DNA from: a virus
Direction: 5' to 3' (one strand)
Virus record (IMG/VR): IMGVR_UViG_3300025018_000101
Location: 1-64,000 of that record
Length of the DNA stretch: 64,000 nucleotides
Below, piece after piece: positions 1 through 64,000 of the stretch. The number at the start of each line of letters is the position of its first letter. Position 1 is the first letter of the stretch. The position numbers and the translations under genes were made by a program. The notes under the pieces were generated by a model that made no database searches, was not told the DNA's origin, and saw only the letters and a list, made by a program, of their open reading frames with translations.

Positions 1-225
1 GCAACGGCAACGGCTACGGCTACGGCGACGGCAACGGCAACGGCAACGGCAACGGCTACGGCTACGGCGACGGCAACGGCAACGGCTCCGGCGACGGCAA
101 CGGCTACGGCAACAGCGACGGCAACGGCAACGGCTACGGCGACGGCAACGGCAACGGCGACGGCTACGGCTACGGCTACGGCGACGGCAACGGCAACGGC
201 TCCGGCGACGGCAACGGCAACGGCC
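1..225 (+). repeat. Tandem hexamer repeat NNC-GGC (AAC/TAC/GAC/TCC + GGC)
   Basis: Directly visible; about 37 units. Confidence 0.95.
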
Positions 226-269
226 CGGCCCACTGCCCCTGGCTCATCCACACGGAGGACCCTTCATGA
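3..269 (+). CDS. C-terminal part of a Gly-X (GN/GY/GD/GS) repeat protein, truncated by the window edge
   Basis: Open frame from nt 3 reads NGNGYGYGDGNG...GPAHCPWLIHTEDPS*; its TGA overlaps the ATG of the next gene (ATGA at 266-269). Not in the ORF track. Confidence 0.7.
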   Translation, partial: NGNGYGYGDGNGNGNGNGYGYGDGNGNGSGDGNGYGNSDGNGNGYGDGNGNGDGYGYGYGDGNGNGSGDGNGNGPAHCPWLIHTEDPS

Positions 270-976
270 CGTACCACATCATCGCACTGCTGGACCCCCC
301 GTCCGGGGTCCGCTTCCGCGCCCTCCCCTACCTGCTCGACAAGGGGGACCCCTGGCACTACGTGGTCGGCTACGACCGCATGCTGCAGACCCGCAAGCCT
401 CGCGACCACCTCGCCGAACTCGTCGAGGCGGGCTACGCCAGAGAGTTGAAGGAGCCAGTGGAAGTCCCCGCCGCCTTTGGCGACCGCGTCGGGTGGACGA
501 GCTGGGCGTTCAAGTACGCTGCCCAGGCGGCCGAGGCGCCCGCACTCCACCCGAAGGCCCTCAGGGTGGTGGAACTCGCCGACGGCTACCTCTGGTTCCC
601 GCCCGAGGGTCAAGCCACGCGACAGGTCATCGCCGCGTGGCTTCTCGCCGCGGCCACGGAGGTCGTCCGCCGCGGAAAGTGCGGGGGGGCGCGGGAGCTC
701 GCGCATCTGATGGCGCGCTGTGCGCCGGACTCTGAGCTCACTCGCGCAGCGTGTCACTCCGCCGAGGGTGGGACGGCGGAGCACGACCGCATGTTGGACT
801 GGCACGCTCGGCTGGGCCGCGACCGCGGCCAGGGGGCCGCCTACACTGTCGAGGCGCAGACGCGCCGCTACACTGCCATCATCACCGCCCTTCAGCAGGG
901 CGAGGGCCTCGACGAGGCCGTGTGCCTCCTCCATGCGGAGGCTCGAGGCGACCAGGAGCCCCGCAGGCGTGAGTAG
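266..976 (+). CDS. hypothetical phage protein
   Basis: GGAGG RBS, coupled to upstream stop, GC3-rich codons. Confidence 0.75.
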   Translation: MTYHIIALLDPPSGVRFRALPYLLDKGDPWHYVVGYDRMLQTRKPRDHLAELVEAGYARELKEPVEVPAAFGDRVGWTSWAFKYAAQAAEAPALHPKALRVVELADGYLWFPPEGQATRQVIAAWLLAAATEVVRRGKCGGARELAHLMARCAPDSELTRAACHSAEGGTAEHDRMLDWHARLGRDRGQGAAYTVEAQTRRYTAIITALQQGEGLDEAVCLLHAEARGDQEPRRRE

Positions 977-1174
977 TCGCACCCCCGCGTGACCCTGAGG
1001 GGCCCATAAATCAGGGGGTCTATACCCCCTAAGGCTCCGCCAACGCGGGCTCCATCGGGCGTTGAAGCTCCCGTAGGTCGGGTTTGGGTGTCTGCGCCAA
1101 CGGGGCGCTTCGATTCCGAGTACAAACATTGGGCTCCCTCGACGGTGGGGAGTGCGTGACAAGAGGAGACGAGG

Positions 1175-1699
1175 ATGCACGAATCAGACGAGCGTCGGGT
1201 CGCAGAGGCGGAGGAGAGTGCCGCGCCGACGACCCCAGCAGGAGGACTGCGCGGAGTGCTTGTGGCCGCCAGCGCGCTTCTCGCGGCGGCGCAGGATCGC
1301 CTCACGGAGCTCGAGACGCGGGACCGGGAGCGGGACCAGGTGCTCAAGCGGAGCCAGGACACTATCCGCATCTACAGGGCGAACGCCGAAGAGTACGGCG
1401 ACGGCGTCCGTGAGGCGGAGGCGGAGATCAAAGCGCTCGCCAACAAGGCGGAGGAGACCCGCCTCGACTGGCAACGGGCAATGAGCGCTCTGCACCCTGC
1501 CGTGGAGGCGTACGAGTACGTCAACGGGGGCCTGGTGTGCCGTTGCTGCTCCATGGCGCCCGGGCGGCACTCGGGGCTGTGTCCCTGGCACCACAGGGAG
1601 GTGCTTGACCTCCGACACGCCGACGACCTGCGGGCGGCCAACGCCCGCGTCGCCACCCTGCAGGCGGAACTGGCCCACGCCCGAAAGGGGCCCAGGTGA
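1175..1699 (+). CDS. hypothetical coiled-coil protein with a Cys/His cluster (CRCC...HSGLCPWHH)
   Basis: GAGG RBS; stop overlaps next start (GTGA). Confidence 0.75.
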   Translation: MHESDERRVAEAEESAAPTTPAGGLRGVLVAASALLAAAQDRLTELETRDRERDQVLKRSQDTIRIYRANAEEYGDGVREAEAEIKALANKAEETRLDWQRAMSALHPAVEAYEYVNGGLVCRCCSMAPGRHSGLCPWHHREVLDLRHADDLRAANARVATLQAELAHARKGPR

Positions 1700-2901
1700 A
1701 GCTCAACGTCATTTCGTTCCACAGCGTCGCTGGCGGCTGCGGCCGCACGACCCTGGGCCGCCTGGCGGCCCAGGGTCTCGCGTCTTGTCGGCCGCCATGC
1801 CCGACGGTGTTCATTGACTTCGACCTCCCGGGCGTAGGGCATGCGGGGGGCCTCCTCACTCTCGCGCCATTCTGGCGCAACGACGTGCCCGACGACGAAC
1901 TCATCTTCACCGAGCCGGTCGGCTTCGGCGAGGCCCCTGCGGGCTACAGGAACCGGGACTTCTTCATCGACGACTACCTGCTGCAGACGCGCCCCCACGC
2001 CGTTCGCTCCGACGACGCTCATCCGGCCGCTTTCCTGCGACGGGACGTCGACCCTCAGCGGACGGGGTGGTTCGTCTGCGCGAGTGGCGTCCCTGAGCGC
2101 ATCGAGCGCCTGGAGCTCCTCTTGGACCACGAGGTCGACAGTGGCTTCGTGCAAGGTCGCCTCGAGCTCTTCCTCGACGCTGTCGTCGGGTGGTTCCGCG
2201 GCGAGGGCGCGGAGCAGTTGAACGTCGTCATCGACACGCCACCGCGCCTCTGTCGGTCGTCGATGAGCGTCTCCTCGTTGGCTCTGCGCCTGCCGGCCCA
2301 CGAGCCCATCGTCGAAGGGGAGTTCCTGCCGCCCGAGCTCGACGACGCCGAGATCTCGTGGGAGCTGGTGGTCGTGACGTCCCCGGACGTCCACACCATC
2401 CGGGCGACGGCCCGAGCGCTTTCCAACGTGGAAAGCGCCGCAGGCACAGACGTGAAGCTGCTGATCAACGAGCTCCACCCCGCGGACCTTGCACCGCTGC
2501 TCATGCAGATGGGGGCCGGAGACGCGCTGCCCGACAACGCCGCGGTTCAGACCGCACGTGAGGTGCTGCGCGCCGTCACCAGCCTGAGCATCGCTGGCCC
2601 CGACACGGCCCTCGGTATGCTCAAGGGCATCGGCGTGACCTGCATCCCCCACCTCGACCTGCGCGGCCTCACGCCGAGGCGAGTGCTCAAGGCGCTCGAC
2701 CTGTTGCGGCCGCAAGAGCCCGACGTAGAGGTCTACCGGGCCCAGCGCGCCCACCTGCTCGCCCTGATCGCGCAGCAGGACGCCATCGAGGTTCGAGCAG
2801 ACGAGCTGCGCGACCGCATGGACGGCGTCTGGCGGAGGCTCAGCGCCGAGGACATCGAAGCCCTGGAGGCCGATGGCACCCCCGAGGAGGAGGAGGCCTG
2901 A
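1696..2901 (+). CDS. ParA/MinD-like P-loop protein with a degenerate Walker A
   Basis: ISFHSVAGGCGRTT, FIDFDLPG and VVIDTPP motifs. Confidence 0.7.
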   Translation: MKLNVISFHSVAGGCGRTTLGRLAAQGLASCRPPCPTVFIDFDLPGVGHAGGLLTLAPFWRNDVPDDELIFTEPVGFGEAPAGYRNRDFFIDDYLLQTRPHAVRSDDAHPAAFLRRDVDPQRTGWFVCASGVPERIERLELLLDHEVDSGFVQGRLELFLDAVVGWFRGEGAEQLNVVIDTPPRLCRSSMSVSSLALRLPAHEPIVEGEFLPPELDDAEISWELVVVTSPDVHTIRATARALSNVESAAGTDVKLLINELHPADLAPLLMQMGAGDALPDNAAVQTAREVLRAVTSLSIAGPDTALGMLKGIGVTCIPHLDLRGLTPRRVLKALDLLRPQEPDVEVYRAQRAHLLALIAQQDAIEVRADELRDRMDGVWRRLSAEDIEALEADGTPEEEEA

Positions 2902-2902
2902 C

Positions 2903-3382
2903 ATGGGACGAAAGAAGCTCGGGTACGGCATCCAGGGCGCCATGCACGACCCTGCCGCCTGCGCCAAGCAGGCGTACGCCGAACTGGACGCCCTCGTGGC
3001 CCGAGAGGGGCGCGCGCCCTACGGGTGGGGCGAGGAGCGGCGAGAGGAGCTCCGTCTCCTCCAGGAGCGGGCGGTCAAGGCGCTCGTCCAGCGCTGGATG
3101 GACGCCCAGCCCGGCGGCCGACCGGCCGCCTGGGACATCGTGACGCAGCAGCTCCAGCCGGCGGTCAGGACGTTCTTCGCCACGGTGCGCTGCGATGACG
3201 CCGACGCGCTCTTCGACGGCCTGAGCGTCGACTGGCTCGACGACGACCACAAGGGCGTGACCTGGGACGCCAGGACCCGGGTCAGCGCCGCGTCTACCGC
3301 GACGTTCCTGGGGACCGGCGTCGGCGTCGAGCCAGGAAAGCCCCACCACCGCTTCGAGGTGAGGCGGTCGAGGACGCGCTGA
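2903..3382 (+). CDS. hypothetical protein
   Basis: GGAGG RBS before ATG 2903. Confidence 0.7.
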   Translation: MGRKKLGYGIQGAMHDPAACAKQAYAELDALVAREGRAPYGWGEERREELRLLQERAVKALVQRWMDAQPGGRPAAWDIVTQQLQPAVRTFFATVRCDDADALFDGLSVDWLDDDHKGVTWDARTRVSAASTATFLGTGVGVEPGKPHHRFEVRRSRTR

Positions 3383-3481
3383 GGACCTGCGCGCGCCTCT
3401 TGGAGGATGCGCGCGACAGGTGTAGAGTTGGCTACCCTACGCAGGGAGCCAGCTCAGGCATCGAAGTGACGGGGGCGCTCG

Positions 3482-4336
3482 ATGAGCGACAAGACCGAGA
3501 AGACCGTCCTGGCGTTCGGCGCCGGGGTGCAGTCGACAGCGCTGCTGATGCTGGCGCTGACCCGCGACATCCGGTTCCTGGCGGCTGGATGCGGGCTGCC
3601 CGACCTGGTGGTGTTCGCCGACCCGGGGTCTGAGGGTGCGGCGACCTATGACCACGTGGACGCCATGGAGAGGCGGTGTGTCGAGGCTGGCGTCCCGTTT
3701 CGCAGGGCACGCTTCACGAAGCACGGCCGTGAGATGACGCTGATGGAGGAGATCGCGACCGAACAGCGGTTCTCGACCATCCCGGCCTTCAGCAAGAACC
3801 TCAAGACCGGCACGGTGGGCATGCTCGGCAGGTCGTGCACGCGCGACCACAAGATCCGGCCCATCGCCCGTGCCATCCGGCAGTGGCTTGGCGTACGTGC
3901 CGTCATGGCGCGGACCCACCTCATCCACTTGCAGCTCGGCATCAGCAAGGATGAGGCCGACAGGGCCAAATCCGAGACGCAGATCACGTGGCAAACCCGC
4001 CAGTTCCCTCTGCTCGACCTCAACTGGTCTCGTCGAGACTGCGAGCGCTACCTGCAGGGCATTGGCGTGTGGCCCGTGCCGAAGTCCGCCTGTACGTTCT
4101 GTCCGTACCAGGCTGACTGGCGCTGGCGCCAGAAGTACGCCGCCCGCGGGCACGACTGGCTCGAGGCCGTCCAGATGGACGAGACCCTGCGCGGCCTCAA
4201 CGGCCGCGGCAACATCAGCGGGGGGGTCTACCTCCACCGCTCCGCCATCCCGCTCGCCGAGCTGCCCTTCATGAAGGACGGGGTCGACGGCGACGATGCC
4301 TTCAGCAACGAGTGCGAAGGCTACTGCGGGGTCTAA
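3482..4336 (+). CDS. PAPS-reductase-like / adenine nucleotide alpha-hydrolase (PP-loop) protein
   Basis: VLAFGAGVQST PP-loop, FADPGSE, RSCTRDHKIRPI, GISKDE, PKSACTFCPY and C-terminal ECEGYCGV. Confidence 0.8.
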   Translation: MSDKTEKTVLAFGAGVQSTALLMLALTRDIRFLAAGCGLPDLVVFADPGSEGAATYDHVDAMERRCVEAGVPFRRARFTKHGREMTLMEEIATEQRFSTIPAFSKNLKTGTVGMLGRSCTRDHKIRPIARAIRQWLGVRAVMARTHLIHLQLGISKDEADRAKSETQITWQTRQFPLLDLNWSRRDCERYLQGIGVWPVPKSACTFCPYQADWRWRQKYAARGHDWLEAVQMDETLRGLNGRGNISGGVYLHRSAIPLAELPFMKDGVDGDDAFSNECEGYCGV

Positions 4337-4347
4337 AGGAGGCGCCC

Positions 4348-4812
4348 ATGACGCCAAAGGTTCTGGCCCGGGAGGTCAAATACCTCCCAGGCGACGAGGT
4401 CTGGGTCGACGACGAACGAGTCGGCCCGTTGGACCGCGGGGTCTGCCCTGCCTGCAACGGCACGCAGAAGCTCCGAGGTATGGACGGTGCTGAGTACAAC
4501 TGCACCGCCTACGCTGGCGACCACCAGGCGGGTGCGTTCTGGTCGTGTGAGGACGGCCGGAAGGTCTTTCACAAGAAGAAGACCTCGCAGCCACGCCGTG
4601 CGGTGGTGTTCGCCGTGCATCTTGCCGCCGGGCGCCACTCGTACGGCGTGCGCTACGAACTCGATTTGTTCAGTGGTGACGACGCCTCGGTGCACTTCGA
4701 GATGCGCACCGAGGGCTCCATCTACGACACGCGCGAGGATGCCGCAGGAGTTTGTGCCGCCCGGCAGCGGGAGCTCGACCAGGTGGACAGCCTCATCGAC
4801 CCTGATGTGTGA
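4348..4812 (+). CDS. hypothetical protein with CPACNG zinc-knuckle
   Basis: AAGGAGG RBS; CxxCxG motif. Confidence 0.7.
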   Translation: MTPKVLAREVKYLPGDEVWVDDERVGPLDRGVCPACNGTQKLRGMDGAEYNCTAYAGDHQAGAFWSCEDGRKVFHKKKTSQPRRAVVFAVHLAAGRHSYGVRYELDLFSGDDASVHFEMRTEGSIYDTREDAAGVCAARQRELDQVDSLIDPDV

Positions 4813-4854
4813 GGGGAGGATGGGCTCGAACCTGCGCTACCGCGCGCCCTACCC

Positions 4855-5319
4855 ATGACTGACCCACCGAGGAGGGCTGGCATGCCCATCGACGTCACGG
4901 AGGATGAGACTGCGCGAGCCCATATGAGGGCGCTACTGCCTCGCAACGAGCGCTGCGAGCGCTTGTCGGACGAGGAGTTGGATAAACTGCGGGACGCACT
5001 GGCGCTCGCAATCCGGGCGGTCTGGGCTCGCGGCGCGGGAACCGTCTACTTCGAGCTCCTGCGCCCTGAACTCTTCACGCTCGCTGAGGTCACCGTGTCG
5101 CCAACGAGCGGCTTCCCGCGAGGACGCATCGCGTCGTGGTTCCTCAACACGGACGCCCGTCGCAAGGTCCTCTTGTCATGGGTGCCCGAATGGACGGCGG
5201 CATGGCTCCAGCGACGGCTCGCGTGGCGCTGGGGAGAATCCGCTCTCGAGGGCCGCGACGACCTGAACAACCGCGTCAACTATGACGACCTCTACACGCC
5301 GGTGGACGCCGAGCCTTGA
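4855..5319 (+). CDS. hypothetical protein (start may be ATG 4882)
   Basis: ORF in a co-directional run of genes; GGAGG precedes the second ATG. Confidence 0.65.
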   Translation: MTDPPRRAGMPIDVTEDETARAHMRALLPRNERCERLSDEELDKLRDALALAIRAVWARGAGTVYFELLRPELFTLAEVTVSPTSGFPRGRIASWFLNTDARRKVLLSWVPEWTAAWLQRRLAWRWGESALEGRDDLNNRVNYDDLYTPVDAEP

Positions 5320-5369
5320 AGGACAAGGCTCGGCGTCCCCCGCACCACACACCATGAGGAGAACCGACC

Positions 5370-5540
5370 TTGGCTGACCCCGCCACGCCATCCCCGAAGG
5401 ACCTGCTCGACGCGGCCATCACATCGCTGGCCGCGCTCATCGAGCTCGAGGTCCGAAAGCTCGAACACCTGCGCCAGCACCGCCTCGGGCTGGAGCAACT
5501 GCGCAAGCGCCGCACCCCGCCCGGGAGATACGACCCGTGA
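5370..5540 (+). CDS. small hypothetical protein, 56 aa (MADPATPSPKDLLDAA...)
   Basis: GAGGAG RBS, TTG start, stop overlaps next GTG; below the ORF-track size cut-off. Confidence 0.55.
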   Translation: MADPATPSPKDLLDAAITSLAALIELEVRKLEHLRQHRLGLEQLRKRRTPPGRYDP

Positions 5541-6376
5541 ATGCCGACACGACTCGGATTGAGGAGCTCCTCGAGGCGTTCCTCGAGGAGCTCCTCAAGG
5601 AACTGTCCGAACAACGGTCCAGTAGGCCCGAGGGGCCCACGGACAGTGAGAGGGCGTATATCGCCCGCCTGAACGCCTCCGCCGAGGAGAGCGCGCGGCT
5701 GGCAGGGGCCGCCAGCGAGAGGGCGTGCCTCGTGGACGCCGAGAACGCAGAGCTTCGCGCGCAAGTGGACGTCTTTCGCGCCCAGCGTGATGCGGCCGAG
5801 CGGAGGGCGGGAGCCCTGCTCGAGGAGCTCAACGGGCACATCTACGCCGAGGAGGAGGTGCAGACCCTCCTCGAGGACAAGACGGTCGAACTCAGGAGCG
5901 CCGTGGGCTTCCTCGACCTGGCGCGCCAGGACCTCGAGATCTCCCGGCGCCGCGCGGCCGGCCTGGCCCTGACGCGCGACAAGGCGATCGACGCGCGCGC
6001 CGACGCCCTCGCCGCACGGACCGCCCTCGCTCGCGAGCTCGCCGAGGTTGAGGGCGCGCTCCTGGCCGCCAACAACGAACTGGCGGAGCTACGCGCCTGG
6101 AAGCGAGAGCGCTTGGAGGAGTTGGGCGGGCAGGACACTGTCAAGCGGCTCCTTGAGACTCGCTACTTCAAGATCAAGGAGCTGACCTCCGACCTCTACC
6201 TCTCCCGTGAGCGGGAGCAGGGTCTGTCGGACGAGCTCAAGTCCGCGCGCGCCCGCATCGCGGCGCAGGTCGCGACCATCGTCAAGCTCGGGGCCGCGCT
6301 CGAGCACGACGGGCCTCCGGCCGACGAGGGCGCCGCGACGGCGGTCCCTCCCGGCACGAACAAGGACGAAGGGTGA
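5537..6376 (+). CDS. coiled-coil hypothetical protein
   Basis: Heptad-rich E/L/A/R sequence; coupled starts and stops. Confidence 0.75.
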   Translation: MNADTTRIEELLEAFLEELLKELSEQRSSRPEGPTDSERAYIARLNASAEESARLAGAASERACLVDAENAELRAQVDVFRAQRDAAERRAGALLEELNGHIYAEEEVQTLLEDKTVELRSAVGFLDLARQDLEISRRRAAGLALTRDKAIDARADALAARTALARELAEVEGALLAANNELAELRAWKRERLEELGGQDTVKRLLETRYFKIKELTSDLYLSREREQGLSDELKSARARIAAQVATIVKLGAALEHDGPPADEGAATAVPPGTNKDEG

Positions 6377-7008
6377 TGGAGCGCGCTCCCAACCTCCTCG
6401 ACCTCCTCAGGAGCTGGGTGACCGACGCCAACACGTCCCCCTCGTGCCGGGCTGCCTGCGCCTACGTAATGTACGCCCATGAGGCCTCGGAAGGCCCGAA
6501 CCCTGTGGCCGACGACTACCTCCGGACCCACGCCCTGGCCACGTGGCGTACGTCCTACCCGCTCGACGGCCAGGTCATTGCGGGCGCCATCGACTTCTGC
6601 CTCGTTCCGGACGAGGCGCGCGAGATCTGGACGACTCGCGAGGACACCCCGGATGCCCTACGCGCCATCATCGACGCGTTCCCCGCCGGCCTCGAGAGCG
6701 CCCTGCTCTCTCACGCCGCGTCCGACCTGTCCTGCGCCATGGACTGGGACCGCTTCGACTCCTACCAGTTCACGGACGACATCTACGGGATCCGGGATGC
6801 GTTCGCCTGGGTAGGTGAGAGCCTCTACGACCGCCTCGCGGATGTGGAGTACGCGATCGAGGATACCGGAGCGTCCGTTCGCGGCGGCTTCCTCCAGGCG
6901 TACGCCGACCGCCTGGGGTCCATTCGTCAGGAGCTCTACACGGAGGTCAGTGCGCACCTCGAGGATCTTCGCGCCCTTGGGCTCGAACGACTCGGAGGGT
7001 CCGTATGA
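6373..7008 (+). CDS. hypothetical protein
   Basis: Coupled ORF with typical codon bias. Confidence 0.7.
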   Translation: MMERAPNLLDLLRSWVTDANTSPSCRAACAYVMYAHEASEGPNPVADDYLRTHALATWRTSYPLDGQVIAGAIDFCLVPDEAREIWTTREDTPDALRAIIDAFPAGLESALLSHAASDLSCAMDWDRFDSYQFTDDIYGIRDAFAWVGESLYDRLADVEYAIEDTGASVRGGFLQAYADRLGSIRQELYTEVSAHLEDLRALGLERLGGSV

Positions 7009-7211
7009 GCGTATTCCCCCTGGCAGAGCTCAAGCGCCTGCCCTCGCTTTCAAGAGGTCAGACAGCCGACCTCAAGGTGGACTACGGCCGCACGCGTGTG
7101 TGGCTCGAGCGCGTCGGTACCGCCGATGGCGCGCCCTACGACAACCAGGTGGTTGTCGAGACGTTCGACGGCCATCGCTGGCGCGTCACTCACTCATCTG
7201 AGGCCACATGA
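7005..7211 (+). CDS. small hypothetical protein
   Basis: GGAGG RBS; ATGA overlaps at both ends. Confidence 0.7.
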   Translation: MSVFPLAELKRLPSLSRGQTADLKVDYGRTRVWLERVGTADGAPYDNQVVVETFDGHRWRVTHSSEAT

Positions 7212-7792
7212 ACCCACAGTCCCAGCCCCCCGACGGCTTCGAGTTCTCGGTGAGCGCAGAGCCATCCACCCCGTCCGAAGACCGCGTGGCGGACCTCGAA
7301 GCGCAGGTCGGGGTCCTGACGGCGGAGCTCCTTGTGCGTCGCGAGGAGGTCCTCGAACTGCATCGCCGCCTGCGCACCGGCCCGGGTCCTGCGAGCAACT
7401 CGAGGCTCTCGGCCCTCTACCGCGAGGAGGCGCACCGCCTCTACGACGCGGTCCTGGACAGTCGGGCCGAGGTCGCTCGTCTCGGCGACGTTCTCCGGGC
7501 GCAGGCCAGTCCGGCGTCCGTCGGCGTCTATGCCCAGGCCGACAGCCAGAAGCTCGTCGGGGCCACGGCCCGCGCCGAGCGCGCGGAGAAGGAACTGGCT
7601 GCGCTGCGCGACGTGGTCGCGTTAGCCAACGAGCAGAACGACAAGCTCGCGCGGCGCCTGGCGCTGCGCAGGGCGAAGCTCGACGCGGCAATGACCGCCC
7701 TGCGCGCGGCCGCGGCCCTGATCCCGCCCTACGTCATGCCCGACGGCGCCGAGCAGACGCTCGCGGCCGTCGAAGCGATGGAGGAGGAGTGA
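7208..7792 (+). CDS. coiled-coil hypothetical protein
   Basis: Coupled ORF. Confidence 0.7.
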   Translation: MNPQSQPPDGFEFSVSAEPSTPSEDRVADLEAQVGVLTAELLVRREEVLELHRRLRTGPGPASNSRLSALYREEAHRLYDAVLDSRAEVARLGDVLRAQASPASVGVYAQADSQKLVGATARAERAEKELAALRDVVALANEQNDKLARRLALRRAKLDAAMTALRAAAALIPPYVMPDGAEQTLAAVEAMEEE

Positions 7793-8025
7793 AGGTTGCC
7801 AGCGCACCGTCTTCGGTTATCGGGCCGAAGACGCAGCACCACCTGGGTGCGTGGCGCTACACGCATCCCGACGCGTACGTCCTGCGGCTGATCGCCGCCC
7901 AGCGCAGGCGCATCAAGACGGCTGAGGCGGCCATCAAGAACCATCAGGCGTGGCTGGACGCCAGGGCGCTCGACGTCCCGGGCGTCCAGGTCCTCCACGA
8001 CGACCGCAGGAGAACCCACTCGTGA
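7789..8025 (+). CDS. small hypothetical protein
   Basis: GGAGGAG RBS; GTGA overlaps. Confidence 0.6.
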   Translation: MKVASAPSSVIGPKTQHHLGAWRYTHPDAYVLRLIAAQRRRIKTAEAAIKNHQAWLDARALDVPGVQVLHDDRRRTHS

Positions 8026-8708
8026 ACCTACTGACGCCACGCGGGGTGGAACTCCTGCAGGACGTGCTGGTACTGATCAACGCCTGCCACACACGCTGGG
8101 GGTTCGGCCGCGGTCAGTTCATGGTCCCTTGCACGGACCCCAGTCACGGCCATCGAGAGCAGGGTGACACCGCCTTCACGACCGCCATCGCGCTCGGGAC
8201 TGCGGCTCTCACGCTGCTCGAGGAGGCCCGGGGGCAGCTCATCGCCGAGGGCATGGAGCCCTCTGTGCACGCGGCGAACCTGGAGACTGTCGTCACGCAC
8301 TTGGACGCCCTGCACCAGGAGTACGCGCGTCTGGACAGCGGCCGGGGCGGATACGCCGCCTTGCCGGTGTACGGCGGCGCATTGAAGCGACTTGAGGCGG
8401 CCACCTCCGTGGCGGCCGAGGAGGCTGCCGACCGGAGGGTCTCGGCGGAGAGGGTCGCCGCCCGGGGCGGCGACCTGAAGGACGACTACTGGACTGCGGT
8501 CGTCCTGCTCGGGGCCGCTACGAGCCTGTACCGAGCGACTGGGACGCTCCTGGCCGCGTGGATGAGTGCGTGTTCGCAGGCCGATGCCGCCACCCTGGAG
8601 CGGCTCGAACTGCGGCGAGCCAGCCTGCGGGCTGCCAGTGCAGCCTGCGCCGAGGAGTTCACCATCCGGGAGGCCGCCTGGCAGCGGCTCTCCGCAACCA
8701 CGCACTGA
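8022..8708 (+). CDS. hypothetical protein
   Basis: AGGAG RBS, GTG start overlapping upstream stop. Confidence 0.7.
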   Translation: MNLLTPRGVELLQDVLVLINACHTRWGFGRGQFMVPCTDPSHGHREQGDTAFTTAIALGTAALTLLEEARGQLIAEGMEPSVHAANLETVVTHLDALHQEYARLDSGRGGYAALPVYGGALKRLEAATSVAAEEAADRRVSAERVAARGGDLKDDYWTAVVLLGAATSLYRATGTLLAAWMSACSQADAATLERLELRRASLRAASAACAEEFTIREAAWQRLSATTH

Positions 8709-8715
8709 GGAACAT

Positions 8716-9639
8716 ATGAAGAACGATAGCAACGTCAAGAGCGACCGCCTGGAGGGCGACCGCGTCGTCGCCACCCAGGTTGTCACCGAGAGCGGCGCCG
8801 GCGGCGACGAGAGCGCCGTCGTCCCGCACCCCGAGTACACCCATGCGGTCGGAGGCGACACGGGCATGGTGGTCCACGTCGAGCAGGGAGGGCTCGCGAC
8901 GGTTCGGTTCGACCGCACCGGGACCTCGACGATCGTCCACGACCGCGAGGTGGCGCTCCAGACCGACCCGCAGGTCGAGGCACCCGCGGAGGACAGCGAG
9001 ACCGCGGCCCTCGCCGCGGCCCTGCGGGCTGCGAGTGACATCCACGTCATGGTGGGCAGCGCGGCTACGGCTGCGTCCGTAGCGTCCATGAACGCCGACC
9101 GCGCCGGGGCGGACAACCTCCAGGTGAGCGGGGCGCTCCGCGTGCACGCGCTGGCGTTGGCCGCCGCGGCCGTGCGCCTGGCGAACGACTGCAAGGACAT
9201 CCTCCTGGCGGGCGGCGTAGACCCCGGGGAGCTCGACCGGGGCCTCGCTCATCTCGTGGAGCTCCGTGACCGCCTCGAGACGGCGGCCGCATCCCCCTGG
9301 GACTTCAGCCCTGGCGAGGAGCTGTACGTCGTGGTCGAGGCGCTGCTCATGGAGAGCCGGTCCCGCTGGGGGTCCGTGGCGGCCGCCGTCGGCGGCGAGG
9401 ACAAGCTCCTGACGGCACGCCTGCCCGACCCGCTCCTGCACATCCAGGAGACGGCCATCCTGCTGCACCGAGCCGCGGTGCAGCTCGCCACGATGCACCG
9501 AGACGAGCAGGTCGCCACAGAGGAGGAGGCCGACGCCGGCGTCTACGACGAGGTGCTCGCCGACATGGTCCTCGGCCTTGAGGCCATGGTGTATGTCAAG
9601 GTGACGGCGGCTAACGCGCCGCTCGTCACGCTGCACTGA
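8716..9639 (+). CDS. hypothetical protein
   Basis: GAGGA RBS before ATG 8716. Confidence 0.7.
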   Translation: MKNDSNVKSDRLEGDRVVATQVVTESGAGGDESAVVPHPEYTHAVGGDTGMVVHVEQGGLATVRFDRTGTSTIVHDREVALQTDPQVEAPAEDSETAALAAALRAASDIHVMVGSAATAASVASMNADRAGADNLQVSGALRVHALALAAAAVRLANDCKDILLAGGVDPGELDRGLAHLVELRDRLETAAASPWDFSPGEELYVVVEALLMESRSRWGSVAAAVGGEDKLLTARLPDPLLHIQETAILLHRAAVQLATMHRDEQVATEEEADAGVYDEVLADMVLGLEAMVYVKVTAANAPLVTLH

Positions 9640-9699
9640 GGTACCGCCTTGCGCCCACCCCGAAGAGCGGTGGCCCGAACCGACACCCGAGGATGACCG

Positions 9700-10359
9700 A
9701 TGACCGACCGCCCCCGAAACAACTTCGACGCATGCGTCGAGATCGATGCTGAGCGCATCGACCCGCGAGCCCCTGAGGCCGCCTCCGCCACCCTGAGCCT
9801 GGTCTGTCCGGCCACGTCGGCCGGCACGCCGTACCCTCGCACCTGCTGCGTCAACTTCAGTCGCGGCCGCTGGCCCGAGTGGGTCAAGCCGCTGCTGCGC
9901 CACCTGCGTCGGCTGCAGGGCCCGCGCGACCCGGACTACGGGTTCCTGTCCGCGGGCTTCACGGCCCTGCCGCTGACTGCGCTCGTGTCCCGTCCGGACT
10001 ACGACCGCTACGTCTTCGACCTCGTTCTGCGCGAGGCCGCGAAGGCCGGGTGGACGGTGACCGAAGAGCCTGACTACAACGGCAGCACGGGCCAGCGGCA
10101 CCTCTCGGCGCCGCCGGCCGCCGAGGCATCCGCGCTCTCCGACGGTACGCTGACGTACGTCACCGTGATCTACCCCAACGGGGAGCGTCACGACCTGTCG
10201 GGCGCCATCGAGCCCCCCTGCTCCCGCGACCTCGCGAAGGAGGTGGTGCTCGAGTACAGGCAGGCAGGCCTCGACGTTCGAGACTGGAGGGTCGAGGGCC
10301 GCGAGATCCTCATCGACGTCGCGTGGAGCGATGACGAGGAGGCGATGGGCAACTACTGA
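9700..10359 (+). CDS. hypothetical protein
   Basis: GAGGA RBS; typical codon bias. Confidence 0.7.
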   Translation: MTDRPRNNFDACVEIDAERIDPRAPEAASATLSLVCPATSAGTPYPRTCCVNFSRGRWPEWVKPLLRHLRRLQGPRDPDYGFLSAGFTALPLTALVSRPDYDRYVFDLVLREAAKAGWTVTEEPDYNGSTGQRHLSAPPAAEASALSDGTLTYVTVIYPNGERHDLSGAIEPPCSRDLAKEVVLEYRQAGLDVRDWRVEGREILIDVAWSDDEEAMGNY

Positions 10360-10439
10360 CCCGACGTGACATCTACCCCGCTTCGAGCTATCGTGGCGGG
10401 GTGCCCCCCTCGGGGCCTTCCTTTAACTCAGGGGGCGGG

Positions 10440-11546
10440 ATGAACGCTCTGGAAGCAGGGTGCGAGGCGGCCTTCAAGGTAGCTGGCCTCGGCGACTTTG
10501 CGCGCCAGCACGCCGGCGCTATCGAGAAGGGCGTCGGAGGTCTCGCCGGCGCAGGTCTCGGGGCTGGCATTGGCTACGCGACGGGCCGCGATGACGGGGA
10601 CGGGAGCGGCTCGACACGACTGAGGAACGCGCTCCTCGGAGGTGGGATCGGGGGCGTAGCGGGCATCGGGGCTGGTCATGTCGTGGGCGGCGGGACTCGC
10701 AGGAGGGCGGCGGGCGCCTCCGCAGCGGCGGAGGAGGCGTACTCCGCCGCCCGTCCGCCCACGCCCCCCGACGACTATGGCCTGGATCTCTTGCTCGCCG
10801 AGATGGACCACAATGCGGCGGCGTTCGCGCGCGATACTCTGCCCTTCGCGGGGTTCTGGACGCCGCGTATAGCGCCGATGGCGTTTGCGTCTCCTGGCGC
10901 GACGAAGCTCTCCAGCGCCCCCTGGGAGTCCAAACTCCTCGAGTACGGCATCGGCGGAGCTGGCGGTGCCATCGCTGGCGGCCTCGGCACCCGCGCCTTC
11001 ACCGACGACACCGGCATGGTCGCCGGCGGCGCTCTCGCCGGCGGAGCTGCCGGCGCGATGGGCGTAGGCGAGCTGATGCATCGCCGGCGAAGGAGCATCG
11101 GCCGCGATATCGAGTCGATGCTGCCCGGCATGCACGAACAGGTGGCGGCGTTGATGCGTCACCACGCCGGAGAGGCCGAGCGCAACATGACCACCCTCGA
11201 GCGAGCGGCCGAGGTCCTGGCGCAGAAGCACGACCGCCTCATGGCCGTCGCGGCCAACCTGCCGCCCGGCGTCTCCCCCAGTCGGGAGCGGGCCCTGGCA
11301 TCCGCTCTCGAGGAGGTCCGCGTGGGTGAGGCGGCGATCCGCGAGAACATGTCGAGGGTCGCGCAGCGCCAGATGGACGCCCAGATGGCCTTCGACGCTG
11401 GCCGAGAGTCCGCCCTGGCGCACATCCGCCAGGCCGTGCAGGCACCCTTCGCCGCCGACGTGGCGACACCGGAGATGCGGCAGGCGGTGGCGCAGCAGGC
11501 GCTGCAGCAGTGGTTGGACAAAGTCAACGACGGCGACGTCGTGTAG
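10440..11546 (+). CDS. KVAG-leader glycine-zipper protein with C-terminal coiled coil (putative virion-internal protein)
   Basis: MNALEAGCEAAFKVAG leader followed by two pairs of GxxxG-rich hydrophobic segments. Confidence 0.75.
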   Translation: MNALEAGCEAAFKVAGLGDFARQHAGAIEKGVGGLAGAGLGAGIGYATGRDDGDGSGSTRLRNALLGGGIGGVAGIGAGHVVGGGTRRRAAGASAAAEEAYSAARPPTPPDDYGLDLLLAEMDHNAAAFARDTLPFAGFWTPRIAPMAFASPGATKLSSAPWESKLLEYGIGGAGGAIAGGLGTRAFTDDTGMVAGGALAGGAAGAMGVGELMHRRRRSIGRDIESMLPGMHEQVAALMRHHAGEAERNMTTLERAAEVLAQKHDRLMAVAANLPPGVSPSRERALASALEEVRVGEAAIRENMSRVAQRQMDAQMAFDAGRESALAHIRQAVQAPFAADVATPEMRQAVAQQALQQWLDKVNDGDVV

Positions 11547-11559
11547 GGTGAGGTGAGCC

Positions 11560-11748
11560 ATGGACCGTTCAGCACACGCACGAGGCATTCGAGTGGCTTT
11601 CAAGACCGCCGGGCTCATCGAGGAGATCTCCGACCGTATGCCCGAGGCCTGGCACGACCTGCGTGCGCAGGGTCAGGTCGGCCTCTCCGGCGCCGAGGGC
11701 CAGAAACTCCGTGACCGCCTCGGCCTGGGCGGATGGGGAGGCACATGA
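11560..11748 (+). CDS. short KTAG-leader peptide
   Basis: GAGGTG RBS; RGIRVAFKTAG motif. Confidence 0.6.
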   Translation: MDRSAHARGIRVAFKTAGLIEEISDRMPEAWHDLRAQGQVGLSGAEGQKLRDRLGLGGWGGT

Positions 11749-12170
11749 GCCTCACCGCCTTCATCCCCGGCGAGCCCGTCGGCAAGGGCCGCCCCCGCTT
11801 CAACACCGCCACCGGCCACGCCACGACGCCGCCCCGGACGCGCAAGTGGGAGAAGACGGCCTCGGAGCTCCTGACCTGGCTTGCCCGAGCCCAGGGCTGG
11901 AAGCACGACGGTGAAGCAGTCGCGGTCCACATCGTGGCCGTCTACGCGCGGCCGAAGACGCTGAAGTTCCCTGGCCGAAGCGTCTGCAAGGGTGGCGGCG
12001 GCCGTCCCGACCTGGATAACGTCGTCAAGGCCGTGCTCGACGCGGCTGAGAAGGCTGGCGTGCTGTCCAACGACTCGGCCGTCGTTGGACTCTCTGCGTC
12101 GGCGTGGTACTGTGGCCTGGACGACAAGGACCCCGGTGTGGAGGTCCGCGTCGCCCTGGCGCCAACATGA
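11745..12170 (+). CDS. rusA: RusA-family Holliday junction resolvase
   Basis: GEPVGKGRPRF and RPDLDNVVKAVLDA...LSNDSAVV catalytic motifs. Confidence 0.85.
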   Translation: MSLTAFIPGEPVGKGRPRFNTATGHATTPPRTRKWEKTASELLTWLARAQGWKHDGEAVAVHIVAVYARPKTLKFPGRSVCKGGGGRPDLDNVVKAVLDAAEKAGVLSNDSAVVGLSASAWYCGLDDKDPGVEVRVALAPT

Positions 12171-12204
12171 CGGGGCCCGGCTGGGCCCGCACAGGAGATG
12201 AGAC

Positions 12205-12531
12205 ATGAACGCGTACGAAGCAGGCTTCATCGAGGCCCTCAAGACCGCCGGCATCGGCGCGAAGACCATCGGCGCCATCGCGGGCGGTGTGACGGGCGCG
12301 GCTGGCGGCGCGGCCGCAGGTGGCGAGGACCATCGCCTCAGCGGCGCACTGGTCGGGGGTGCGGTCGGCGCCGGTCTCGGGGCCGGGGCGGGTCACCTCG
12401 CCCGCGCCCGCGGCGCTGTTTCGAAGCAACTGCCCAAGCACCTGAATGTCAGGGCGCCCGAGGCTATCTTCAGGGACGTCAAGCCGAGCTTCCAGATGAA
12501 CCAGATCCTCCCGCCGAAGTCGGCGGGCTAA
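12205..12531 (+). CDS. KTAG-leader glycine-zipper protein
   Basis: AGGAG RBS; MNAYEAGFIEALKTAG followed by GxxxG segments. Confidence 0.75.
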   Translation: MNAYEAGFIEALKTAGIGAKTIGAIAGGVTGAAGGAAAGGEDHRLSGALVGGAVGAGLGAGAGHLARARGAVSKQLPKHLNVRAPEAIFRDVKPSFQMNQILPPKSAG

Positions 12532-12599
12532 GGTACGCGGCTCCGAAGTTGGCCCGCTCCCTGGACCGCCTCCTCGCCAGCCCCTGACAGGGTACGACC

Positions 12600-14168
12600 G
12601 TGACCCACAAGCGCGCAACCTACCTGGACTACCTCATTCCTGGCCTCGCGGCAGGCGCGGGATCGGCGCTCGGAGCCGGGTCCGTGTACACGGGCAAACC
12701 GGCGACGAACGCGAAAGGTGTGCCCCGCAGCGACCACTACAAGAGGAACCTCGCTATCGCGCGAGGCGCCCTCGGCGGTGTGATCGGAGGGGCTGCGGGT
12801 CTCGGGGCGCGAGCCATAGCGCATGCGCCGTCGTACGCCGACCTACGGCGGGCGCCGCCGGCGTCGGCTGGGCCCCCGGAGCAGGCTATCGACCCACTGG
12901 CGGGGCTGTTCGAGGGGGCGGCAGGTCGGGACACGCACGCCTACAGAGAGGCGTACGGCGGCGCGGCCTCCCGCCCTGGCGGGCGGAGCACCCACCCGAG
13001 GCCGCCCGCCCCCATCCGTGGGGACGCGCCGGCGGGAGCGGACGCCGTAGACCGTGCGGTGCAGGCCGTCCGACAGAACCAGCTCGAGCCAGATCCTGTC
13101 GTCCAGCCCCAGGGCGCCGAGGACGACGCCATGGACGACCTCATCTCGAGGCTGCGCGGCGCGCAGTCCCTACCGGACAAGGAAGCAAGCATGAACGCTC
13201 GACAGAGAGGCGTCTACGCCGCCCTCAAGACCGCCGGGCTCGTCGCCTCTGGCCTTGGCATGCTCGGCACGGGGGCCGCAGGTGCCTACCTTGGCGCCAC
13301 GGCGGCAGGACCGGACAGCAAGTACACCGGCGCTCTGATCGGCGGAGCGCTGGGTGCGGGTACGGGCGCCGTCGGGGGCCACTTCGCAGGCAAGGCGGTC
13401 ATGTCCCGACTGGGGCGAGGTACCGTTGCGAGCGCGGGAGCGACGGCCGGGAAGGCCGTCGCCAACCGTCAGGTCCTCAAGACGTCTTCCGTCCTTGGGT
13501 ACCTCCGCAAGACGGCGGGCATGGGCACCCACGCCATCATGGGCAGCCTCGCAGGGGGAGCACTGGGCAGCACCGTCAACAGTGCCGTCAACTCGCCGGG
13601 CTACGGGCCCGTAGCCGAAGCGGAGCTCGGCCACCGCGCCACTCTCACCGACCGCGTGCTCGGCAAGAGCAAGGCGCTGTCGGCGGAGCTCCTCGGTGGC
13701 GGTCTGGCGGCAGGTGCTTTGGCTGGCGCCGGGCTCGGCCACTGGGCCACGCGCGGGGCGGGCAAGCTCACGCGTCCTGGCCAGGTCATCTCCCGTGTCC
13801 TGGGGGGCGACTCGGTCCTCGACGCTGCCGCGGACGTCGCCGACGACGCTCGGTTTCAGCTCGAGATCGGCGGCCTCGCCAAGCAGGCTGAGATGGGCGT
13901 CAAGGGCATTGGAGCCCTTCTCGGTGGTGTAGGCGGCGCGTACACCGGCGCCAGGCTGGCACCGGAGGGCTCTGGCGGCACGGGCTTCCTGACCGGTGCG
14001 GCCGCAGGAGCTGGCGCCGGCGCGCTCGGAGGCCACTACCTCGGCAGGGCGATTCTGGCGCGGGCGCCGAAGGTGCTCCCGGCGGTGGTCGAGGGGTCGA
14101 AGGCCGCGGCGTTCCTGACGTACGAGAACGCGCCACTGAGTGACGCGACAAGGGGAGTCGGGCCGTGA
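12600..14168 (+). CDS. multi-module glycine-zipper polyprotein with internal K-x-A sites
   Basis: Four Gly-zipper hairpins preceded by KRA, KEAS-MNARQRGVYAALKTAG, RKTAG and KQA. Confidence 0.75.
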   Translation: MTHKRATYLDYLIPGLAAGAGSALGAGSVYTGKPATNAKGVPRSDHYKRNLAIARGALGGVIGGAAGLGARAIAHAPSYADLRRAPPASAGPPEQAIDPLAGLFEGAAGRDTHAYREAYGGAASRPGGRSTHPRPPAPIRGDAPAGADAVDRAVQAVRQNQLEPDPVVQPQGAEDDAMDDLISRLRGAQSLPDKEASMNARQRGVYAALKTAGLVASGLGMLGTGAAGAYLGATAAGPDSKYTGALIGGALGAGTGAVGGHFAGKAVMSRLGRGTVASAGATAGKAVANRQVLKTSSVLGYLRKTAGMGTHAIMGSLAGGALGSTVNSAVNSPGYGPVAEAELGHRATLTDRVLGKSKALSAELLGGGLAAGALAGAGLGHWATRGAGKLTRPGQVISRVLGGDSVLDAAADVADDARFQLEIGGLAKQAEMGVKGIGALLGGVGGAYTGARLAPEGSGGTGFLTGAAAGAGAGALGGHYLGRAILARAPKVLPAVVEGSKAAAFLTYENAPLSDATRGVGP

Positions 14169-14911
14169 AAGACCAACGTGACCGCGAGCAGTCCCCGATT
14201 TGGGGGACAGTCAAGGACCTGGCGACCGTAGGTGTCGGAGCCGCCGCGGCCGACAGAGGCATCGCGCGCATTCACGGCGCGCCGACCTACTACCACGGCG
14301 CAGCAGACCCGCTAGAACTAGGGCTGGGTCGCGTCGAGAGCATTCGGCGCGAGGGTCTGCGTTCTGAATTCGGTGGCACGGGCGCGTCAAGGGTTCACGA
14401 GGATATGGCCGCCTCGTCAGCGGGCAAGGTCCACGTCACGACCAGCCCCCGCAGCGCCAATTTCTACCGGCGCTACTACGTGCCCGACGGCGCCCCCGTA
14501 GGGGACGAGATGTACGACGTGATGGGCATGGTCCCGTCCGCGGGCGGGGGCGAGGTGTTCAAGTTCGTCCTGCCGAAGGGCATCCGCGACACACTCGTCG
14601 AGGACCTGGACGACGGGGCCGCGTTCACGACGCACATGAACATCCCTGCCGACGTCGTGAATCAGACCCTGGCGGACAGGGCCCTCCTGAAGCTGAAGAA
14701 CGTGCCGAGCCACGTCATGGAGCACCCTGGGCAGGCTGCCCTCGGAGCTGGGCTGTTGGCGGTGGGAGGAGGCGCCGCGTACCTGGGTGGCAGGCGCCTC
14801 TACGACCGGTACATCGGCAGTCGCGACGCGAAAGAAGCAGGCTACGCTGCGGCCTTCAAGGTCGCAGGGCTCCGAGAGTCTGCCGCGGACGTACTGGCCG
14901 CTGGCCGCTGA
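14165..14911 (+). CDS. putative ADP-ribosyltransferase-fold (Tpt1/KptA-like) domain between hydrophobic Gly-rich segments, with C-terminal FKVAG motif
   Basis: TYYHG...SIRREGL...KVHVTTSP...A.FY...NIP motif order; EAGYAAAFKVAG near the C-terminus. Confidence 0.6.
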   Translation: MKDQRDREQSPIWGTVKDLATVGVGAAAADRGIARIHGAPTYYHGAADPLELGLGRVESIRREGLRSEFGGTGASRVHEDMAASSAGKVHVTTSPRSANFYRRYYVPDGAPVGDEMYDVMGMVPSAGGGEVFKFVLPKGIRDTLVEDLDDGAAFTTHMNIPADVVNQTLADRALLKLKNVPSHVMEHPGQAALGAGLLAVGGGAAYLGGRRLYDRYIGSRDAKEAGYAAAFKVAGLRESAADVLAAGR

Positions 14912-14991
14912 GCGTATCGAAGGCGTTGCGCGCCCGTCCGGCCTGGCCCATACTCGACCCCTGGCCCCAACGCACACACGGGGGAGACATC

Positions 14992-16080
14992 ATGGCCGAG
15001 GTAAGCATGGGCGGCTCCGCGAAGAACCGATACGGGCTGTGGGTCGACTCCCCCCGTCCGAGAGCGAACGAGCTCGACGCGTGGGTTCGCCTCTGGGCGG
15101 ACGACCGCAAGCTCGACTTCGTCAGCATCCTCCTGAACGCCGGCACCGACCCGAAGTACAAGCCCACCTGGGACACCGACCTCCTCCTTGAGGCGACGCA
15201 CGCCCTGATGAAGAAGGGCGTCGAGGTCCGATGGATGAGCTACCCTGTCGCCACACCCATCGCGGTCGACCGTCTCGTGGACGCGCTCCACGACCTCTAC
15301 ACGGCGGCCACGTTGAAGGGTCTGGACTCTTGGGACGTCGTCCCCGAGTTCGACCTGGAGGAGAACTGGGGAGGCGCGACGCAGGAGCTCTCCGACCGAC
15401 TCGCCGCCGGCGTCACCCAGATCCCCTGGGTGTCCCGCTTCGCCGTCAACTTCGTCCCCACACTCAAGGGCAAGGCGCCTGGCTTCGTCGCGCCTTTGCT
15501 GCACCACCCGAGGTGCAAGATCGCCGCGCTGCAGGCGTACACGTTCTACGGTGGCGAAGGTCACTGGACCGATCATGCGGCCTTCAGACCAGGCGGCGCA
15601 TATCTCGACGCATGCCTCGATCTGGCGCAGAGTCTGTTCGAGGACGTGACCGTCGACGAGATCGTCTTCGGCCAGGCGCTCTACAGCCAGAATCACCCTG
15701 CCCCCTCGCCGAGGGGGACGGAGGCGCTCCAGGCGACGTACGACCACTTGTACGCGCAGGGGGTGCGCCGATTCTGCGGGTGGAGCGGCAAGCACACGAC
15801 GCAGGAGTACGGCGGGGCGGTCTGGGGGCCGCAGGCCGAGGCCTGGGTCCGGAAGACCGCGGGAGGCGACATGCCAGCACCCACCCTCAGGGGCGTCCAG
15901 GCCGTGCTCAAGTGGCTCGGCCTGTACAAGGGCGCCGTCGACGACGTCTGGGGCAACGCCAGCAAGTCGGCCCACCTCAAGTTCTGCCAGCAACGAGGCA
16001 TCGACGAGTCGGCGTGGCCGTCCGAGACGAGCTACAAGGCGCTCCTTGAGGAGACGATCCGTCTCATCCCGGGGGACTGA
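14992..16080 (+). CDS. putative endolysin: glycoside-hydrolase-like barrel plus C-terminal peptidoglycan-binding domain
   Basis: FDLEENW and ALQAY motifs; VQAVLKWLGLYKGAVDDVWGNASKSAHLKFCQQRGI resembles PG_binding_1. Confidence 0.65.
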   Translation: MAEVSMGGSAKNRYGLWVDSPRPRANELDAWVRLWADDRKLDFVSILLNAGTDPKYKPTWDTDLLLEATHALMKKGVEVRWMSYPVATPIAVDRLVDALHDLYTAATLKGLDSWDVVPEFDLEENWGGATQELSDRLAAGVTQIPWVSRFAVNFVPTLKGKAPGFVAPLLHHPRCKIAALQAYTFYGGEGHWTDHAAFRPGGAYLDACLDLAQSLFEDVTVDEIVFGQALYSQNHPAPSPRGTEALQATYDHLYAQGVRRFCGWSGKHTTQEYGGAVWGPQAEAWVRKTAGGDMPAPTLRGVQAVLKWLGLYKGAVDDVWGNASKSAHLKFCQQRGIDESAWPSETSYKALLEETIRLIPGD

Positions 16081-16178
16081 GACGCGTGACCTGCTCCTCC
16101 CGGGGCTGTTGCGCCCCGCCCCGTCCTGGCTCATACTCAGGGGTCGTACGGCGACCGCGCCGAACCCCGGAGCCGCGC

Positions 16179-17093
16179 ATGCCTCTCATCCCCTCCTACC
16201 AGTACAAGGTCCCCGGCGGCATGACCTCCCTGAGGGACGACACGCCGACCAAGGGTGTCTACGCCAACTACCCGGCGGGCTCCCCGCGCTACCATACCGG
16301 CAACGGGATGGACTCCATCGGCCGTCAGGCCCGGATGTTCATCAAGCTCGGCAGCAAGAAGGCCTACGACGCGTGGTGCAGAAGCCTGGGGCGCCGGGCG
16401 GGCGAGTACGGCAAGGTCCTCGGGCTCGTAGACGCAGCGGGGGACAAGGGAGGCGGCTACGGCTACGTCGACTTCCTGGCCCAGAGCCTCTCCTTCGGGC
16501 ACCAGGAGAGATACCAGACGCAGGTCACGCTGGCCGACGCCTACGCCCTGTACTTCTTCGGCCAGGACCCCGTTCAGCTCCAGCTCTCCGGGACGCTGCT
16601 GAACACGAAGCAGGACCCGTGGTACGACGCCTGGCAGCACGTCTGGGCGAACATCCTCCGCGGAACGCTCATGGCGCGCGGCAACCGGTCGCTCTCGCTG
16701 CGGGTGGGCAACCGGGTCTACGTCGGGACGCCGCTGTCCGAGTCGACGTCGCTGAGCGCTCAGATGGAGACGGCGGTGTCGTTCACGATGACGATGATGG
16801 TGCGCAAGATCGTCATCAGCGAGGCGCCCCACACGATGCTGAAGCCGACGGACCTCAACGAGCTCGCCCGGTTTTCGACCGACCCGGCCATGTTCAAGAA
16901 CTCCGACAACCTCGCCACGGTCATGGCGGACATCGCCCGCGCCTCCTGGGACCCCGGCCGTACCCGCGCCAACGTCGCGGACGTCGACCCCAACGAGATG
17001 ACGTTCACCGAGGCCGAGGTCACGGACCCGCCCACGGGGCGTGGCCCGACAGGCCATATCCCCGTTGGTGCGGTCTCCCCGGACATGGAGTGA
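16179..17093 (+). CDS. putative tail/baseplate structural protein
   Basis: Lies ahead of the hub gene; FFGQDPVQLQLSGTL is a tail-tube-initiator-like beta pattern. Confidence 0.5.
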   Translation: MPLIPSYQYKVPGGMTSLRDDTPTKGVYANYPAGSPRYHTGNGMDSIGRQARMFIKLGSKKAYDAWCRSLGRRAGEYGKVLGLVDAAGDKGGGYGYVDFLAQSLSFGHQERYQTQVTLADAYALYFFGQDPVQLQLSGTLLNTKQDPWYDAWQHVWANILRGTLMARGNRSLSLRVGNRVYVGTPLSESTSLSAQMETAVSFTMTMMVRKIVISEAPHTMLKPTDLNELARFSTDPAMFKNSDNLATVMADIARASWDPGRTRANVADVDPNEMTFTEAEVTDPPTGRGPTGHIPVGAVSPDME

Positions 17094-17096
17094 CCT

Positions 17097-17519
17097 GTGC
17101 CAGTCATCACCGCTTCCGACCTCATCGCCGCCCCGATGGGCGGCAACCTCGGCCGAGTTCGCGCCCACTTGTTCGGCCTGCTCAGCACGGAGCGTACCGC
17201 GCTGGAGTCGGCGCCCATGGTCATCTACCACGCCTGGCAGACGGAGCTCCGGCCGCTGATCGCCCCCATGGTGTCGATCGAGGGGGTCGGGTCCACGTCG
17301 AACCGAACGTCGGTGGTGGTCGTGGCGGAAGACCTGGAGCAACGCCCGGCGGAGCTCCTGGCCGCGCTGCGCGAACTGGCGCCCCTGAAGGTCGACCGCG
17401 GCATCCGAGACCTGCTCGACTCCCAGCTCACGGGCAGGTCACCGCAGATGACCGTCGCGGTGGCGTGCTGCGTCGTGATCGTCGCGGCCGCGGCCCTGAA
17501 ATCCGCAGGGAGGTACTGA
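17097..17519 (+). CDS. hypothetical protein
   Basis: GGAG RBS; fills the gap in the structural operon. Confidence 0.55.
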   Translation: MPVITASDLIAAPMGGNLGRVRAHLFGLLSTERTALESAPMVIYHAWQTELRPLIAPMVSIEGVGSTSNRTSVVVVAEDLEQRPAELLAALRELAPLKVDRGIRDLLDSQLTGRSPQMTVAVACCVVIVAAAALKSAGRY

Positions 17520-20048
17520 ATGCCGTCGTACGCCGGCGCCGCCGAGCCCTCCGAGTACCTGGTCTACCTGTGCGGCATACAGGTCCCGTGCCTGAGCGTG
17601 GACGTCACGGTAGGCATCTGGGACCCGCCCCGCTGCCAGTTGCAGTTTGCCCCGGACCCCGTGTTCCGGCGCATCGGGCAGGATGACATCATGCCGGTGC
17701 AGGTCTTCTACCTGGACGTCATCGGCCGGAGCGCCGTCGGTCAGGCGCCCGAGTGGTGCCTCCTATTCGACGGCATCATCTCGGGACAGGCCTACAGTAG
17801 CGCCAGCGGCTCGCGGACCACCAGCCTGTCGGCCGTCGACCTGACGACGACCATGATGATGATGCGCATGTTCTGGCTGACGAACATCAGCAACCTTACC
17901 TACGCCACGACCGAGAACGCCGGCAACGCCGCCTACTCCGTGGCCCCTGAGTACGCCTTCCCGGCGTCCCTGTTCTACCTCGGCCTGAACCCGACCGAGA
18001 AGCTGCCGATCACTCGGCCCTTCGACTTCGTCGAGAACATGTTCCGGGCGATGTGCTCGGTCGAGGAGGCGGGCGTCTTCCTGTCCGACGCGGTCATCGC
18101 GGAGGCGAACGCGGACGGCGATACGCCGCTGTCCTACAAGAGCGTGGTGGCCCTGCATTGGTGGGCGCGCTGGGCCAAACGCACGGCGTTCCTCGAGCGT
18201 TGGGTGCCGATGCCCGGCGTCGAGGACTTCGCCGCGCCACAGGACCGGCCCCCGTTCCCCATTCTGGACGCCCTGCAGAAGGACGAAGCGGTCAAGGCCA
18301 TCAAGGGCCTCAGCAACTCCATGGGTGATGGCGCGTCGATGTGGGACCTGCTGCGCATGATCTTCCAGCGACTCTCCTACGACGTCGCCATGATCCCCTC
18401 TCCAGCGGCCGTGCAGGTAGCCCGGGGGGTCCGGAACATCATCGGCCCTCCCGTCGGCGGCGTTCCCAACGCACTGGTGCAGTACGTCACCAAGCCGAAG
18501 ATGCCTTTCTGCCTGGCCCCGGCGTGCAACGTCGTCTTTCCCGGGATGGTGACCTCGCTGTCCTACTCCGAGGACTTCCTGCAGCAACCAACCCGCCTGA
18601 TGCTGTCCGACGGGACGCTCTTCAACGTCATCGGAGCGACCGAGTCCGAGTCCCTGGCGGCCGTCTACAACGCAGCGCTGGCCACAGCGTGGCCGCCGCG
18701 GGCCCAGGAGATTCTCGACCGCCACCTCGGCCGTGGAGACAACGCCGCCCCCGACCCGCTGACCAACCCTCACAACCTCCTCGTCTTCCCCTCGGAGTTC
18801 TTCCGAGGGCCCGTGCCGGTCGAAGCTGCCATCCCGAGCTGGTTCATGTACATGGCCAACTCCGCCCAGATCGACCTGGCGCCCGAGGTGCAGACTACCG
18901 TCGACGACTACAAGCGAGACATCCAGGCCGAGCTCACGCGGCGGGCTGGCTCGGCGAAGGCGGAGGACAAGAAGGCCCTCGACGAGATCAAGAAGGTCGT
19001 GGACGGCCTGCCCACGTCGGTCGAGGAGGCCGGCGGCACGGTGACCGGCAAGGACATCCTTGAGGCGTGGTCTGGCGTGTCGGACAAGCTGGCGCTGCCC
19101 ACCGGCCCCCTGGCTGGGCATCAGGCGTCCTACGAGTTCGGCGCCATCATCCGTGGCCGAGCGGCCTCCCTGTTCGGCGACGGCACCACCCGCCAGCTCT
19201 ACGCCGCGCAGATGTTCGCGCAGGAGCGCTACAAGCATCGGTCTGGAGGGGCCTCGTGCCTGTTCCACCCCTACCTCGTCCCCGGCTTCCCCGTGGCGGT
19301 GTTCGACCGGCAAGAAGCGGCCCACCACGTCGAGGGCCTCCTCATGAACGTCTCGCACCACCTCTCGGCAGACTCGTGCGGCACGACGCTCAACTTCTCC
19401 TACGGTCGCACCACGGCCGAGCTCTTCCACGCCGCCCGCACGTCGGGGTACCCGCTGTCGACGGGTCCGGCCGAGTACATCCCAAAGATCCGCGACACCT
19501 TCCAGCAGGTCATCCCCGCCGAGGAGCAGTACCGGAAGCTGTTCTACCAGAACCGGAGCGTCGAAGGTCGCCGCGAAGCCTTCGACGCCTTCAACACGCT
19601 CTACTGCCGAGGCCGCTCCGACAGCACGGAGATCCCGTGGCAGCCGGCTACCGTCCCTTCCCTGGCGGACCTGGACAACGAGGACGTCGACTTTGCCTTC
19701 GCGCCCGAGTTCGCGAAGCGGGTCGAGGACCCCGCCGAGGCGCGCCGCATGGCGTCCCGCCCCGTGGTCACGCTGCCGGAGTGGATGGCCCTGATGGGCT
19801 CGTACAGCCCTGCGAAGGAGGAGCGCGCGAAGTACTACGTCCCGCCGGGTAGCCGTCGGGACCACAACACGGTACGGTACTGGTGGAAGATCCTGACGCT
19901 GGTGCCAGGCCCCGGCACCGAGCCCGTGCACACCGAGCAAGGCAACGTGACGCAGGCGGTCCAGGCCGATACGCGCAGGGATTGGCAACGCCGCCTGATT
20001 GAGTACCGCACTCGCTTCTACAGTCGCACGACGGGGAGGCTCGCATGA
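17520..20048 (+). CDS. baseplate hub protein (GpD/gp27/VgrG-like) with insertions
   Basis: N-terminal LVYLCGIQVP..VDVTVG, LLFDGII, TSLSAVD; C-terminal PYLVPGFPV...LMNVSHHLS...TTLNF. Confidence 0.6.
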   Translation: MPSYAGAAEPSEYLVYLCGIQVPCLSVDVTVGIWDPPRCQLQFAPDPVFRRIGQDDIMPVQVFYLDVIGRSAVGQAPEWCLLFDGIISGQAYSSASGSRTTSLSAVDLTTTMMMMRMFWLTNISNLTYATTENAGNAAYSVAPEYAFPASLFYLGLNPTEKLPITRPFDFVENMFRAMCSVEEAGVFLSDAVIAEANADGDTPLSYKSVVALHWWARWAKRTAFLERWVPMPGVEDFAAPQDRPPFPILDALQKDEAVKAIKGLSNSMGDGASMWDLLRMIFQRLSYDVAMIPSPAAVQVARGVRNIIGPPVGGVPNALVQYVTKPKMPFCLAPACNVVFPGMVTSLSYSEDFLQQPTRLMLSDGTLFNVIGATESESLAAVYNAALATAWPPRAQEILDRHLGRGDNAAPDPLTNPHNLLVFPSEFFRGPVPVEAAIPSWFMYMANSAQIDLAPEVQTTVDDYKRDIQAELTRRAGSAKAEDKKALDEIKKVVDGLPTSVEEAGGTVTGKDILEAWSGVSDKLALPTGPLAGHQASYEFGAIIRGRAASLFGDGTTRQLYAAQMFAQERYKHRSGGASCLFHPYLVPGFPVAVFDRQEAAHHVEGLLMNVSHHLSADSCGTTLNFSYGRTTAELFHAARTSGYPLSTGPAEYIPKIRDTFQQVIPAEEQYRKLFYQNRSVEGRREAFDAFNTLYCRGRSDSTEIPWQPATVPSLADLDNEDVDFAFAPEFAKRVEDPAEARRMASRPVVTLPEWMALMGSYSPAKEERAKYYVPPGSRRDHNTVRYWWKILTLVPGPGTEPVHTEQGNVTQAVQADTRRDWQRRLIEYRTRFYSRTTGRLA

Positions 20049-22549
20049 TCGAAGACCTGGTCGCCCCGATTCTGCCGGTGCTCGACAAGCTCGACGCCCC
20101 CGAGGGCCCTCAGTACGAGGTCGAGGGCATCTCCCTGGCCAACCGCCGCGAACTGACCAAGAGCCTGCTCCGCAAGGCCATCGACGCTACCGGGCTGAAG
20201 CAGCCTGCGCAGCCGAAGCAGGCTGTCTTTGCGCCGAAGAACTTCAGCCTGAGTATGCCCCCGGCGAAGCCTCCGACCGGCCCTGGCCCGCTCAAGCCCC
20301 CGCCCATCCCCAAGCCTGGCGTCATGTCCCCCTCGCCCATCGCGCCGTCAGTCACCCCCGGCGCGACGGCGACCACGGTCGGCGTCCCGGCGGGGAGCAC
20401 TACTTCCAGTGGCACGACGAAGATGAGCGCCCCGGGCATCAAGCCGCCCACACCGGTCAAGCCTCCGCCGCCCATCAAGCCGCCCGCGCCCCCGTCACTG
20501 GCGCCCATCCGACCTCCGAAGCCGAAGAAGGCCCCAGCCACGGAGGTCGCTGGCGCCGTGCAGGGCCCGACGTTGACGAAGGGCCCGCAGCTCCGACATC
20601 CCGGCCAGCAGGGCGGCAGGGACCCGGTCGGGGCGATCAACAAGTTCCTCAAGAGCGGGGCGCTGGACGACTTCCGCCCCCGCGTCGAGGTCTTCCTCTT
20701 CAACGACAAGGGGCAGGTTCTGGCGGGTAGCACACCCGGGCGGGACGGGTTCAAGTTCCCCGGTGGCGGGATCGACGGCGACCCGGTCGACCATGCCGCC
20801 CGCAAGGAACTGCGGGAGGAAGCGGGCTACAAGGTGAAGCATCTCCAGTCTGTAGGCCTGCGCCCCGACAAGCGGGAGTGGTCACAAGCCACGCGCGACG
20901 GCGTCCTGAAGGCCACGGGCGGCAAGCGCGACTTCGGCGGCGACGTCACCCACTGGCGTATGGGCGTGCACTCGGGCCGCGACACCAGCGTGCTCGGGTC
21001 GGAGGGTGACGCGCTTGCCCGGGCGCAGTTCCGGGACGTGCCAAAGGTTCTGGAGTCGCTGAGGGAGCAGACGAAGGACCCGGACGCGTTCATCGCGGGG
21101 CGGTCCCAGGTGCGTCACGACGCCCTCGCGGCAGCCCACCAGCGGTACCAGAACAAGTTTGCCATGGGCCCTGGAGCGGCCGCGCTCCTCGCCGCAGGCG
21201 GCGGGGCAGCAGTGGGGGCGGGCGCACTCGGCGCGGGCTATCTCGCAGCCCAGCGTCTCCCCGCGTTCCTGCCTGGGGTCGAGGACAAGGCCGTCGAGTT
21301 CGCCGCCCTCAAGGACGAGATGGACCCGCTTGAGCGCCTCACCGGGTACAGTTCGCGTGGGGCGGAGCTGATGGGCGCACCCCTGATGCGCCGCCATGAC
21401 GGGTCCATGGTCAGCGGCCGCAACTTCGTCCGTGCCGTGCGGAGCAGCGCCCCCGCAGCGGCGGTCGGGCGGGCGAAGGGCGTCCACGCCTGGGATGAGT
21501 CCAAAGCGGAGCACTACAACCAGTTCCGTCGCGGGCCCGCCAATGCCCTGCTCGTCCTGGCCAAGGAGGAGTTCGGCAAGGGGGAGAACTACGACTACCT
21601 CGCCCAGGCGCTGCAGGGCACTCGCAACGGCGACGTGCAGGCGCAGGCCGCCGCCGTGGAGGCGCTACGTCACTCAGAGGACCCGGAGGTGAAGCGCATC
21701 GCTGCGGAGCTCATGCCGCGCCTCGAGCGCAACCTGACGTCGTGGGGTACAGGCATCCAGGTCGGCCGCACGTACGAGAAGGCCAGGAAGTTTGTCCAGG
21801 GCGAGAAGGAGGCGGCCCCTCGGGGCATGGACCTGACGCACTCCTACCAGACCGCCAAGGACCGGGACAAGGCCTTGTGGGACGCCTACAAGGCCGACCC
21901 GTCGCCCATGAACCTCAAGGCGGTCATGGACAGCCTGTCGCCAGCTATCGAGAGCGAGATCGCGCGCTGGAGCGGACAAGTGCCCGTGACGGTCATGCGT
22001 CTCGAGGCCCGCAAGCTGGCCGTGGAGGCCATCAAGAGCTACGACCCGAACATGGGGACGGCGCTGTCGACGCACGTCCTGAACAAGCTCAAGCGCTTGA
22101 GCCGCACGGTCTACTCGCATCAGGATCTCGTCCGGATGCCGGAGAACCGCAAGCTCGAGAACAACGCCCTGCACAAGGGCCGCGTGCAGCTCCTCGACGA
22201 GCTCGGCCGCGACCCGACCACTGCGGAGCTCAGCGACCACCTCGGCTGGTCCGGCGCGAAGGTCACGAAGGTCCAGGCGTTCCAGGTCTCCGAGTACGTC
22301 GAGAGCCAGGACGTCGGCGGCGATATGTTCGGCAACGTCGCCGGCGGCGCCACCAGTGACCCGCGCGTCGCCTTCGTGTACAACGACCTGAGCCCCGTGC
22401 ATCAGACCATCTTCGAGCACACGACCGGCTACGGCGGCAAGTCCATCCTGACGGCACGCGACATCGCAGCCAAGACCGGCCTCAAAGAGCACCAGGTGGC
22501 TTACCAGCGCCGAAAGATCACGGACAAGTTCCAGGATGTACTGAGGTAG
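20045..22549 (+). CDS. polyprotein: Pro/Lys-rich linker, Nudix hydrolase, glycine zipper, sigma-70-like factor
   Basis: Nudix box FPGGGIDGDPVDHAARKELREEAGY; sigma region 2 AIKSYDPNMGTALSTHV, region 3 LGRDPTTAELSDHLG, region 4 HTH TARDIAAKTGL. Confidence 0.8.
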   Translation: MIEDLVAPILPVLDKLDAPEGPQYEVEGISLANRRELTKSLLRKAIDATGLKQPAQPKQAVFAPKNFSLSMPPAKPPTGPGPLKPPPIPKPGVMSPSPIAPSVTPGATATTVGVPAGSTTSSGTTKMSAPGIKPPTPVKPPPPIKPPAPPSLAPIRPPKPKKAPATEVAGAVQGPTLTKGPQLRHPGQQGGRDPVGAINKFLKSGALDDFRPRVEVFLFNDKGQVLAGSTPGRDGFKFPGGGIDGDPVDHAARKELREEAGYKVKHLQSVGLRPDKREWSQATRDGVLKATGGKRDFGGDVTHWRMGVHSGRDTSVLGSEGDALARAQFRDVPKVLESLREQTKDPDAFIAGRSQVRHDALAAAHQRYQNKFAMGPGAAALLAAGGGAAVGAGALGAGYLAAQRLPAFLPGVEDKAVEFAALKDEMDPLERLTGYSSRGAELMGAPLMRRHDGSMVSGRNFVRAVRSSAPAAAVGRAKGVHAWDESKAEHYNQFRRGPANALLVLAKEEFGKGENYDYLAQALQGTRNGDVQAQAAAVEALRHSEDPEVKRIAAELMPRLERNLTSWGTGIQVGRTYEKARKFVQGEKEAAPRGMDLTHSYQTAKDRDKALWDAYKADPSPMNLKAVMDSLSPAIESEIARWSGQVPVTVMRLEARKLAVEAIKSYDPNMGTALSTHVLNKLKRLSRTVYSHQDLVRMPENRKLENNALHKGRVQLLDELGRDPTTAELSDHLGWSGAKVTKVQAFQVSEYVESQDVGGDMFGNVAGGATSDPRVAFVYNDLSPVHQTIFEHTTGYGGKSILTARDIAAKTGLKEHQVAYQRRKITDKFQDVLR

Positions 22550-22575
22550 CTCAGTAGTCCCGACGGGAGTAACCT

Positions 22576-23655
22576 GTGGACATCTGGATGCTCAACGCCG
22601 GCGCCCCCGACCGGCCGGCCGCCATGGCCGCCACCCTGCTCAAGCTGGGCGTCACCGACTTCGCCTTCATGGTGAACAGGGCGCTCCCGCGAGGGACGTC
22701 CGTCGCGCTCCGCAGGAACCCTGGCTCCGCGGCGGCGAAGTTCAAATTCGACCAGACCTCCCAGGAGCGCAGCGACGCGTGTATCGAGGGCATGAAGGCC
22801 GCAGGCATCCGGACTCACCTCATCGTCTGGATGTCGGGCATCCCCGCCTTCATCAAGTCGCTGGTCGCGGACTTCTTGCCCTACGCGGCCGCTTCTGGGG
22901 CTACGTCGATCATCTGCGACGCCGAGGTGGACTGGCAGCGCGCGTCCGGCGTTGACGCGCTCGTCGAGGACCTCCTCATCCCAGGCCTGGAGCCTTTCCC
23001 AAAGCCCGTGCACTGGGACTCCTACCCTACCCCCCACAAGACCGACCTGCGCATCGCAGCCTACTGCATCAAGGAGCGCGGGGCGCTGAACGGGTTCGCG
23101 TTGCCGCAGTGCTACACGCACCTGCGCCAGGAGAATGGCACGGTCACGGAGCCCACGCGCCGCTACGCCACGCCGGACAAGTACCCTGCCAGAGGCATTC
23201 GGCAGTGGCGCCGCATCGTCGGCGACCGCGTGATCCCTATTGTAAGCGTCTTTGGTGACCCGTACCCGGGCTGGACCGCGTCGAACGCTCTGGCGGCCGG
23301 GCTGAATCAGGCGGCGAAGGCGGCCACACCCGCCGTGGGGATCTGGAGCGCCAGGGCGATCCTGAACATGGGCACGGGCCAACTACTGAACGACACGGAC
23401 ACCCGGGACGTGGCCAAGGTGCTCGGCCGCTTTCAGGCCAGCGGCGGGTACGTCGACTACAAGCACGTGGTCTACCGAGCCAGAGAGCGCGGGGACCTGT
23501 CGCGCAACCGCCAGCAGGAGGCGGAGGACGAGGCGAAGGACGCCGAGCGCAGAGCGCGCCTCCTGGCCCTCGGCGGCGCACGGTCCGACCACAACTTCGA
23601 GTCCTCGGTAGTTCCGGGGCTCCGGTACGACTTCGCGGCGGGGAGGTGGGTCTGA
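22576..23655 (+). CDS. putative glycoside-hydrolase-like (virion lysin-like) protein
   Basis: IICDAEVDW and ALPQCY motifs parallel those of 14992..16080; located in the baseplate module. Confidence 0.5.
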   Translation: MDIWMLNAGAPDRPAAMAATLLKLGVTDFAFMVNRALPRGTSVALRRNPGSAAAKFKFDQTSQERSDACIEGMKAAGIRTHLIVWMSGIPAFIKSLVADFLPYAAASGATSIICDAEVDWQRASGVDALVEDLLIPGLEPFPKPVHWDSYPTPHKTDLRIAAYCIKERGALNGFALPQCYTHLRQENGTVTEPTRRYATPDKYPARGIRQWRRIVGDRVIPIVSVFGDPYPGWTASNALAAGLNQAAKAATPAVGIWSARAILNMGTGQLLNDTDTRDVAKVLGRFQASGGYVDYKHVVYRARERGDLSRNRQQEAEDEAKDAERRARLLALGGARSDHNFESSVVPGLRYDFAAGRWV

Positions 23656-24068
23656 TGGCTGCTGACCTTTACATCGATTTCCTCGGCGAGGCGCCATGGT
23701 CCACGGGAGACGAGCCTCTTGAGGTCGAAGGCAGGGTGAAGCTGGCGGTGCAGTTCCTCCAGTTGCTGTTCACGGCGGAGGGCTCGGACCCGACGGACCT
23801 GGACAGGGGGACGGGACTGGCGTCGCTGGTGGGCGGCAACGTAGGCGACCTGACGGACGCGTCGGATGTACTGGCGCTGGCGATGGATCAGGCGGTAGAA
23901 TGGCTGCGCGGAGTTCAGACGGGCCAGGGGCTCCCTGATGACGAGCGCCTTCGGAACGCCTGGGCGACCCGTATCGAGCCCAACGCGAACGGCGACGGCA
24001 TCTCGGCGACGATCGTGATCGAGAACGAGCTCGGGGACCTCGTCCCTGTGCGCATCCCGCTCAGGTAG
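23655..24068 (+). CDS. baseplate wedge gp25/GPW-like protein
   Basis: LLFTAEGSDPTDLDRGTGL...DERL pattern, size, and position directly before baseplate J. Confidence 0.7.
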   Translation: MAADLYIDFLGEAPWSTGDEPLEVEGRVKLAVQFLQLLFTAEGSDPTDLDRGTGLASLVGGNVGDLTDASDVLALAMDQAVEWLRGVQTGQGLPDDERLRNAWATRIEPNANGDGISATIVIENELGDLVPVRIPLR

Positions 24069-24070
24069 CC

Positions 24071-26590
24071 ATGGCACAGGTCACGCTGACCCAGAAGGAC
24101 ATCGATGACGCCCGCCAGTTCATGGTGGACTTCCTCGGCTCCACGGGCGACTTCGACCCGAACCTGTTCGCCCCTGGGACGGTACACCACGACCGCACCA
24201 TCCGAGCGCTGGCGTTCATCTTCGCCTACATCCAGAGCGAGGTCGAGCGCGTCGAGGTCCTCACCGATTTGTCACGCATCCTCGAGATCGAGGACGAGAC
24301 GGCGCGCAACCAGGCGGTCGACGCCTTCGCCACGAACCTCTTCTCCTCCAGGGCTGCGGGCCGAAAGAGTCGAGGCACCGCGTTGCTCCACTTCTCGGCC
24401 CCTACCACGGGCGTGATCCCGTCGACGACGCGCGTCACGGGCAGGAACGGCAAGACCTACGTCATCGACGACAGCGACGGCATCTTCTTCACCGAGGCCG
24501 ACCTGACGCGCTACGTCGAGGGCAGCGCAGCCGCCTCCACGACCACCTGGGTCCTGCCTGTCCCGATCGTCGCCTCGGACGTGGGCCCCGCCTGGGACCT
24601 CGACCCGGGGCGCTTGTCCTCAGTGAGCGGCAACCTGCCCCTGCTCTCCTACGCCGAGGCCTCCGACGCCATCCGCGGCGGCGTGGACGCTGAGGACGCC
24701 GCGGCCTTCGTCGAGCGCATCCCCGACCTGCTGACCGTCCGGATGCTGGTCACGCCGCGCTCCATCGTCACCGTGCTCACGGAGACCTTCGGCGAGCTCG
24801 GTCGCGTTCGGGCCATCGGAGCCGGCGACGTGGAGATGGTGCGTGACCTGACCCCGTCGTGGCTCGGCGCCACGGGTGTGCACGTCGGCGGCAAGGCGGA
24901 CATCTACGCCCACACGAGTCGAATCGTCCGCCGGTTCCGGGCGTTGTGCGGCGACCCCTACACGGACACCTCTCCGGGCCTTCGGCTCTTCACCGACTGG
25001 GACCTCGTGGATCGGGGTGTCGACCTGCGCGCGCTGGTCGCGCCCGGGGCCGTCCTGCGCTTCTACGACGCGTTCGCCGACGAGTCCCATCTCTACCTCG
25101 TCAGGCACGTCGACGCCGACCACATCCGGATCTCCGAGGCGGCGCCGTTCACGCGCCTGCGCCCCCTGCCGGTCCACACCGACCCGGTCCTGGCGGACGT
25201 GCGCACAGGCAGCGTCAGGTACACGTCCGTGGCCTTCGACGGTGTTGACACGCTCGTCCTGCCGACGGGCGCCTCGCGCTTTGTCGAGGCTGACGCGCCC
25301 AACCACTACGTCTACGTCGTGGACGGGAGCACGTCGGCGATGTACCGGGTCCTGGCGGTCGGCTCTACCGGCCTGGACGGCTACGGCACCCGGGTGACGG
25401 TAGACATTGACGCAGCGGCGGCCGCACTCCTGTCGACTTCAGGCTTGCTGGTCGAGGCGTTCAGCGACCGGCTTCGGTACTCGGCCGGCACCAATGGGCC
25501 GTCGTACGACGACATGATCCCGGTGCGGCCCTTCGGACGGGTCACGCGCGTCGGTGGCACTCGCGGCGCGGTGGCGCTGCCCGCGACGCCAATCTGGCGC
25601 ATCCGCGAGGTCGCGCTCGACGACCCCGACAGTCCGCTGCTCGACCCCTTCACGGGCAAGGTGCTCCTGACCGAGCGCCTGAACGCCCTGCCGGCCGGGG
25701 CGTCTGAGGCGTACGTCGCCGAGACCATGGACCCGGTCTGGGCTCAGAGCCGCTACACGCACACCCTGCTGAAGGTGGGATACGACGACTCCAGGGGGGG
25801 TAGCGCGGCGACGCTCTCCGTCGACGGCCTGGACCCTGACGTGGCGTACCTCGGCGACGGTACGGTGGACTTCGTGGACGCCGATATCGGCAAGACGCTG
25901 CTGGTCGTGGGGCCCGAGAACCTCGGCAACGCGGTGCGGTTCATCATCGAGGAGGTCACGACGAGCCACGCCGTCACGTTGCGGCGCGACTCGGCGGCGA
26001 TCGACGCCCTCCCGTTGGTGTTCGAGCGCAACGTCGTCTGGCGCTTTGACGCCACGGCCGAGGTGCACGGCAAGGCGCTGCAGGTCGTCTACGAGACGAC
26101 GAACAACTACGCCGCGCTCCAGGACATGTTTGAGGACGACGACAACCGCGTCCTGTGCGCCAACATGCTCGTCCGGGGCTTCTTCCCTGTCTACGTCGAG
26201 CTCGACATCCGGTACCAGCTCAAGCCCGGGGCGGTCCCGCTGGACACCACGGCTGCGATCCGGACCCTCGTCGACTTCGTCAACACGTTCCCGACGACCG
26301 ACGTGCTGAACGTCGACGACGTGACGACGGCGCTTCGCGCGGCCTTCCCTGCTACGGTGGGCAACGTGCTGCGGTCGGGGCCCGCGCTGACTGCGCGCTA
26401 CACGCTGGCGTCGCCCACGGGGGAGCTTGTGCGGTTCGTCTCTACGGACGTCATCTCGGTGCGCAGCGACCTCGTCGCATCGGATGAGGACCTCGTTCTG
26501 TTCAACACCGCCCGCTCCTTCGGCGTCAGTGACCGGACGGTGTACGTCCTGACTGCGCCGGACCTGCTGACGCTGACGAGGGTCCCATGA
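24071..26590 (+). CDS. baseplate J-like protein
   Basis: SRAAGRKSRGTALLHF, VPIVASDVG..WDL, IRGGVDAEDAAAFVERI and GGKADIY motifs. Confidence 0.8.
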   Translation: MAQVTLTQKDIDDARQFMVDFLGSTGDFDPNLFAPGTVHHDRTIRALAFIFAYIQSEVERVEVLTDLSRILEIEDETARNQAVDAFATNLFSSRAAGRKSRGTALLHFSAPTTGVIPSTTRVTGRNGKTYVIDDSDGIFFTEADLTRYVEGSAAASTTTWVLPVPIVASDVGPAWDLDPGRLSSVSGNLPLLSYAEASDAIRGGVDAEDAAAFVERIPDLLTVRMLVTPRSIVTVLTETFGELGRVRAIGAGDVEMVRDLTPSWLGATGVHVGGKADIYAHTSRIVRRFRALCGDPYTDTSPGLRLFTDWDLVDRGVDLRALVAPGAVLRFYDAFADESHLYLVRHVDADHIRISEAAPFTRLRPLPVHTDPVLADVRTGSVRYTSVAFDGVDTLVLPTGASRFVEADAPNHYVYVVDGSTSAMYRVLAVGSTGLDGYGTRVTVDIDAAAAALLSTSGLLVEAFSDRLRYSAGTNGPSYDDMIPVRPFGRVTRVGGTRGAVALPATPIWRIREVALDDPDSPLLDPFTGKVLLTERLNALPAGASEAYVAETMDPVWAQSRYTHTLLKVGYDDSRGGSAATLSVDGLDPDVAYLGDGTVDFVDADIGKTLLVVGPENLGNAVRFIIEEVTTSHAVTLRRDSAAIDALPLVFERNVVWRFDATAEVHGKALQVVYETTNNYAALQDMFEDDDNRVLCANMLVRGFFPVYVELDIRYQLKPGAVPLDTTAAIRTLVDFVNTFPTTDVLNVDDVTTALRAAFPATVGNVLRSGPALTARYTLASPTGELVRFVSTDVISVRSDLVASDEDLVLFNTARSFGVSDRTVYVLTAPDLLTLTRVP

Positions 26591-29500
26591 CGAACCCCGG
26601 TCGGGCGGACAAGGGACCCAGCATCGCGCTGAGCGACTTCTGGCAGAGCTTCTGGGACGACGGCGGCCTCAACAGCGAGACCCTGTCGGCTTTCGAGGCT
26701 TACCTGGCGGGAGCGTACCAGCGCCTGCTCAAAGGCGCTCTCGGCGTCAGCGTGGAGTCGACGCCCGCCTGGTACCGCTCATACTTCCGGCACTTCCTGT
26801 TGTCGAAGGCGGACCGTCGGTCGGTGGTCGAGGACGGCGAGACCTGGCACTACTTCCCCCTCGACGACGACATCATCGACTTGCAGGCGCTGCAGAACGC
26901 CCCCGTCAGGCCGACGGTCGTGTATGAGCGCGACGTACACCTCGGCGTGGTGACGCGCCAGGGTGTCCGGAGGCTCAGACTCCGGGTCGACCCCTTCGAC
27001 GACCCGTCGCTGAGCCGCCGAATCGAGCAGCGGCCCGCCACGGACCTTCTTGAGGGGATTGATGGGGTTGTCGAGTTCGGCTCCGCAGATGCGGACCTGC
27101 CGGACCCCGACAGCGACCCGGAGGGCTACTCGGCCGCGGTCACCGCGCGATACCTGACGCGCCGGACGTTCTCGACGGCTGGCGTCCTGCGCGTCATCCG
27201 GGACTGTACTTACGGCGTGGTCAACTGGACGGACCTCTTCGCCGGCGACGACGTCTTCGAACTGGCGGATGCCGGCCGCCAGCTTCGAGTCTACGCCCCG
27301 ACCCTGCTCGAGGTCTCCATCGTGGAGGTGCTCTCGCCCCGCAGGGTGCGCCTGTCCGGGCCCCTATCGGCGACGGCCTTGACGCTGGACGCGGCCGTGG
27401 TGGAACCCGCCCCCTTCGACGCCGGCCACGTCGGCTTCACACTCTACCTCGAGCACCCCGCCCTCGAAGAGGCGACAGGCGACTACCGTATCGTCGAGGT
27501 TCTCGACGCCAACACGGTCCTGCTCGACACGGCCGTGATCTTCAACCCTGACGACGTCGCCGACGCTGAGGCGCTCCGGTACGTACTCAAGACCCCGCGC
27601 TACGTCGAGGCGGTCCGCCTGTGGGCGGTGGACCCGCTGGTCGACCCCTCGGACCTGTCGGTGCGCTGGGGGCAGCTCGTGGGCAAGCAGCGCCCGTCCT
27701 CCTCCGCCTACCGGAGCTTCCTGCGCGGGGCGATGCTGTTCTTCTGGACTGGCCCGACGGTGCGCGCCATCAGGGCGCTGCTCAACCTGTCTGCCGGCCT
27801 CCCGGTCATCGCCACCGCCGACGAGGTCTTGACGCGCGTGGACGCTGCGGGGTCCCAGTCGGTCGTCACGACGTCGGTCTCGACGTACGTGCTCCGGACG
27901 GACCTGCTTCGGCCGGAACTCCTCGACCCGAGCAATTGGGGCAGGTATACCTTCTCGACTTTCGAGCACCTGTCGCCGGCGTTCGAGGTCGTGGACGCCA
28001 GCATCAACCCGACGTGGCTCTACGGGCTCTCGCTGCCCGAGCGCGTCGTCGACGGCACCCCCGCGCAGCGCCGCATCACGCCCGGGTTGACCCCGACGCG
28101 TCTCGACGGCGCGTGGCGAATCGGCGATCCCGGCGTGTTCATTGAGGCGGACGTTGACGGAGACGTCACGGCGCCGCTCGTGCACCGGGGGACAGACGCT
28201 TTCTGGTTCGACGACCTGTCCCCGGACGGCGCGCTGCGCTTCGTCCAGGAGCCTGTTGCACATCGCTACGCGCCTCGGTACGCCTACGTCGAGGACCGCG
28301 CCATCAGAACCGCGTACGCCGATACGACGACTGACGTCCTCGGCGTGGTGGGCGCCGTAGCGGACCTCGTGACGTACGTCTCAGGCTCCGTCGTTGACGA
28401 CGAACTGACGGCGTCGTCAACGACGGAGCTGGTGCAATGGCGCGACGAGGGTCGGTGGCTGCTGATCGGCGGGCAGTACTACAAGATCGACCGCGTCCTC
28501 TCAAGCACGACAGGGAGGCTGGTCGACGGCGCTGGCGCGCCCGCCAGCCTCCCCGCGCTGGGCGCTACGTGGCCGAAGTCTCTCCGGTACGCCATCGTGG
28601 AGCGCGCCCCGATGACGGCCCATCTTGGGTTCAAGCTGGCGCTCCTGGCGGCACCCAACGTCTTCGGCCTGGTCTACGACGCCGAGCCCTTCGTGGACGT
28701 CCTGTCGGTGCTGCAGGGCGACATCATGGACCTGATCGACAAGGGCAGGCCGGTGTGGGCTCAGCTCGTCTCGTCGCCCACCTGGGGCGTCCTCGACGTG
28801 GCGGTAAGTGTCGATGAGAGCGACGCGGTCCTGGAGTTCCCCCTGCACGCCGTGGCATCCACGCGCGACGTCCGCAGGCTCGGCGACGGGGGGTCACTGT
28901 CGGACTACTTCTTCTTCGCGGACCAGCCGTTCGAGGAGCGCTTCGAGTTCGACGACATGCAGCTCGACACGGACCCGCCGCTGGACGGCGCTGTCTTGCG
29001 CGCGGGCTGTTTCGACGGCCGAAACGCCACGTCCATCAGCGTCCGCCTGTTCTACGTGTCCGCCGACCCGGTCCTGGACGTGACGTTCGACGTCTATCAG
29101 TGGGACGGCGCAGCGCTGGACGACGTCCTTGGCTCCTGGGTTCTCACGGCGTCGACGGGTCTGGTCGTGTCGAACGACTTCGTCCCGGTGGCCGTTCCGG
29201 AGCTCGGCGAGGTGCTCCGCTTCGTGGTCACGAACCCGGCGACGGCACTGTACACCCTCGCTGTGAGCGCGGAGCGCGACTCGGTGGTCGAGTGGAGGAC
29301 CGCTGGCCACTTGCCCGCGTCCGACAAGAGCGGGGCGAGCCTCGGCGTGACGACCGAGGGCTCCGACCTCCTTGAGGCGGAAGTGTCCGCCAACTCCAGC
29401 TTCTGGCGCGACCTCGACGAGGGGCGGGTCATTTCCCTGGTCTACCCAGCTGTCCCGTCCGCAGGCCTCTCTCAGCACGCAGACGTCGTGCGGGTGGTCG

Positions 29501-30435
29501 AGGTGGTCGACTGGAACCAGGTGCGGGTCGTCGACGATTCGACCGGGTCGACGTACAGCGCACCGCGCTCCTCGTCTGACGTAGCCTGGCGGCTTGGCCC
29601 TCAGCAGGCATGGGGCCAAACGCCCCGGCGACTCTACACGCCGCCCGCGCTGACCCAGTGGGACAACGAGGTCACGTCGAGGCTCGGCCGGGCCAGTGAC
29701 GTGGCGGTGGGTCTGTCGGTGGTGTCGAGCGCGGCCGCGACCCTCCGGGCGGTCGCGCTGTCCGACTACATGCGCCACGTCTTCGCCTACGACCCCACCG
29801 CCAACCCGCTGAGCGACGACGGGACCCCCGGCGGCTCCGACGGCTCGGTCACCGCCGGCGTGGTCAACTACGCGCCCACCGGTACCGGGTCGCTCGGGCA
29901 CATGCGTGTCGAGACGTCCGCCGTGTCCACAGGGTTTGTGTCGGCCGCCAACGTCAACACGGCCCGGACGGCCGACTGCTGGTTCGAGTGCGTCATCAGC
30001 TTCCCAGAGGCGCCGCCGGCAGGGTCCCTGTTCACGCTCTTCGAGCTCGGCGCAGGCACGGCGACCGGAGGGTTCTGTCTGGTTCGCTGGTACAGCGCCA
30101 CGGACAACGTGCGCATCCTGAACGCCTCTGGCGGGTCGACGCTGATGATCCTGACGGGTCTGGACAAGGCCACGCTCCAGGCTGGGCCCGTGCAGCTCCT
30201 GTTGTACTGGGAGCACGCGGCCGCCACGTGGCACGCGCTCTGGAACGCCGGCGCGGGGGAGACGGAAGTGACCGCTGCGGCGACCGTAGGCTCAGGGTCC
30301 GTCTCGCGGTCTTTGACGGTAGGATACTCCGCCACCCAGGCATCCGCGCTGATGGCGTGCCACTTCATGGCTTTCCATCGGGGCCCGCTCACTGCTCGAC
30401 ACCGAGCCCGTTTTGACGCGGCCCGAGGACTGTAG
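26587..30435 (+). CDS. large baseplate wedge/tail protein with C-terminal lectin (LamG)-like beta domain
   Basis: Follows baseplate J; YRSFLRG..LFFWTGPT..AIRALL wedge-like motif; beta-rich C-terminus. Confidence 0.6.
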   Translation: MTNPGRADKGPSIALSDFWQSFWDDGGLNSETLSAFEAYLAGAYQRLLKGALGVSVESTPAWYRSYFRHFLLSKADRRSVVEDGETWHYFPLDDDIIDLQALQNAPVRPTVVYERDVHLGVVTRQGVRRLRLRVDPFDDPSLSRRIEQRPATDLLEGIDGVVEFGSADADLPDPDSDPEGYSAAVTARYLTRRTFSTAGVLRVIRDCTYGVVNWTDLFAGDDVFELADAGRQLRVYAPTLLEVSIVEVLSPRRVRLSGPLSATALTLDAAVVEPAPFDAGHVGFTLYLEHPALEEATGDYRIVEVLDANTVLLDTAVIFNPDDVADAEALRYVLKTPRYVEAVRLWAVDPLVDPSDLSVRWGQLVGKQRPSSSAYRSFLRGAMLFFWTGPTVRAIRALLNLSAGLPVIATADEVLTRVDAAGSQSVVTTSVSTYVLRTDLLRPELLDPSNWGRYTFSTFEHLSPAFEVVDASINPTWLYGLSLPERVVDGTPAQRRITPGLTPTRLDGAWRIGDPGVFIEADVDGDVTAPLVHRGTDAFWFDDLSPDGALRFVQEPVAHRYAPRYAYVEDRAIRTAYADTTTDVLGVVGAVADLVTYVSGSVVDDELTASSTTELVQWRDEGRWLLIGGQYYKIDRVLSSTTGRLVDGAGAPASLPALGATWPKSLRYAIVERAPMTAHLGFKLALLAAPNVFGLVYDAEPFVDVLSVLQGDIMDLIDKGRPVWAQLVSSPTWGVLDVAVSVDESDAVLEFPLHAVASTRDVRRLGDGGSLSDYFFFADQPFEERFEFDDMQLDTDPPLDGAVLRAGCFDGRNATSISVRLFYVSADPVLDVTFDVYQWDGAALDDVLGSWVLTASTGLVVSNDFVPVAVPELGEVLRFVVTNPATALYTLAVSAERDSVVEWRTAGHLPASDKSGASLGVTTEGSDLLEAEVSANSSFWRDLDEGRVISLVYPAVPSAGLSQHADVVRVVEVVDWNQVRVVDDSTGSTYSAPRSSSDVAWRLGPQQAWGQTPRRLYTPPALTQWDNEVTSRLGRASDVAVGLSVVSSAAATLRAVALSDYMRHVFAYDPTANPLSDDGTPGGSDGSVTAGVVNYAPTGTGSLGHMRVETSAVSTGFVSAANVNTARTADCWFECVISFPEAPPAGSLFTLFELGAGTATGGFCLVRWYSATDNVRILNASGGSTLMILTGLDKATLQAGPVQLLLYWEHAAATWHALWNAGAGETEVTAAATVGSGSVSRSLTVGYSATQASALMACHFMAFHRGPLTARHRARFDAARGL

Positions 30436-30537
30436 CTCAGGGCCCTCACGGAGGTTGTCCCTGCGGAGCCTGCCGTGCTACGCTGGCGTCCACTGGTGGG
30501 TACCGCACGGTTGCGCCCGCCGCGTCAAGAGGTCGAG

Positions 30538-31110
30538 ATGCTCAAGCACACGTGTGGAATGCTGGGGGTGATCGAGGTCGAGCGGGTGTGCAAGGCCACC
30601 GGCGAACGCGTCGCGACTTCGCGCCTGAACACGCTGACGGACAACATGTTCGACGTGCTGCTCGAGCTCCTCGGGCAACTGGCTACGACCACCCCCTCCA
30701 ACGAGCGCCTGCACTCGATCTGGATTGAGACCGACAACCCGACCATCCCTGACGTGTTGGGCACGGACGATGGCCCTGACGCCGGCAGTACGGTGCTCAT
30801 CCAGTACGTCTTCGAGGACGTCGACAAGACGTTCGCCACGGTGAACACGTCCATCGGCCCCCTCGCGGCTATCGCGTGCGCGGTGTCCATTGACGGCGAC
30901 ACGTACGACGGCAGTACGGTGTACGCCGCGGGGCTCTACACGCGCGGCACGTCGTCTACGCCCCCGAACCCGGCGCTGTGGACGCCGGGAGACGCGGGCG
31001 TCCGCCTCATCGCCCGGCAGCTCGTGGGCCCGCTGCCGATCGTGTCCGGCTTCGTCTTCAACCTGACCTGGAAGATCGCCTTCGGGCGCCTCCCTGAGGA
31101 GCTCCTCTGA
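30538..31110 (+). CDS. tail-fibre/baseplate-associated structural protein
   Basis: NTLT, AAGLY and RLIARQL...FNLTWKIAF motifs typical of fibre-attachment proteins. Confidence 0.55.
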   Translation: MLKHTCGMLGVIEVERVCKATGERVATSRLNTLTDNMFDVLLELLGQLATTTPSNERLHSIWIETDNPTIPDVLGTDDGPDAGSTVLIQYVFEDVDKTFATVNTSIGPLAAIACAVSIDGDTYDGSTVYAAGLYTRGTSSTPPNPALWTPGDAGVRLIARQLVGPLPIVSGFVFNLTWKIAFGRLPEELL

Positions 31111-34100
31111 TGGCTGACCTCGTGAACATCTCCTTTGAGGCAGGCGACGACACCGGCGACAACGACCCGTCGTCCATCACGCCGCTGCAGGCGGCCGAAC
31201 TGGCGCTGCCAGAGACCTTCAACCGCCCCACCGAGAAGCTCCGTGTCCGCACCGAGCGTCTGCGGTCGGACCTGAACAAGGCCCTGTGGCTTCAGCGCTT
31301 CGGCCGATGGACCCTCAGGTCGACCAGTCAGGTCACTCCCACCGAGGTCGTCTGGCCCGGGCCATACGACGGGGTCGACCCGCTGCTCGGCCTGTTCACG
31401 CTCAGCGACGACGTCATCCTCGAGGGCATCATCGGCCCCGGCGAGAGCCGCGGCGGCACCGACGAGCTCGGCGGCGCGCCTTACCCGAGCCGTGGCGCGT
31501 TCGGGTCGCTGGTGTTCGGCGCAGACACGCTCCTCCTGAACGCCGTCGGCGGCGAGGAGGACGGCGCGAACTGGCTGACCATCGAGGTCGAGGTCGGCAC
31601 AACGGTGCTCGCCGCGCCGACCATCGTCGTCTCCGGGACGTCCCCCGCGGCCGAGGATGCGGGCTTTGTCCCGGATGCCTCGCACATCCTCGTCACGCTC
31701 TCCTCCGACGCCACGCACACGACCCAGGACGTCATCGACGCCTTGACCGCCGACGTCACCGCGTCGGCGCTTGTCACTGCGTCGCTCGTCCTCGGTGCCG
31801 GTACGGAGGTCGCCACGGCGGTGGCGCGAACCGACTTCAACCCGGGGCTCAACGCCGTTCGCATGACGCTCTCCCCTGCGGTCGTCGCAGCGTTCTTCGC
31901 CACGGCGACAGGCAATCTGCTGCGGGACGGCGACACGCTGGGCGTCTACCTGTCCTCGGTCGTCACGCTGCTCTCCAAGCGCACCGAGGGCACCGTCGCG
32001 CTCCTGGCCACGGAGCTGGTCAACACGACCCGCTACCCCCACTACGCGCAGCAGGTCATCCCCCTGTGCCGGGCGTTCGGCAACGACCTGCACTTCGTCA
32101 ACGGCGTCGTCGTCACGGCGACCTCGGCGCCGTTCCTCGAGTTCGTCATCGACCCCTCGCACGCCCAGGCCCTGCGCACCCCCGACAACTCGCTGGACAC
32201 CATCACGGTGGACGCACCCACCGTGCGGGGGCAACTGTACCAACTGGCGCAGAACTTCGACGCGCTCTACCAGGGCACGTCCACTGGATTCTTCCAGTTG
32301 GGTATCAACACCCCGGCGGGTCCGTCTGAGCGCCTTCACATCTACGACGAGACCACCCTCGACGCGACCATCCTCTTCCAGCAGGGCAACACGACTCCGG
32401 CGTCGTCCCAGCGGTACGGCACGATCGAGTTCTCCTCGCTCGAGACCGCGGCGCCGGGCAAGGTCGCCGAAGTGCGCGTCGCCCGAGCAGGCGCCGCCGG
32501 CGTGGGCCGCCTGGACTTTTACCTGGCCCCCTCCGACGCCCCGGCGGCCCCCGCGCGCCTCCTGTCCCTGGTGGACCGTGAGGTGGGCGTCTCCAACGGC
32601 CTGGCGACGCTGTCGTATGACAAGGTCACCAACCCGACGCACGGGGAACTGAACTTCCATCAAGACTCGACCGCCCCCGCGCCAGGGGACGCGCTCGGAC
32701 GCATCTCCTTCTTCGACACGTGGGACAACGGCGAGCGGCAGGTGGCCCTCGACGTCGTGCGCAACGCTGCCGGCGATGGGCAGGACCTGGTGTGGTGGAA
32801 TCAGCCGTCCGCGGGCACGGACGTCGTGGACACGGCGACGAACGAGCGGATGCGACTGACCGCGGACGGCAGGCTCGGCATAGGCTACTACGGCGCCGCA
32901 TCGATGGCGACGGCTCCCCACCTGCAAGTGTTCGGGGTCAGCAAGGCCAGCTCCGGCACGACCGACTCCCTGGCACTCGTCCGAGACGCGCCATTCTTGA
33001 CCGCGGACGCCATGGCGATCCGCCAGACCGCACTCATCCCGGACGCCAACGGGGACTTCCAGATCGCCTCCGCGTTCAAGACCACGATGGAGAACCGGAC
33101 CGCGGGCAACGAGACCTCGCGGTTTGACCTCCTGCTCTTCGCCGGGGCGACGACCTGGACGGCGCTGACTCTCAGGTCCGCGAACGGGTCGGCAGAGAGT
33201 ACGGCTGCGCACGCGGCTGCGGGGGACGACTGGGACAACACGTTTTCGGCGTTCACCCCACTCGAGCGTCACGTCCTCCAGGGTCGGAAGCCGTCCGGCG
33301 CCGGCGAGGACGAGGGCGTCGCATCGGTCGTCTACAACAGCCTCGTGTCCGCGACGGAGGGCGACCGCCGGACCTCGTTCATCCTCGGTGGGTACACCAC
33401 CGCGGGGGCGGCCTTTGAGCAGGCTGCGTTCCGCGCGGACAACCCCGCAGGGCTGGCCGACGGGAACGACAGGACGTCGCAGGTCACACTGTTCGTCAAC
33501 GACGACACGTCGAACTACGCCTTCGACGGGGCGTCGTTCAACTTCAACGCTGCGGGCAAGTTCAGCGCCACGACCGTAGACGCCACCACGCTGCAGGGCA
33601 CCTCGGTCAGCGCGACCAACGTGGACGCGACCAACGAGATGACCGCGAACTGGGTGTCCGCTCGGAACACGGCGAAGGCGCTTGCCGTCATCCAGATGGC
33701 GGCCACCTCGGTGACGGCGCACCCGAATACGGACGGCATCGTCAAGGCCCTCAACATCGACAGCGTCCAGCGCATCCAGAAGGGGTACGTCGAGGTGCAG
33801 TTCGGCCCCGCCCTCCCCCTGAGCGGGAACGCGACGATCGTGGCGACGATCTCAGACACCCTGGGAACGCTCGCCACGATCCGCGCGGTGCAGACGACCG
33901 CGACAACGGCGACGGTCCGCGCGGTGCACCTGACGGGCGGTGACGCGAATCTGTGGAACGTCGCCATCTCCAACCCCGGGAACACGGCAGACGTGCACAC
34001 CGTCACGATCCTGGGCACGGCGGTGGACTACGTCGTGCAGCCCGGCGACGTCGTCACCGACGTGGTCAACAACCTCATCGCCAACATCCAGGCGGCCGCT

Positions 34101-34298
34101 CTCCCTGTGTGGCTCACGGACAATGGACCGGACTTCGACATCCTGGCGAGCACGGAGGGCCTGCCACTGGGGGTGACCTACGGCGGCACTGGTGTGGCGA
34201 CTGGGGTCGCGACGGAGAGTACTCCTGAGACCGTGGGCACGCTGCAGGCGTACGACTGCCTGTTCACCCTCGCGGTCTACCATCCGAATTACCCCTGA
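31110..34298 (+). CDS. tail fibre protein
   Basis: ERMRLTADGRLGIG fibre repeat, repeated GTIEF/GRISF modules, ALNIDSVQRIQKGYVEVQF motif. Confidence 0.7.
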   Translation: MADLVNISFEAGDDTGDNDPSSITPLQAAELALPETFNRPTEKLRVRTERLRSDLNKALWLQRFGRWTLRSTSQVTPTEVVWPGPYDGVDPLLGLFTLSDDVILEGIIGPGESRGGTDELGGAPYPSRGAFGSLVFGADTLLLNAVGGEEDGANWLTIEVEVGTTVLAAPTIVVSGTSPAAEDAGFVPDASHILVTLSSDATHTTQDVIDALTADVTASALVTASLVLGAGTEVATAVARTDFNPGLNAVRMTLSPAVVAAFFATATGNLLRDGDTLGVYLSSVVTLLSKRTEGTVALLATELVNTTRYPHYAQQVIPLCRAFGNDLHFVNGVVVTATSAPFLEFVIDPSHAQALRTPDNSLDTITVDAPTVRGQLYQLAQNFDALYQGTSTGFFQLGINTPAGPSERLHIYDETTLDATILFQQGNTTPASSQRYGTIEFSSLETAAPGKVAEVRVARAGAAGVGRLDFYLAPSDAPAAPARLLSLVDREVGVSNGLATLSYDKVTNPTHGELNFHQDSTAPAPGDALGRISFFDTWDNGERQVALDVVRNAAGDGQDLVWWNQPSAGTDVVDTATNERMRLTADGRLGIGYYGAASMATAPHLQVFGVSKASSGTTDSLALVRDAPFLTADAMAIRQTALIPDANGDFQIASAFKTTMENRTAGNETSRFDLLLFAGATTWTALTLRSANGSAESTAAHAAAGDDWDNTFSAFTPLERHVLQGRKPSGAGEDEGVASVVYNSLVSATEGDRRTSFILGGYTTAGAAFEQAAFRADNPAGLADGNDRTSQVTLFVNDDTSNYAFDGASFNFNAAGKFSATTVDATTLQGTSVSATNVDATNEMTANWVSARNTAKALAVIQMAATSVTAHPNTDGIVKALNIDSVQRIQKGYVEVQFGPALPLSGNATIVATISDTLGTLATIRAVQTTATTATVRAVHLTGGDANLWNVAISNPGNTADVHTVTILGTAVDYVVQPGDVVTDVVNNLIANIQAAALPVWLTDNGPDFDILASTEGLPLGVTYGGTGVATGVATESTPETVGTLQAYDCLFTLAVYHPNYP

Positions 34299-34306
34299 GG
34301 TTTGAC

Positions 34307-34702
34307 GTGGAAGCCTACCTCCTCCAGGCCCGCGAGACCTGGTCCACCTGGCCCCTGTGGAAGAAGCTCCTCCTGGGCATCCCCATCGGCCTCGGCCTGC
34401 TGGCCTTCGCGCTGCTCGCGGCCTCGAGCCGCAAGCCAGACCCGGCGCAGGCGGCCGTCAAGGGGTTCACCGAGCACGCCGCCAGGGATGCCGACGTCCT
34501 CGCCCGCGACCTGCGCGGCGTGAAGAAGGACGCCGCGGCCGTCGTCGTAGAGAGCGCGGCGGTGGACGACGTCGTCGACATCTACGCCGACGCGGTGGAG
34601 GACAGCGTCGAGGCGCATCGCGCCTGGGCGGAGGAGGTCAACAGGGCGTCCTCGATCCCCGAGCTGGAAGCGCTCGCAGACCGCCGTCGGAACGAAGACT
34701 GA
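34307..34702 (+). CDS. membrane-anchored protein (spanin/holin-like)
   Basis: Single N-terminal hydrophobic helix followed by a coiled coil. Confidence 0.5.
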   Translation: MEAYLLQARETWSTWPLWKKLLLGIPIGLGLLAFALLAASSRKPDPAQAAVKGFTEHAARDADVLARDLRGVKKDAAAVVVESAAVDDVVDIYADAVEDSVEAHRAWAEEVNRASSIPELEALADRRRNED

Positions 34703-34717
34703 GACAGGAGGCGAGGC

Positions 34718-35074
34718 ATGGCGGTAACGCTCACAGGCGAGGTCACCAAGACCATTGTATCGGAGACCGAGTTCCAGCTTGACTGGAGCATTACCGTGGC
34801 GTCGGAGATCCCCGCGGAGGTCTTCGTGGTGCGCGCGGAGGACGACTCGTTCTACCGCGTCGCTCAGATCGAAGACTTCGAGCTACCCACGGCGCCCGAG
34901 ATCCTGTCCTACGTGCACTACCGGCGCGCGGATATGAGCGTGACGGTGTCGTCCTACACCGCGGCCCTGGCGCACGAGGTCATCGTCCGCGCCGACCTGG
35001 CGTCGTTGGCTGCGACGTACGAGGCGGGCACGGATGCGTGGTCTGGCACCGAGCCCTTCACCTACCCGGAGTGA
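34718..35074 (+). CDS. hypothetical structural protein
   Basis: AGGAGG RBS; resembles the N-terminal part of the next gene (VF..R..D..F/L.RVA...D). Confidence 0.6.
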   Translation: MAVTLTGEVTKTIVSETEFQLDWSITVASEIPAEVFVVRAEDDSFYRVAQIEDFELPTAPEILSYVHYRRADMSVTVSSYTAALAHEVIVRADLASLAATYEAGTDAWSGTEPFTYPE

Positions 35075-35083
35075 GGCTGACCC

Positions 35084-36148
35084 ATGCCGATCCTCGACAT
35101 CCCACCTGACCTCGTCGCTCCGTCCGGCCCCACGCTCGGGACGCAGCGTCGACGGGCGACGGCCTCGGGCGGCCGTCTCGTCTACGAGACCGAGACGTGG
35201 GTCACCTACCAGGGCGACCTGCCAGACGTCGGCGTCTTCACTTACCGCATCGCGGACCCGGCCGACCCTACGACCGACGTCCTGATGCGCGTGGCGACCC
35301 CGGCGGACCTGGTCACGTGGGGCGCCGACCGGTGGGCGGCTGTGGACGCGGGCGAGGGCTACTTCCGCCAGGGGTACCTCCTACGGCAGTTCACCGACGT
35401 TCGGGCGGCCACCCAGGACGCCCAGGTGGTCCAGGAGCTCGTCGACCTGCTCGTGACGACCTGGGCGACCTACCAGGACGAGTTCACCACTGAGGCGCTC
35501 GTCGGCGGGGTTGAGGACCTGTCCTGGCCCTTGCCTGACGCCACCCTGCTCGAGGGCCTCGTGGCGACCTACGACGAGGCGGTCACCGCTCGCGCGGCCA
35601 AGGCGGAGGAACTGGTCGACAAGGCGACGGAGGTCACCGCAGCGGCCGCTCGCGCCGCCGAACTCGACGCCGACGTCCTGGCGCTCACCGCAGCCGCGGA
35701 CCAGGCATCTGCGGTCTCCGACACGCTCACCAACTCCCTGGCGGGCTTCGTCCTGTTCTCCACGGACGCGGCCGCGTTCGCTGCCAACGTCGAGGGCGGA
35801 ACCGACGTCTACCAGGACACGGCGACGGCCTCGGACCCCGCGTGGGCGTGGTTCAAGGCCGAAGGGATCGTACCGCTGGCGAAGGCGGACTTCGACGCCA
35901 GCATCGCGAGCGCGGCGGCGTACATCGCCGAGATGCGGAGGCAGACGGCCAACGCCTCGGATGTCTACGCCGCCCTGGCGGCCCAGGTCGTGTCGCGCAC
36001 CTCAGCCCTGACGGTCGCGCGCCAGACCCTGGCGACGGCATCGACCGAGAAGATCACGCTCCAGTACGAACTCAATGCCCTTACCGCCGAGGTCGCCGCG
36101 GCTACGGCAGCCGTCCTGGCCGTGGACTCGGGCTACAGCTTCACCTAA
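35084..36148 (+). CDS. hypothetical structural protein with C-terminal coiled coil
   Basis: GAGG RBS; last gene of the structural run. Confidence 0.65.
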   Translation: MPILDIPPDLVAPSGPTLGTQRRRATASGGRLVYETETWVTYQGDLPDVGVFTYRIADPADPTTDVLMRVATPADLVTWGADRWAAVDAGEGYFRQGYLLRQFTDVRAATQDAQVVQELVDLLVTTWATYQDEFTTEALVGGVEDLSWPLPDATLLEGLVATYDEAVTARAAKAEELVDKATEVTAAAARAAELDADVLALTAAADQASAVSDTLTNSLAGFVLFSTDAAAFAANVEGGTDVYQDTATASDPAWAWFKAEGIVPLAKADFDASIASAAAYIAEMRRQTANASDVYAALAAQVVSRTSALTVARQTLATASTEKITLQYELNALTAEVAAATAAVLAVDSGYSFT

Positions 36149-36180
36149 AAGAAAGCCCCCGGCAGGTGCCGGGGGCTTTC
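36145..36180 (-). terminator. intrinsic terminator (hairpin + TTTTAG) at a convergent junction
   Basis: CTAAAA-GAAAGCCCCCGGCA GG TGCCGGGGGCTTTC perfect stem. Confidence 0.85.
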
Positions 36181-36196
36181 GCCCCGCTCGATGTGC

Positions 36197-37696
36197 TCAG
36201 AACCCGGCGGCGCGCGCGAGCGCGCCTGGGCCGTACCCGCCGATGACGTACACGACGCGGCCGGGCGTCTCCGTCCGTTTGGCCTTGTGCGAGAGGCCGT
36301 GGCTCACGTGCCGGATGAGCACGAAGGCCAGGTCGCCCTCGCCGAGGCGCCCGATCGCCGAGCAGACGGTGTCGTCTGGCACTCCCGAGGGGAGCCAGAC
36401 GGCGTCGTTGGCCGCGTATGCGCCCGTCAGCGCTTTCGTGATCGCCGGCCGGGCGGCGCCGCCGACGATCAGGATGTTCCGACCCTTGAAGGGCGACCCG
36501 TCGACCTCCGGGTCCTCGGCGTCCTCCTCGGCCTGCGCCGCGGCCAGGAACCTCTTGACCGCGGACTTGACGGGCTTTGCGCTCCTGGTGTTCCACACGG
36601 ACACCGGGAGGGTCGCCAGCGCCCCGAGTACGCGCTGGTCGAGGGCCATGCCCTCTTGCACGGCGTCGGCGACCGCGTCGCGGAGGGCGTTCCGCGTCAA
36701 GGTCCCGTCCTGCTCCGCGTCGAGCCACATCTCGACGCGCGCCTGCCCGGCCCCCTGCGTCACGACGTTCGGGTCGTCAACCCCGAACGCCAGCAGCTCC
36801 GACAGCGCGTACTCCGCGTCGTCGGACCAGGAGCCGCCCGAGCGCGGCTCCTGGTCACGGCCAAAGCCGTGGATGAAGCCGCATTTGAGGTCGTCCGCGA
36901 CACACCGGGTGCGGACGAACAGGTTCCACTGCTTCAACTGGGCAGTGTGCCCAGGCGTCGGAGCGCAACCGCCGAGGTGGCGGAGGCGCGCCGCGGCGTA
37001 CCGGAGCAGCTCCCGCTGCACGTCCAGGGGCTGCGACTGAGCCGCAACCCAGACTGCGGCCACCGCCTCCCGGGCTCGGCCCGCCTCGGCCTCCCAGTTG
37101 TCGGCCTTGGAGAGCCACGAGGCCGCCGGGATCCTCCCGTACCCTCGGAGGAACTCGGAGACCGCCCTGCGGTCTACGGCGGGTTCCTCCCGCCCCCTCT
37201 CCTCCGCGAGTTCGAGCTCGAGGCGCGCGAGCTCCTGGCGTCGCTCCGCCAGGAGACCGACCTGATGGCCGGCCGCTTCGAGGAGGCCGGCGACCTCCCT
37301 CTTCCGGTCGGCCTCGAGGGCCGCCGACTCCTCAAGCGCGCGCCGACCCTCCGCCGCCTCCAGGGCCGCCTCCTGGTACCTGGCCGTCGCGGCCGCCGCC
37401 AACGCCGAGGCGTTGTCGGCGTTGGCGACGAGCGCCACGGCCTCCGCCTCCAGCTCCTGGATGCGGGCGAACAGCTCCGCCTCCAGGGAGGGGTCGGCCA
37501 TCGGGGCCGCGACGGGAGGCGCAAGCACCACCTCGCCCTTGTAGACCGCGCGGCCGAGGTCCTGGAGGGCGCCCTTGAGCGCCTCCGAGGCCTCGACCAT
37601 GTCGGCCCGCTTACCGCCCCCGAGGGCGGTGTTGATGACGGCCGCTTCGCGGGCGGCGACGGCGGAGAGGAGCGCCTCGAATTTTGCCTGGGACAT
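36197..37696 (-). CDS. coiled-coil protein with C-terminal DUF2325-like domain
   Basis: Start MSQAKF with GGAG RBS; NILIVGG...AFVLIRHVSHGL motif. Confidence 0.65.
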   Translation of the reverse strand: MSQAKFEALLSAVAAREAAVINTALGGGKRADMVEASEALKGALQDLGRAVYKGEVVLAPPVAAPMADPSLEAELFARIQELEAEAVALVANADNASALAAAATARYQEAALEAAEGRRALEESAALEADRKREVAGLLEAAGHQVGLLAERRQELARLELELAEERGREEPAVDRRAVSEFLRGYGRIPAASWLSKADNWEAEAGRAREAVAAVWVAAQSQPLDVQRELLRYAAARLRHLGGCAPTPGHTAQLKQWNLFVRTRCVADDLKCGFIHGFGRDQEPRSGGSWSDDAEYALSELLAFGVDDPNVVTQGAGQARVEMWLDAEQDGTLTRNALRDAVADAVQEGMALDQRVLGALATLPVSVWNTRSAKPVKSAVKRFLAAAQAEEDAEDPEVDGSPFKGRNILIVGGAARPAITKALTGAYAANDAVWLPSGVPDDTVCSAIGRLGEGDLAFVLIRHVSHGLSHKAKRTETPGRVVYVIGGYGPGALARAAGF

Positions 37697-37786
37697 GAAG
37701 ACTCCGGGGTTGTGTCCCGCTTGCTCAGTGCCGGCGGGACGGGTAGAGTGGCAGGGTCGAGTCAGACGTCCACGACGGAGTACGCC

Positions 37787-38824
37787 ATGCCGATCATCGA
37801 CCACACCAGGGACCGCGGCGTCATGCTGCAGCCTATCTTGCAGCGACGTCCTGACCTTGTGTCAAGGATCAAGGTCGCTGCCGAGGCGCTGAGCCAGACC
37901 AAGCGCGGGGCGTACGCATGGCCCGAAGCAGGGCTGTTCCCCGTGGACACGCCGGAGAACACCGCGCTGTCGTACCTGTACGTCGGCATGCAGGCACGCG
38001 ACGTGCCCCGGGGGGTCCAGTACAAGGTGGCTTCGGCCGCGGTGGCTTGGGGCCTCGACATAGGCGCCCTGACGAGCGCCCTGACCGAGCGCCGGGACCT
38101 GACGAAAACGGCTGCGCCTCGCGTCGACCCAGACGACTACGCGCTGCCGGCCGAGCGCCGCCTGCGCATCAAGACGGCCGACGAGGTCCAGGCTGCGCAG
38201 GCTGCGCTGGCTCGGTACTCGAGGGACCTCGGCATGATCAAGACGGCCTCGGCAGCGGTGCGGATCGTCAACCGCGCCAGGGCCATTGGCATGAGAGAGA
38301 GTGACCTCTCCCCGGCCACGAAGACCTACGCGGGCCTCGTGGCCTGCGACCTGTACAAGCTGGCCGACGCTCTCACGGCCAGGGCCGTTGCGGCGCCGAC
38401 TCCATCGTCGCGCAGCGCCTACCATGACGCGTCGACCGCTGCCCACGCCCTGGGGCGGACGGCGCGCCTGTCCACGGATCGCGCGACCCTGTCGAAGATC
38501 GCGTCTCACATCGACGCTATCGACCAGGCCTCAGGCGTCCGGAGGAAGCACCCGGGTCTGCCGGACCCGCTGATGGCCGTGTTCAACACGTCGAAGGTGG
38601 CCGGGGGGACCATCGACCTGGCGGGCGTCCAGGCAGACGTCAACAAGCTCTCGGCGCTGGACGCGGGTACCTTCGAGGACGTGCTCGGTCCCGAGTTCGT
38701 GGCCGAGATCACCGACGCCTCGGGCGCCGTCGACCCGCAGCTCATCGCCACGGTCATCCCCACCCTGCCCCTCGACATGAAGCGCGCGCTCGGGGCTGCG
38801 CTCAAGAGCGTGGTGGGGGTGTGA
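37787..38824 (+). CDS. putative head-assembly/scaffold-like protein rich in K-[TVIL]-A sites
   Basis: GGAG RBS; duplicated YAWPEAGLFPVDT / YALPAERRLRIKT domain; eight K-[TVIL]-A motifs. Confidence 0.6.
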   Translation: MPIIDHTRDRGVMLQPILQRRPDLVSRIKVAAEALSQTKRGAYAWPEAGLFPVDTPENTALSYLYVGMQARDVPRGVQYKVASAAVAWGLDIGALTSALTERRDLTKTAAPRVDPDDYALPAERRLRIKTADEVQAAQAALARYSRDLGMIKTASAAVRIVNRARAIGMRESDLSPATKTYAGLVACDLYKLADALTARAVAAPTPSSRSAYHDASTAAHALGRTARLSTDRATLSKIASHIDAIDQASGVRRKHPGLPDPLMAVFNTSKVAGGTIDLAGVQADVNKLSALDAGTFEDVLGPEFVAEITDASGAVDPQLIATVIPTLPLDMKRALGAALKSVVGV

Positions 38825-38825
38825 C

Positions 38826-39539
38826 GTGCCCTTGACCGGCCTGCGAATCCCCGAGGTGTCCACCGGCCGCGCCGTGCTGATGCTCGGCCGCAAGGACACC
38901 GTCGCCCTGCTGGCCTACCGAGCGGCCTGCGCGCTGGCTGGCCAGGACGTGGCGGACTTCGACCCCGAGGCGTTCCGCATGGTCGCCACGGAGACGTACG
39001 GCGCGACCCTGGACGAGGACGTACTCGACCGCGTCGAGGCCGTCTCGACGCTGATCGTCAACCCGGCGGCCTTCCTCGACGACGCGCACACCTTCGAGAG
39101 CATCGTCCTGGCTTTGTGCGGCGAGCCCGTCAACACCAACGTCATGCAGGAGCCTGAGATCTGCTGCCTGTGTTGGGGAGTTCGGCACGGCCTGGAGCTC
39201 GTCCAGCACTTTCATCCGGCGTCGAGAGAGCTCGACGCGTACGGTGCGTTCGGCCGCGAGGTCCGGATGTACATCGCTGCCCTCCTGCACCTGGGGGGCT
39301 ACGTCGTGTGCCCCAACAGCCTGGAGTTCGCCCAGGCGGCGCTCGACATGGAGCACTACGCCCCGAGTCTGTCCGCGCGAGTGCAGTCCATGTGGGACAA
39401 TCTCGACAAGGACAATCTCGAGGACGTGACGTACGAGGACACCGCCGAGGGAGTGCAGCTCAGTCGCCTGGCGACGTGCTACCTCTACGACCTCGAGCAG
39501 CAGAAGAAGCTGACCGAGCAGGTCCTCGCCATCCTGTGA
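38826..39539 (+). CDS. hypothetical protein
   Basis: Coupled ORF with typical codon bias. Confidence 0.7.
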   Translation: MPLTGLRIPEVSTGRAVLMLGRKDTVALLAYRAACALAGQDVADFDPEAFRMVATETYGATLDEDVLDRVEAVSTLIVNPAAFLDDAHTFESIVLALCGEPVNTNVMQEPEICCLCWGVRHGLELVQHFHPASRELDAYGAFGREVRMYIAALLHLGGYVVCPNSLEFAQAALDMEHYAPSLSARVQSMWDNLDKDNLEDVTYEDTAEGVQLSRLATCYLYDLEQQKKLTEQVLAIL

Positions 39540-39545
39540 GACCTC

Positions 39546-40142
39546 ATGCCCTACATCCTCTACCTGGCCACTGACGTGGCCGAGCTCGAGCTGGTCTACC
39601 GCGACCGGCTGGCGTCTGTACTGCAGGCGTCCGTCGCCCTCGAGGAGATCCCGGATCTGGCCCTGCTGTCCCTGGCGGGCCCCGACGGGGTCACGCTCGT
39701 CGACTGGAGGCGGGACGTCGTCACGCCGAAGGTATGGCTCGTCGGCCCTGAGCTCGCCGAGCTTGAGGCGCTTCGCCACGCGCACCTGCTGCGCGAGCAG
39801 CACGCTGAGGCCCTGTCGATGCGATGGGCTACCGGGTCGACCCCGCGAGAGGCGGAACAGTCGCCCGAGGAGGCGCTCATCCGAACCTTCACGCGGATGG
39901 ACGCCCACGACCGCATCCGCCACGTGTACAAGACGGCGAGGCCGTCGGGTCGGGCCCTGACGCGCATCCAGCGCATCCGCGACTACGCCTCGGAGCTCAG
40001 TCACGTCATCAACGCGTCGATGCCCGACTGCGCGGACAAGAGCCGCGCCCTGGGACAGATCGAGGCCGCGGTAGCCACGGCCGTCATCGGCCTCTGGCAG
40101 GCGCAGGACAAGCTCGTCCCGCGGGAGGGGGAGGGGGCATGA
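39546..40142 (+). CDS. hypothetical protein with C-terminal Acb2/Tad1-like helical hairpin
   Basis: IRDYASELSHVINASMPDCADKSRALGQIEAAV resembles the IR..A..I...P.SRE.SLA.TKLEEA pattern. Confidence 0.5.
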   Translation: MPYILYLATDVAELELVYRDRLASVLQASVALEEIPDLALLSLAGPDGVTLVDWRRDVVTPKVWLVGPELAELEALRHAHLLREQHAEALSMRWATGSTPREAEQSPEEALIRTFTRMDAHDRIRHVYKTARPSGRALTRIQRIRDYASELSHVINASMPDCADKSRALGQIEAAVATAVIGLWQAQDKLVPREGEGA

Positions 40143-40594
40143 CGGCCACGCGTCGACTGGCGCCGAAGTACCTGCTTGAGGCGCTCCGAGAGTTACTCGA
40201 GACGCCCACCGACAAGCGTGCGCAGGAAGCCCTGGACCTGGTCATCGAGTACCAGGACCCTATCGCAACCGCATACGTGGTGCAGCACCTGATGGCGGCC
40301 GGGTTCAGGGTCGCCATCATTGCGGAGTCGCAGGCGGCCTTGGAGGCGCGCCTCGTCCGTGCACTCGACCTCCACTCCCGCGTCGGGGCCGAGATTCAGC
40401 AGCGGTTGCTCAACCCGCCCTACGTCTGGCGCCCGGACGCGCCGGCCAGCCCGGAACGTGTCGACGTCCCTCCCCTGAGGGGGCGGTACACGGACGACAC
40501 GCCCGTGGTGTCCGAGGAGTTCGCCCGCCTGTACGGCGGGACGCCGCCGGGGCGCAGCTCAGTCCCCGACGCAGAGGAGTGCCCCGACCCCTGA
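40139..40594 (+). CDS. hypothetical protein
   Basis: GGAGG RBS; ATGA overlap. Confidence 0.65.
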   Translation: MTATRRLAPKYLLEALRELLETPTDKRAQEALDLVIEYQDPIATAYVVQHLMAAGFRVAIIAESQAALEARLVRALDLHSRVGAEIQQRLLNPPYVWRPDAPASPERVDVPPLRGRYTDDTPVVSEEFARLYGGTPPGRSSVPDAEECPDP

Positions 40595-40831
40595 AGCGCG
40601 CCGCGTGCGGGCGTCTAAAGGCGTGACCGCGCCGAGCGACTCCCGCGCGGCAGCCAGGCCGCTGCCAGGGTCTGCCCAGCGCAGTCGGCGGACCGGTGCG
40701 TTGGGGCGACCGAGCCTCTCGTTCGCACTTTCACGTTCACCCACCCCCTCCGCCCTCCGCCCGGACTGGCGGGGGAGACTAAACGCCGGCCCCGCTGGCA
40801 CACCGCTCCCTACGGGGTGCAGGAGAGACTT

Positions 40832-41068
40832 ATGGCCCGAACTGAGTGGTTTGCGTTTTGCGCCTGGGGCGCGGGGTCAGTCCCCACCCCCAGGGTCGTC
40901 ACGTCCGTGGCTGAGGCGGACAGCGCTGCGAGCCGGTGGCGTGATTCGTGCGCCAGCAAGCGCGGTGCCCCCGCTGCGGCCGACGTGCGCCTGCTGGGGC
41001 CTTTCGCGACCCGACGAGAGGCCCGCGAGGCGGACATCAGCGGTGGCCCTGTCGTCAAGACGATCTGA
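40832..41068 (+). CDS. small hypothetical protein
   Basis: AGGAG RBS before ATG 40832. Confidence 0.6.
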   Translation: MARTEWFAFCAWGAGSVPTPRVVTSVAEADSAASRWRDSCASKRGAPAAADVRLLGPFATRREAREADISGGPVVKTI

Positions 41069-41073
41069 CGCCT

Positions 41074-41150
41074 ACCCCGCGCGACCCGCTCATGCTGGCG
41101 CGCGAGGGTTCTTCCCCGCAACTGCCCCGTCACGGGGCACACGACAAGGA
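41074..41150 (+). repeat. structured intergenic repeat, divergent copy
   Basis: ACCCCGCGC.ACCC...GGCGCGCGAGGG...GCCCCGTCACGGGGC...AAGGA. Confidence 0.55.
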
Positions 41151-41157
41151 CAGCAAC

Positions 41158-41682
41158 ATGGACAGCAACAGGGACATCGGCATCAACCGCCGCGTTAACA
41201 AGGCCCTGTGGGCCTTGTGGCACTCCCCCGACGACGCCAGCGCCATGGGCCTGGCCGCGGCGGAGGTCGCATCGCTGCGCGATGCGAACGTGCTCGAACT
41301 GCCGGGGGCTAGCTCCCGGCAGCGCGCCATCAAGCGCGCTATCGGAGCGATCGAGCGTGCCGTCGGGCACGCAAGGTCGCAGACGCCCCACACCTGGCAG
41401 GTCACGTCCCTGGAGGAGGGCGCGATCATCTCGGAGGGCTGGGCGGCGACCCAGCCATCCGCCAGGTTCGTGAGCCAGGCTTTGGGGGGATGGGCCCCCC
41501 GGCTCGACTGGAAGAGCTGGACCCTGTGCCACCCCAGGTGGATGGTGCTGGGGGCTCACCTGACGCCGGACCCCAGCGGCCCGGGGCGCTGGTCGTCCTT
41601 CAACGAGCACGTCCACGGCATGGGGATCGTGTCCGGGGAGGCCCTGGTCGAGGTCGACCCTGGGACCGACCCGCGCCGCTAA
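41158..41682 (+). CDS. hypothetical protein
   Basis: AAGGA RBS before ATG 41158. Confidence 0.6.
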   Translation: MDSNRDIGINRRVNKALWALWHSPDDASAMGLAAAEVASLRDANVLELPGASSRQRAIKRAIGAIERAVGHARSQTPHTWQVTSLEEGAIISEGWAATQPSARFVSQALGGWAPRLDWKSWTLCHPRWMVLGAHLTPDPSGPGRWSSFNEHVHGMGIVSGEALVEVDPGTDPRR

Positions 41683-41691
41683 ATGCGTGCC

Positions 41692-41769
41692 ACCCCGCGC
41701 CACCCATCGAGGAGGGCGCGCGGGGAATCACGCCCGAGAGGGCAAGCGCCCCCCGTGGGGGCAAAGGAG
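41692..41769 (+). repeat. structured intergenic repeat, copy 1
   Basis: CCCATCGAGGAGGGCGCGCGGGGAATCACGCCCGAGAGGGCAAGCGCCCCCCGTGGGGGCAAAGGAG. Confidence 0.85.
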
Positions 41770-41774
41770 TGACC

Positions 41775-41927
41775 GTGACTGTGACCGTGACCGCCGCAGA
41801 CCTCGAGGGCGCCGACCTCTACGGCGCCAACCTCTCCGACGCCATCCTCGAGGGCGCCAACCTCGCCGTCGCCAACCTCACCGGCGCCAACCTCCGCGGC
41901 GCCAACCTGTTCGGCGCCGACCGTTGA
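41775..41927 (+). CDS. miniature pentapeptide-repeat protein (about 50 aa)
   Basis: Eight A[DN]Lxx units (ADLEG ADLYG ANLSD AILEG ANLAV ANLTG ANLRG ANLFG); AGGAG RBS. Confidence 0.7.
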   Translation: MTVTVTAADLEGADLYGANLSDAILEGANLAVANLTGANLRGANLFGADR

Positions 41928-41933
41928 CCCCCT

Positions 41934-42012
41934 CCCCTCGCGTAGCCCATCGAAGAGGGCGCGCGGGGATAACGCCCCCACGGGGGCAAGCGCCCCCACG
42001 GGGGCACAGGAG
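41934..42012 (+). repeat. structured intergenic repeat, copy 2
   Basis: CCCATCGAAGAGGGCGCGCGGGGATAACGCCCCCACGGGGGCAAGCGCCCCCACGGGGGCACAGGAG. Confidence 0.85.
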
Positions 42013-42018
42013 CCGATC

Positions 42019-42840
42019 ATGACCGCCACCGCCACCGCCACCGCCACCGCCACCGCCACCGCCACCGCCACCGCCACCGCCCCCACGTTCAGCCGGCGGG
42101 GCGTGACGTGGGACGACGTCCGCTTCCTCCACCGCCACGGGTGGCTGCGCCACCAGCCTTCGGCCGCCTTGGCCGCCCGCGCCGCCGAGGCGGACGGCGC
42201 CATCCGCGACACCGACGACATCGTCGTCGGCCTGGCCAACTACCGCGCCTTCCGCGCGGCCACGGACGCCGTCGCCGAGATCGGTGGCCTGGACCTCGGG
42301 GGCGGGTTCATGGAGGCCAGGCATTGGCTCCGCCTGGCACGCGTCCTCCGCGGGCGCCGCGACGCCAACGAGGCGTGGGGCTCCCCCGGGGGCCGGGCCC
42401 TGTACGGCGACGTGGCGAACGCCGTGCACGCGCTTTTGGAGATGACGCCGTGGGGGCCCCACGGCGCCTCCTTCCGCGGCACGTGCTCCGCGCCGGGTTC
42501 CGGGCGGGCGTCGCTCCGGGTCGAGGTGCAGGGGCGCCTCGTGCTCAGCAGCACCCCCAACATCCTCTACGTCGCGGACGAGGCGGCGGAGGACGCGAGG
42601 TACCGGGCCACGCGCCTCGAGAGGCGTCAGGGTGCCCTGCGGTACGAGGACGCCCTCGGGCGCCTCGCCCGCGGGCTGAAGCACGCCCGGCTGACAGAGC
42701 CAGGGTCCTTCGTCGGGTGGGGCTACCGCGTGGGCCAGGAGGGCGGGTGGTTCTACCGGACCCAGGAGCACCGCTGGGTCAGCGTCTCCGCCCGCGGGGC
42801 CTTTCGGCGGGCGGGCATACCCTGGCCCGAGGGGTGGTAG
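42019..42840 (+). CDS. hypothetical protein with N-terminal (TA)10 tract
   Basis: AGGAG RBS; ORF track. Confidence 0.7.
   Translation: MTATATATATATATATATATAPTFSRRGVTWDDVRFLHRHGWLRHQPSAALAARAAEADGAIRDTDDIVVGLANYRAFRAATDAVAEIGGLDLGGGFMEARHWLRLARVLRGRRDANEAWGSPGGRALYGDVANAVHALLEMTPWGPHGASFRGTCSAPGSGRASLRVEVQGRLVLSSTPNILYVADEAAEDARYRATRLERRQGALRYEDALGRLARGLKHARLTEPGSFVGWGYRVGQEGGWFYRTQEHRWVSVSARGAFRRAGIPWPEGW
42022..42081 (+). repeat. perfect (ACCGCC)10 microsatellite
   Basis: Directly visible. Confidence 0.95.
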
Positions 42841-42852
42841 CCCCCGCCAGAC

Positions 42853-42928
42853 CTAAAGAAGGCCCCCGTGACGGGGGCCGGCCTGAGACGCCTCTGCGGG
42901 GCTGAGCCCCGCAGGGGCCTCTCTTTAG
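42853..42928. terminator. pair of oppositely oriented intrinsic terminators at a convergent junction
   Basis: Minus strand: CTAAAGAA-GGCCCCCGTGACGGGGGCC. Plus strand: GCCTCTGCGGGGCT GAGCCCCGCAGGGGC-CTCTCTTTAG. Confidence 0.8.
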
Positions 42929-42929
42929 C

Positions 42930-43871
42930 TCACGCCGGGGTGCAGCCGTGCAGCGCCAGCGAGGCTGCTTCCGCAGCCGCCTGGCCGCTGCCGTGGGGGT
43001 CGAAGACGACGACCCGTCGAGCGGAGCGCAATCGGTTGCACGCTCCGCAGGTGTTGCAGGACAGCCCGATGGTCTGGGCAGGGCACGCCAGCGCCGTGAC
43101 GCCCTCGGGCAGCAGTTCGGTCAGGGCCTCGAGCTGGTCGTGGGGCCACACGACGGCGCCGCCAGAGTCCAGCAGGTCGGAGTAGTTCACCACGATGCCC
43201 GCAGCCTCAAGGCGCGGCCGCCACGGCTCGAACTCGGCCACCTCGACATGCGTATAGGTCCAGGCCCATGCACCGGCCACGCGCCGTGTGCGGATGGGGG
43301 ACGGGTCAGCACCCGTCAGGAGGCCGAGGTGCTCGAGCCCTCGGAGGTAGACGGTGTCGAGCTCGCCGTCTCGGTAGAAGTCCCCAGAGGTGTGCAAGCG
43401 CACCAGAGACCGGGCCTTGCGCGCCATGAAGACGCCGACGACGACGGACGCCAGGGACGCGGCGACGGATTCTGTCGCCCTGACGCTGTGCATCCGGACG
43501 TTGCCGCCCGAAGCGTAGCAGCCCTTGAGGTAGGGGCAGGCGGGGCAGGTCGCCCCTACGGGCCGGTACGTGGATGGGCCGGCGACCTTGCCGTTCCCGG
43601 TCCCGACCGGATTCGCGGTCTCGCCGGCGAAGAGCCGGATGCCCCCGCGGAGCGTCGTTGCGCTCCCTCGGGCGGCGATGGTCTTGTCCATCAGGGCGTA
43701 GAGCCCGGTGGTCCACGCTCTCTCGAGCGGGCCCCAGGACGCCCAGGTGGGTCGCAGCGCGGGCAGGGCCAGCATGGCCTCCCCCATCATCTGCGTGAAG
43801 GCACCCGCGTCTCCGCGGGGCAGGAACTTCAGTTCAGGGCATCCCAGGTCGGGGTGCCCATCTTCGATCAT
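42930..43871 (-). CDS. Gp88-like Cys-rich (Fe-S/radical-SAM-like) phage protein
   Basis: GNGKV, TCPACPYLKGCYA, VRLHTSGDFY, WTYTH, CPAQ...CNTCGAC and VVFDPHG motifs. Confidence 0.7.
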   Translation of the reverse strand: MIEDGHPDLGCPELKFLPRGDAGAFTQMMGEAMLALPALRPTWASWGPLERAWTTGLYALMDKTIAARGSATTLRGGIRLFAGETANPVGTGNGKVAGPSTYRPVGATCPACPYLKGCYASGGNVRMHSVRATESVAASLASVVVGVFMARKARSLVRLHTSGDFYRDGELDTVYLRGLEHLGLLTGADPSPIRTRRVAGAWAWTYTHVEVAEFEPWRPRLEAAGIVVNYSDLLDSGGAVVWPHDQLEALTELLPEGVTALACPAQTIGLSCNTCGACNRLRSARRVVVFDPHGSGQAAAEAASLALHGCTPA

Positions 43872-43923
43872 ACGGACCTCCATGGGGCGCGTCCACCGCA
43901 GCATGCGACGGACGAGGCTTCGG

Positions 43924-43952
43924 CTTATACCCGCGTTCCTCGCAGCGGATTG
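43924..43952 (-). promoter_or_regulatory. putative phage promoter CAA-N18-GGTATAAG
   Basis: Same motif as at 60.7, 61.3, 62.0 and 62.4 kb; lies just upstream of a minus-strand gene. Confidence 0.55.
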
Positions 43953-44011
43953 CCGCCAGGACGCGCTTGCGTGTATGCTCCGGTAGCGACGCAGGGGTCG
44001 AGGAGGTGTTG

Positions 44012-45673
44012 ATGCGAGGTCAGGTGCCCACCGAAAAGGGGCGAGCGCGGCAGGTCAGGCTCACGCACGCGCAGTTCGCCCAGCGGGTCTACAAGCTCGG
44101 TGCAGGCCCCTACTCGCTCAAGGACTACCCCTTCGTCGCGGACGTCCTGAACCGGCGGGCCCAGCAGCTCGTGCTGCTCACGGCGCGCCAGATCAGCAAG
44201 TCGACCATCCTGGCCATCCTGGCGTTGAACGAGCTCATCTCGCGACCGTACTGGGGCGTCCTCTACCTCAGCCCGTCGAAGGCGCAGACCACGGTGTGGT
44301 CCGCGATGCGTCTCGGCAGGCTCGTGCGCCAGAGTCCGTACGTTCGGGACAACTTCACGGCCCCCGCGCTGGCCCAGGGCATCTGGCGCAAGGAGTTCAC
44401 GAACGAGTCCTACGTCATCTCGACCTACGCCTCGGACGACGGCGACCGAGCCCGAGGTAACTCCGCCGACCGCGTCAATTACGACGAGGCGCAGGACATC
44501 GTCCTCGACGAGGTCGAGCCCGTTGTCTCCGAGGCCGTGGCCAACTCCGAGTATGGCTACCTGACGTACTCAGGCACCCCGAAGACCCGCGACAACGCCA
44601 TCCAGGGCCTGTACGAGTCGAGCACCCAGCGCGAGTGGGTGATGAAGTGCCCGGCCTGCGGCTCCTGGCAGTTCATCACGCGCGCCGAGTCCATCGACCT
44701 CCAAGGCCTGAGGTGCCTCAAGAGGGGGTGCCGTGGACTGCTCAACCCCCGCGAGGGCCACTGGCACCCGATGAACCTCCGGGACCGGTCCCACGGCGAC
44801 ACGTCCTTGCAGCCCGAGGGCTACCACGTCCCGCAGGTCATCCTGCCCCGCAACCTGGAGAACCCGACGCGGTGGGCGCGTATCCTCCACAAGAAGTCCA
44901 CCTTCGGCGACGCGGAGCTCAGCAACGAGGTCCTCGGCGTGAGCGTGGCGCTCGGCGCCCGCATGTTGAGCGAGGATGACCTGCGAGCGCGCTGTCGCGC
45001 CTACGTGTGCAGCGAGCCGCCAGACCCGAGCATCTTCGAGGACATCATCACGGACATCCGCGGCCGACGCGAGGTCTACGCAGGTATCGATTGGAGCGGA
45101 GAGGGCAACGCTGGTCGCAGCACGACGTGCCTGTGGGTCTGGGGCGTGCTGCCCAACAACAAGCTCAAGACGCTGTTCTTCAGGCTCTATCCGCCCGGCA
45201 ACCCCATTGAGGCGGTCGACGACATCGCGCGCGTCTGCATGCTCTTCCAGGTCAAGCTCGTCGGGGCGGACGCGGGCAACGGCGGCGTCGCCAACCCCCT
45301 GCTCGCGCGCAAGATCGGCAGGGGGCGGGTCCTGCAGTTCCAGTACGGGTCCTTCAAGGAGCAGGTCCAGAAGGGCCCCGACCGGTTCTACGTCGACAGG
45401 ACCACGGCGATCGACAGCATGATGCTGCAGCTCTCCCTGCCACTGGTGTACTTCCCCACCGAGCAGCAGAGCGAGCAGTTCTTCCGGCATGTGCTGGCGC
45501 TGTACGAGATGGTCACGCAGAATGGAAACGGCCGTCGCATCTGGAACAAGCCCATCGACCGCCTCGACGACTACTTCCACGCCATGGTCTTCGGCTGGCT
45601 CGGGACTCGGGCAGGCCGTGGCGAGTTCGCTTTCTACGACACGGGCAAGGACGACGAGGACGTCGTCCAGTAG
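44012..45673 (+). CDS. terL: terminase large subunit (GpA-like)
   Basis: ARQISKST Walker A, NYDEAQD Walker B, SGTPKT coupling motif, CPACG/CLKRGC Zn site, AGIDWSG and DDYFHA nuclease motifs. Confidence 0.88.
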   Translation: MRGQVPTEKGRARQVRLTHAQFAQRVYKLGAGPYSLKDYPFVADVLNRRAQQLVLLTARQISKSTILAILALNELISRPYWGVLYLSPSKAQTTVWSAMRLGRLVRQSPYVRDNFTAPALAQGIWRKEFTNESYVISTYASDDGDRARGNSADRVNYDEAQDIVLDEVEPVVSEAVANSEYGYLTYSGTPKTRDNAIQGLYESSTQREWVMKCPACGSWQFITRAESIDLQGLRCLKRGCRGLLNPREGHWHPMNLRDRSHGDTSLQPEGYHVPQVILPRNLENPTRWARILHKKSTFGDAELSNEVLGVSVALGARMLSEDDLRARCRAYVCSEPPDPSIFEDIITDIRGRREVYAGIDWSGEGNAGRSTTCLWVWGVLPNNKLKTLFFRLYPPGNPIEAVDDIARVCMLFQVKLVGADAGNGGVANPLLARKIGRGRVLQFQYGSFKEQVQKGPDRFYVDRTTAIDSMMLQLSLPLVYFPTEQQSEQFFRHVLALYEMVTQNGNGRRIWNKPIDRLDDYFHAMVFGWLGTRAGRGEFAFYDTGKDDEDVVQ

Positions 45674-45693
45674 CCTACGCACGGAGACACCTC

Positions 45694-46029
45694 ATGCCCA
45701 TGCACTTCCAGAAGGTCTTCACCCAGGCGTCCGCCGCATTCACGGACACGACTCCTGACGGCGTCTTCACACTCACGCAGGCCACCGTCGGGAGGGCTCT
45801 CGACGACCAGTACAGCAAGCACCAGGTGCAACTGCAGGGCACGTCTGGCGACACCTTCGTCGTCGACATCCAGGTGTTCGGTGACACCGCTTGGAGGACC
45901 TACAACTCCGCCGCGCTGGCCGAGGATACGGTGGTCCTCATCGATGAGGTCGTCGTCACAGCGATCCGCGTGACGGTCTCGACGATCAACGCCACCACGC
46001 AGCTCCTGCTGGTGTCGAGGGCCAGCTAA
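45694..46029 (+). CDS. small beta-rich hypothetical protein
   Basis: GGAG RBS; follows the terminase gene. Confidence 0.65.
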   Translation: MPMHFQKVFTQASAAFTDTTPDGVFTLTQATVGRALDDQYSKHQVQLQGTSGDTFVVDIQVFGDTAWRTYNSAALAEDTVVLIDEVVVTAIRVTVSTINATTQLLLVSRAS

Positions 46030-46093
46030 AAATACCCCCCGGAGACGCAGAGCAACGACCTGTCAGCCATGACGGTCTGGCGCTCCGGGGGGC
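46026..46093 (-). terminator. putative terminator (stem + TTTTTAG) at a convergent junction
   Basis: CTAAAAATA-CCCCCCGGAG...CTCCGGGGGG. Confidence 0.6.
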
Positions 46094-46098
46094 ATGCG

Positions 46099-46677
46099 TC
46101 AGCTCAAGGTCGCCTCGTACAGCCGGAGCACTCGGGCGTCCGGCCGGGCGTACCCGAGCACATTCTTGAATGGGACGGAGACGCCCCTCCCTCGCAGGCC
46201 TGGCACCGACGAGCAGCGCCACCGGCGCTCTTCGCCAGGCAGCGGCGCCACCGTCAGGACGTCGGTCAGCGCGATGAGGCCCTCGGCGCGCTGCTCGTCG
46301 GTCGTGCCCCACGTGCCCACCAGCAGTGACCCCGAGGTCAAGTTGAGCGACGGCAGGGCCACGCACGTCCCGGGGGCGGAGGGGTCGAGGTCGCCCGGTG
46401 GGACGTCAACGTCTCCCACGGCCGTACGCCACGCCTCGAGGAGCGCGCACCCGGGCTCCCCGGACAGCCCGGCCCAGGCCGCGCCCGGGTGGACGCGGAG
46501 CACCTCCTCGATGCCTTCAATGGCGTAGGCCGTGTACCGCCCCTCCAGGTCCGGCACCATCACCCTCGGCGCGGTCAGCGCCAGCCACGGCGTGGGCGAC
46601 CCTGGCCCGAGGCCGCCGACCAGGAACACCTGGTTCGGCATGGAGATGGCGTGCACCGCCACGTTCTCAGTGTCCAT
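46099..46677 (-). CDS. hypothetical protein
   Basis: GGAGG RBS; overlaps the end of the polymerase gene. Confidence 0.65.
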   Translation of the reverse strand: MDTENVAVHAISMPNQVFLVGGLGPGSPTPWLALTAPRVMVPDLEGRYTAYAIEGIEEVLRVHPGAAWAGLSGEPGCALLEAWRTAVGDVDVPPGDLDPSAPGTCVALPSLNLTSGSLLVGTWGTTDEQRAEGLIALTDVLTVAPLPGEERRWRCSSVPGLRGRGVSVPFKNVLGYARPDARVLRLYEATLS

Positions 46678-49600
46678 ACCCGAGCGCCTCCGCGATCTCG
46701 AGGTCGGCGGGCTTGCTCAACTCGCCGCGCGTGAGCTGGCCCCAGTCGACCATGGTCTTGTACGTCGTGCCCACGCCGAGGTCGTAGGCGTAGGGGACCG
46801 GGACCCACGGGCACGCCTCGGAGACGACGTCAAGGACGTTCCGGTCGAACAGAGGGCCGAGCGCAGGTACCTGCGCGAAGGGGATCTGGCCCGCGATGGC
46901 GTCGTGGACCAGCAGCAGCACGTCCCCGCCCAGGGCCGCGATCTCCTCCTGCATCGCTGCGGCCGCAACGACGACAGCGTCGGACGCCTCGGCCTGGATG
47001 CGGAAGTTCACCGCCTCACGGTGCGCCTTGCCGGTCTTGCGCCGGTCGTAGCCGATGAACGGGAAGCGCCGGTACCGACCGAAGTTGGTCCGGACACGTC
47101 CGAAGGCTCCGGCCTGCTTCTCCGTGGTCTTGATGTAGACCGGGACGCGCGGAAATGCGGCGAACAGATCCGCGCGCACCGAGGCAGCCTCGGCGACCTG
47201 AGACTCGCGCTCCGGTGTGCCCTCGTCCGCGAGGAAGCCGAACATCTGCGACGCGTTCTGCTCGTCCCCGGCACCGTAGATGGTGCCGTACAGGACGCGC
47301 TTGCACGCCGTCCTGTCCTTGCCCACCTGATAGTTGGTGTCCTTGTTCGCCTCGATGAAGGCGTAGACCGCCTCCGTCTGCAGCGAAGGCGACAAGCCCC
47401 TCGCCTCGGGCACGTACTGCTCGAGGTACTTCTTGCCGAACACGCGGGCGGCCACGTAGGAGGGCGCGTTCAGGCCATCACGCATGGCCTTCACCAGTGG
47501 GTCGTTGCCCATGTACCCGCACAGGATGCGAACCTCGGCCGAGCTGATGTCGCCGTTGAAGAACGCCATGCCCGGGTCGGGGATGAGCAGGCGCTTGATG
47601 GCGAACCCCTCGAACGACTCCACCTTCCACTTCGACTGCGCCAGGAGCGCCTCCTTGCACGACGCCTGGATGAGGAAGGTCTCACCGCCCACACGGAACA
47701 GGCAGACGGGCCTGCCGTCCTCCGAGACCGTGAAGACAGAGTGCTCGACGATGGCCGTCGAGGGGACCCACCAGTTCTTCCGGCACATGTAGACCGGGTA
47801 GTTCTGCAGGGACGGGCCCGACACGGACAGGCGGCCCGTGACGGTCGTGTGCTGGCCGAAGTAGGCGTGGATGCGGCCGTCGTTGATGATGGCGAGCTCG
47901 ATGCCCGAGAGGTAGGTCGACAGCGTCGTCTTGGCGCTTCGGAACAGGAGCAGCAGGTGCGCCATCAGGTCGGCCGGGGTACCGGGCATCATCCGGCCGA
48001 TCTTGGCCATGTCGGCCGCCGACGTCGACATCAGCCCGGACGGCGTCTTGCTCACCGCTGCCCAGGGCACCTCCAGCACCTCGGTGAAGACGTGCATCAG
48101 ATCCTTGTGGGAGTTCGGGTTGAAGCTCGTGCACGCCAGACTGTGCATGCGCTCGAGGGTGGCGTCGTACAGGGCCTGCGCCTCCTCCTTGTAGGTCGCC
48201 AGCAACTCCGTGTCGACGCCGATGCCCTTGTACTCCGCCCGGGCCAGGGCCTTGACGCCAGGCATGTAGACGGTGCGCAGCATGTTCTGGCAGTCCTTGA
48301 GCGTGTCGTGCTGGTCGCGGCACGCCTTCGTCTGCTCGCGCAGGGCTGTGTGCTGCGCCTGGCAGACGATCCGCGTCAGGTCGGTGTCGACGGCCGCGTA
48401 GGGGATGAGGACGTCGACGGGGAGGTCCTCGTACGAGGAGACGCCCTCCAGGCTGGTCATGACGTCGACCTTCGGCGTAGGAGGCGCCTCCCCGTCGCTG
48501 ACGTGCTTGTACCTGTTCTTGATCTTCGACCGCAATCGGGTCTTCTCCTTCGCCAGTTCCTCCTTCTTCTCCGAGGCCTTCGGTTGCAGCGCGTGCTCGA
48601 AGCACGTCCTGACGTACAGGTCCTCGAGGCTATAGAGGTCGGCGGCCTTGTCGAGGTCCACGGTCAGACCCCGCGTTCGCGCCGTCGGGTAGTCGACAAA
48701 CTCAGCCGCCCGCTCGATGAGGTCGCGCTGCAGCCCGAGAAGCACCTTCTGCAACTGCGCCTCGTACCCCCCGTACTCCGGGGCGTACTTGAACGCCAGG
48801 GGCTTGAGGCCGTACAGGCCCTGGGCGCCCTCCTCGATGTGGTGCTCGGCCAGCAGGGTGTCCCACCACGCGTGGTCGTTCTTGACGCCGAGCACCGCCC
48901 GGCCGGCCCGTAGCGCCTCCGCGGCCGCAGCGGCCGTCGGGAACGCCGCGTAGGTAGCGCCCTCGAGCCACCCCGCCACGGATGCGGCGAACGCCGGGTC
49001 GGCACCCAGCATCTCCTGCATCTTGAACTCCACCGACAGGTCGAACTTGCGGTGGTGCCAGATCTTCGGGTTCGGGCTGGTCAGCAGCGCGATGGTCGCG
49101 GCCCACACCCGAGCCCGGTCCATGGCGGATTCGCGGTGGTCGAGCAGCCACCCGGCGCTCTTGCCAGGAGCCCATGCGGCCGAGACAGCGATGGGCTTGC
49201 TCCCTGGCAGGTACATGTTCAACGAGTTGGTCTCGAAGTCCAGCGCTATCGGCCACTTCGAGGGCTTGTAGCCACCCTCGGTGTACGACATGGCCGTCTT
49301 GACCGCGGCCTCGACGCCTTCCTCGGTCGTAGGCAGCAGGTAGTCGGCGGAGATGTCCTCGATGCGTTTTGGCGTGAACGAGTCGAAGAGGATGCCCACG
49401 GCCCGACGGACGTCGGCGCACATGTGGTCGAGGATGCCCGCCTGGCCGTGCAGGTGCCGGAGGCTGTGGGCCGGCACGACGGTGTACCTGGCCCCGCGGA
49501 TGTTGGCGAAGAACGTCTTGCCGCGGGCGTTCTTGCCCGCTCGCGCGGACAGCCCCAGGGTGCGCCACGTCGGAGCACCGAAGGCGACCACGACGTGCGG

Positions 49601-49993
49601 GACGTCGTGCCCCCAGAGCTGTGTCTTGCGCTCGTACAGGTCCACGAGGCGCTCCACCGCGTAGGGCGCGCAGTGGTCGACGGCCTTGGCCAGCGGCGCC
49701 TTCATGCTCGCGCGGCCCACGGCGAACACCACGCTGTATTGCAGGGGTTTCGACATGGTCTTGTCGATCGCCCCCGTCAGCATGACGAGCATCTGGGCCA
49801 TCTTCGAGTCGATGGCGCGGCCGCGCCACATCCCGTCCTCGGTCGGCTTCTCGAACAGGAAGACGAGGTTGTAGCGCACGTCGTCGAGCGAGGGCTCGGC
49901 CTTGAGCAGGCAGACCTCGCTCTCGTGGGGGCAGCCCGCGCAGGGCTGACCCTTGTCCCGAAGTTTCCAGATCAACTTCCGGTCGGTTTCCAC
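46667..49993 (-). CDS. polA: family A DNA polymerase with N-terminal UDG-like domain and 3'-5' exonuclease
   Basis: Exonuclease motifs IALDFET, HHRKFDL, YAAVDTD; polymerase motifs TVTGRLS..PSLQN, GDISSAEVR, RTACKRVLYGTIYG, LVHDAI; GGAGG before GTG 49993. Confidence 0.92.
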   Translation of the reverse strand: METDRKLIWKLRDKGQPCAGCPHESEVCLLKAEPSLDDVRYNLVFLFEKPTEDGMWRGRAIDSKMAQMLVMLTGAIDKTMSKPLQYSVVFAVGRASMKAPLAKAVDHCAPYAVERLVDLYERKTQLWGHDVPHVVVAFGAPTWRTLGLSARAGKNARGKTFFANIRGARYTVVPAHSLRHLHGQAGILDHMCADVRRAVGILFDSFTPKRIEDISADYLLPTTEEGVEAAVKTAMSYTEGGYKPSKWPIALDFETNSLNMYLPGSKPIAVSAAWAPGKSAGWLLDHRESAMDRARVWAATIALLTSPNPKIWHHRKFDLSVEFKMQEMLGADPAFAASVAGWLEGATYAAFPTAAAAAEALRAGRAVLGVKNDHAWWDTLLAEHHIEEGAQGLYGLKPLAFKYAPEYGGYEAQLQKVLLGLQRDLIERAAEFVDYPTARTRGLTVDLDKAADLYSLEDLYVRTCFEHALQPKASEKKEELAKEKTRLRSKIKNRYKHVSDGEAPPTPKVDVMTSLEGVSSYEDLPVDVLIPYAAVDTDLTRIVCQAQHTALREQTKACRDQHDTLKDCQNMLRTVYMPGVKALARAEYKGIGVDTELLATYKEEAQALYDATLERMHSLACTSFNPNSHKDLMHVFTEVLEVPWAAVSKTPSGLMSTSAADMAKIGRMMPGTPADLMAHLLLLFRSAKTTLSTYLSGIELAIINDGRIHAYFGQHTTVTGRLSVSGPSLQNYPVYMCRKNWWVPSTAIVEHSVFTVSEDGRPVCLFRVGGETFLIQASCKEALLAQSKWKVESFEGFAIKRLLIPDPGMAFFNGDISSAEVRILCGYMGNDPLVKAMRDGLNAPSYVAARVFGKKYLEQYVPEARGLSPSLQTEAVYAFIEANKDTNYQVGKDRTACKRVLYGTIYGAGDEQNASQMFGFLADEGTPERESQVAEAASVRADLFAAFPRVPVYIKTTEKQAGAFGRVRTNFGRYRRFPFIGYDRRKTGKAHREAVNFRIQAEASDAVVVAAAAMQEEIAALGGDVLLLVHDAIAGQIPFAQVPALGPLFDRNVLDVVSEACPWVPVPYAYDLGVGTTYKTMVDWGQLTRGELSKPADLEIAEALGYGH

Positions 49994-50003
49994 AGGCCCT
50001 CCG

Positions 50004-53000
50004 TTACATGGGGAGGCCGCTGTACTCGCCCTCTTCGGTTGAGTCAGTGGCATGGGCGAGGTCATCCGGCTCGCCTCCGGAAATGAAAGCCTCCGACCCG
50101 ATGAGGTCAGAGAGCTTCGCCGCAACGATGTCGTTGTACGTCACGCGGCCGACCCCCACCAGGGGTCGAACCGCCGCCGCGAGCTTCAGACGCTTCATCT
50201 CCTCGAGGGTCATGAAGGTCTCGTTCTGCTCGAGGCGGATCCGCAGGCTCTTGGCGTCCTGAGCCCCGCGATGCCGGGCGGACTCCTGGAGCAGGTTGGC
50301 CAGGACCTGCGCGCAGTGGAACACCACCACTTCGTGGCTGCGCAGGTAGTACACGCCGCAGGACGTCGTGTTGAGGTCCTCGCGCCGGCCGGGGTCCGAC
50401 AGTACGGAGGCCAGGGTGCGCTTGGAGCCCGGGTTGAGGTCGAGCGACAGGCGGATGGCTGCCGTGTACAGGATGTCGTCGAGCAGCTTGTCGGAGTCCG
50501 GCGCGACGTACTGAGCACGCAGCGTCGACTTGTACGCCAGGTACTCGGTGAAGAACGCCTCAACGTTCACCCCAGACGCCTTCAGCACGGCCAGGATGGG
50601 CATCAGGCAGTCCACGTACCGCGGCTCGATGCCCGGAGGGAAGCCCGTCTGGAAGAACCGCGCCGCCCGGAGCTCGTGGTAGTTGCGGTAGAGCTCCGGG
50701 AGCATCTGTCGCGTCGTCAGCGAGATGTCCCGCGCCAGCGCGCGCACCCCGGTCTCTCCGATCATGTTCAGGATCACCTGCCAGGGCGCCGGGCACTCCC
50801 CGACCTTCTTCTTGAACTGGTGGATGTCCCACCGCGAGAAGTCTACCTCCTCGGTGAACGGGTGGACGCCCGCCCCGGCCACGGGCATGTCGATCTTGCG
50901 AGTCTGGGCCGACCCGCCGCTCGTACCGCGGACGCCTTCAACACCGCGGTTGATGTTGCCGCGCAGGTACTCGAGCAGGAGCTGAGACTCCTTGGCCTTG
51001 CGCGACCCCTGGCTGCGCTCGGGGCTCTCGAACTCGTCCAGGCACGCCAGTAGCGTCGACCGGTTGTGGGCCTGCATGATGCCGGCGGCCGACCAGTCCT
51101 CCCAGCCCCTGGAGGCGTAGACGAGGCGGACGAGCGGTTGCTGGACGCCGCACAGAAGCCCCATCAGGAACGAGCTCTTGCCGCACTGCGGCGGCCCGTT
51201 CAGGTAGACCTGCGCCTTGGTGTCGAAGAGCGACGCGATGCCGGCGTACATGATGTAGGCCGACAGGTACGTCGCCATCAGGCGGTGGTGCTCAGGGACG
51301 GCGGAGAAGCTCCAGCCTGCGATCAGCAGCGCCAGGATGCGGTCGAAGACCTCCTTCAGGGTCACCATCGTGGGCTCGTTCAGGGCCTTGAGGTTGATGA
51401 ACGGGTCCCACGGCTCCCCAGAGGGCTGGCACAGGATGTTGCCGATGATGGGCTGGTCCAGCTCCTCGTAGACGAGCAGGTCGTCCTCAGGCTCGAGAAC
51501 AGCGTGGTACACCCTCTTGCCGTTGACGAGCAGCACCCTGAAGCGCTCGTCCTCCGGCACCGTCGGGTCGGTGCGCCGGAGGTCGACGAAGTGCAGGCCC
51601 TGCGCCTTGAGCTCCATCGTCGACAGGTCCGGCGCGCGGGCGCACATCTGCTTGGTGGCCTCATAGACGTACTCGTCCGCCTTGAGGGTCTGCTGCATGA
51701 CGGGCCGGTTGGCCTCGGTGCCGTCGGGTTTGGTGACGTGGCTGAACCACTGCGGCACCCCGATGATGTCCCGCAGCCACTCGAAGGGGGTCATGTTCAG
51801 CGCCTGCTGCGCCAGGGTCGTGACGCAGTCCACGCGCCGCGTCAGTAGCACCTCCACCAGCGCGCCGGTCTTCTTGGCGTACAGGTAGCCCTTGGGGCCG
51901 TCGTATGCCACGGGCGTCAGGATGGCCTCAAGCTGGGCCCGGACGAGCTCGAGGAACTCCGCCTCCGACGCCCGAGCGGCCTTGTTGCTCTTGAGCAGCG
52001 GCTCGGGCACCAGCCCGTCCTTGCGCAGGAGCTCGAAGACCGTGTCTCGCACCGCTTGCGACCGCATGGTGTCGTGGTACCGAACCAGTACCTCCTGGAT
52101 CTCCTCGACGTCGTGCCGGGCATCGCTGTTGATCCTGCCCAGGTCCATCGAGATGGCTTCGAAGACCCACTGCGCCCTGTCCGTCAACAGCGCCGTGTCC
52201 GCGATCGCCGACAGGAACGTCGTCCCACGCTGCAGCTTGTGGATGACGTCGTCCGGGTCGACGCCCGGCTGGTCGAGGAAGGGGCTTCGGTGCCATGCGA
52301 AGACGCCCGCCTTGAGCCCGCGGGCCCGCTCCAGCGCCAGGCGCGCGAACCCGGTCCCGCCGTCGTCGTAGTCCGGCACGACGACGAGTCGCTTGACACC
52401 GTGCCCCGCCAGGAACCCAAGGTTCGGCATCCCGCTCCCGGACAGGCCGATGATGGCCATGTCCGTGACGCCGTGCGCGCCGAGCAGCGCCTGGTAGCTC
52501 GAGATGGTGTCCATCTCGCCCTCGACCGCCCAGCAGTTCTCCGCGAGCTTCGAGCCCCAGACGGCGCGGTAGAGCCCCATGCCGAAGGCGCCGTGACCGT
52601 CGGTCGGAGGTCCTATCCAGATGGGCTCCACGCCCTCCTCCAGGCTCTTGAGCTTGAACCGGGCGATCTGCCCGAAGCCCTTGTGGTAGGGGAAGACGAC
52701 GCCGCCGACGTACTGGTTGACGTCGGCGGGGTTGGCTGGGAGCAGGTCGGCCTTCTCCTCCTTGCCCTGCCGGTCGTTGACGTAGGCGCGCACCCGAGCG
52801 CGCATGTCCTTGTCCTCGATGGCGCTCTCGAGGTGCCGGCGGGTCGGCAGGACGCCGAGGGGGAGCCTCCCGAGCTGGCTCATGTCCACGCCGCGCTCCG
52901 TCAGCCAGCGCACGGCCTTGGAGCAGTAGGCGTACTCCTTGTCGGAGGGGTGGTTGACGGCGTTCGTCAACGTCTTGACCGCGGCGGACATGAGCGCCTC

Positions 53001-53378
53001 CTTCATGGCCTGCTCGTTCTTGTCCGTCTGGATGTCCGCGACCACCCTCTGGTTCAACTTCAGCGCGGCGTACTCGATGAAGCCGACGCGCAGGGCCTCC
53101 ATGTAGGGCAGCGACATGACCTGCGCGAACAGCGCCACGGGGTCGCTCTCGTACGCCTGGCACCGGGCGCTCAGGCACTTGGCAAACCCCTTGTCGGGGT
53201 GGATGGCGAACGCGCCGGGGTCGACCTCCTGGTGGTAGGGGCACAGGCCGACCACCTTCCCCCCGACGCGGCGCCAACGGCCCTCGGCCGCGAAGTGCTG
53301 GAGCATCTGGCCCCAGAGATGAGACGACGTCTGCGCCCAGATGCTGCGGGCGTCCAGTGTCCGCTTGTTGTCTTCCAC
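50004..53378 (-). CDS. DNA primase-helicase (CHC2 zinc finger, TOPRIM, P-loop)
   Basis: CPYHQE...CLSARC; AVEGEMD and PDYDDGG; GPPQCGKS and LDEFE. Exact start uncertain. Confidence 0.85.
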   Translation of the reverse strand: MEDNKRTLDARSIWAQTSSHLWGQMLQHFAAEGRWRRVGGKVVGLCPYHQEVDPGAFAIHPDKGFAKCLSARCQAYESDPVALFAQVMSLPYMEALRVGFIEYAALKLNQRVVADIQTDKNEQAMKEALMSAAVKTLTNAVNHPSDKEYAYCSKAVRWLTERGVDMSQLGRLPLGVLPTRRHLESAIEDKDMRARVRAYVNDRQGKEEKADLLPANPADVNQYVGGVVFPYHKGFGQIARFKLKSLEEGVEPIWIGPPTDGHGAFGMGLYRAVWGSKLAENCWAVEGEMDTISSYQALLGAHGVTDMAIIGLSGSGMPNLGFLAGHGVKRLVVVPDYDDGGTGFARLALERARGLKAGVFAWHRSPFLDQPGVDPDDVIHKLQRGTTFLSAIADTALLTDRAQWVFEAISMDLGRINSDARHDVEEIQEVLVRYHDTMRSQAVRDTVFELLRKDGLVPEPLLKSNKAARASEAEFLELVRAQLEAILTPVAYDGPKGYLYAKKTGALVEVLLTRRVDCVTTLAQQALNMTPFEWLRDIIGVPQWFSHVTKPDGTEANRPVMQQTLKADEYVYEATKQMCARAPDLSTMELKAQGLHFVDLRRTDPTVPEDERFRVLLVNGKRVYHAVLEPEDDLLVYEELDQPIIGNILCQPSGEPWDPFINLKALNEPTMVTLKEVFDRILALLIAGWSFSAVPEHHRLMATYLSAYIMYAGIASLFDTKAQVYLNGPPQCGKSSFLMGLLCGVQQPLVRLVYASRGWEDWSAAGIMQAHNRSTLLACLDEFESPERSQGSRKAKESQLLLEYLRGNINRGVEGVRGTSGGSAQTRKIDMPVAGAGVHPFTEEVDFSRWDIHQFKKKVGECPAPWQVILNMIGETGVRALARDISLTTRQMLPELYRNYHELRAARFFQTGFPPGIEPRYVDCLMPILAVLKASGVNVEAFFTEYLAYKSTLRAQYVAPDSDKLLDDILYTAAIRLSLDLNPGSKRTLASVLSDPGRREDLNTTSCGVYYLRSHEVVVFHCAQVLANLLQESARHRGAQDAKSLRIRLEQNETFMTLEEMKRLKLAAAVRPLVGVGRVTYNDIVAAKLSDLIGSEAFISGGEPDDLAHATDSTEEGEYSGLPM

Positions 53379-53433
53379 GTCCACTCCGGTTTTATGGGAA
53401 GCCGCCCCCGGGAGGTCGGCAGGGTAGTACGGC

Positions 53434-53934
53434 TCAGCCCAACGTCCTGGCGACCACCTCCTGAATGGCGCGCACGAAGGACAGACCGAGTTCGAGCGGG
53501 TCGAGCCCGCCAATGACACCGTCGACGCCGCGGAAGAGGAGTTCGACGGCCGCGGCGGCCACGCGTGCCCAACGCCGGGGCACGGCGCGCAACACCTCGA
53601 GCAGGAGCTGCGTCAGGGGAGACCGGTCCGGGTGGAGCCCGGAGAGGTCCTTGAGCAGGTCCAGGACAGAGACGTCCGGACGCTGCTGCTGCTGCCACAG
53701 GGCGTAGGCCGCAGCCAGGGAGACCAGTACCGCCGAAGCGGACGCCCAGACGAGCTCGGGCGTAGGGCCGGAGGCCACGTAGGTCTCCGCATCAGGGCCG
53801 CCGTACAGGCCGTCGGCCACCGCCCTGGCTTCATCCCCGTGTCCGAAGACCGAAGCTGCCAGGCCGTAGTGCCGTCGCCAGGCGACGGAGTCTCGATCGG
53901 GGCGCGCCTGCGCCCCCGGTTCCCGACCGTCCAT
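53434..53934 (-). CDS. hypothetical protein
   Basis: GAGGTG RBS; co-directional with neighbours. Confidence 0.6.
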   Translation of the reverse strand: MDGREPGAQARPDRDSVAWRRHYGLAASVFGHGDEARAVADGLYGGPDAETYVASGPTPELVWASASAVLVSLAAAYALWQQQQRPDVSVLDLLKDLSGLHPDRSPLTQLLLEVLRAVPRRWARVAAAAVELLFRGVDGVIGGLDPLELGLSFVRAIQEVVARTLG

Positions 53935-53940
53935 TGACGA

Positions 53941-54426
53941 TCACCTCGTAATGAGGTACGCGACGAGCGCCGTTCCAACCATCCCGACGATCACGCCAGT
54001 GCCAAAGAACACCGTCTCCGCCCACGCCGGGGAACGCCCCGCCTCTGTCAGGCTCGCCGCGCACAGTCGGAGGGCTGAGGCCAACTCGGTGGCGGTGTGC
54101 GAGGCGTTATCCACTTGTGCCACCGTCTTGGACAGCGTCTCACGGAGACGCAGTCGGTCCTCGTCGATCGACAGGGCGACCCCCGTCAAGAGCCTGAGCC
54201 GGCCGTAGAGGTCCACGTAGCCGTCGAAGAGCTGCAACACCAGGCGCGTGTTCTCCAGGTCGAAGCAGGCGAACTCCCGCCCCCCGCGCGTGCACGCCGA
54301 GAACACCGGCGGCCCTGCCTCCGACAGGTCCCTCGGCAGGGAGACGTGGAGCCCGTCAGCGGCCGGGCGGCTTGTCGCGGGGAGCAGGGACAGCGCGGCC
54401 ACCATCACCGCCGCCACGACGCTCAA
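53941..54426 (-). CDS. membrane protein: signal-like N-terminus, coiled coil, C-terminal TM helix (spanin-like)
   Basis: Hydrophobic termini; start uncertain. Confidence 0.5.
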   Translation of the reverse strand: MSVVAAVMVAALSLLPATSRPAADGLHVSLPRDLSEAGPPVFSACTRGGREFACFDLENTRLVLQLFDGYVDLYGRLRLLTGVALSIDEDRLRLRETLSKTVAQVDNASHTATELASALRLCAASLTEAGRSPAWAETVFFGTGVIVGMVGTALVAYLITR

Positions 54427-54565
54427 ACGGTGCGCTACCACACCGCTCGCAGCGCTGTACCGGACCCGTGCGGGTGACCTCTCCGCCGCACACGGGGCAC
54501 GCCCCGGGCGCTCCCGCCTTCTTGTCGTTGCCGTCATGGGTGTCCACTCCGTACTTCTCCATCAT
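54356..54565 (-). CDS. small zinc-ribbon protein
   Basis: AGGAG RBS; MEKYGV...KKAG...CPVCG...CERCG..PFE. Confidence 0.6.
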   Translation of the reverse strand: MMEKYGVDTHDGNDKKAGAPGACPVCGGEVTRTGPVQRCERCGSAPFERRGGGDGGRAVPAPRDKPPGR

Positions 54566-54917
54566 GGGAGGACTCCTGGTGTTGTCGCCGAGCGCACCCG
54601 CAGGAGCGGGTGGCGCCGGTGACGAGATTGGTTTGGAAAGCGGTCACGGTCTGCCCGCAGTCGCATTGGCACACCCACTGGCTCCGGCTGCGGCCGGCGA
54701 CCCGGCGCATCGGTCGGAGCCTCCCAAAGCGCTCCTGGGACAGGTCGCGCCGCAGCGATCGCGCCGCCTCGGGCTGTGACCGCACGGTCACGCCCATGGC
54801 GCGCAGGACCCGGTAGACGGACGCCTTGGACACGCCGAATCGGGCGGCGATCTTGTACGCGCCGACCCCAGACCGGTACCAGTTGGCCACCTCGGCGTCG
54901 AAGTCCGTCACCCCCAT
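54534..54917 (-). CDS. HTH plus Cys-rich DNA-binding module of HNH/AP2-type homing endonucleases, with no nuclease domain
   Basis: AYKIAARFGVSKASVYRVL HTH; DLSQERFGRL...WVCQCDCG...LVTGATRSCGC. Confidence 0.7.
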   Translation of the reverse strand: MGVTDFDAEVANWYRSGVGAYKIAARFGVSKASVYRVLRAMGVTVRSQPEAARSLRRDLSQERFGRLRPMRRVAGRSRSQWVCQCDCGQTVTAFQTNLVTGATRSCGCARRQHQESSHDGEVRSGHP

Positions 54918-55588
54918 GTCCCCCCCTCCTCCTGGCCGGAGACGTTCGGGTCCTCGACGTAGTCCGCGTCCTCTTCGCCCGGCGACGGTTCCTTCGGAAG
55001 CCCGAGGGTCATGCGGAACCTCTCGAGCTTCTTCAGGTACGCCTTGCGCTCGTCAGCGGCCGCCGCGAACGTACCCACGTCCATGTCGAAGCCGTCGGCG
55101 CCCGTCCCCTCCTTGAGGGAGGACAAGGTGAACGCCCGCAGGGCCTTGGCCTCGTCGGTGTCGCGGATGGTCGACTCGATGAAGGGCTCGTTGTCCCCAG
55201 GGATGATCCACCGGCCCTTGCGATCGAGCTCGTCCTGGCCGTTGGCCGCAACGGCCTTGCGCACCGCCGGGACCACGACGGCCTCATCAAACGCCGAGGT
55301 GGCCCCTGCGGCCGCCGCCAGGCGGGCGACCGCATCGGGCACCGGAGCCGATACGACGCGGGAGACCGGTGCCGGCTCCGGCACCGCCGCCACCTTCGGC
55401 TCCTCCAGCGCTGAGGCCATCCGAGCGGCCTGCGTCATGTCGAACCAGATGATGAATGCCACCCCGTCGGCGCTCTGCTCGAGCGCGCCGTCGGCGTGCA
55501 GATCGACCTCAATCCCGTACTTCGCTCTGAACGCGAACTCCAAAAGGTCGGCCAGGACCTCCCTGGTGACCACCGCTGCTGCTTGCAT
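54908..55588 (-). CDS. hypothetical protein
   Basis: GGAGG RBS. Confidence 0.65.
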   Translation of the reverse strand: MQAAAVVTREVLADLLEFAFRAKYGIEVDLHADGALEQSADGVAFIIWFDMTQAARMASALEEPKVAAVPEPAPVSRVVSAPVPDAVARLAAAAGATSAFDEAVVVPAVRKAVAANGQDELDRKGRWIIPGDNEPFIESTIRDTDEAKALRAFTLSSLKEGTGADGFDMDVGTFAAAADERKAYLKKLERFRMTLGLPKEPSPGEEDADYVEDPNVSGQEEGGTWG

Positions 55589-55701
55589 ACTGCCTCCCTC
55601 TGGGCCATGCTGGCGTTGCCTGATGCAGACTGTACGCCTTGCTATGCGAGGTGTCCAGGCAGCGCAAACAACCCCGGTGCGATTTTGAAAGGAGCGCGTG
55701 C

Positions 55702-57447
55702 ATGAGCCTCAGCGACCCCCTCGACCTGATGGGTCGGAGTAACGCGCACACCCACCCCATGTACGACTTCCTGACGGGCTTCATGCCGAGGAAGCTCAAG
55801 GACCTGTTCCGGTGGTGTGAATACCTCTACTACCGGAGCCCTCAGATCTTCCGCGCCGCTCAGCGCCTGGCGGACTACGTCATCACCGAGGTGATCTTCT
55901 CGACGGACAACGAGCGCGAGCAGGAGCAGTACGAGAACCTGCTGCTCGAGCACGTCGGCATCATGAGTGCGTTAAAGACCGCGGCGCGCGACCGCGTGAT
56001 CTACGGCAACGGCTTCTACTCGATGTTCTTCCCGAGCAAGAAGATGATTGCCTGCGCGGGGTGCTCTACGGAGTTCGACCTGACGAAGCTGGACTTCGAG
56101 TACGACGGCAAGAAGATGACGTTCGCGGTCATCTGCCCGAAGTGCGGCAAGAACACCAAGCACCCAGCCGAGTCCATCGTCGAGCGCAAGAGCTACGACA
56201 AGAGCGCCATCCGGGTCATCGCGTGGGACCCGAAGCTGATGGACATCGAGTACAACCCGGTGTCTGGAAAGAGCAGGTTCTTCTACAACATTCCTACCTC
56301 GGTCCGGACCGAAGTCGAGCGCAACAACCAGTGGTTCATCTCGCAGTTGCCGATCGGCTTCCTGCGCGCGGTGAGCTTGAACCAGGTGTTCGAGTTCGCC
56401 CCCGGCGCCATCTTCCAGCTCAAGGAGGAGGGCCCGTCGGGGATGCAGTCCCAGTGGGGCATCCCGCCGCTGGCCAGCGTGATGAAGGACTTCTTCTACG
56501 CCGGCGTGCTCCGCAAGGCGAACGAGGCCATCGCGCTCGAGTACACGGTGCCATTCCGGGTCCTGTCCCCTGACGTCGGTGGCGGCGGCGGCTCTCTCAT
56601 CCAGTACTTGAACATCACGAACTGGAAAGAGAACACGATGAGCGAGGTCCGCAAGTGGCGCCGGGACCCGCTCCACATGATGTTCGCTCCCGTCCCTCTA
56701 CTGGTCACCCAGATGGGCGGCCAGGCCCGCTCCCTGCTAGCGACCCCGGAGGTGGAGCAGGCGGAGAACAACATCATGGCGGGCATTGGCATCCCGCGCG
56801 AGTTCGTCTACGGCGGCCTGCAGTTCACCGGGTCGTCGGTGACGCTGCGGATGCTCGAGAACCAGCTCCTGAACGACCGCCGGGATCTGATCCGCCTGGC
56901 GAAGTGGGTCACGGATCGGTGCCGTCGGCACATGGGGTGGGGGCACGTCGGGGTGGACCTGAAGAGCTTCCGCTTCGTCGACGACGTGGCGCAGAAGGGC
57001 ATGCTGTTGCAGGCGGACGCCCAGTACCAGCTCATGTCGAAGGGCACGGTGGCGGAGCTCTTCGACCTGGACCTCAAGCGCGAGGGCGAGCGCAAGGTCC
57101 AGGAGCAGATCGACGACATGGCGCTGCAGACGCGCATGGCCCAGAAGCAGCAGGAGACGACGGGGACGCTGCTGCAGCAGACCCGGGATGAGGCCTCGCA
57201 GATGGCCCAGCAGCAGGCTGGCCAGGGCCAGGCGTTGCCTCCCGAGGACGCCTTCATCACCATGGCACAGCAGATGGTCCCGCAGCTCCTGGCCATGGAG
57301 GAGGGTGACCGCCAGAGCCAGATGTACGGCTTGCGCGGCCAGTCCCTCGTGCTCTACTCCCTGGTGACCGAGATGCTCCAGGAGCAGGACCGCGCGGCGA
57401 AGCAGCAGGTCAGTAGCCAGGTGAAACAGGAGGCCGTGGCGCAATGA
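55702..57447 (+). CDS. portal-like protein with inserted Zn ribbon
   Basis: AAAGGAG RBS; DRVIYGNGF, WGIPPL and MAGIGIPREFVYGG portal-type motifs; Gln-rich C-terminus. Confidence 0.7.
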   Translation: MSLSDPLDLMGRSNAHTHPMYDFLTGFMPRKLKDLFRWCEYLYYRSPQIFRAAQRLADYVITEVIFSTDNEREQEQYENLLLEHVGIMSALKTAARDRVIYGNGFYSMFFPSKKMIACAGCSTEFDLTKLDFEYDGKKMTFAVICPKCGKNTKHPAESIVERKSYDKSAIRVIAWDPKLMDIEYNPVSGKSRFFYNIPTSVRTEVERNNQWFISQLPIGFLRAVSLNQVFEFAPGAIFQLKEEGPSGMQSQWGIPPLASVMKDFFYAGVLRKANEAIALEYTVPFRVLSPDVGGGGGSLIQYLNITNWKENTMSEVRKWRRDPLHMMFAPVPLLVTQMGGQARSLLATPEVEQAENNIMAGIGIPREFVYGGLQFTGSSVTLRMLENQLLNDRRDLIRLAKWVTDRCRRHMGWGHVGVDLKSFRFVDDVAQKGMLLQADAQYQLMSKGTVAELFDLDLKREGERKVQEQIDDMALQTRMAQKQQETTGTLLQQTRDEASQMAQQQAGQGQALPPEDAFITMAQQMVPQLLAMEEGDRQSQMYGLRGQSLVLYSLVTEMLQEQDRAAKQQVSSQVKQEAVAQ

Positions 57448-57824
57448 GCAGCAACCACCACCGGTTCAACGAGTCCTTCAAGTGGTCCGAGCACATGGCG
57501 ACCGCCGGCTACAACGGCAACCCGTCCATTCCTCCGGACCACCCGCTGGCCAGGCTCTTCTCCGACGGGGCGCCCTCGGCTCCAGTCGGACCCGGGTTCG
57601 ACCCGAAGACGTCCAAGGTGCGCTTCCGGCGCTTCGACCTGGACGACGAGGAGGAGCGCGAGGACCTGGAGAACATCCTGACGGACTGCATGCGCGGCCA
57701 GGGCAAGTTCCTCGACAGCCAGACCCTACACACCACCCCTGACGGCCGTGCGATCGTCACGATCTGCTGGGTCGAGTGGGAGGTCCAAACGGCGAAACGG
57801 CCCAAGGGTCTGGACGACGTCTGA
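57444..57824 (+). CDS. hypothetical protein coupled to the portal gene
   Basis: AGGAGG RBS; ATGA overlap. Confidence 0.7.
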   Translation: MSSNHHRFNESFKWSEHMATAGYNGNPSIPPDHPLARLFSDGAPSAPVGPGFDPKTSKVRFRRFDLDDEEEREDLENILTDCMRGQGKFLDSQTLHTTPDGRAIVTICWVEWEVQTAKRPKGLDDV

Positions 57825-57840
57825 GGAGAGGCAGGTCACG

Positions 57841-60261
57841 ATGGCACTGAAACCCGACGTCGTTCTTCAGCCGCACCAGGAGTCGGCACGCACGCGGTTT
57901 CGCGCCAAGCCTGGCTTGCTGATCAACCACGGCCTGGGCTCCGGCAAGACCTTGACGTCGATGGCGCTGGCGGAGGATGTCGGCGGCCGCGCCCTCGTCG
58001 TCGTGCCAGCGTCGCTGCAGGCGAACTACCGGGACCAGTTGCAGAAGTTCGTCACCGAGGACCGACACGGCGACTACGACATCGTCTCCTACGACAAGTT
58101 CAGGGCGGACCCCGAGTCCTATCTCGACAAGGAGCCGTCCGTCCTGATCGTCGATGAGGTCCACCGCCTGCGCAATCCGGGTAAGAACCGGGACGCCATC
58201 GAGATGGCCCGCAAGCGCATCCCGCGCATGGTAGGGATGACGGCCTCGCTCGCCTCGAACACGCCGCTCGAGTCCGTACCCCTGATCAACCTCGTCGCCG
58301 GCAAGAGCGTCATCTCGCAGGCTAAGTTCAAGAGGGATCACATCGGCGAGATCGAGGTGAAGCCTGGCCTCGCGGGCCGACTGCTCGGCGCCGAGTCGGG
58401 CTATGTGCCGGTCATCATCAACCGCAAGGGCCTGCACGACAAGCTCGCCCCCTTCGTCGACAGGTACACGGGCAGCGACGCGTACCGGAAGTCGCTGCCT
58501 GGTCGCGTCGACGAGGTCGTCGAAGTGCCCATGTCGGCCCACCAGAAGGACGTCTACGAGGGCATCATCAACACGAGCCCGGCGCTGGCGTACAAGATCC
58601 GGCAGAACCTCCCGCCGAGCAAGAAGGAGCTCAAGGACCTCAACGCCTTCCAGACCGCGGCGCGTCAGGTCATGAACGCCACCGAGCCGTACGTCGACGT
58701 CCGCGAGGGCCAGGACCTGCCCTCGATGTCGCCGAAGCTCCAGCGCGTCGCGGACGACCTGGCGGCACTGGCGAAGGACGACCCCAACTTCCGCGCCGTC
58801 GTCTACAGCAACTTCCTCGATGCGGGTACGCGCCCCGTGCTGCGCGCCACCGAGACGGCCTCCGGCCTGTACGAGGGCTCGGTGTCCCAGAAGGAGCGCC
58901 AGAGGGTCCTCGCGCGCTACCACTCCGGCGAGGCCCCCGTCCTCGGGCTCAGCCCGGCGGGTGGCGAGGGTCTCGACCTGAAGGGCACCAAGATGATGGC
59001 GGTGCTCGAGAGTCACTGGAACCCCGAGGTCACCAACCAGGCCATCGGCCGCGCCATCCGCTACAAGTCCCACGATCACCTCCCCGAGGACGAGCGCTCT
59101 GTCATCGTCCGCCAGTATCGGTCGGTCTACCCCGACTCGTGGCGCCACCGCATCTCAGGCCGCCCCACGTCCATGGACGAGTACATCGCCACTCGCGCCC
59201 AGGAGAAGGCCACCTTCAACGAGGACTTCATGAACGCACTCGACTCCAAGCCGCGCTCCCGCGGCGTCAAAGCCGCCTTCAAGGTCGCGGGCATCCCCGA
59301 GATGGCCGCGCGCCTGATGGACAGCGACCTCGTCAACTCCAACAGCCTCGGCTACTCCCTGCTCCGCGCCGCCCCCGGCGCCGCCCTCAGCGTCGCCAGC
59401 CTCGGCCTCGGAGCTGGCGTGGCCAGCAGTGAGGACCCCAACGCCCCGCCCCAGTACCGAGCCCAGGGCATGCTCGGCGCGGGCATCGGCATGGGACTGG
59501 CGGGCGCCTTCGCCCCCGCCGTGCTCAAGTCCATCGCGCTCCGTCCAAAGGGACTGATGCTGAACGCAGAGGGCATCGCGGCCGCCCCGCTCGGCGCCCG
59601 GGGCCGGGCGCTCCACCTGGACCCGGCGTTCCTCGACGCGCCGATTCACCCGTCGCACCCCCTGTCGTGGCGCGGGATGCCCTCGGTGGCGGAAGAGCTG
59701 GAGATGAACGGTGGCCGGACCGACAGGCTCCCTGTGACCGGGAACACGGTGCTCGACCTCATGGGCCGGCTCCAGGGTGACCGGCCTCACATCGACGGCC
59801 GCCTGCCCTGGACGGGCGAGAACGCCTTCGACGGCGTCAGGCCGTGGGAGGGGGAGCGCCTCCCTGCCGGCGCTCTGGGCGCAGACCTGGGCGACTACGG
59901 CGCGGAGATCCCTGTGCTCGGCACGTACGGCGACAGGCGCACGATGTCCGCCGCCTACAACACCTCGCGGCGCCAGACCGAAGCGGCCGTCGACGCCGCA
60001 CGAGCCGCCATCGCGAACGCTCCCGAGGGCGCTGACCTGGCCTCGCTCCAGGACGCCCTGGACGAGGCGGAGAGCTCCCACACCCCAGGGGTCTGGTCCT
60101 CGGACGCTACGAAGGCCGTCATGGAGACCAACCCAGAGACGGCCCTCGGCGTGGGCGGCCAACTCGCGAGCCTGGCTGCCAGTGGCCTCGCAGGCATCGG
60201 CGGCTGGTTCGGCGGCAAGGCCCTCGGCCGAGCCCGGGCTGAGCGAGGCGAAGGGACCTAA
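57841..60261 (+). CDS. SNF2-like superfamily 2 helicase fused to an FKVAG-leader glycine-zipper module
   Basis: LQPHQ, HGLGSGKT, IVDEVHRL, GMTAS, GGEGLDL and QAIGRAIR motifs; then MNALDSKPRSRGVKAAFKVAG and GxxxG segments. Confidence 0.85.
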   Translation: MALKPDVVLQPHQESARTRFRAKPGLLINHGLGSGKTLTSMALAEDVGGRALVVVPASLQANYRDQLQKFVTEDRHGDYDIVSYDKFRADPESYLDKEPSVLIVDEVHRLRNPGKNRDAIEMARKRIPRMVGMTASLASNTPLESVPLINLVAGKSVISQAKFKRDHIGEIEVKPGLAGRLLGAESGYVPVIINRKGLHDKLAPFVDRYTGSDAYRKSLPGRVDEVVEVPMSAHQKDVYEGIINTSPALAYKIRQNLPPSKKELKDLNAFQTAARQVMNATEPYVDVREGQDLPSMSPKLQRVADDLAALAKDDPNFRAVVYSNFLDAGTRPVLRATETASGLYEGSVSQKERQRVLARYHSGEAPVLGLSPAGGEGLDLKGTKMMAVLESHWNPEVTNQAIGRAIRYKSHDHLPEDERSVIVRQYRSVYPDSWRHRISGRPTSMDEYIATRAQEKATFNEDFMNALDSKPRSRGVKAAFKVAGIPEMAARLMDSDLVNSNSLGYSLLRAAPGAALSVASLGLGAGVASSEDPNAPPQYRAQGMLGAGIGMGLAGAFAPAVLKSIALRPKGLMLNAEGIAAAPLGARGRALHLDPAFLDAPIHPSHPLSWRGMPSVAEELEMNGGRTDRLPVTGNTVLDLMGRLQGDRPHIDGRLPWTGENAFDGVRPWEGERLPAGALGADLGDYGAEIPVLGTYGDRRTMSAAYNTSRRQTEAAVDAARAAIANAPEGADLASLQDALDEAESSHTPGVWSSDATKAVMETNPETALGVGGQLASLAASGLAGIGGWFGGKALGRARAERGEGT

Positions 60262-60315
60262 AGAAAAGCACCCCCACCCCCGGAGGGGCGGGGGTGGGGG
60301 TGCTTTTCTTTCTAG
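60258..60315. terminator. bidirectional intrinsic terminator
   Basis: CTAAAGAAAAGCACCCCCACCCC...GGGGTGGGGGTGCTTTTCTTTCTAG. Confidence 0.85.
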
Positions 60316-60665
60316 ACCGGCGCGGGCGCCGGCGTCGTCGTCGTCGTCGCCGGGCCGGCGGGGCCGGCGGGGGCGGCTGCGGCTGCGGCCGCAGCCGCAA
60401 CCACCGCCCCCGCCGCCGCCGCCGTCAGGCGACGACGCCGACGCCTGACGGCGACGACGGCGACGGTGGTTGCGGCGACGACGGCGACGGTGGTTGCGGC
60501 GGCTACCGCGACGACTACAGTTCGCTTTTCCATGGTGTCCTCCTGTCCCCGAAGGGACATACGGGCGCCGCCTGGAATAGCGACGCCCCACCTTTCACCC
60601 TGTCCAGCACCCGACGACATGTCGAGCGCCTCCAGGGCGGACTTCCAGACCATCTAGGTCCTTCA
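60312..60665 (-). other. transcription unit with a long RNA hairpin and/or a low-complexity small ORF (60312..60533)
   Basis: Bounded by the promoter motif and a terminator; about 35-bp imperfect inverted repeat with G-U pairs on the minus strand. Confidence 0.45.
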
Positions 60666-60673
60666 GTCAAACT

Positions 60674-60704
60674 CTTATGCCAGTTTTGTCCCGCCATTTG
60701 ACAC
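60674..60704 (-). promoter_or_regulatory. putative phage promoter GTGTCAA-N16-GGCATAAG
   Basis: Recurrent AT-rich motif with conserved spacing. Confidence 0.6.
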
Positions 60705-60717
60705 TTTTCAGTGCCAT

Positions 60718-61290
60718 CTAAAAGAGAGTCACCCATCACACGCTCCGCGGACGACGCGGGCAGTGGTTGTTTGGGTGCGCTCTTCTGCCTTGGGGTGTCG
60801 GCGCCAGCCCCTCTACGCCACGCGTGTCGTCCACGCGTCTTGTAGTCCCTGCCATTTTTCTAAGCGCCAGCAGGCGGCGCGTGGCATGCGTTTCATCATG
60901 CCTCCTGTTCTGATGCTCGTTGCCTTCATGTCGGTGGCATCATCGCCGACAGGGGGAGCCGTACGCCGGCAGCGGTCCAGTCATGACGCTCGGCATGGCT
61001 GGGGCTGGGTGGTTATTTGTTACCGCGCCGGCCACCGGGCGCGTGGAGTCAGGCTCATGGCCCCTCCTGTGACGCGCCCCCGGCAGGGGGAGCGCGGTAA
61101 CTTCGCTGTCTGCCTCGGCCTGCCCCGAGGTGGGTCTTGTTTACGCCTGGGCGCCGACCCTATGTCGTCCAGGACCCAGGCACTACTTCGGGAATCGAAC
61201 CCGACTCGGAGCGAACAGCTCCGGCGCTCCAGCGCAGTGCGTAATGTGGGGGTATAGCAGAGGACATGCTATAGTCTACACCCCTCACAC
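60718..61290 (-). ncRNA. candidate structured ncRNA (about 570 nt) containing a tRNA-like domain
   Basis: Promoter motif at 61296, stem + TTTTAG end at 60718, many stems (e.g. GTTACCGCGC/GCGCGGTAAC), no long minus-strand ORF. Confidence 0.5.
61180..61240 (-). other. tRNA-like element lacking a D-stem (GUU at the anticodon position)
   Basis: 7-bp acceptor GCACTGC/GTAGTGC; 5-bp stem with loop CTGTTCG; T-arm TCGGG-TTCGATT-CCCGA. Confidence 0.6.
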
Positions 61291-61295
61291 AATCT

Positions 61296-61326
61296 CTTAT
61301 GCCTACTTTATACCTCATTATTGCAA
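61296..61326 (-). promoter_or_regulatory. putative phage promoter TTGCAA-N17-GGCATAAG (with a nested GGTATAA)
   Basis: Recurrent motif in a very AT-rich patch. Confidence 0.6.
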
Positions 61327-61327
61327 T

Positions 61328-61353
61328 CTAAAAGAGGGCGCCACTGCGCCCTC
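61328..61353 (-). terminator. intrinsic terminator (hairpin + TTTTAG)
   Basis: CTAAAA-GAGGGCGC CACT GCGCCCTC. Confidence 0.8.
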
Positions 61354-61373
61354 ATGAACCCGCGCGGAGAGCC

Positions 61374-61607
61374 CTATGTGGGCTCCGCCTGCGCGGCCTC
61401 GGCGGCCGCGGACACCAGGACGGCGTCCTCCGGCGCGCCGGGCTCGACGCGCGCCCACCCGCGCGTCGCCGAGGCGGCGCGCAGGGCCGACCGCTGTCGG
61501 TGCTGCTCGGCCGCAGCACCGATGACGATCCCCGTCCCGAGGGCGCCGAGAACCGCGGCGACGCCCCCTACCACGAGGGCCACTACCGAACCGATCGGTC
61601 TATCCAT
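61374..61607 (-). CDS. small membrane protein
   Basis: AAGGAGG RBS; hydrophobic Gly-rich helix VVALVVGGVAAVLGALGTGIVIG. Confidence 0.65.
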   Translation of the reverse strand: MDRPIGSVVALVVGGVAAVLGALGTGIVIGAAAEQHRQRSALRAASATRGWARVEPGAPEDAVLVSAAAEAAQAEPT

Positions 61608-61727
61608 ACCCGGCCCTCCTTCGGCCAGGTGCGACCGCGGCATGCGGTCACTGTTCAGAGGCTTGTACCAACACGAGGGGTGTTGCCGACGGCCGCATCA
61701 GGGCCTTGTTCCGTGAGGCCGCCTCAT

Positions 61728-62022
61728 CTAAAGAAACGCCCCCCCGGAGGAGAGGGTGGCGTTTCCCCCGCCGCCCCGTCGGGCGACAGTGGGACCGAGC
61801 GTCCAGCGCTCGCTTCGAGACAGGGCCTCTCTTCCCTGCCTCGGGCCTCCCTGAGGCCCAACACCCCCTCCGTCGAGGGGGTCGGCCCTGCCACGTCTGA
61901 CAGGGCCGGACGACCGTCGCCATCGAGAAGACGCACCCCGCGAGCTCGTCCCGGGGAAGGAGATTCCACCGACCTCCTGGGGTGCGTCTTGTCGACGGCG
62001 GCGAGACTAATTGCCTCGCTCA
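61728..62022 (-). ncRNA. candidate structured ncRNA (about 295 nt) made of consecutive hairpins
   Basis: Promoter motif at 62027, terminator at 61728-61765, seven or more stems with G-U pairs on the minus strand. Confidence 0.55.
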
Positions 62023-62026
62023 TACT

Positions 62027-62057
62027 CTTATACCTGTCCAGATGCGATGATTGGCAC
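62027..62057 (-). promoter_or_regulatory. putative phage promoter GTGCCAA-N16-GGTATAAG
   Basis: Same spacing as the copy at 60674. Confidence 0.6.
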
Positions 62058-62063
62058 TACCTG

Positions 62064-62101
62064 CTAAAAGAGAGCGACGGGGCAGAAGCCCCGCCGCTCT
62101 C
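62064..62101 (-). terminator. intrinsic terminator (hairpin + TTTTAG)
   Basis: CTAAAA-GAGAGCGACGGGGC AGAA GCCCCGCCGCTCTC. Confidence 0.8.
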
Positions 62102-62107
62102 CTCCGC

Positions 62108-62290
62108 CTACGCCGCCCGCCTCCTGACGGCGACGTAGGCGCCCACGGCCCTTTGAGGCACGTGGGGCCCGCCCGCTCGGGGCGGGCAATACCGGCGCCA
62201 GACGAGTCTGGCGCCGGCGAATTTCTGGGCGGCGTCGAGGGTGCTGAACACCGCGACGCCGCCCGGGGCCTGGACGCAGTACAGAATCAT
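62108..62290 (-). CDS. small hypothetical protein (MILYCVQ...)
   Basis: AAGGAGG RBS; lies between the GGCATAAG at 62363-62370 and a terminator. Confidence 0.55.
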   Translation of the reverse strand: MILYCVQAPGGVAVFSTLDAAQKFAGARLVWRRYCPPRAGGPHVPQRAVGAYVAVRRRAA

Positions 62291-62437
62291 GACGGCCTCC
62301 TTGGCCTCCGGCGAGTTCGACAGCCCCATGCTGTCGTCCCATCTCGCCGGGTGTGTCAAAGCCTTATGCCACTCGACTGAGACAGCGGCAGGACGTACAG
62401 TAAGCGAGGAGCGCGTTCTTGCCACGGGAGATCATCG

Positions 62438-64000
62438 ATGGGCGACTGGGGATTCACGAAGCTGGCCGAAGAGGTGCGACGGCTTGTCCAGGAGACGCAG
62501 GCCGAGACTCCCGAGGGGGAGGGGCCGGCGTTCCACGGTAAGATCAGCGACATCAAGGGGCTGCGCTCCGTGCTGGCCCCGGCGTCCGAGCGACGCGATG
62601 CCATCCGCAAGCAGGCCGTGGCCTCGATGTACAACGTCTTCCCGATCAAGGGGACGAACTACGACGTCACCGTGCACGACGTCAGGGTCGACGCGGCCGA
62701 CTACACCCTCGAGGACATGAAGGAGGCGGTGCTGGCCCGCAAGTCGCTGACCGAGCCCATCAAGGCCACGGTCCGCATCACCGACAAGGCCTCCGGCAGG
62801 GTACTGGACGAGCAGAAGAAGACGCTCGGCCACCTGCCGTTCATGACGGACCACCACACCTTCATCCTCGACGGGAACCCGTACGCCCTCTCGAGTCAGT
62901 TGCGAGTCAAGCCGGGGGTGTACACCCGGATGCGCAGCAACGGGGACCTCGAGAGCGCGTTCAACCTGGGGCGCGGGGCGAACTTCCGCCTGTTCATGGA
63001 CCCGATGCGCGGCGTCTTCCACATCCAGTACGGGGCGACCAAGACGCCCCTGTACCCGATCCTGGTCGCACTCGGCGTGCAGGAGTCGGTCATCGCGCAG
63101 GCGTGGGGCAAGGACCTGGCGGACGCCAACCGCGCGGCATCCCGCGGCAAGGAGCGCCTCGCCCTGGCGACGCTCTACGCCAAGGTCGTCCCGATGTCGA
63201 AGCGCTCGAAGGCCCCCAGCGAGGCTGACATGGTGGCGGCCATCCGGGAGGCGTATGGCAACACCGTGCTCGACCCGGCGGTGACCAAGGCCACGCTGTC
63301 CATGGCGGTCTCCTCGGTGACGCCCCTGGCCCTGCTGGCCGCCAGCAAGAAGATCCTCGGCGTCTACAACGAGACCGAGCAGGAGGACGACCGCGACGAC
63401 CTCCAGTTCAAGACGCTGCACACCCCGGACACCTTCGTCAAGGAGCGCATCGAGAAGGATGCCGCTCGGGGTGTCCTGCTGCGGAGCCGCTTCAAGCTCA
63501 ACCGCACCGCCGACCCGAAGGTGAAGGACGTCCTGCCTTCGGCGCCGTTCTCCGGAGCGCTTCGGAGCCTCATCACCCAGAGCTCCCTGGCGCAGGCCCC
63601 CAGCCAGATCAACCCTGTCGAGCTCATCGATGGCGCGGTCAAGGTCACCAGCCTCGGCGAGGGCGGCATCTCCTCGCTGCGCTCGGTCCCCGAGTCCACG
63701 AGGTCGCAGCACGCCAGTCACCTCGGCATGCTCGATCCGGTGCGCACTGCAGAGTGCTACGACGACCAGACGGAGGTCTACACGCGCGCGGGGTGGGTGC
63801 GCTGGCCTGACGTCGATGAGAACGCGGAGTTCGCCTGCCTCATCGACGGCCGCCTGGCGTTCCATCCGCCCCTGCGCCTGATCTCCGCGCCCTACGACGG
63901 TGAACTGCTGTGCGTGACGACGAGTCGGCGCGTCGGGTACGCGGTTACGCCCAACCACCGCCTCCACGTTCGGCCCACGGACCTGCGCGGCAATGCGTCG
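62438..64000 (+). CDS. rpoB: phage multisubunit RNA polymerase beta subunit, 5' part, intein-containing (runs off the window)
   Basis: Segments translated by hand in one frame: GHLPFMTDHHTFILDG...SQLRVKPGVY and SLAQAPSQINPVELI...VTSLGEGG...HASHLGMLDPVRTAE. Absent from the ORF track because there is no stop in the window. Confidence 0.88.
   Translation, partial: MGDWGFTKLAEEVRRLVQETQAETPEGEGPAFHGKISDIKGLRSVLAPASERRDAIRKQAVASMYNVFPIKGTNYDVTVHDVRVDAADYTLEDMKEAVLARKSLTEPIKATVRITDKASGRVLDEQKKTLGHLPFMTDHHTFILDGNPYALSSQLRVKPGVYTRMRSNGDLESAFNLGRGANFRLFMDPMRGVFHIQYGATKTPLYPILVALGVQESVIAQAWGKDLADANRAASRGKERLALATLYAKVVPMSKRSKAPSEADMVAAIREAYGNTVLDPAVTKATLSMAVSSVTPLALLAASKKILGVYNETEQEDDRDDLQFKTLHTPDTFVKERIEKDAARGVLLRSRFKLNRTADPKVKDVLPSAPFSGALRSLITQSSLAQAPSQINPVELIDGAVKVTSLGEGGISSLRSVPESTRSQHASHLGMLDPVRTAECYDDQTEVYTRAGWVRWPDVDENAEFACLIDGRLAFHPPLRLISAPYDGELLCVTTSRRVGYAVTPNHRLHVRPTDLRGNAS
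63755..64000 (+). mobile_element. intein, N-terminal splicing region
   Basis: Block A CYDDQTEVYTRAGW and block B VTPNH, inserted right after the RTAE (E. coli ETPE-equivalent) motif. Confidence 0.85.

Follow-up and report, generated by a model that had tools for sequence, protein, structure and literature searches.

The capsid-targeting sequence (CTS) of bacteriophage T4 terminates in the motif at which the gp21 protease cleaves. In the internal proteins of T4 and the other T-even phages (IPI, IPII, IPIII and Alt), this short N-terminal peptide is the only conserved part (PMC3012670), and Alt is a packaged ADP-ribosyltransferase (PMC5512222). In the systems of the SPN3US gp245 and phiKZ gp175 prohead proteases, N-terminal propeptides are removed from head proteins, ejection proteins among them, in a phage that packages its own RNA polymerase; two of these propeptides have just 20 and 24 residues, and several copies of the cleavage motif lie within propeptides (PMC10052503). 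Polyvalent proteins and MuF-fused effectors (Iyer et al. 2017, PMC5512222) constitute a further class of multi-domain proteins predicted to be packaged and injected, some of them proteolytically processed, and the hubs of their domain network include ADP-ribosyltransferase (ART) and SWI2/SNF2 domains.

Here we analyze a 64,000-nt window (positions 1 to 64,000) of the 155,236-bp IMG/VR virus record IMGVR_UViG_3300025018_000101, hereafter G000, in which six copies of the hexamer A-[FL]-K-[VT]-A-G had been put forward as the signature of a virion-delivered effector system. All six are present, in frame and on the + strand, with the first base of the initial alanine codon at positions 10470, 11596, 12235, 13221, 14852 and 59275. 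They are N-terminal in proteins P1 (10440), P2 (11560) and P4 (12205), internal in P5 (Met 13191) and in a helicase ORF (Met 59230), and C-terminal in P6 (Table 1). No further strict copy occurs in the six frames of the whole record, and the number expected from proteome composition is 0.035 (mean 0.047, maximum 1, in 300 shuffled proteomes).

Table 1. Location of the leader copies, the genes around them and the helicase ORF in the window
Feature	Position	Strand	Description
Leader copy 1	10440..10487	+	N-terminus of P1; profile E 1e-9; G-rich RBS-like tract upstream
P1, 368 aa	10440..11546	+	Leader, uncharged Gly-rich segments (aa 63-84 and 191-210), helical C-terminal part
P2, 62 aa	11560..11748	+	Divergent leader, M-D-R... 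then A-F-K-T-A-G; profile E 5.6e-9; no Gly-rich segment
rusA-like resolvase gene	11733..12170	+	PF05866, E 5.4e-21; inside the cluster, without leader
P4, 108 aa	12205..12531	+	N-terminal leader, then directly a Gly-rich hairpin (aa 21-66); AGGAG upstream
P5, 522 aa	12600..14168	+	Chain of Gly-rich modules; K-x-A at aa 4, 33, 194, 210, 304, 428 and 501
Leader copy 4	13191..13238	+	Internal to P5; ATG kept; AAGGAAG tract upstream
P6, 248 aa	14165..14911	+	Gly/Ala-rich helix, ART-fold domain (aa 40-168), hydrophobic helix (aa 189-209), extra tail
Leader copy 5	14822..14869	+	In the P6 tail near the C-terminus; no Met
837-aa ORF	57748..60261	+	Residues 34-498, match to whole Arash gp217 SNF2 helicase; 495-837, leader-bearing module
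Leader copy 6	59230..59292	+	Met where helicase homology stops; five-residue insertion; GAGGA tract upstream

The hexamer is the end of a leader of about 16 residues, with consensus M-x(1-3)-[FY]-[ED]-x-G-[YF]-x3-[FLMI]-K-x-A, usually followed by G and then by a hydrophobic residue. Scanning the genome and its relatives with a motif profile uncovered a family, with 6 matches in G000 and 8, 7 and 6 in the related IMG/VR phages G002, G004 and G005 (27 copies in four phages); HMMER matched an additional copy in the metagenomic protein P0021. The profile search found no leader in 35 other relatives, among them Salmonella phage Arash (OQ632216), the nearest cultured relative, and Vibrio phage D181 is likewise without it. 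Nearly all copies lie at the start of an ORF or the N-terminus of a protein, and the proteins that follow have no BLASTP similarity to each other, except for one orthologous and one paralogous pair. The only invariant part of the leader is K/R-x-A (27/27 copies); the following G is not constant.

Broader searches enlarged this set very little. Searching IMG/VR with a DNA pattern of the leader as it occurs in G000 (M-N-A... start) gave no match, and a looser pattern recovered only G002, G004 and G005 plus about 28 single matches, the number expected by chance; these were set aside and include an unrelated small-protein family and, by eye, ribosome modulation factor-like proteins. A metagenome scan for relatives added only L133, a near-copy of G002, and L126, the closest fragment by its gp6-like protein, which has no leader in its 8.7 kb. 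The leader-bearing phages form an Arash-like subclade with an RNA polymerase of its own, and their leader fronts diverse late proteins.

Codons differ among the G000 copies at third positions (GCC/GCT, GTA/GTC, GCT/GCC/GCA/GCG, GGC/GGG). Since these positions vary between copies, the leader is conserved at the protein level, and a DNA-level element was dropped as the cause of conservation because synonymous sites vary. A clear amphipathic helix is unsupported as well, the hydrophobic moment being only modestly above that of shuffled sequences, 13% of which reach the same value.

P1 matched only itself among 5.8 billion proteins, and neither P1 nor P6 has a close relative in IMG/VR or the phage collection. 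The 3' part of the P2 gene overlaps the start of the rusA-like gene, which is probably not part of the leader system. Short K-x-A sites had been said to precede glycine-zipper helices, and those at residues 4, 210, 304 and 428 of P5 do precede uncharged Gly-rich segments. These segments are real as composition, but the assignment to Pfam glycine zippers is sub-threshold: P4 scores 17.9 and 18.1 bits against PF13488 and PF05433 (cut-offs 25 and 24.2), and P1, P5 and P6 have no Pfam glycine-zipper match. The AAGGAAG tract before the internal leader Met of P5 also reads as K-E-A. In P6 the leader copy has lost its ATG and retains the full peptide motif, the tail that bears it is absent from other family members, and the first Gly/Ala helix carries charged residues and is therefore not a clear transmembrane helix. 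A role for P1-P6 as a tape measure replacement was discarded; G000 has a gp4-like gene of 1,317 aa at 140.9 kb, orthologous to the gene at the corresponding position in the relatives.

The enzymatic cargo of the leader differs from what had been proposed. A Nudix and sigma protein (20045-22549) carries only short K-x-A sites and no leader copy, and the SNF2 helicase domain, taken to follow a leader, lies upstream of it: Arash gp217 stops where the G000 ORF runs on into the leader-bearing module, which contains three hydrophobic segments. An ART-like cargo is borne out as a fold in P6, but there too the domain is upstream of the leader copy. According to its model (pLDDT 81, pTM 0.71), the P6 domain has an ADP-ribosyltransferase fold. 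Its top structural match is Tpt1/KptA (VIA-align Z 9.0, rmsd 2.2-2.5 A over 83-84 residues); Arr, Rhs ART toxins, pertussis S1 and PARPs come next, and everything else listed at a Z of 5 or more is an ART-fold protein or an unannotated structure. P6 differs from the Tpt1/KptA clade in its low identity (13-19%), in the absence of the Tpt1 N-terminal domain and in the two Gly/Ala-rich helices that flank its domain. Across the P6 family, Y43, H44 and G45 (Y-H-G at the domain start) are invariant and S85 and H90 nearly so. K-x-A occurs 34-43 residues upstream of YHG in 12 of 31 domain starts, against an expectation of 4.4 at scattered positions, and leaderless members begin at about the predicted K-x-A cut point, with YHG at residues 35-50. 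The family also has a fusion of SNF2 helicase and ART (P0044) and a protein with ART domains in tandem (P0024).

The motif that ends the leader is enriched in head proteins, as the original prediction had implied. Across the four genomes, K-x-A accounts for 9/10, 8/9, 12/12, 10/11 and 10/10 of the lysines in proteins that are scaffold-like or otherwise belong to the head operon, with mostly V or T as the middle residue and A, S or G next, as in the leader. A K-[ET]-A is also present at residues 27-37 of the major capsid protein in each of the five genomes, including that of Arash. A candidate for the supposed prohead protease is encoded at 82002-83975 of G000. This gene matches phrog_18299, a PHROG family annotated as 'head maturation protease' (E 1.7e-7), and the AlphaFold model of its product aligns with T4 gp21 (PDB 5jbl) with Foldseek probability 1.00 and a TM-score of 0.60-0.64 relative to the target. 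Neither PF03420 nor a sequence search of the PDB gave a match, so that gp21 was found only by fold; on this model, the protein is a protease of the T4 gp21 fold. In a set of 54 homologues, K-x-A stands at residue 32 in 54/54 (with S next in 50/54) and at residue 254 in 47/54; it takes up 44% and 40% of the lysines of the two flanks but 8.6% of those in the catalytic domain. A Lys-x-Ala specificity of head proteases was not found in the literature.

In Arash, the tail-lysin/sigma/baseplate and head operons are syntenic with those of the leader phages, and the head proteins are also rich in K-x-A (gp220, 10/21 lysines; gp223, 8/16; gp225, 7/13). RNA polymerase, sigma gp10, helicase gp217 and gp221 were detected in Arash virions, in a proteome that lists 116 proteins, ribonucleotide reductase among them (PMC10585845). 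Helicase gp217 and sigma gp10 are homologous to parts of the helicase ORF and the sigma protein of the window, and gp221 has a leader-like N-terminus (...L-L-K-A-A-G-V) and a Gly-rich segment.

The shared-leader system thus stands in part: Nudix, sigma and helicase domains are not its attached cargo, but a modular leader fronts BLASTP-unrelated proteins, ends in K-x-A, shares that motif with head proteins and coexists with a gp21-fold protease. The explanation we favor, with about an even chance of being correct, is that the leader is a cleavable propeptide marking virion-internal proteins, like the T4 CTS. Its last three residues would be the cut site of the gp21-fold head maturation protease; after the cut, the Gly-rich helical modules, with an enzyme domain such as the ART fold between them, would stay in the head and exit with the DNA, and in P5 and the helicase ORF, where two units are joined in frame, the leader would serve as a linker that can be cut. 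We infer in this way that leader proteins may be targeted to the virion, cleaved and located there, and that they may insert in the membrane and deliver enzymes. Supporting this reading are the modularity of the family and the unrelated proteins that follow, the invariance of K-x-A in the leader together with its enrichment in head proteins and on both flanks of the protease domain, the K-[ET]-A of the major capsid protein, the starts of the ART-family members, a leader gene (6148-7029) within the head operon of G004 and the detection of Arash gp217, gp10 and gp221 in virions. Several observations count against it. In three of four genomes the leader genes lie outside the head operon, in the tail-lysin/sigma/baseplate operon; the P6 and helicase-ORF copies come after a domain and not before one; the reported coverage of Arash gp221 is 100% (PMC10585845), so that its uncut N-terminus was seen; the Arash proteome also lists ribonucleotide reductase; the leader is absent by profile from Arash and from the 8.7 kb of L126; the hydrophobic moment is not far above that of shuffles; and generic K-x-A sites are not preceded by G-[YF] and [FY]-[ED], so that a cleavage-site role leaves part of the leader unexplained.

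Other interpretations were weighed as well. The leader could be the uncut cytoplasmic N-terminal helix of phage membrane proteins acting in the infected cell, in envelope remodeling, exclusion or lysis control, with K-x-A coincidental to a helix containing Lys and Ala. The uncharged Gly-rich 19-mers after the leader in P4, P5 and the helicase C-terminal module, the weak Pfam glycine-zipper 2TM matches and the adjoining tail lysin agree with such a role, which we nevertheless consider unlikely: K-x-A is invariant while other leader positions vary, head-protein sites share the V/T preference at the middle position, leaderless ART-family members begin at the predicted cut, P2 and an 84-aa Cys-rich protein of G002 have a leader and no hydrophobic segment, and the first P6 helix is charged. 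In G002, G004 and G005, the cluster is flanked by a gp8-like tail lysin and the sigma gene, and upstream of it lies a gp4-like protein of 1,230-1,300 aa whose N-terminal region is Gly-rich. Among the virion proteins of Arash, gp4 ranks second in detection (PMC10585845). This arrangement would suit a mark for the tail lumen or baseplate, through which ejection or tape-measure-like proteins dock on a tail chaperone or hub, with any processing left to enzymes other than the head protease. Such a mark appears improbable given a leader ending in the motif that is enriched in the head operon and flanks the head protease, the leader gene of the G004 head operon and a tail chaperone partner that was not identified.

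A still more skeptical view grants the leader no peptide function and sees a relic of repeated duplication and cassette exchange, in which the 5' end of the gene is kept for translation initiation or recombination homology. Leaders are indeed more alike within a genome than between genomes (0.58 vs 0.38 identity), the rare codons GAA GCA recur in three G000 copies, one pair of copies has 78% DNA identity across 50 bp, and internal copies keep an ATG and a Shine-Dalgarno-like tract. We hold this view to be very improbable, however, as the amino-acid pattern is maintained across genomes of 53-69% G+C with varying synonymous positions, the frame is kept in 27/27 copies and the P6 copy, without ATG, still has the full peptide motif.

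If the propeptide reading is true, this clade has reinvented T4 capsid tagging with a different peptide and cleavage rule, sequence alone could list the proteins injected by uncultured RNA-polymerase-carrying phages, and an additional protease specificity and a candidate tag to load foreign proteins into phage heads would become available. With its many unknown proteins and an ART-fold enzyme, the tagged set is a likely source of early host-takeover or anti-defense functions. A bolder version, which we regard as doubtful, would make the leader a portable packaging tag at either protein end, defining a polymorphic virion-delivered set, with a new Lys-x-Ala specificity of a gp21-fold protease and with Gly-rich helical pairs bracketing the cargo as a carrier module of a new kind, retaining enzymes in the head and bringing them across the envelope during ejection.

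Compared with polyvalent proteins, the leader set shows no MuF, portal or embedded metallopeptidase domain; a K-x-A peptide joins or precedes its modules, and processing would presumably fall to the separate head maturation enzyme. The helicase-leader-module ORF and P5 are multi-module, but no protein in the window has more than one recognized enzymatic domain, and P0044 and P0024 fit the polyvalent-protein pattern better. For the substrates of the SPN3US protease no common leader is reported (PMC10052503), whereas here one conserved peptide is reused on many proteins. The leader differs from the T4 CTS in sequence, in its greater length (~16 residues), in a presumed cut after Lys-x-Ala instead of [LI]-x-Glu and in having copies that are internal or at a C-terminus, and many of its cargos are Gly-rich hydrophobic modules, in contrast to the small, basic and soluble internal proteins of T4. 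Like the CTS, it is a short N-terminal peptide common to otherwise unrelated proteins of one phage, and, as known here from sequence and models, the phage that carries it encodes a gp21-fold protease and one ART-fold cargo, as in the T4 system.

Six copies of the leader hexamer, A-[FL]-K-[VT]-A-G, had been reported by eye in the original prediction, and a search of all six frames of the 155-kb record returns exactly that number, each in frame within a plus-strand gene, against 0.035 expected from composition and a maximum of one in shuffled proteomes. The copies differ at third-codon positions, indicating that constraint acts on the peptide, and they share an upstream extension with a glycine six residues before the lysine and, in four copies, an M-N-A start. 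Their placement within the proteins of the leader cluster (P1 to P6) and the helicase ORF varies (see table). In three of them E-A is encoded by GAA GCA, an uncommon choice in this genome, whose third positions are about 90% G+C; these three include the P6 copy, now away from any gene start. This sharing is consistent with the three having arisen recently from one source, or with descent from the 5′ end of a gene.

Positions of leader copies and associated features (G000, the phage record under study; G002, G004 and G005, leader-bearing IMG/VR relatives; L091, Salmonella phage Arash)
Feature	Record	Position	Observation
Leader copies in P1, P2, P4 (3)	G000		Annotated gene starts
Leader copy in P5	G000	13191	Internal; in-frame ATG preceded by purine-rich tract
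Leader copy in helicase ORF	G000	59230	Internal; in-frame ATG preceded by purine-rich tract
Leader copy in P6	G000		C-terminal tail, without ATG
GAA GCA leader copies (3)	G000	10440-10460; 12205-12225; 14822-14842
RusA-type resolvase gene	G000	11733-12170	PF05866, E 5.4e-21
Head maturation protease gene	G000	82002-83975	Immediately upstream of scaffold-like gene
Head proteins rich in K-x-A	G000	72294-73460; 84016-84717	9/10 and 8/9 lysines in K-x-A
Head protein rich in K-x-A	G002	22486-23172	12/12 lysines
Head protein rich in K-x-A	G004	3301-3900	10/11 lysines
Head protein rich in K-x-A	G005	136785-137456	10/10 lysines
Duplicated head-operon proteins	G000	80328-81086; 81244-82002	252 aa each; outside the window
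Sigma-containing protein	G005	44959-46857	632 aa
gp221	L091	16146-16697	183 aa

The leader family proved to extend beyond these six copies. Scanning 39 records with a 25-column profile recovered six copies in G000 and eight, seven and six in G002, G004 and G005, respectively; the other 35 records, Arash included, held no copy at a convincing score, and none was found in Vibrio phage D181. Among 37 related IMG/VR loci, retrieved with an alignment of gp6-like proteins, three have the leader peptide. Nearly all copies in the relatives lie at an ORF start and follow the consensus M-x(1-3)-[FY]-[ED]-x-G-[YF]-x3-[FLMI]-K-x-A, often though not always with G next, and K-x-A is the sole part kept in 27 of 27 copies (K being R in two G004 copies). 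Identity over 12 residues is 0.58 within genomes versus 0.38 between genomes, and the hydrophobic moment of the peptide is unremarkable. Past the leader, BLASTP with low-complexity masking detects no similarity among these proteins save between the P6 body and its G005 orthologue and within one G004 paralogue pair; given the masking, distant kinship of the glycine-rich parts may exist.

The record under study, an IMG/VR phage sequence of 155,236 bp, is 88% complete and has about 69% G+C, which makes an actinobacterial host plausible. Its first 64 kb form the window, where genes are found for a large terminase, a family A DNA polymerase, a primase-like protein, RusA and an SNF2 helicase. The phage's nearest cultured relative is the myovirus Arash, with which it shares synteny (g16086 = gp6, g17520 = gp8 hydrolase, g20045 C-terminus = sigma factor gp10, g24071 = gp13, g26587 = gp14). 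RNA polymerase, gp10, the helicase gp217 and gp4 are among the most-detected proteins of the Arash virion (PMC10585845). In G002, G004 and G005 a gp4-like protein, a gp6-like protein and a gp8-like lysin precede the leader cluster, which is followed by the sigma protein and baseplate genes; the G000 cluster precedes the gp6-like gene, with the gp4-like gene at 140.9 kb. G004 carries additional leader genes in its head operon, flanked by K-x-A-rich genes. L126, the fragment nearest in its gp6-like protein, has no leader in its 8.7 kb and its lysin almost abuts sigma, so the family is unevenly distributed in this clade. The G000 leader cluster is interrupted midway by the RusA-type Holliday junction resolvase gene, whose start overlaps the P2 end by 16 bases, an odd location for a recombination gene.

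Among the proteins attached to the leader, P6 had been assigned an ART-like (ADP-ribosyltransferase) domain, and its structural model (pLDDT 81) upholds this, placing an ART-fold core in residues 40-168. Tpt1/KptA is the best structural match (Z 9.0, rmsd 2.2-2.5 Å over 83-84 residues), with Arr, Rhs ART toxins, pertussis S1 and PARPs next, and Y-H-G is invariant across the family, for which HMMER returned 35 relatives. The G005 orthologue and the metagenomic relative P0021 bear the leader at their N-terminus; G000 P6 has none there, its leader residing in an extra C-terminal tail absent from all other members. K-x-A occurs 34-43 residues upstream of Y-H-G at 12 of 31 domain starts, at the N-terminus or at an internal junction, where 4.4 would be expected, spread across the 43-residue search window, and members lacking an upstream K-x-A start at exactly that point. 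This family provides the best comparative sign that the stretch through K-x-A is a dispensable, removable extension. Two further relatives are composite: P0044 (901 aa) joins an SNF2-type helicase to an ART-fold module via a K-V-A junction, and P0024 (651 aa) has two tandem ART modules with K-x-A-A-E before each. In the sigma-containing protein of G005, K-T-A occupies residues 16-18 and the N-terminal extension includes one more Y-H-G-T stretch; judged by eye, the protein may contain an additional ART-like module.

The helicase ORF of G000 matches the entire Arash gp217 as far as residue 498; its leader methionine is residue 495, and the module downstream has three hydrophobic segments. P5 is a chain of glycine-rich modules, several directly preceded by K-x-A. 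The glycine-zipper matches to Pfam, those of P4, fell below threshold.

K-x-A is also abundant in head proteins, where its share of the lysines (see table) reaches binomial p-values as low as 8e-9. Taken over 175 sites of this kind, V or T predominates at the middle position and A, S or G at the next, preferences like those of the leader, and these generic sites are without its additional conserved residues. Each of the five genomes has a K-[ET]-A within residues 27-37 of its capsid protein. The two duplicated proteins of G000, glycine-rich, apparently identical and in tandem, have a 15-residue N-terminal peptide ending K-T-A and a similar Y-L-x-R-L-L motif again at the C-terminus. The N-terminal peptide of the virion-detected head-operon protein gp221 of Arash ends L-L-K-A-A-G-V, and a second site, E-K-S-A-G-L, precedes a Gly/Ala-rich hydrophobic segment; gp221 may be a remote equivalent of the leader proteins, one that the profile missed. 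A loose DNA pattern also caught a separate family of roughly 80-residue proteins, encoded on short IMG/VR contigs of low G+C content (L094-L096, L099, L100, L102, L105, L106, L108, L111, L113, L114, L117-L119, L124), starting M-T-K-x-x-K-E-F-D-V-G-Y-Q-V-G-V-K-[SA]-A-G-L-L and with a hydrophobic stretch at the end.

A prohead protease, which the original prediction proposed to look for, is encoded outside the window by a G000 gene matching the PHROG family 'head maturation protease'; the Arash protease is gp222. The model of the G000 protein is confident at residues 45-232 and matches T4 gp21 (PDB 5jbl) with probability 1.00 and a target-normalized TM-score of 0.60-0.64; the cytomegalovirus protease comes further down among the matches. 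In 54 homologues K-x-A is found at residue 32 in every case, followed by S in 50, and K-V-A at residue 254 in 47, within a disordered linker past the catalytic domain; 44% and 40% of lysines in the two flanks fall in K-x-A, versus 8.6% in the catalytic domain. Self-processing sites would be expected to show such a distribution. Herpesvirus assemblins, which have the gp21 fold, cleave after Ala before Ser, so that an alanine in the P1 position would not be unusual within this fold; on K-x-A specificity itself, our literature search found no paper. Some homologues (P0147, P0148, P0160, P0163 and P0169) reach about 1,030-1,075 aa with intein/homing-endonuclease domains (PF14528, PF14890, PF05203), the gene in some relatives being evidently split by inteins.

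The most economical reading, to which we assign roughly even chances on these sequence patterns, takes the leader as a propeptide of virion proteins: the head protease would cut after K-x-A, and the additional conserved residues would serve recognition or docking. Delivery through the glycine-rich helices is appreciably less probable. Arash lends the propeptide reading indirect support. Detected in its virions were a helicase and a sigma factor homologous to parts of the window helicase ORF and sigma protein, and also gp221, with an N-terminus similar to the leader plus a glycine-rich segment (PMC10585845). Against this stands the permissive nature of that proteome and the full coverage it reports for gp221 (PMC10585845).

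Precedents exist for this reading. Head proteins of SPN3US lose short N-terminal propeptides, and that phage packages its own RNA polymerase (PMC10052503); in T-even phages, a capsid-targeting sequence (CTS) is carried by diverse internal proteins, much as proposed for the leader (PMC3012670). What our sequence comparisons add is how far the leader family extends, and its consensus, across three further genomes, within an uncultured subclade of Arash-like phages, together with its modular character, the evidence drawn from K-x-A positions in the ART family and the conserved K-x-A sites on both sides of the protease domain. A shared leader is common to this system and the T-even CTS, from which it differs in the sequence of the leader, the presumed K-x-A specificity of the protease and the unusual cargo.

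Follow-up and report, generated by a model that had tools for sequence, protein, structure and literature searches.

A sigma-70-family domain at the C-terminus of a candidate modular precursor encoded in the baseplate locus of an uncultured phage

A single open reading frame (ORF) of 834 aa, found in a 64,000-nucleotide stretch of viral DNA (the window) from the 155-kb genome of an uncultured phage, joins five parts. A conserved N-terminal module is followed by a linker rich in Pro and Lys, a Nudix domain, a Gly/Ala zipper together with a helical domain, and finally a sigma-70-family domain. Lys-x-Ala (K-x-A) motifs where the domains meet resemble sites of protease cleavage. On balance, we think that the ORF encodes a late-made pro-sigma precursor that would be cut, packaged, and injected with the RNA polymerase (RNAP) of the phage. 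A first-pass annotation had described one ORF with a Pro/Lys linker, a Nudix domain (~20670-21100), the site NKFA directly before a glycine zipper (~21155), and the site EKEAA directly before a sigma-70-like domain with regions 2-4, and had placed it in a baseplate operon of a phage with its own RNAP, with K-x-A sites at the domain borders. The whole arrangement was recovered in the ORF at 20045-22549. Every computable prediction of that annotation came out favorably, and its interpretation overall is partly supported. The features of the locus are as follows.

17520..20048, + strand: VgrG/gpD/gp44-like baseplate hub gene, 842 aa, assigned by ESM Atlas structural neighbors
20045..22549 (stop included), + strand: candidate precursor ORF ("pro-sigma polyprotein"), 834 aa, a single uninterrupted frame
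20045..20224, + strand: N-terminal module, aa 1-60, with short helices, an "EVEGISL..R" strand-like motif and an LLRKA helix, ending in K58-Q-A
20225..20533, + strand: Pro/Lys-rich linker, aa ~61-163, bounded by K58-Q-A and K161-K-A and predicted to be disordered
20657..21148, + strand: Nudix hydrolase domain, aa ~205-368, assigned by Pfam NUDIX and an Atlas structure match
20762-20830, + strand: Nudix box, aa 240-262, G-x5-D-x7-K-E-L-x-E-E-x-G-Y
21155..21163, + strand: K371-F-A candidate processing site, inside the leader-like motif "RYQNKFAMG"
21164..21250, + strand: Gly/Ala zipper, aa 374-402, weakly hydrophobic (Kyte-Doolittle maximum 1.55)
21251..21805, + strand: helical domain of unassigned role, aa 403-587, with homology to a two-zipper protein
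21806..21814, + strand: K588-E-A candidate processing site, which would release sigma; the motif position is conserved in homologs
21827..21829, + strand: internal in-frame ATG (M595), 14 nt after AAGGAGG, which could serve as an internal start but is not conserved
21842..22546, + strand: sigma-70-family domain, aa 600-834, with sigma2 at ~604-693, sigma3 at ~698-757 (Pfam r3 707-745) and sigma4 at ~773-833
23646..24068, + strand: gp25-like (sheath-initiator-like) gene, 140 aa, assigned by synteny and a weak Sheath_initiator match in the L012 ortholog (E 0.0097)
24071..26590, + strand: baseplate J-like wedge gene, 839 aa (Pfam Baseplate_J 18.5 bits, below the cut-off of 21.1)
82002-83975 of the genome: phage protease gene

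The ATG of the ORF overlaps the stop codon of the upstream 842-aa gene (ATGA) and is preceded by a Shine-Dalgarno sequence, GGGGAGG. GC3 in this frame lies between 0.80 and 0.98 in every 150-nt segment, and because it is constant in one frame there is no hint of a frameshift or chimeric join in 20045-22549. A 2142-bp contig (P0001) is 100% identical to the ORF over 663 aa (aa 172-834). The record comes from an uncultured phage as a metagenomic contig, in which an overlooked stop codon or a frameshift might have fused two or more genes, a concern raised in the first-pass annotation. Such an artifact is hardly credible, given the continuous GC3, the identity of P0001, and comparable fusions in independent metagenomes, including direct Nudix-sigma fusions in contigs L009 and L011. 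No paralogs of the five pieces were found elsewhere in the genome. Word-based searches with the whole protein, with aa 195-600, or with the Nudix domain against shorter proteins returned P0001 only or no homolog, because the Pro/Lys linker swamps the candidates and the Nudix and zipper regions are very diverged. Neither aa 195-594 searched against metagenome contigs nor a single sigma domain searched against viral contigs retrieved a related locus; an alignment query yielded seven viral loci and one partial metagenome locus (L017).

The identity of the C-terminal domain is established by profile and structure comparisons. A profile of the 61-sequence family matches solved RpoS (7vf9_F; E = 2.5e-19) over profile positions 15-235, spanning regions 2-4, and also matches solved SigA, SigB, RpoD, SigF, and FliA chains. 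Pfam Sigma70_r3 (PF04539), matched by 59 of the 61 family members, scores 27.7-27.8 bits with the domain scored alone (cut-off 25.3), but only 24.8 bits in the full-length protein. The AF2 model of aa 600-834 has a pLDDT of ~90, and a Foldseek search of the PDB with this model gave sigma-factor chains for 49/49 matches listed (ranks 1-50), at a probability of 1.00. The region 2.3/2.4 aromatics that melt and read the -10 element in Escherichia coli (Y430/W433/W434) are not conserved, "sTHvtnqLkk" standing opposite "STYATWWIRQ"; in the profile alignment, the family consensus has His for Tyr and the Trp pair is missing. At the level of this alignment, the loss is a departure typical of diverged alternative sigma factors and is no ground for exclusion. 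As judged from sequence and model, the domain is a true member of the sigma-70 family, for which core binding and promoter-specific initiation are predicted. The record yielded no other sigma gene.

Pfam NUDIX (PF00293) matches aa 210-272 at 37.2 bits (cut-off 21.1), and in the ESM Atlas model aa 206-368 align to a Nudix cluster with a TM score of 0.83. Set against G-x5-E-x7-R-E-U-x-E-E-x-G-U, the Nudix box (G240-x5-D246-x7-K254-E255-L256-x-E258-E259-x-G261-Y262) retains the catalytic Glu-Glu pair, with Asp for Glu and Lys for Arg. The best sequence matches are to RppH (E 2.5e-5 in the PDB and 1.5e-8 in NCBIfam), and the likeness to the E. coli RppH type (PDB entries 6d13 and 4s2v) covers the N-terminal strands and the Nudix box, Glu-Glu pair included. 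The two substitutions in the box set the domain apart from E. coli RppH, as does its score, far under the equivalog cut-off (best model NF001937, 34.5 bits versus 139). RppH-type RNA pyrophosphohydrolases appear to be the nearest, weak resemblance of a domain that falls short of RppH membership; no close Nudix relatives of it were found by sequence search.

The N-terminal module is common to several fused homologs (P0002-5, P0007, P0010-12, and L017), and Pro/Lys/Ala-rich linkers of like character are also present in fused homologs. AF2 places a helix at aa 31-48 of the module (pLDDT ~70), and its model of the N-terminal 600 residues is poor because the alignment is too shallow. No likeness to the module is evident in the small ORFs that precede sigma in Salmonella phage Arash (gp9) and Vibrio phage D69. 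We rejected a tape-measure role for the N-terminal half, which is rich in proline and disordered, not long and helical, and contains an enzyme fold. Farther along, NKFA (aa 370-373, K371 at nt 21155) lies immediately ahead of the Gly/Ala-rich segment, and the surrounding "RYQNKFAMG" is similar to leaders at the N-termini of free-standing Gly-zipper proteins ("GYxRTxKxAG" and "AFKVAG"). Residues 424-517 share homology with a two-zipper protein of 405 aa that stands alone in the relative G002/L010 (E 3e-5 and 3.5e-6). The occurrence of the Gly-zipper unit as a stand-alone gene in G002 suggests a modular origin, for which the leader likeness also counts.

The candidate sites at the domain borders are K58QA, K161KA, K371FA, and K588EA. 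The last of these, within EKEAA (aa 587-591, K588 at nt 21806), is 10-13 residues ahead of the conserved sigma domain, and K-x-A is conserved at this position in homologs though their linkers are otherwise unalignable. In the interval 12-26 aa upstream of a conserved Trp, K-x-[AS] is present in 22/29 fused homologs (shuffles 5.4 ± 2.0) and K-x-A in 17/29 (mean of 3.5 and maximum of 10 in 2000 shuffles), statistics that overstate independence because the compared homologs are mutually related. Seven of the 29 lack K-x-[AS] in this interval, and control intervals farther upstream gave counts of 7, 0, and 5 in 29. Over the whole 834-aa ORF K-x-A is not enriched (5/57 lysines, p = 0.86); what is notable in this sequence is the placement of the sites and their conservation in homologs, not their number. 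Free-standing sigmas mostly begin 10-16 aa before the conserved Trp, so the predicted mature end of a cut sigma would be comparable in size.

The same motif recurs in the head module, whose proteins it saturates in this phage, in Arash, and in a relative with 53% GC. A head-module gene of this phage (72294-73460 of the genome), near a protease-domain gene, has 9/10 lysines in K-x-A (p = 7e-8), and one ORF of the relative G002 has 10/10 (p = 9e-11). In Arash, gp220, gp223, and gp225 are enriched in K-x-A, and K.A is the most enriched i/i+2 pair across gp218-225 (44 observed versus 19.4 expected). K-x-A is, from these counts, a family-wide motif of head-module proteins near a putative head-maturation protease, and we infer that K-x-[AS] is a candidate recognition motif of the phage maturation protease. 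Counting against the favored explanation, the gene lies with baseplate genes, whereas the K-x-A-rich proteins lie with head genes.

Most relatives encode a free-standing sigma of ~235 aa. Among the representatives, the nearest 14 (P0002-P0015, 39-54% identity) are without exception extended at the N-terminus, by about 90-460 aa, and since variable extensions run throughout this closest clade, the fusion is natural and not an assembly artifact. Whether homologous sigma genes carry different N-terminal cargo, a point raised in the first-pass annotation, is answered by these extensions, which contain NUDIX (L009 at 52 bits, and L011), FR47/GNAT (P0010), LigD_N (LigD-phosphoesterase) with DNA ligase (P0146), and others of undefined domain type. 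In-frame fusion of sigma to very different N-terminal parts is found in at least 29 representatives or loci, independent metagenomes among them. The Nudix-sigma link is seen three times, in the 834-aa ORF and in L009 (363 aa) and L011 (358 aa). The latter two are direct fusions without linker or zipper; both have a canonical Nudix box and retain K-T-S 13-16 aa ahead of the sigma domain.

The direct fusions suggest a functional link and, with RppH as the best Nudix match, could point to an uncleaved 834-aa sigma with a tethered Nudix enzyme, acting for example in the processing of nascent 5' ends at the RNAP, the K-x-A sites being coincidental. This is very unlikely, as K-T-S is kept before sigma even in these two proteins, cargo is swapped among relatives, and a ~100-aa Pro/Lys linker and a hydrophobic zipper would sit strangely on an initiation factor. 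It is also quite unlikely that the frame gives two products. Sigma would then be translated from M595 (21827), the long form being a lost-stop by-product, and no proteolysis would be involved. AAGGAGG does lie 14 nt upstream of this in-frame ATG, where homology to free-standing sigmas starts, but a 14-nt spacer is long and the Shine-Dalgarno-like string merely encodes E-K-E-A. Moreover, most fused homologs lack the internal Met and keep K-x-[AS], and the recurrence of in-frame fusion with differing N-terminal parts is hard to reconcile with a lost stop.

In every related locus an ortholog of the hub gene comes before sigma. L009-L015, Arash, and D69 keep the order hub, variable genes, sigma, variable genes, gp25-like, J-like, and the conserved position of sigma spans 37-69% GC across seven IMG/VR relatives, Arash, and D69. 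The baseplate setting is borne out by the VgrG/gpD-like hub upstream and by the J-like and, on thin evidence, gp25-like genes downstream; the L011 ortholog of the J-like gene scores 28.2 bits for Baseplate_J (cut-off 21.1). The hub-like, gp25-like, and J-like products had no match in sequence searches of the PDB, and the interval from 15.5 to 27 kb yielded neither a sigma70-type promoter nor a + strand terminator. Beta and beta' families of a phage RNAP are present in the genome, in one 1922-aa open frame with the C-terminal half of beta' separate. RNAP beta was found in 5/5 related records searched, and sigma and phage RNAP occur together in 6/6 genomes, including this one.

Among cultured phages, Arash encodes a homolog of aa 606-830 (32% identity, E 1e-26), the "RNA polymerase sigma factor" gp10 (OQ632216.1; PMC10585845), and homologs are also present in Vibrio phages D69, D181, and D148. 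The gp10 gene is downstream of the hub-like "cell wall hydrolase" gp8, with the small ORF gp9 between and wedge genes after, and Arash has the same kind of beta/beta' RNAP and K-x-A-enriched head-module proteins. In the Arash particle preparation gp10 was detected with 100% coverage and 467 spectra, RNAP beta was the most abundant protein, and beta' was found too (PMC10585845). The preparation contained 116/272 proteins, ribonucleotide reductases included (PMC10585845), so its purity is doubtful and contamination possible. At 234 aa, gp10 differs from the ORF in being free-standing, without N-terminal module, linker, Nudix, zipper, or K-x-A leader; packaging, if real, therefore needs no leader.

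Spectral counts of the Arash sigma similar to those of baseplate proteins, a hub-wedge position invariant across very distant relatives, and the unconserved -10-melting aromatics would all suit a structural baseplate or tail component descended from a sigma factor and devoid of a transcription role. It is highly improbable that the domain has been so reduced, since the full sigma2-sigma3-sigma4 architecture is retained at profile level and this is the sole sigma in a genome with a sigma-dependent RNAP type, the two co-occurring in all six genomes. An intracellular pro-sigma is unlikely as well. Its N-terminal ~590 residues would be an inhibitory or membrane-tethering pro-sequence, and a cut by the phage protease at K588EA would activate sigma in the infected cell, coupling late transcription to assembly with no injection. 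The conserved K-x-[AS] just ahead of sigma, a Gly/Ala hydrophobic segment that could anchor the precursor to the membrane, and the location of the gene in a late-type operon are consistent with this scheme. It leaves the changing cargo enzymes (Nudix, GNAT, ligase) unexplained, however, and is at odds with the Arash sigma in particle preparations; most relatives are without any pro-sequence, and a late-gene sigma would need to be made before its own late operon.

In the packaged-precursor explanation that we favor, the ORF would be the late-expressed precursor of a phage that brings its own bacterial-type RNAP. It would unite four units, each encoded by a gene of its own in relatives: a docking module at the N-terminus plus the basic Pro/Lys linker, an RppH-like Nudix enzyme, a Gly-zipper/helical protein keeping its K-x-A leader, and the sole sigma. 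The precursor would be synthesized alongside baseplate and hub proteins, built into the assembling particle, cut by the maturation protease at K58QA, K161KA, K371FA, and K588EA, and its pieces ejected into the next host. The likeness of the K-x-A motifs to cut sites suggests that the particle probably carries sigma, along with its partner enzymes, to start transcription in that host. Once freed, sigma (~244 aa, similar in length to the free-standing sigmas that relatives encode) would start early transcription with phage RNAP delivered alongside it or, conceivably, with the core enzyme of the host, while the Nudix enzyme may act on RNA 5' ends or nucleotide signals and the Gly-zipper piece at the membrane.

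Virion-packaged transcription machinery includes the N4 vRNAP, the virion RNAPs of phiKZ and AR9, and the poxvirus RNAP with its early factors, and the proposal resembles these in that an early transcription apparatus would be made late and shipped in the particle. The N4 enzyme is a single-subunit RNAP, and those of phiKZ and AR9 are split multisubunit RNAPs without a recognizable sigma. Poxviruses pair their packaged apparatus with the D9/D10 Nudix decapping enzymes. In the phiKZ-group ("group 1") jumbo phages no sigma factor has been found (PMC7824862). The literature searched yielded no packaged sigma-70-family factor, polyprotein sigma, or Nudix-sigma fusion in phages. The polyvalent proteins are large multi-domain products encoded among late virion genes, with GNAT, ART, nucleotide-targeting enzymes, primases, and the virion RNAP of N4 as modules that work soon after entry. 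Their predicted fate is to enter along with the DNA and to be cleaved into individual units (Iyer et al. 2017, PMC5512222). That survey has no sigma-factor module, with 0 occurrences of "sigma" (PMC5512222). The ORF is like them in holding a Nudix, a zipper/helical unit, and a sigma between hub and wedge genes, and unlike them in having, by Pfam, PHROG, or NCBIfam, neither the zincin-like MPTase that usually serves them for processing nor a MuF/portal fusion; cutting here would be in trans, at K-x-[AS].

More broadly, and tentatively, at somewhat less than an even chance, a large, hitherto undescribed family of RNAP-encoding myophages would package a canonical sigma-70 factor; one clade would make a modular pro-sigma, from which a protease of new K-x-[AS] specificity frees sigma and swappable cargo, and the particle would deliver holoenzyme and takeover enzymes at once. 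If so, a phage would ship a genuine sigma factor along with a bacterial-type core enzyme, and a cleavable sigma precursor with swappable enzymes would extend the polyvalent-protein idea to an initiation factor. The three independent Nudix-sigma links hint that the initial round of phage transcription is coupled to chemistry on 5' ends or nucleotide signals. K-x-[AS] is a simple candidate protease code that could predict virion cargo across hundreds of uncultured phages, and the cultured relative Arash makes much of the model bench-testable.

Removal of an N-terminal extension by a dedicated protease is known for Bacillus pro-sigmaE and pro-sigmaK, the latter membrane-associated. Their pro-sequences, of about 20-30 residues, contain no enzymes, nothing is packaged, and the proteases SpoIIGA and SpoIVFB are unrelated. 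Inside the head, the internal proteins of T4 (with capsid-targeting sequences) and the inner-body proteins of phiKZ have short leaders, are cut by the prohead protease (at L/I-x-E in T4 and, by gp175, at S/A/G-x-E in phiKZ), and are ejected with the DNA. The present system differs in its candidate motif, K-x-[AS], and in the location of the gene in a baseplate rather than a head operon. It may be likened to the T4 and phiKZ type by the motif that, as a candidate site, is common to the 834-aa ORF and the head-module proteins of the same phage.

The stretch 20045–22549 (+) of the window is one unbroken ORF of 834 aa. Its start codon, an ATG, shares bases with the TGA stop of the 842-aa gene before it and is preceded by a GGGGAGG ribosome-binding site. 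The source record is an IMG/VR virus of 155,236 bp, with ~69% G+C and an estimated completeness of 88%, and the window is its first 64 kb. That the ORF is an artefact, joined by a frameshift or by assembly, was a concern of the first-pass annotation. Third-position G+C is steady in the ORF's frame (0.80–0.98 in all 150-nt windows), and by this measure of the sequence no frameshift or chimeric join was seen. The layout of the product, encoded throughout on the + strand, is as follows.

aa 1–60, (+), short structured module, by sequence
aa 61–163, (+), Pro/Lys-rich stretch, by sequence
aa ~205–368, (+), Nudix domain, box G240-x5-D-x7-K-E-L-x-E-E-x-G-Y
aa 374–402, (+), Gly/Ala-rich, weakly hydrophobic "zipper", Kyte-Doolittle maximum 1.55
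aa 403–587, (+), helical region, by sequence
aa ~600–834, (+), sigma domain, by sequence

The C-terminal domain is a genuine sigma domain, and the earlier assignment of sigma-70-like regions 2–4 stands. Sigma70_r3 is matched at aa 707–745 in a Pfam search of the full ORF, and phmmer, run with aa 595–834 on 1.84 billion representative proteins, yielded 1543 matches at E ≤ 1e-3. A profile of 61 of these matches, 59 of which match Sigma70_r3 and some also r4 or r2, aligns collinearly through regions 2–4 with solved RpoS, SigA, SigB, RpoD, SigF, and FliA (best E 2.5e-19). The AlphaFold2 model of the ORF is confident at aa 600–834 only (pLDDT ~90), and sigma factor chains account for each of the 49 Foldseek PDB matches listed (ranks 1–50). 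The one conspicuous departure is at the segment STYATWWIRQ, which in sigma-70 serves to open the −10 element and which aligns with sTHvtnqLkk in the 61-member profile. A rival reading takes the domain for a structural relic. Searches of the record with Sigma70_r3, Sigma70_r4, and the family profile found no second sigma gene.

The Nudix domain was likewise upheld (Pfam NUDIX, aa 210–272, 37.2 bits against a cut-off of 21.1), and PHROGs agrees weakly with both the NUDIX and the Sigma70_r3 calls. Its nearest relatives in the PDB are RppH-type RNA pyrophosphohydrolases (E 2.5e-5), and the NCBIfam RppH-type score, at 34.5 bits, is under the 139-bit cut-off; an action on the 5′ ends of RNA or on caps is thus no more than a lead. 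The Lys/Pro linker of ~100 aa (window 20225–20533) is reminiscent of Lys-Pro spacers of the TonB type and of basic tails like those of histone H1. Fused homologs repeatedly have linkers of this composition, so the segment may do something itself, for instance act as a spacer or bind DNA.

The sigma ORF lies inside a set of baseplate genes, as had been proposed. The structural neighbours of the 842-aa upstream product are VgrG, Phage_GPD, and Mu gp44-like, which marks it as a baseplate hub; on the 3′ side follow, in order, genes for a 359-aa protein, a gp25-like protein of 140 aa, and a Baseplate_J-like protein of 839 aa. The J-like gene is a weak match in the window; its ortholog in the related locus L011 reaches 28.2 bits (cut-off 21.1). 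Junctions around the ORF are tight or overlapping, and the interval from 15.5 to 27 kb yielded neither a sigma70-type promoter nor a + strand terminator. Seven IMG/VR loci of 37–59% G+C keep the gene order (hub, variable genes, sigma, variable genes, gp25-like, J-like), as do Salmonella phage Arash and Vibrio phage D69. The 359-aa ORF (window 22576–23655, between sigma and the gp25-like gene) has no family match; in its place the related loci L009 and L010 carry a 552-aa protein whose motifs, by eye, may be lysozyme-like and M23 peptidase-like. Between hub and wedge genes the same loci hold runs of four to six small genes (L009:4838–8217, L010:6023–12739) with a common GYxRTxKxAG-like N-terminal leader and Gly-zipper segments on differing bodies. 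The hub–wedge interval, where sigma also resides, appears to be a hot spot for polymorphic cargo genes.

Comparison of homologous sigma genes, suggested by the first-pass annotation, indicates that the fusion is natural and its cargo variable. Most relatives are free-standing proteins of 225–260 aa whose first residue is 10–16 positions ahead of a conserved Trp, the W612 of the 834-aa ORF. N-terminal extensions of about 90–460 aa are present in 14 of the 14 closest representatives (P0002–P0015, 39–54% identity). The cargo is an FR47/GNAT acetyltransferase in P0010 and, in P0146 (a 682-aa metagenomic representative), a LigD 3′-phosphoesterase (45.6 bits) with an ATP-dependent DNA ligase domain (29 bits); other fused homologs carry domains without a recognised family. 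P0146 thus links a nucleic-acid end-repair enzyme to a phage sigma homolog. Many fused forms have in common an N-terminal module (..GG-x-D-x-S/R..R....LLRKA) with a P/K/A-rich linker behind it, and module-bearing sigma genes lie directly 3′ of the hub gene in all three loci with visible context (the window, L012, and the partial metagenome locus L017). The zipper/helical unit (aa 424–517) has a homolog in a free-standing two-zipper protein, 405 aa long, of G002/L010, a relative of 53% G+C (E 3e-5, 3.5e-6), and RYQNKFAMG, before the zipper, resembles the N-terminal leaders of free-standing zipper proteins (GYxRTxKxAG in L009 and L010; EAAFKVAG and EALKTAG at window 10401 and 12205). Given these separate relatives and the varied cargo, the ORF looks like an in-frame chain of units encoded separately elsewhere. 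In L009 and L011, from two other metagenomes, Nudix (52 bits) is joined directly to sigma in proteins of 363 and 358 aa, an arrangement to be considered with the rival reading of an uncleaved protein in which the enzyme is tethered to sigma.

Cleavage would make use of K-x-A sites, which had been placed at the domain borders. Four of the five in the ORF (K58QA, K161KA, K371FA, and K588EA) do each fall at a junction between its pieces; the fifth, K657LA, lies within a confidently modelled sigma helix, and the ORF overall is not enriched in K-x-A (5/57 lysines). The motif was counted in 29 fused homologs anchored on the conserved Trp, with each extension shuffled in 2000 trials. K-x-A occurs 12–26 residues upstream of the Trp in 17/29 (shuffles 3.5 ± 1.7, maximum 10) and K-x-[AS] in 22/29 (shuffles 5.4 ± 2.0), figures that overstate independence as the homologs are related to one another. 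Control intervals 27–41, 42–56, and 57–71 residues upstream contain K-x-A in 7/29, 0/29, and 5/29. The surrounding linkers cannot be aligned among the 29, and the local consensus at the pre-sigma site is K-x-[AS]-[AS]. A further rival is that sigma is made from an internal start. The string GAGAAGGAGG (window 21806–21829) is strongly SD-like and stands 14 nt 5′ of the in-frame ATG of M595, with a possible GCCCC-TC-GGGGC hairpin in the spacer; these letters are merely the codons of E-K-E-A, or may have a double role. An internal Met at the sigma junction is not conserved among fused homologs.

A subset of this genome's head-module proteins is saturated with K-x-A. The motif holds 9/10 lysines in gene 72294–73460 (p = 7e-8), 7/14 in gene 76841–77761, and 7/18, 4/5, and 4/5 in other head-module genes; the K-x-A-rich genes adjoin 82002–83975, which encodes a head-maturation-protease domain (phrog_18299), and a K-x-A-rich scaffold-like ORF. 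G002 has a 223-aa ORF (136785–137456, −) with 10/10 lysines in K-x-A (p = 9e-11), adjoined by ORFs with 11/17, 9/14, and 9/24, near its RNAP gene; since G002 has 53% G+C, lysine scarcity at high G+C does not account for the enrichment. In the cultured phage Arash, gp220, gp223, and gp225 (from the interval 128000–177000) are also enriched (p of 4e-6 to 4e-5), and when every i/i+2 residue pair in its head-module proteins gp218–225 was scanned without bias, K.A ranked first (44 observed, 19.4 expected). The simplest reading of these patterns is that K-x-A is a candidate protease recognition motif. Conservation before sigma, saturation in the head module, and enrichment in the wider family together argue that the ORF's sites are meaningful.

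We propose that the ORF encodes a late-made pro-sigma polyprotein that would enter the particle and be cut at K-x-[AS] into five pieces (N-terminal module, linker, Nudix, zipper protein, and a ~244-aa sigma), to be delivered to the next host along with the phage RNAP. Among described concepts the "polyvalent protein" of phages comes closest, and its survey (PMC5512222) includes no sigma module; the hallmark MPTase and MuF domains of those proteins are absent from the 834-aa ORF. Group-1 jumbo phages of the phiKZ type have no sigma factors at all (PMC7824862), and a literature search found no description of a packaged sigma-70-family factor, a Nudix–sigma fusion, or a K-x-A protease code. On these grounds the ORF is classed as allied to virion-delivered early machinery, polyvalent/processed internal proteins, and pro-sigma factors.

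Outside evidence from particles favours the proposed polyprotein and speaks against the remaining rival, a pro-sigma that acts within the cell. In the Arash particle proteome the free-standing sigma, gp10, is covered to 100% with 467 spectra, and no protein is more abundant than the RNAP beta subunit (PMC10585845); this support is soft, as 116/272 proteins are listed in the preparation (PMC10585845). If the pro-sigma polyprotein is packaged, the K-x-A motif that it has in common with head proteins suggests a head location, and three features that recall T6SS/eCIS cargo, namely a gene placed directly 3′ of the VgrG-like hub, an N-terminal module, and a long basic linker, suggest by analogy a possible place in the tail or hub lumen. 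An RNAP beta subunit is encoded in 5/5 related records searched. The window phage encodes a bacterial-type RNAP, with beta (PF00562) and beta′ (PF00623) signatures in one 1922-aa open frame that begins at window 62438, the C-terminal half of beta′ being a separate gene. This fused gene opens with MGDWGFTKLAEE (window 62438–62470), whose K-x-A at residues 8–10 may be coincidence or may mark a similar, very short leader.
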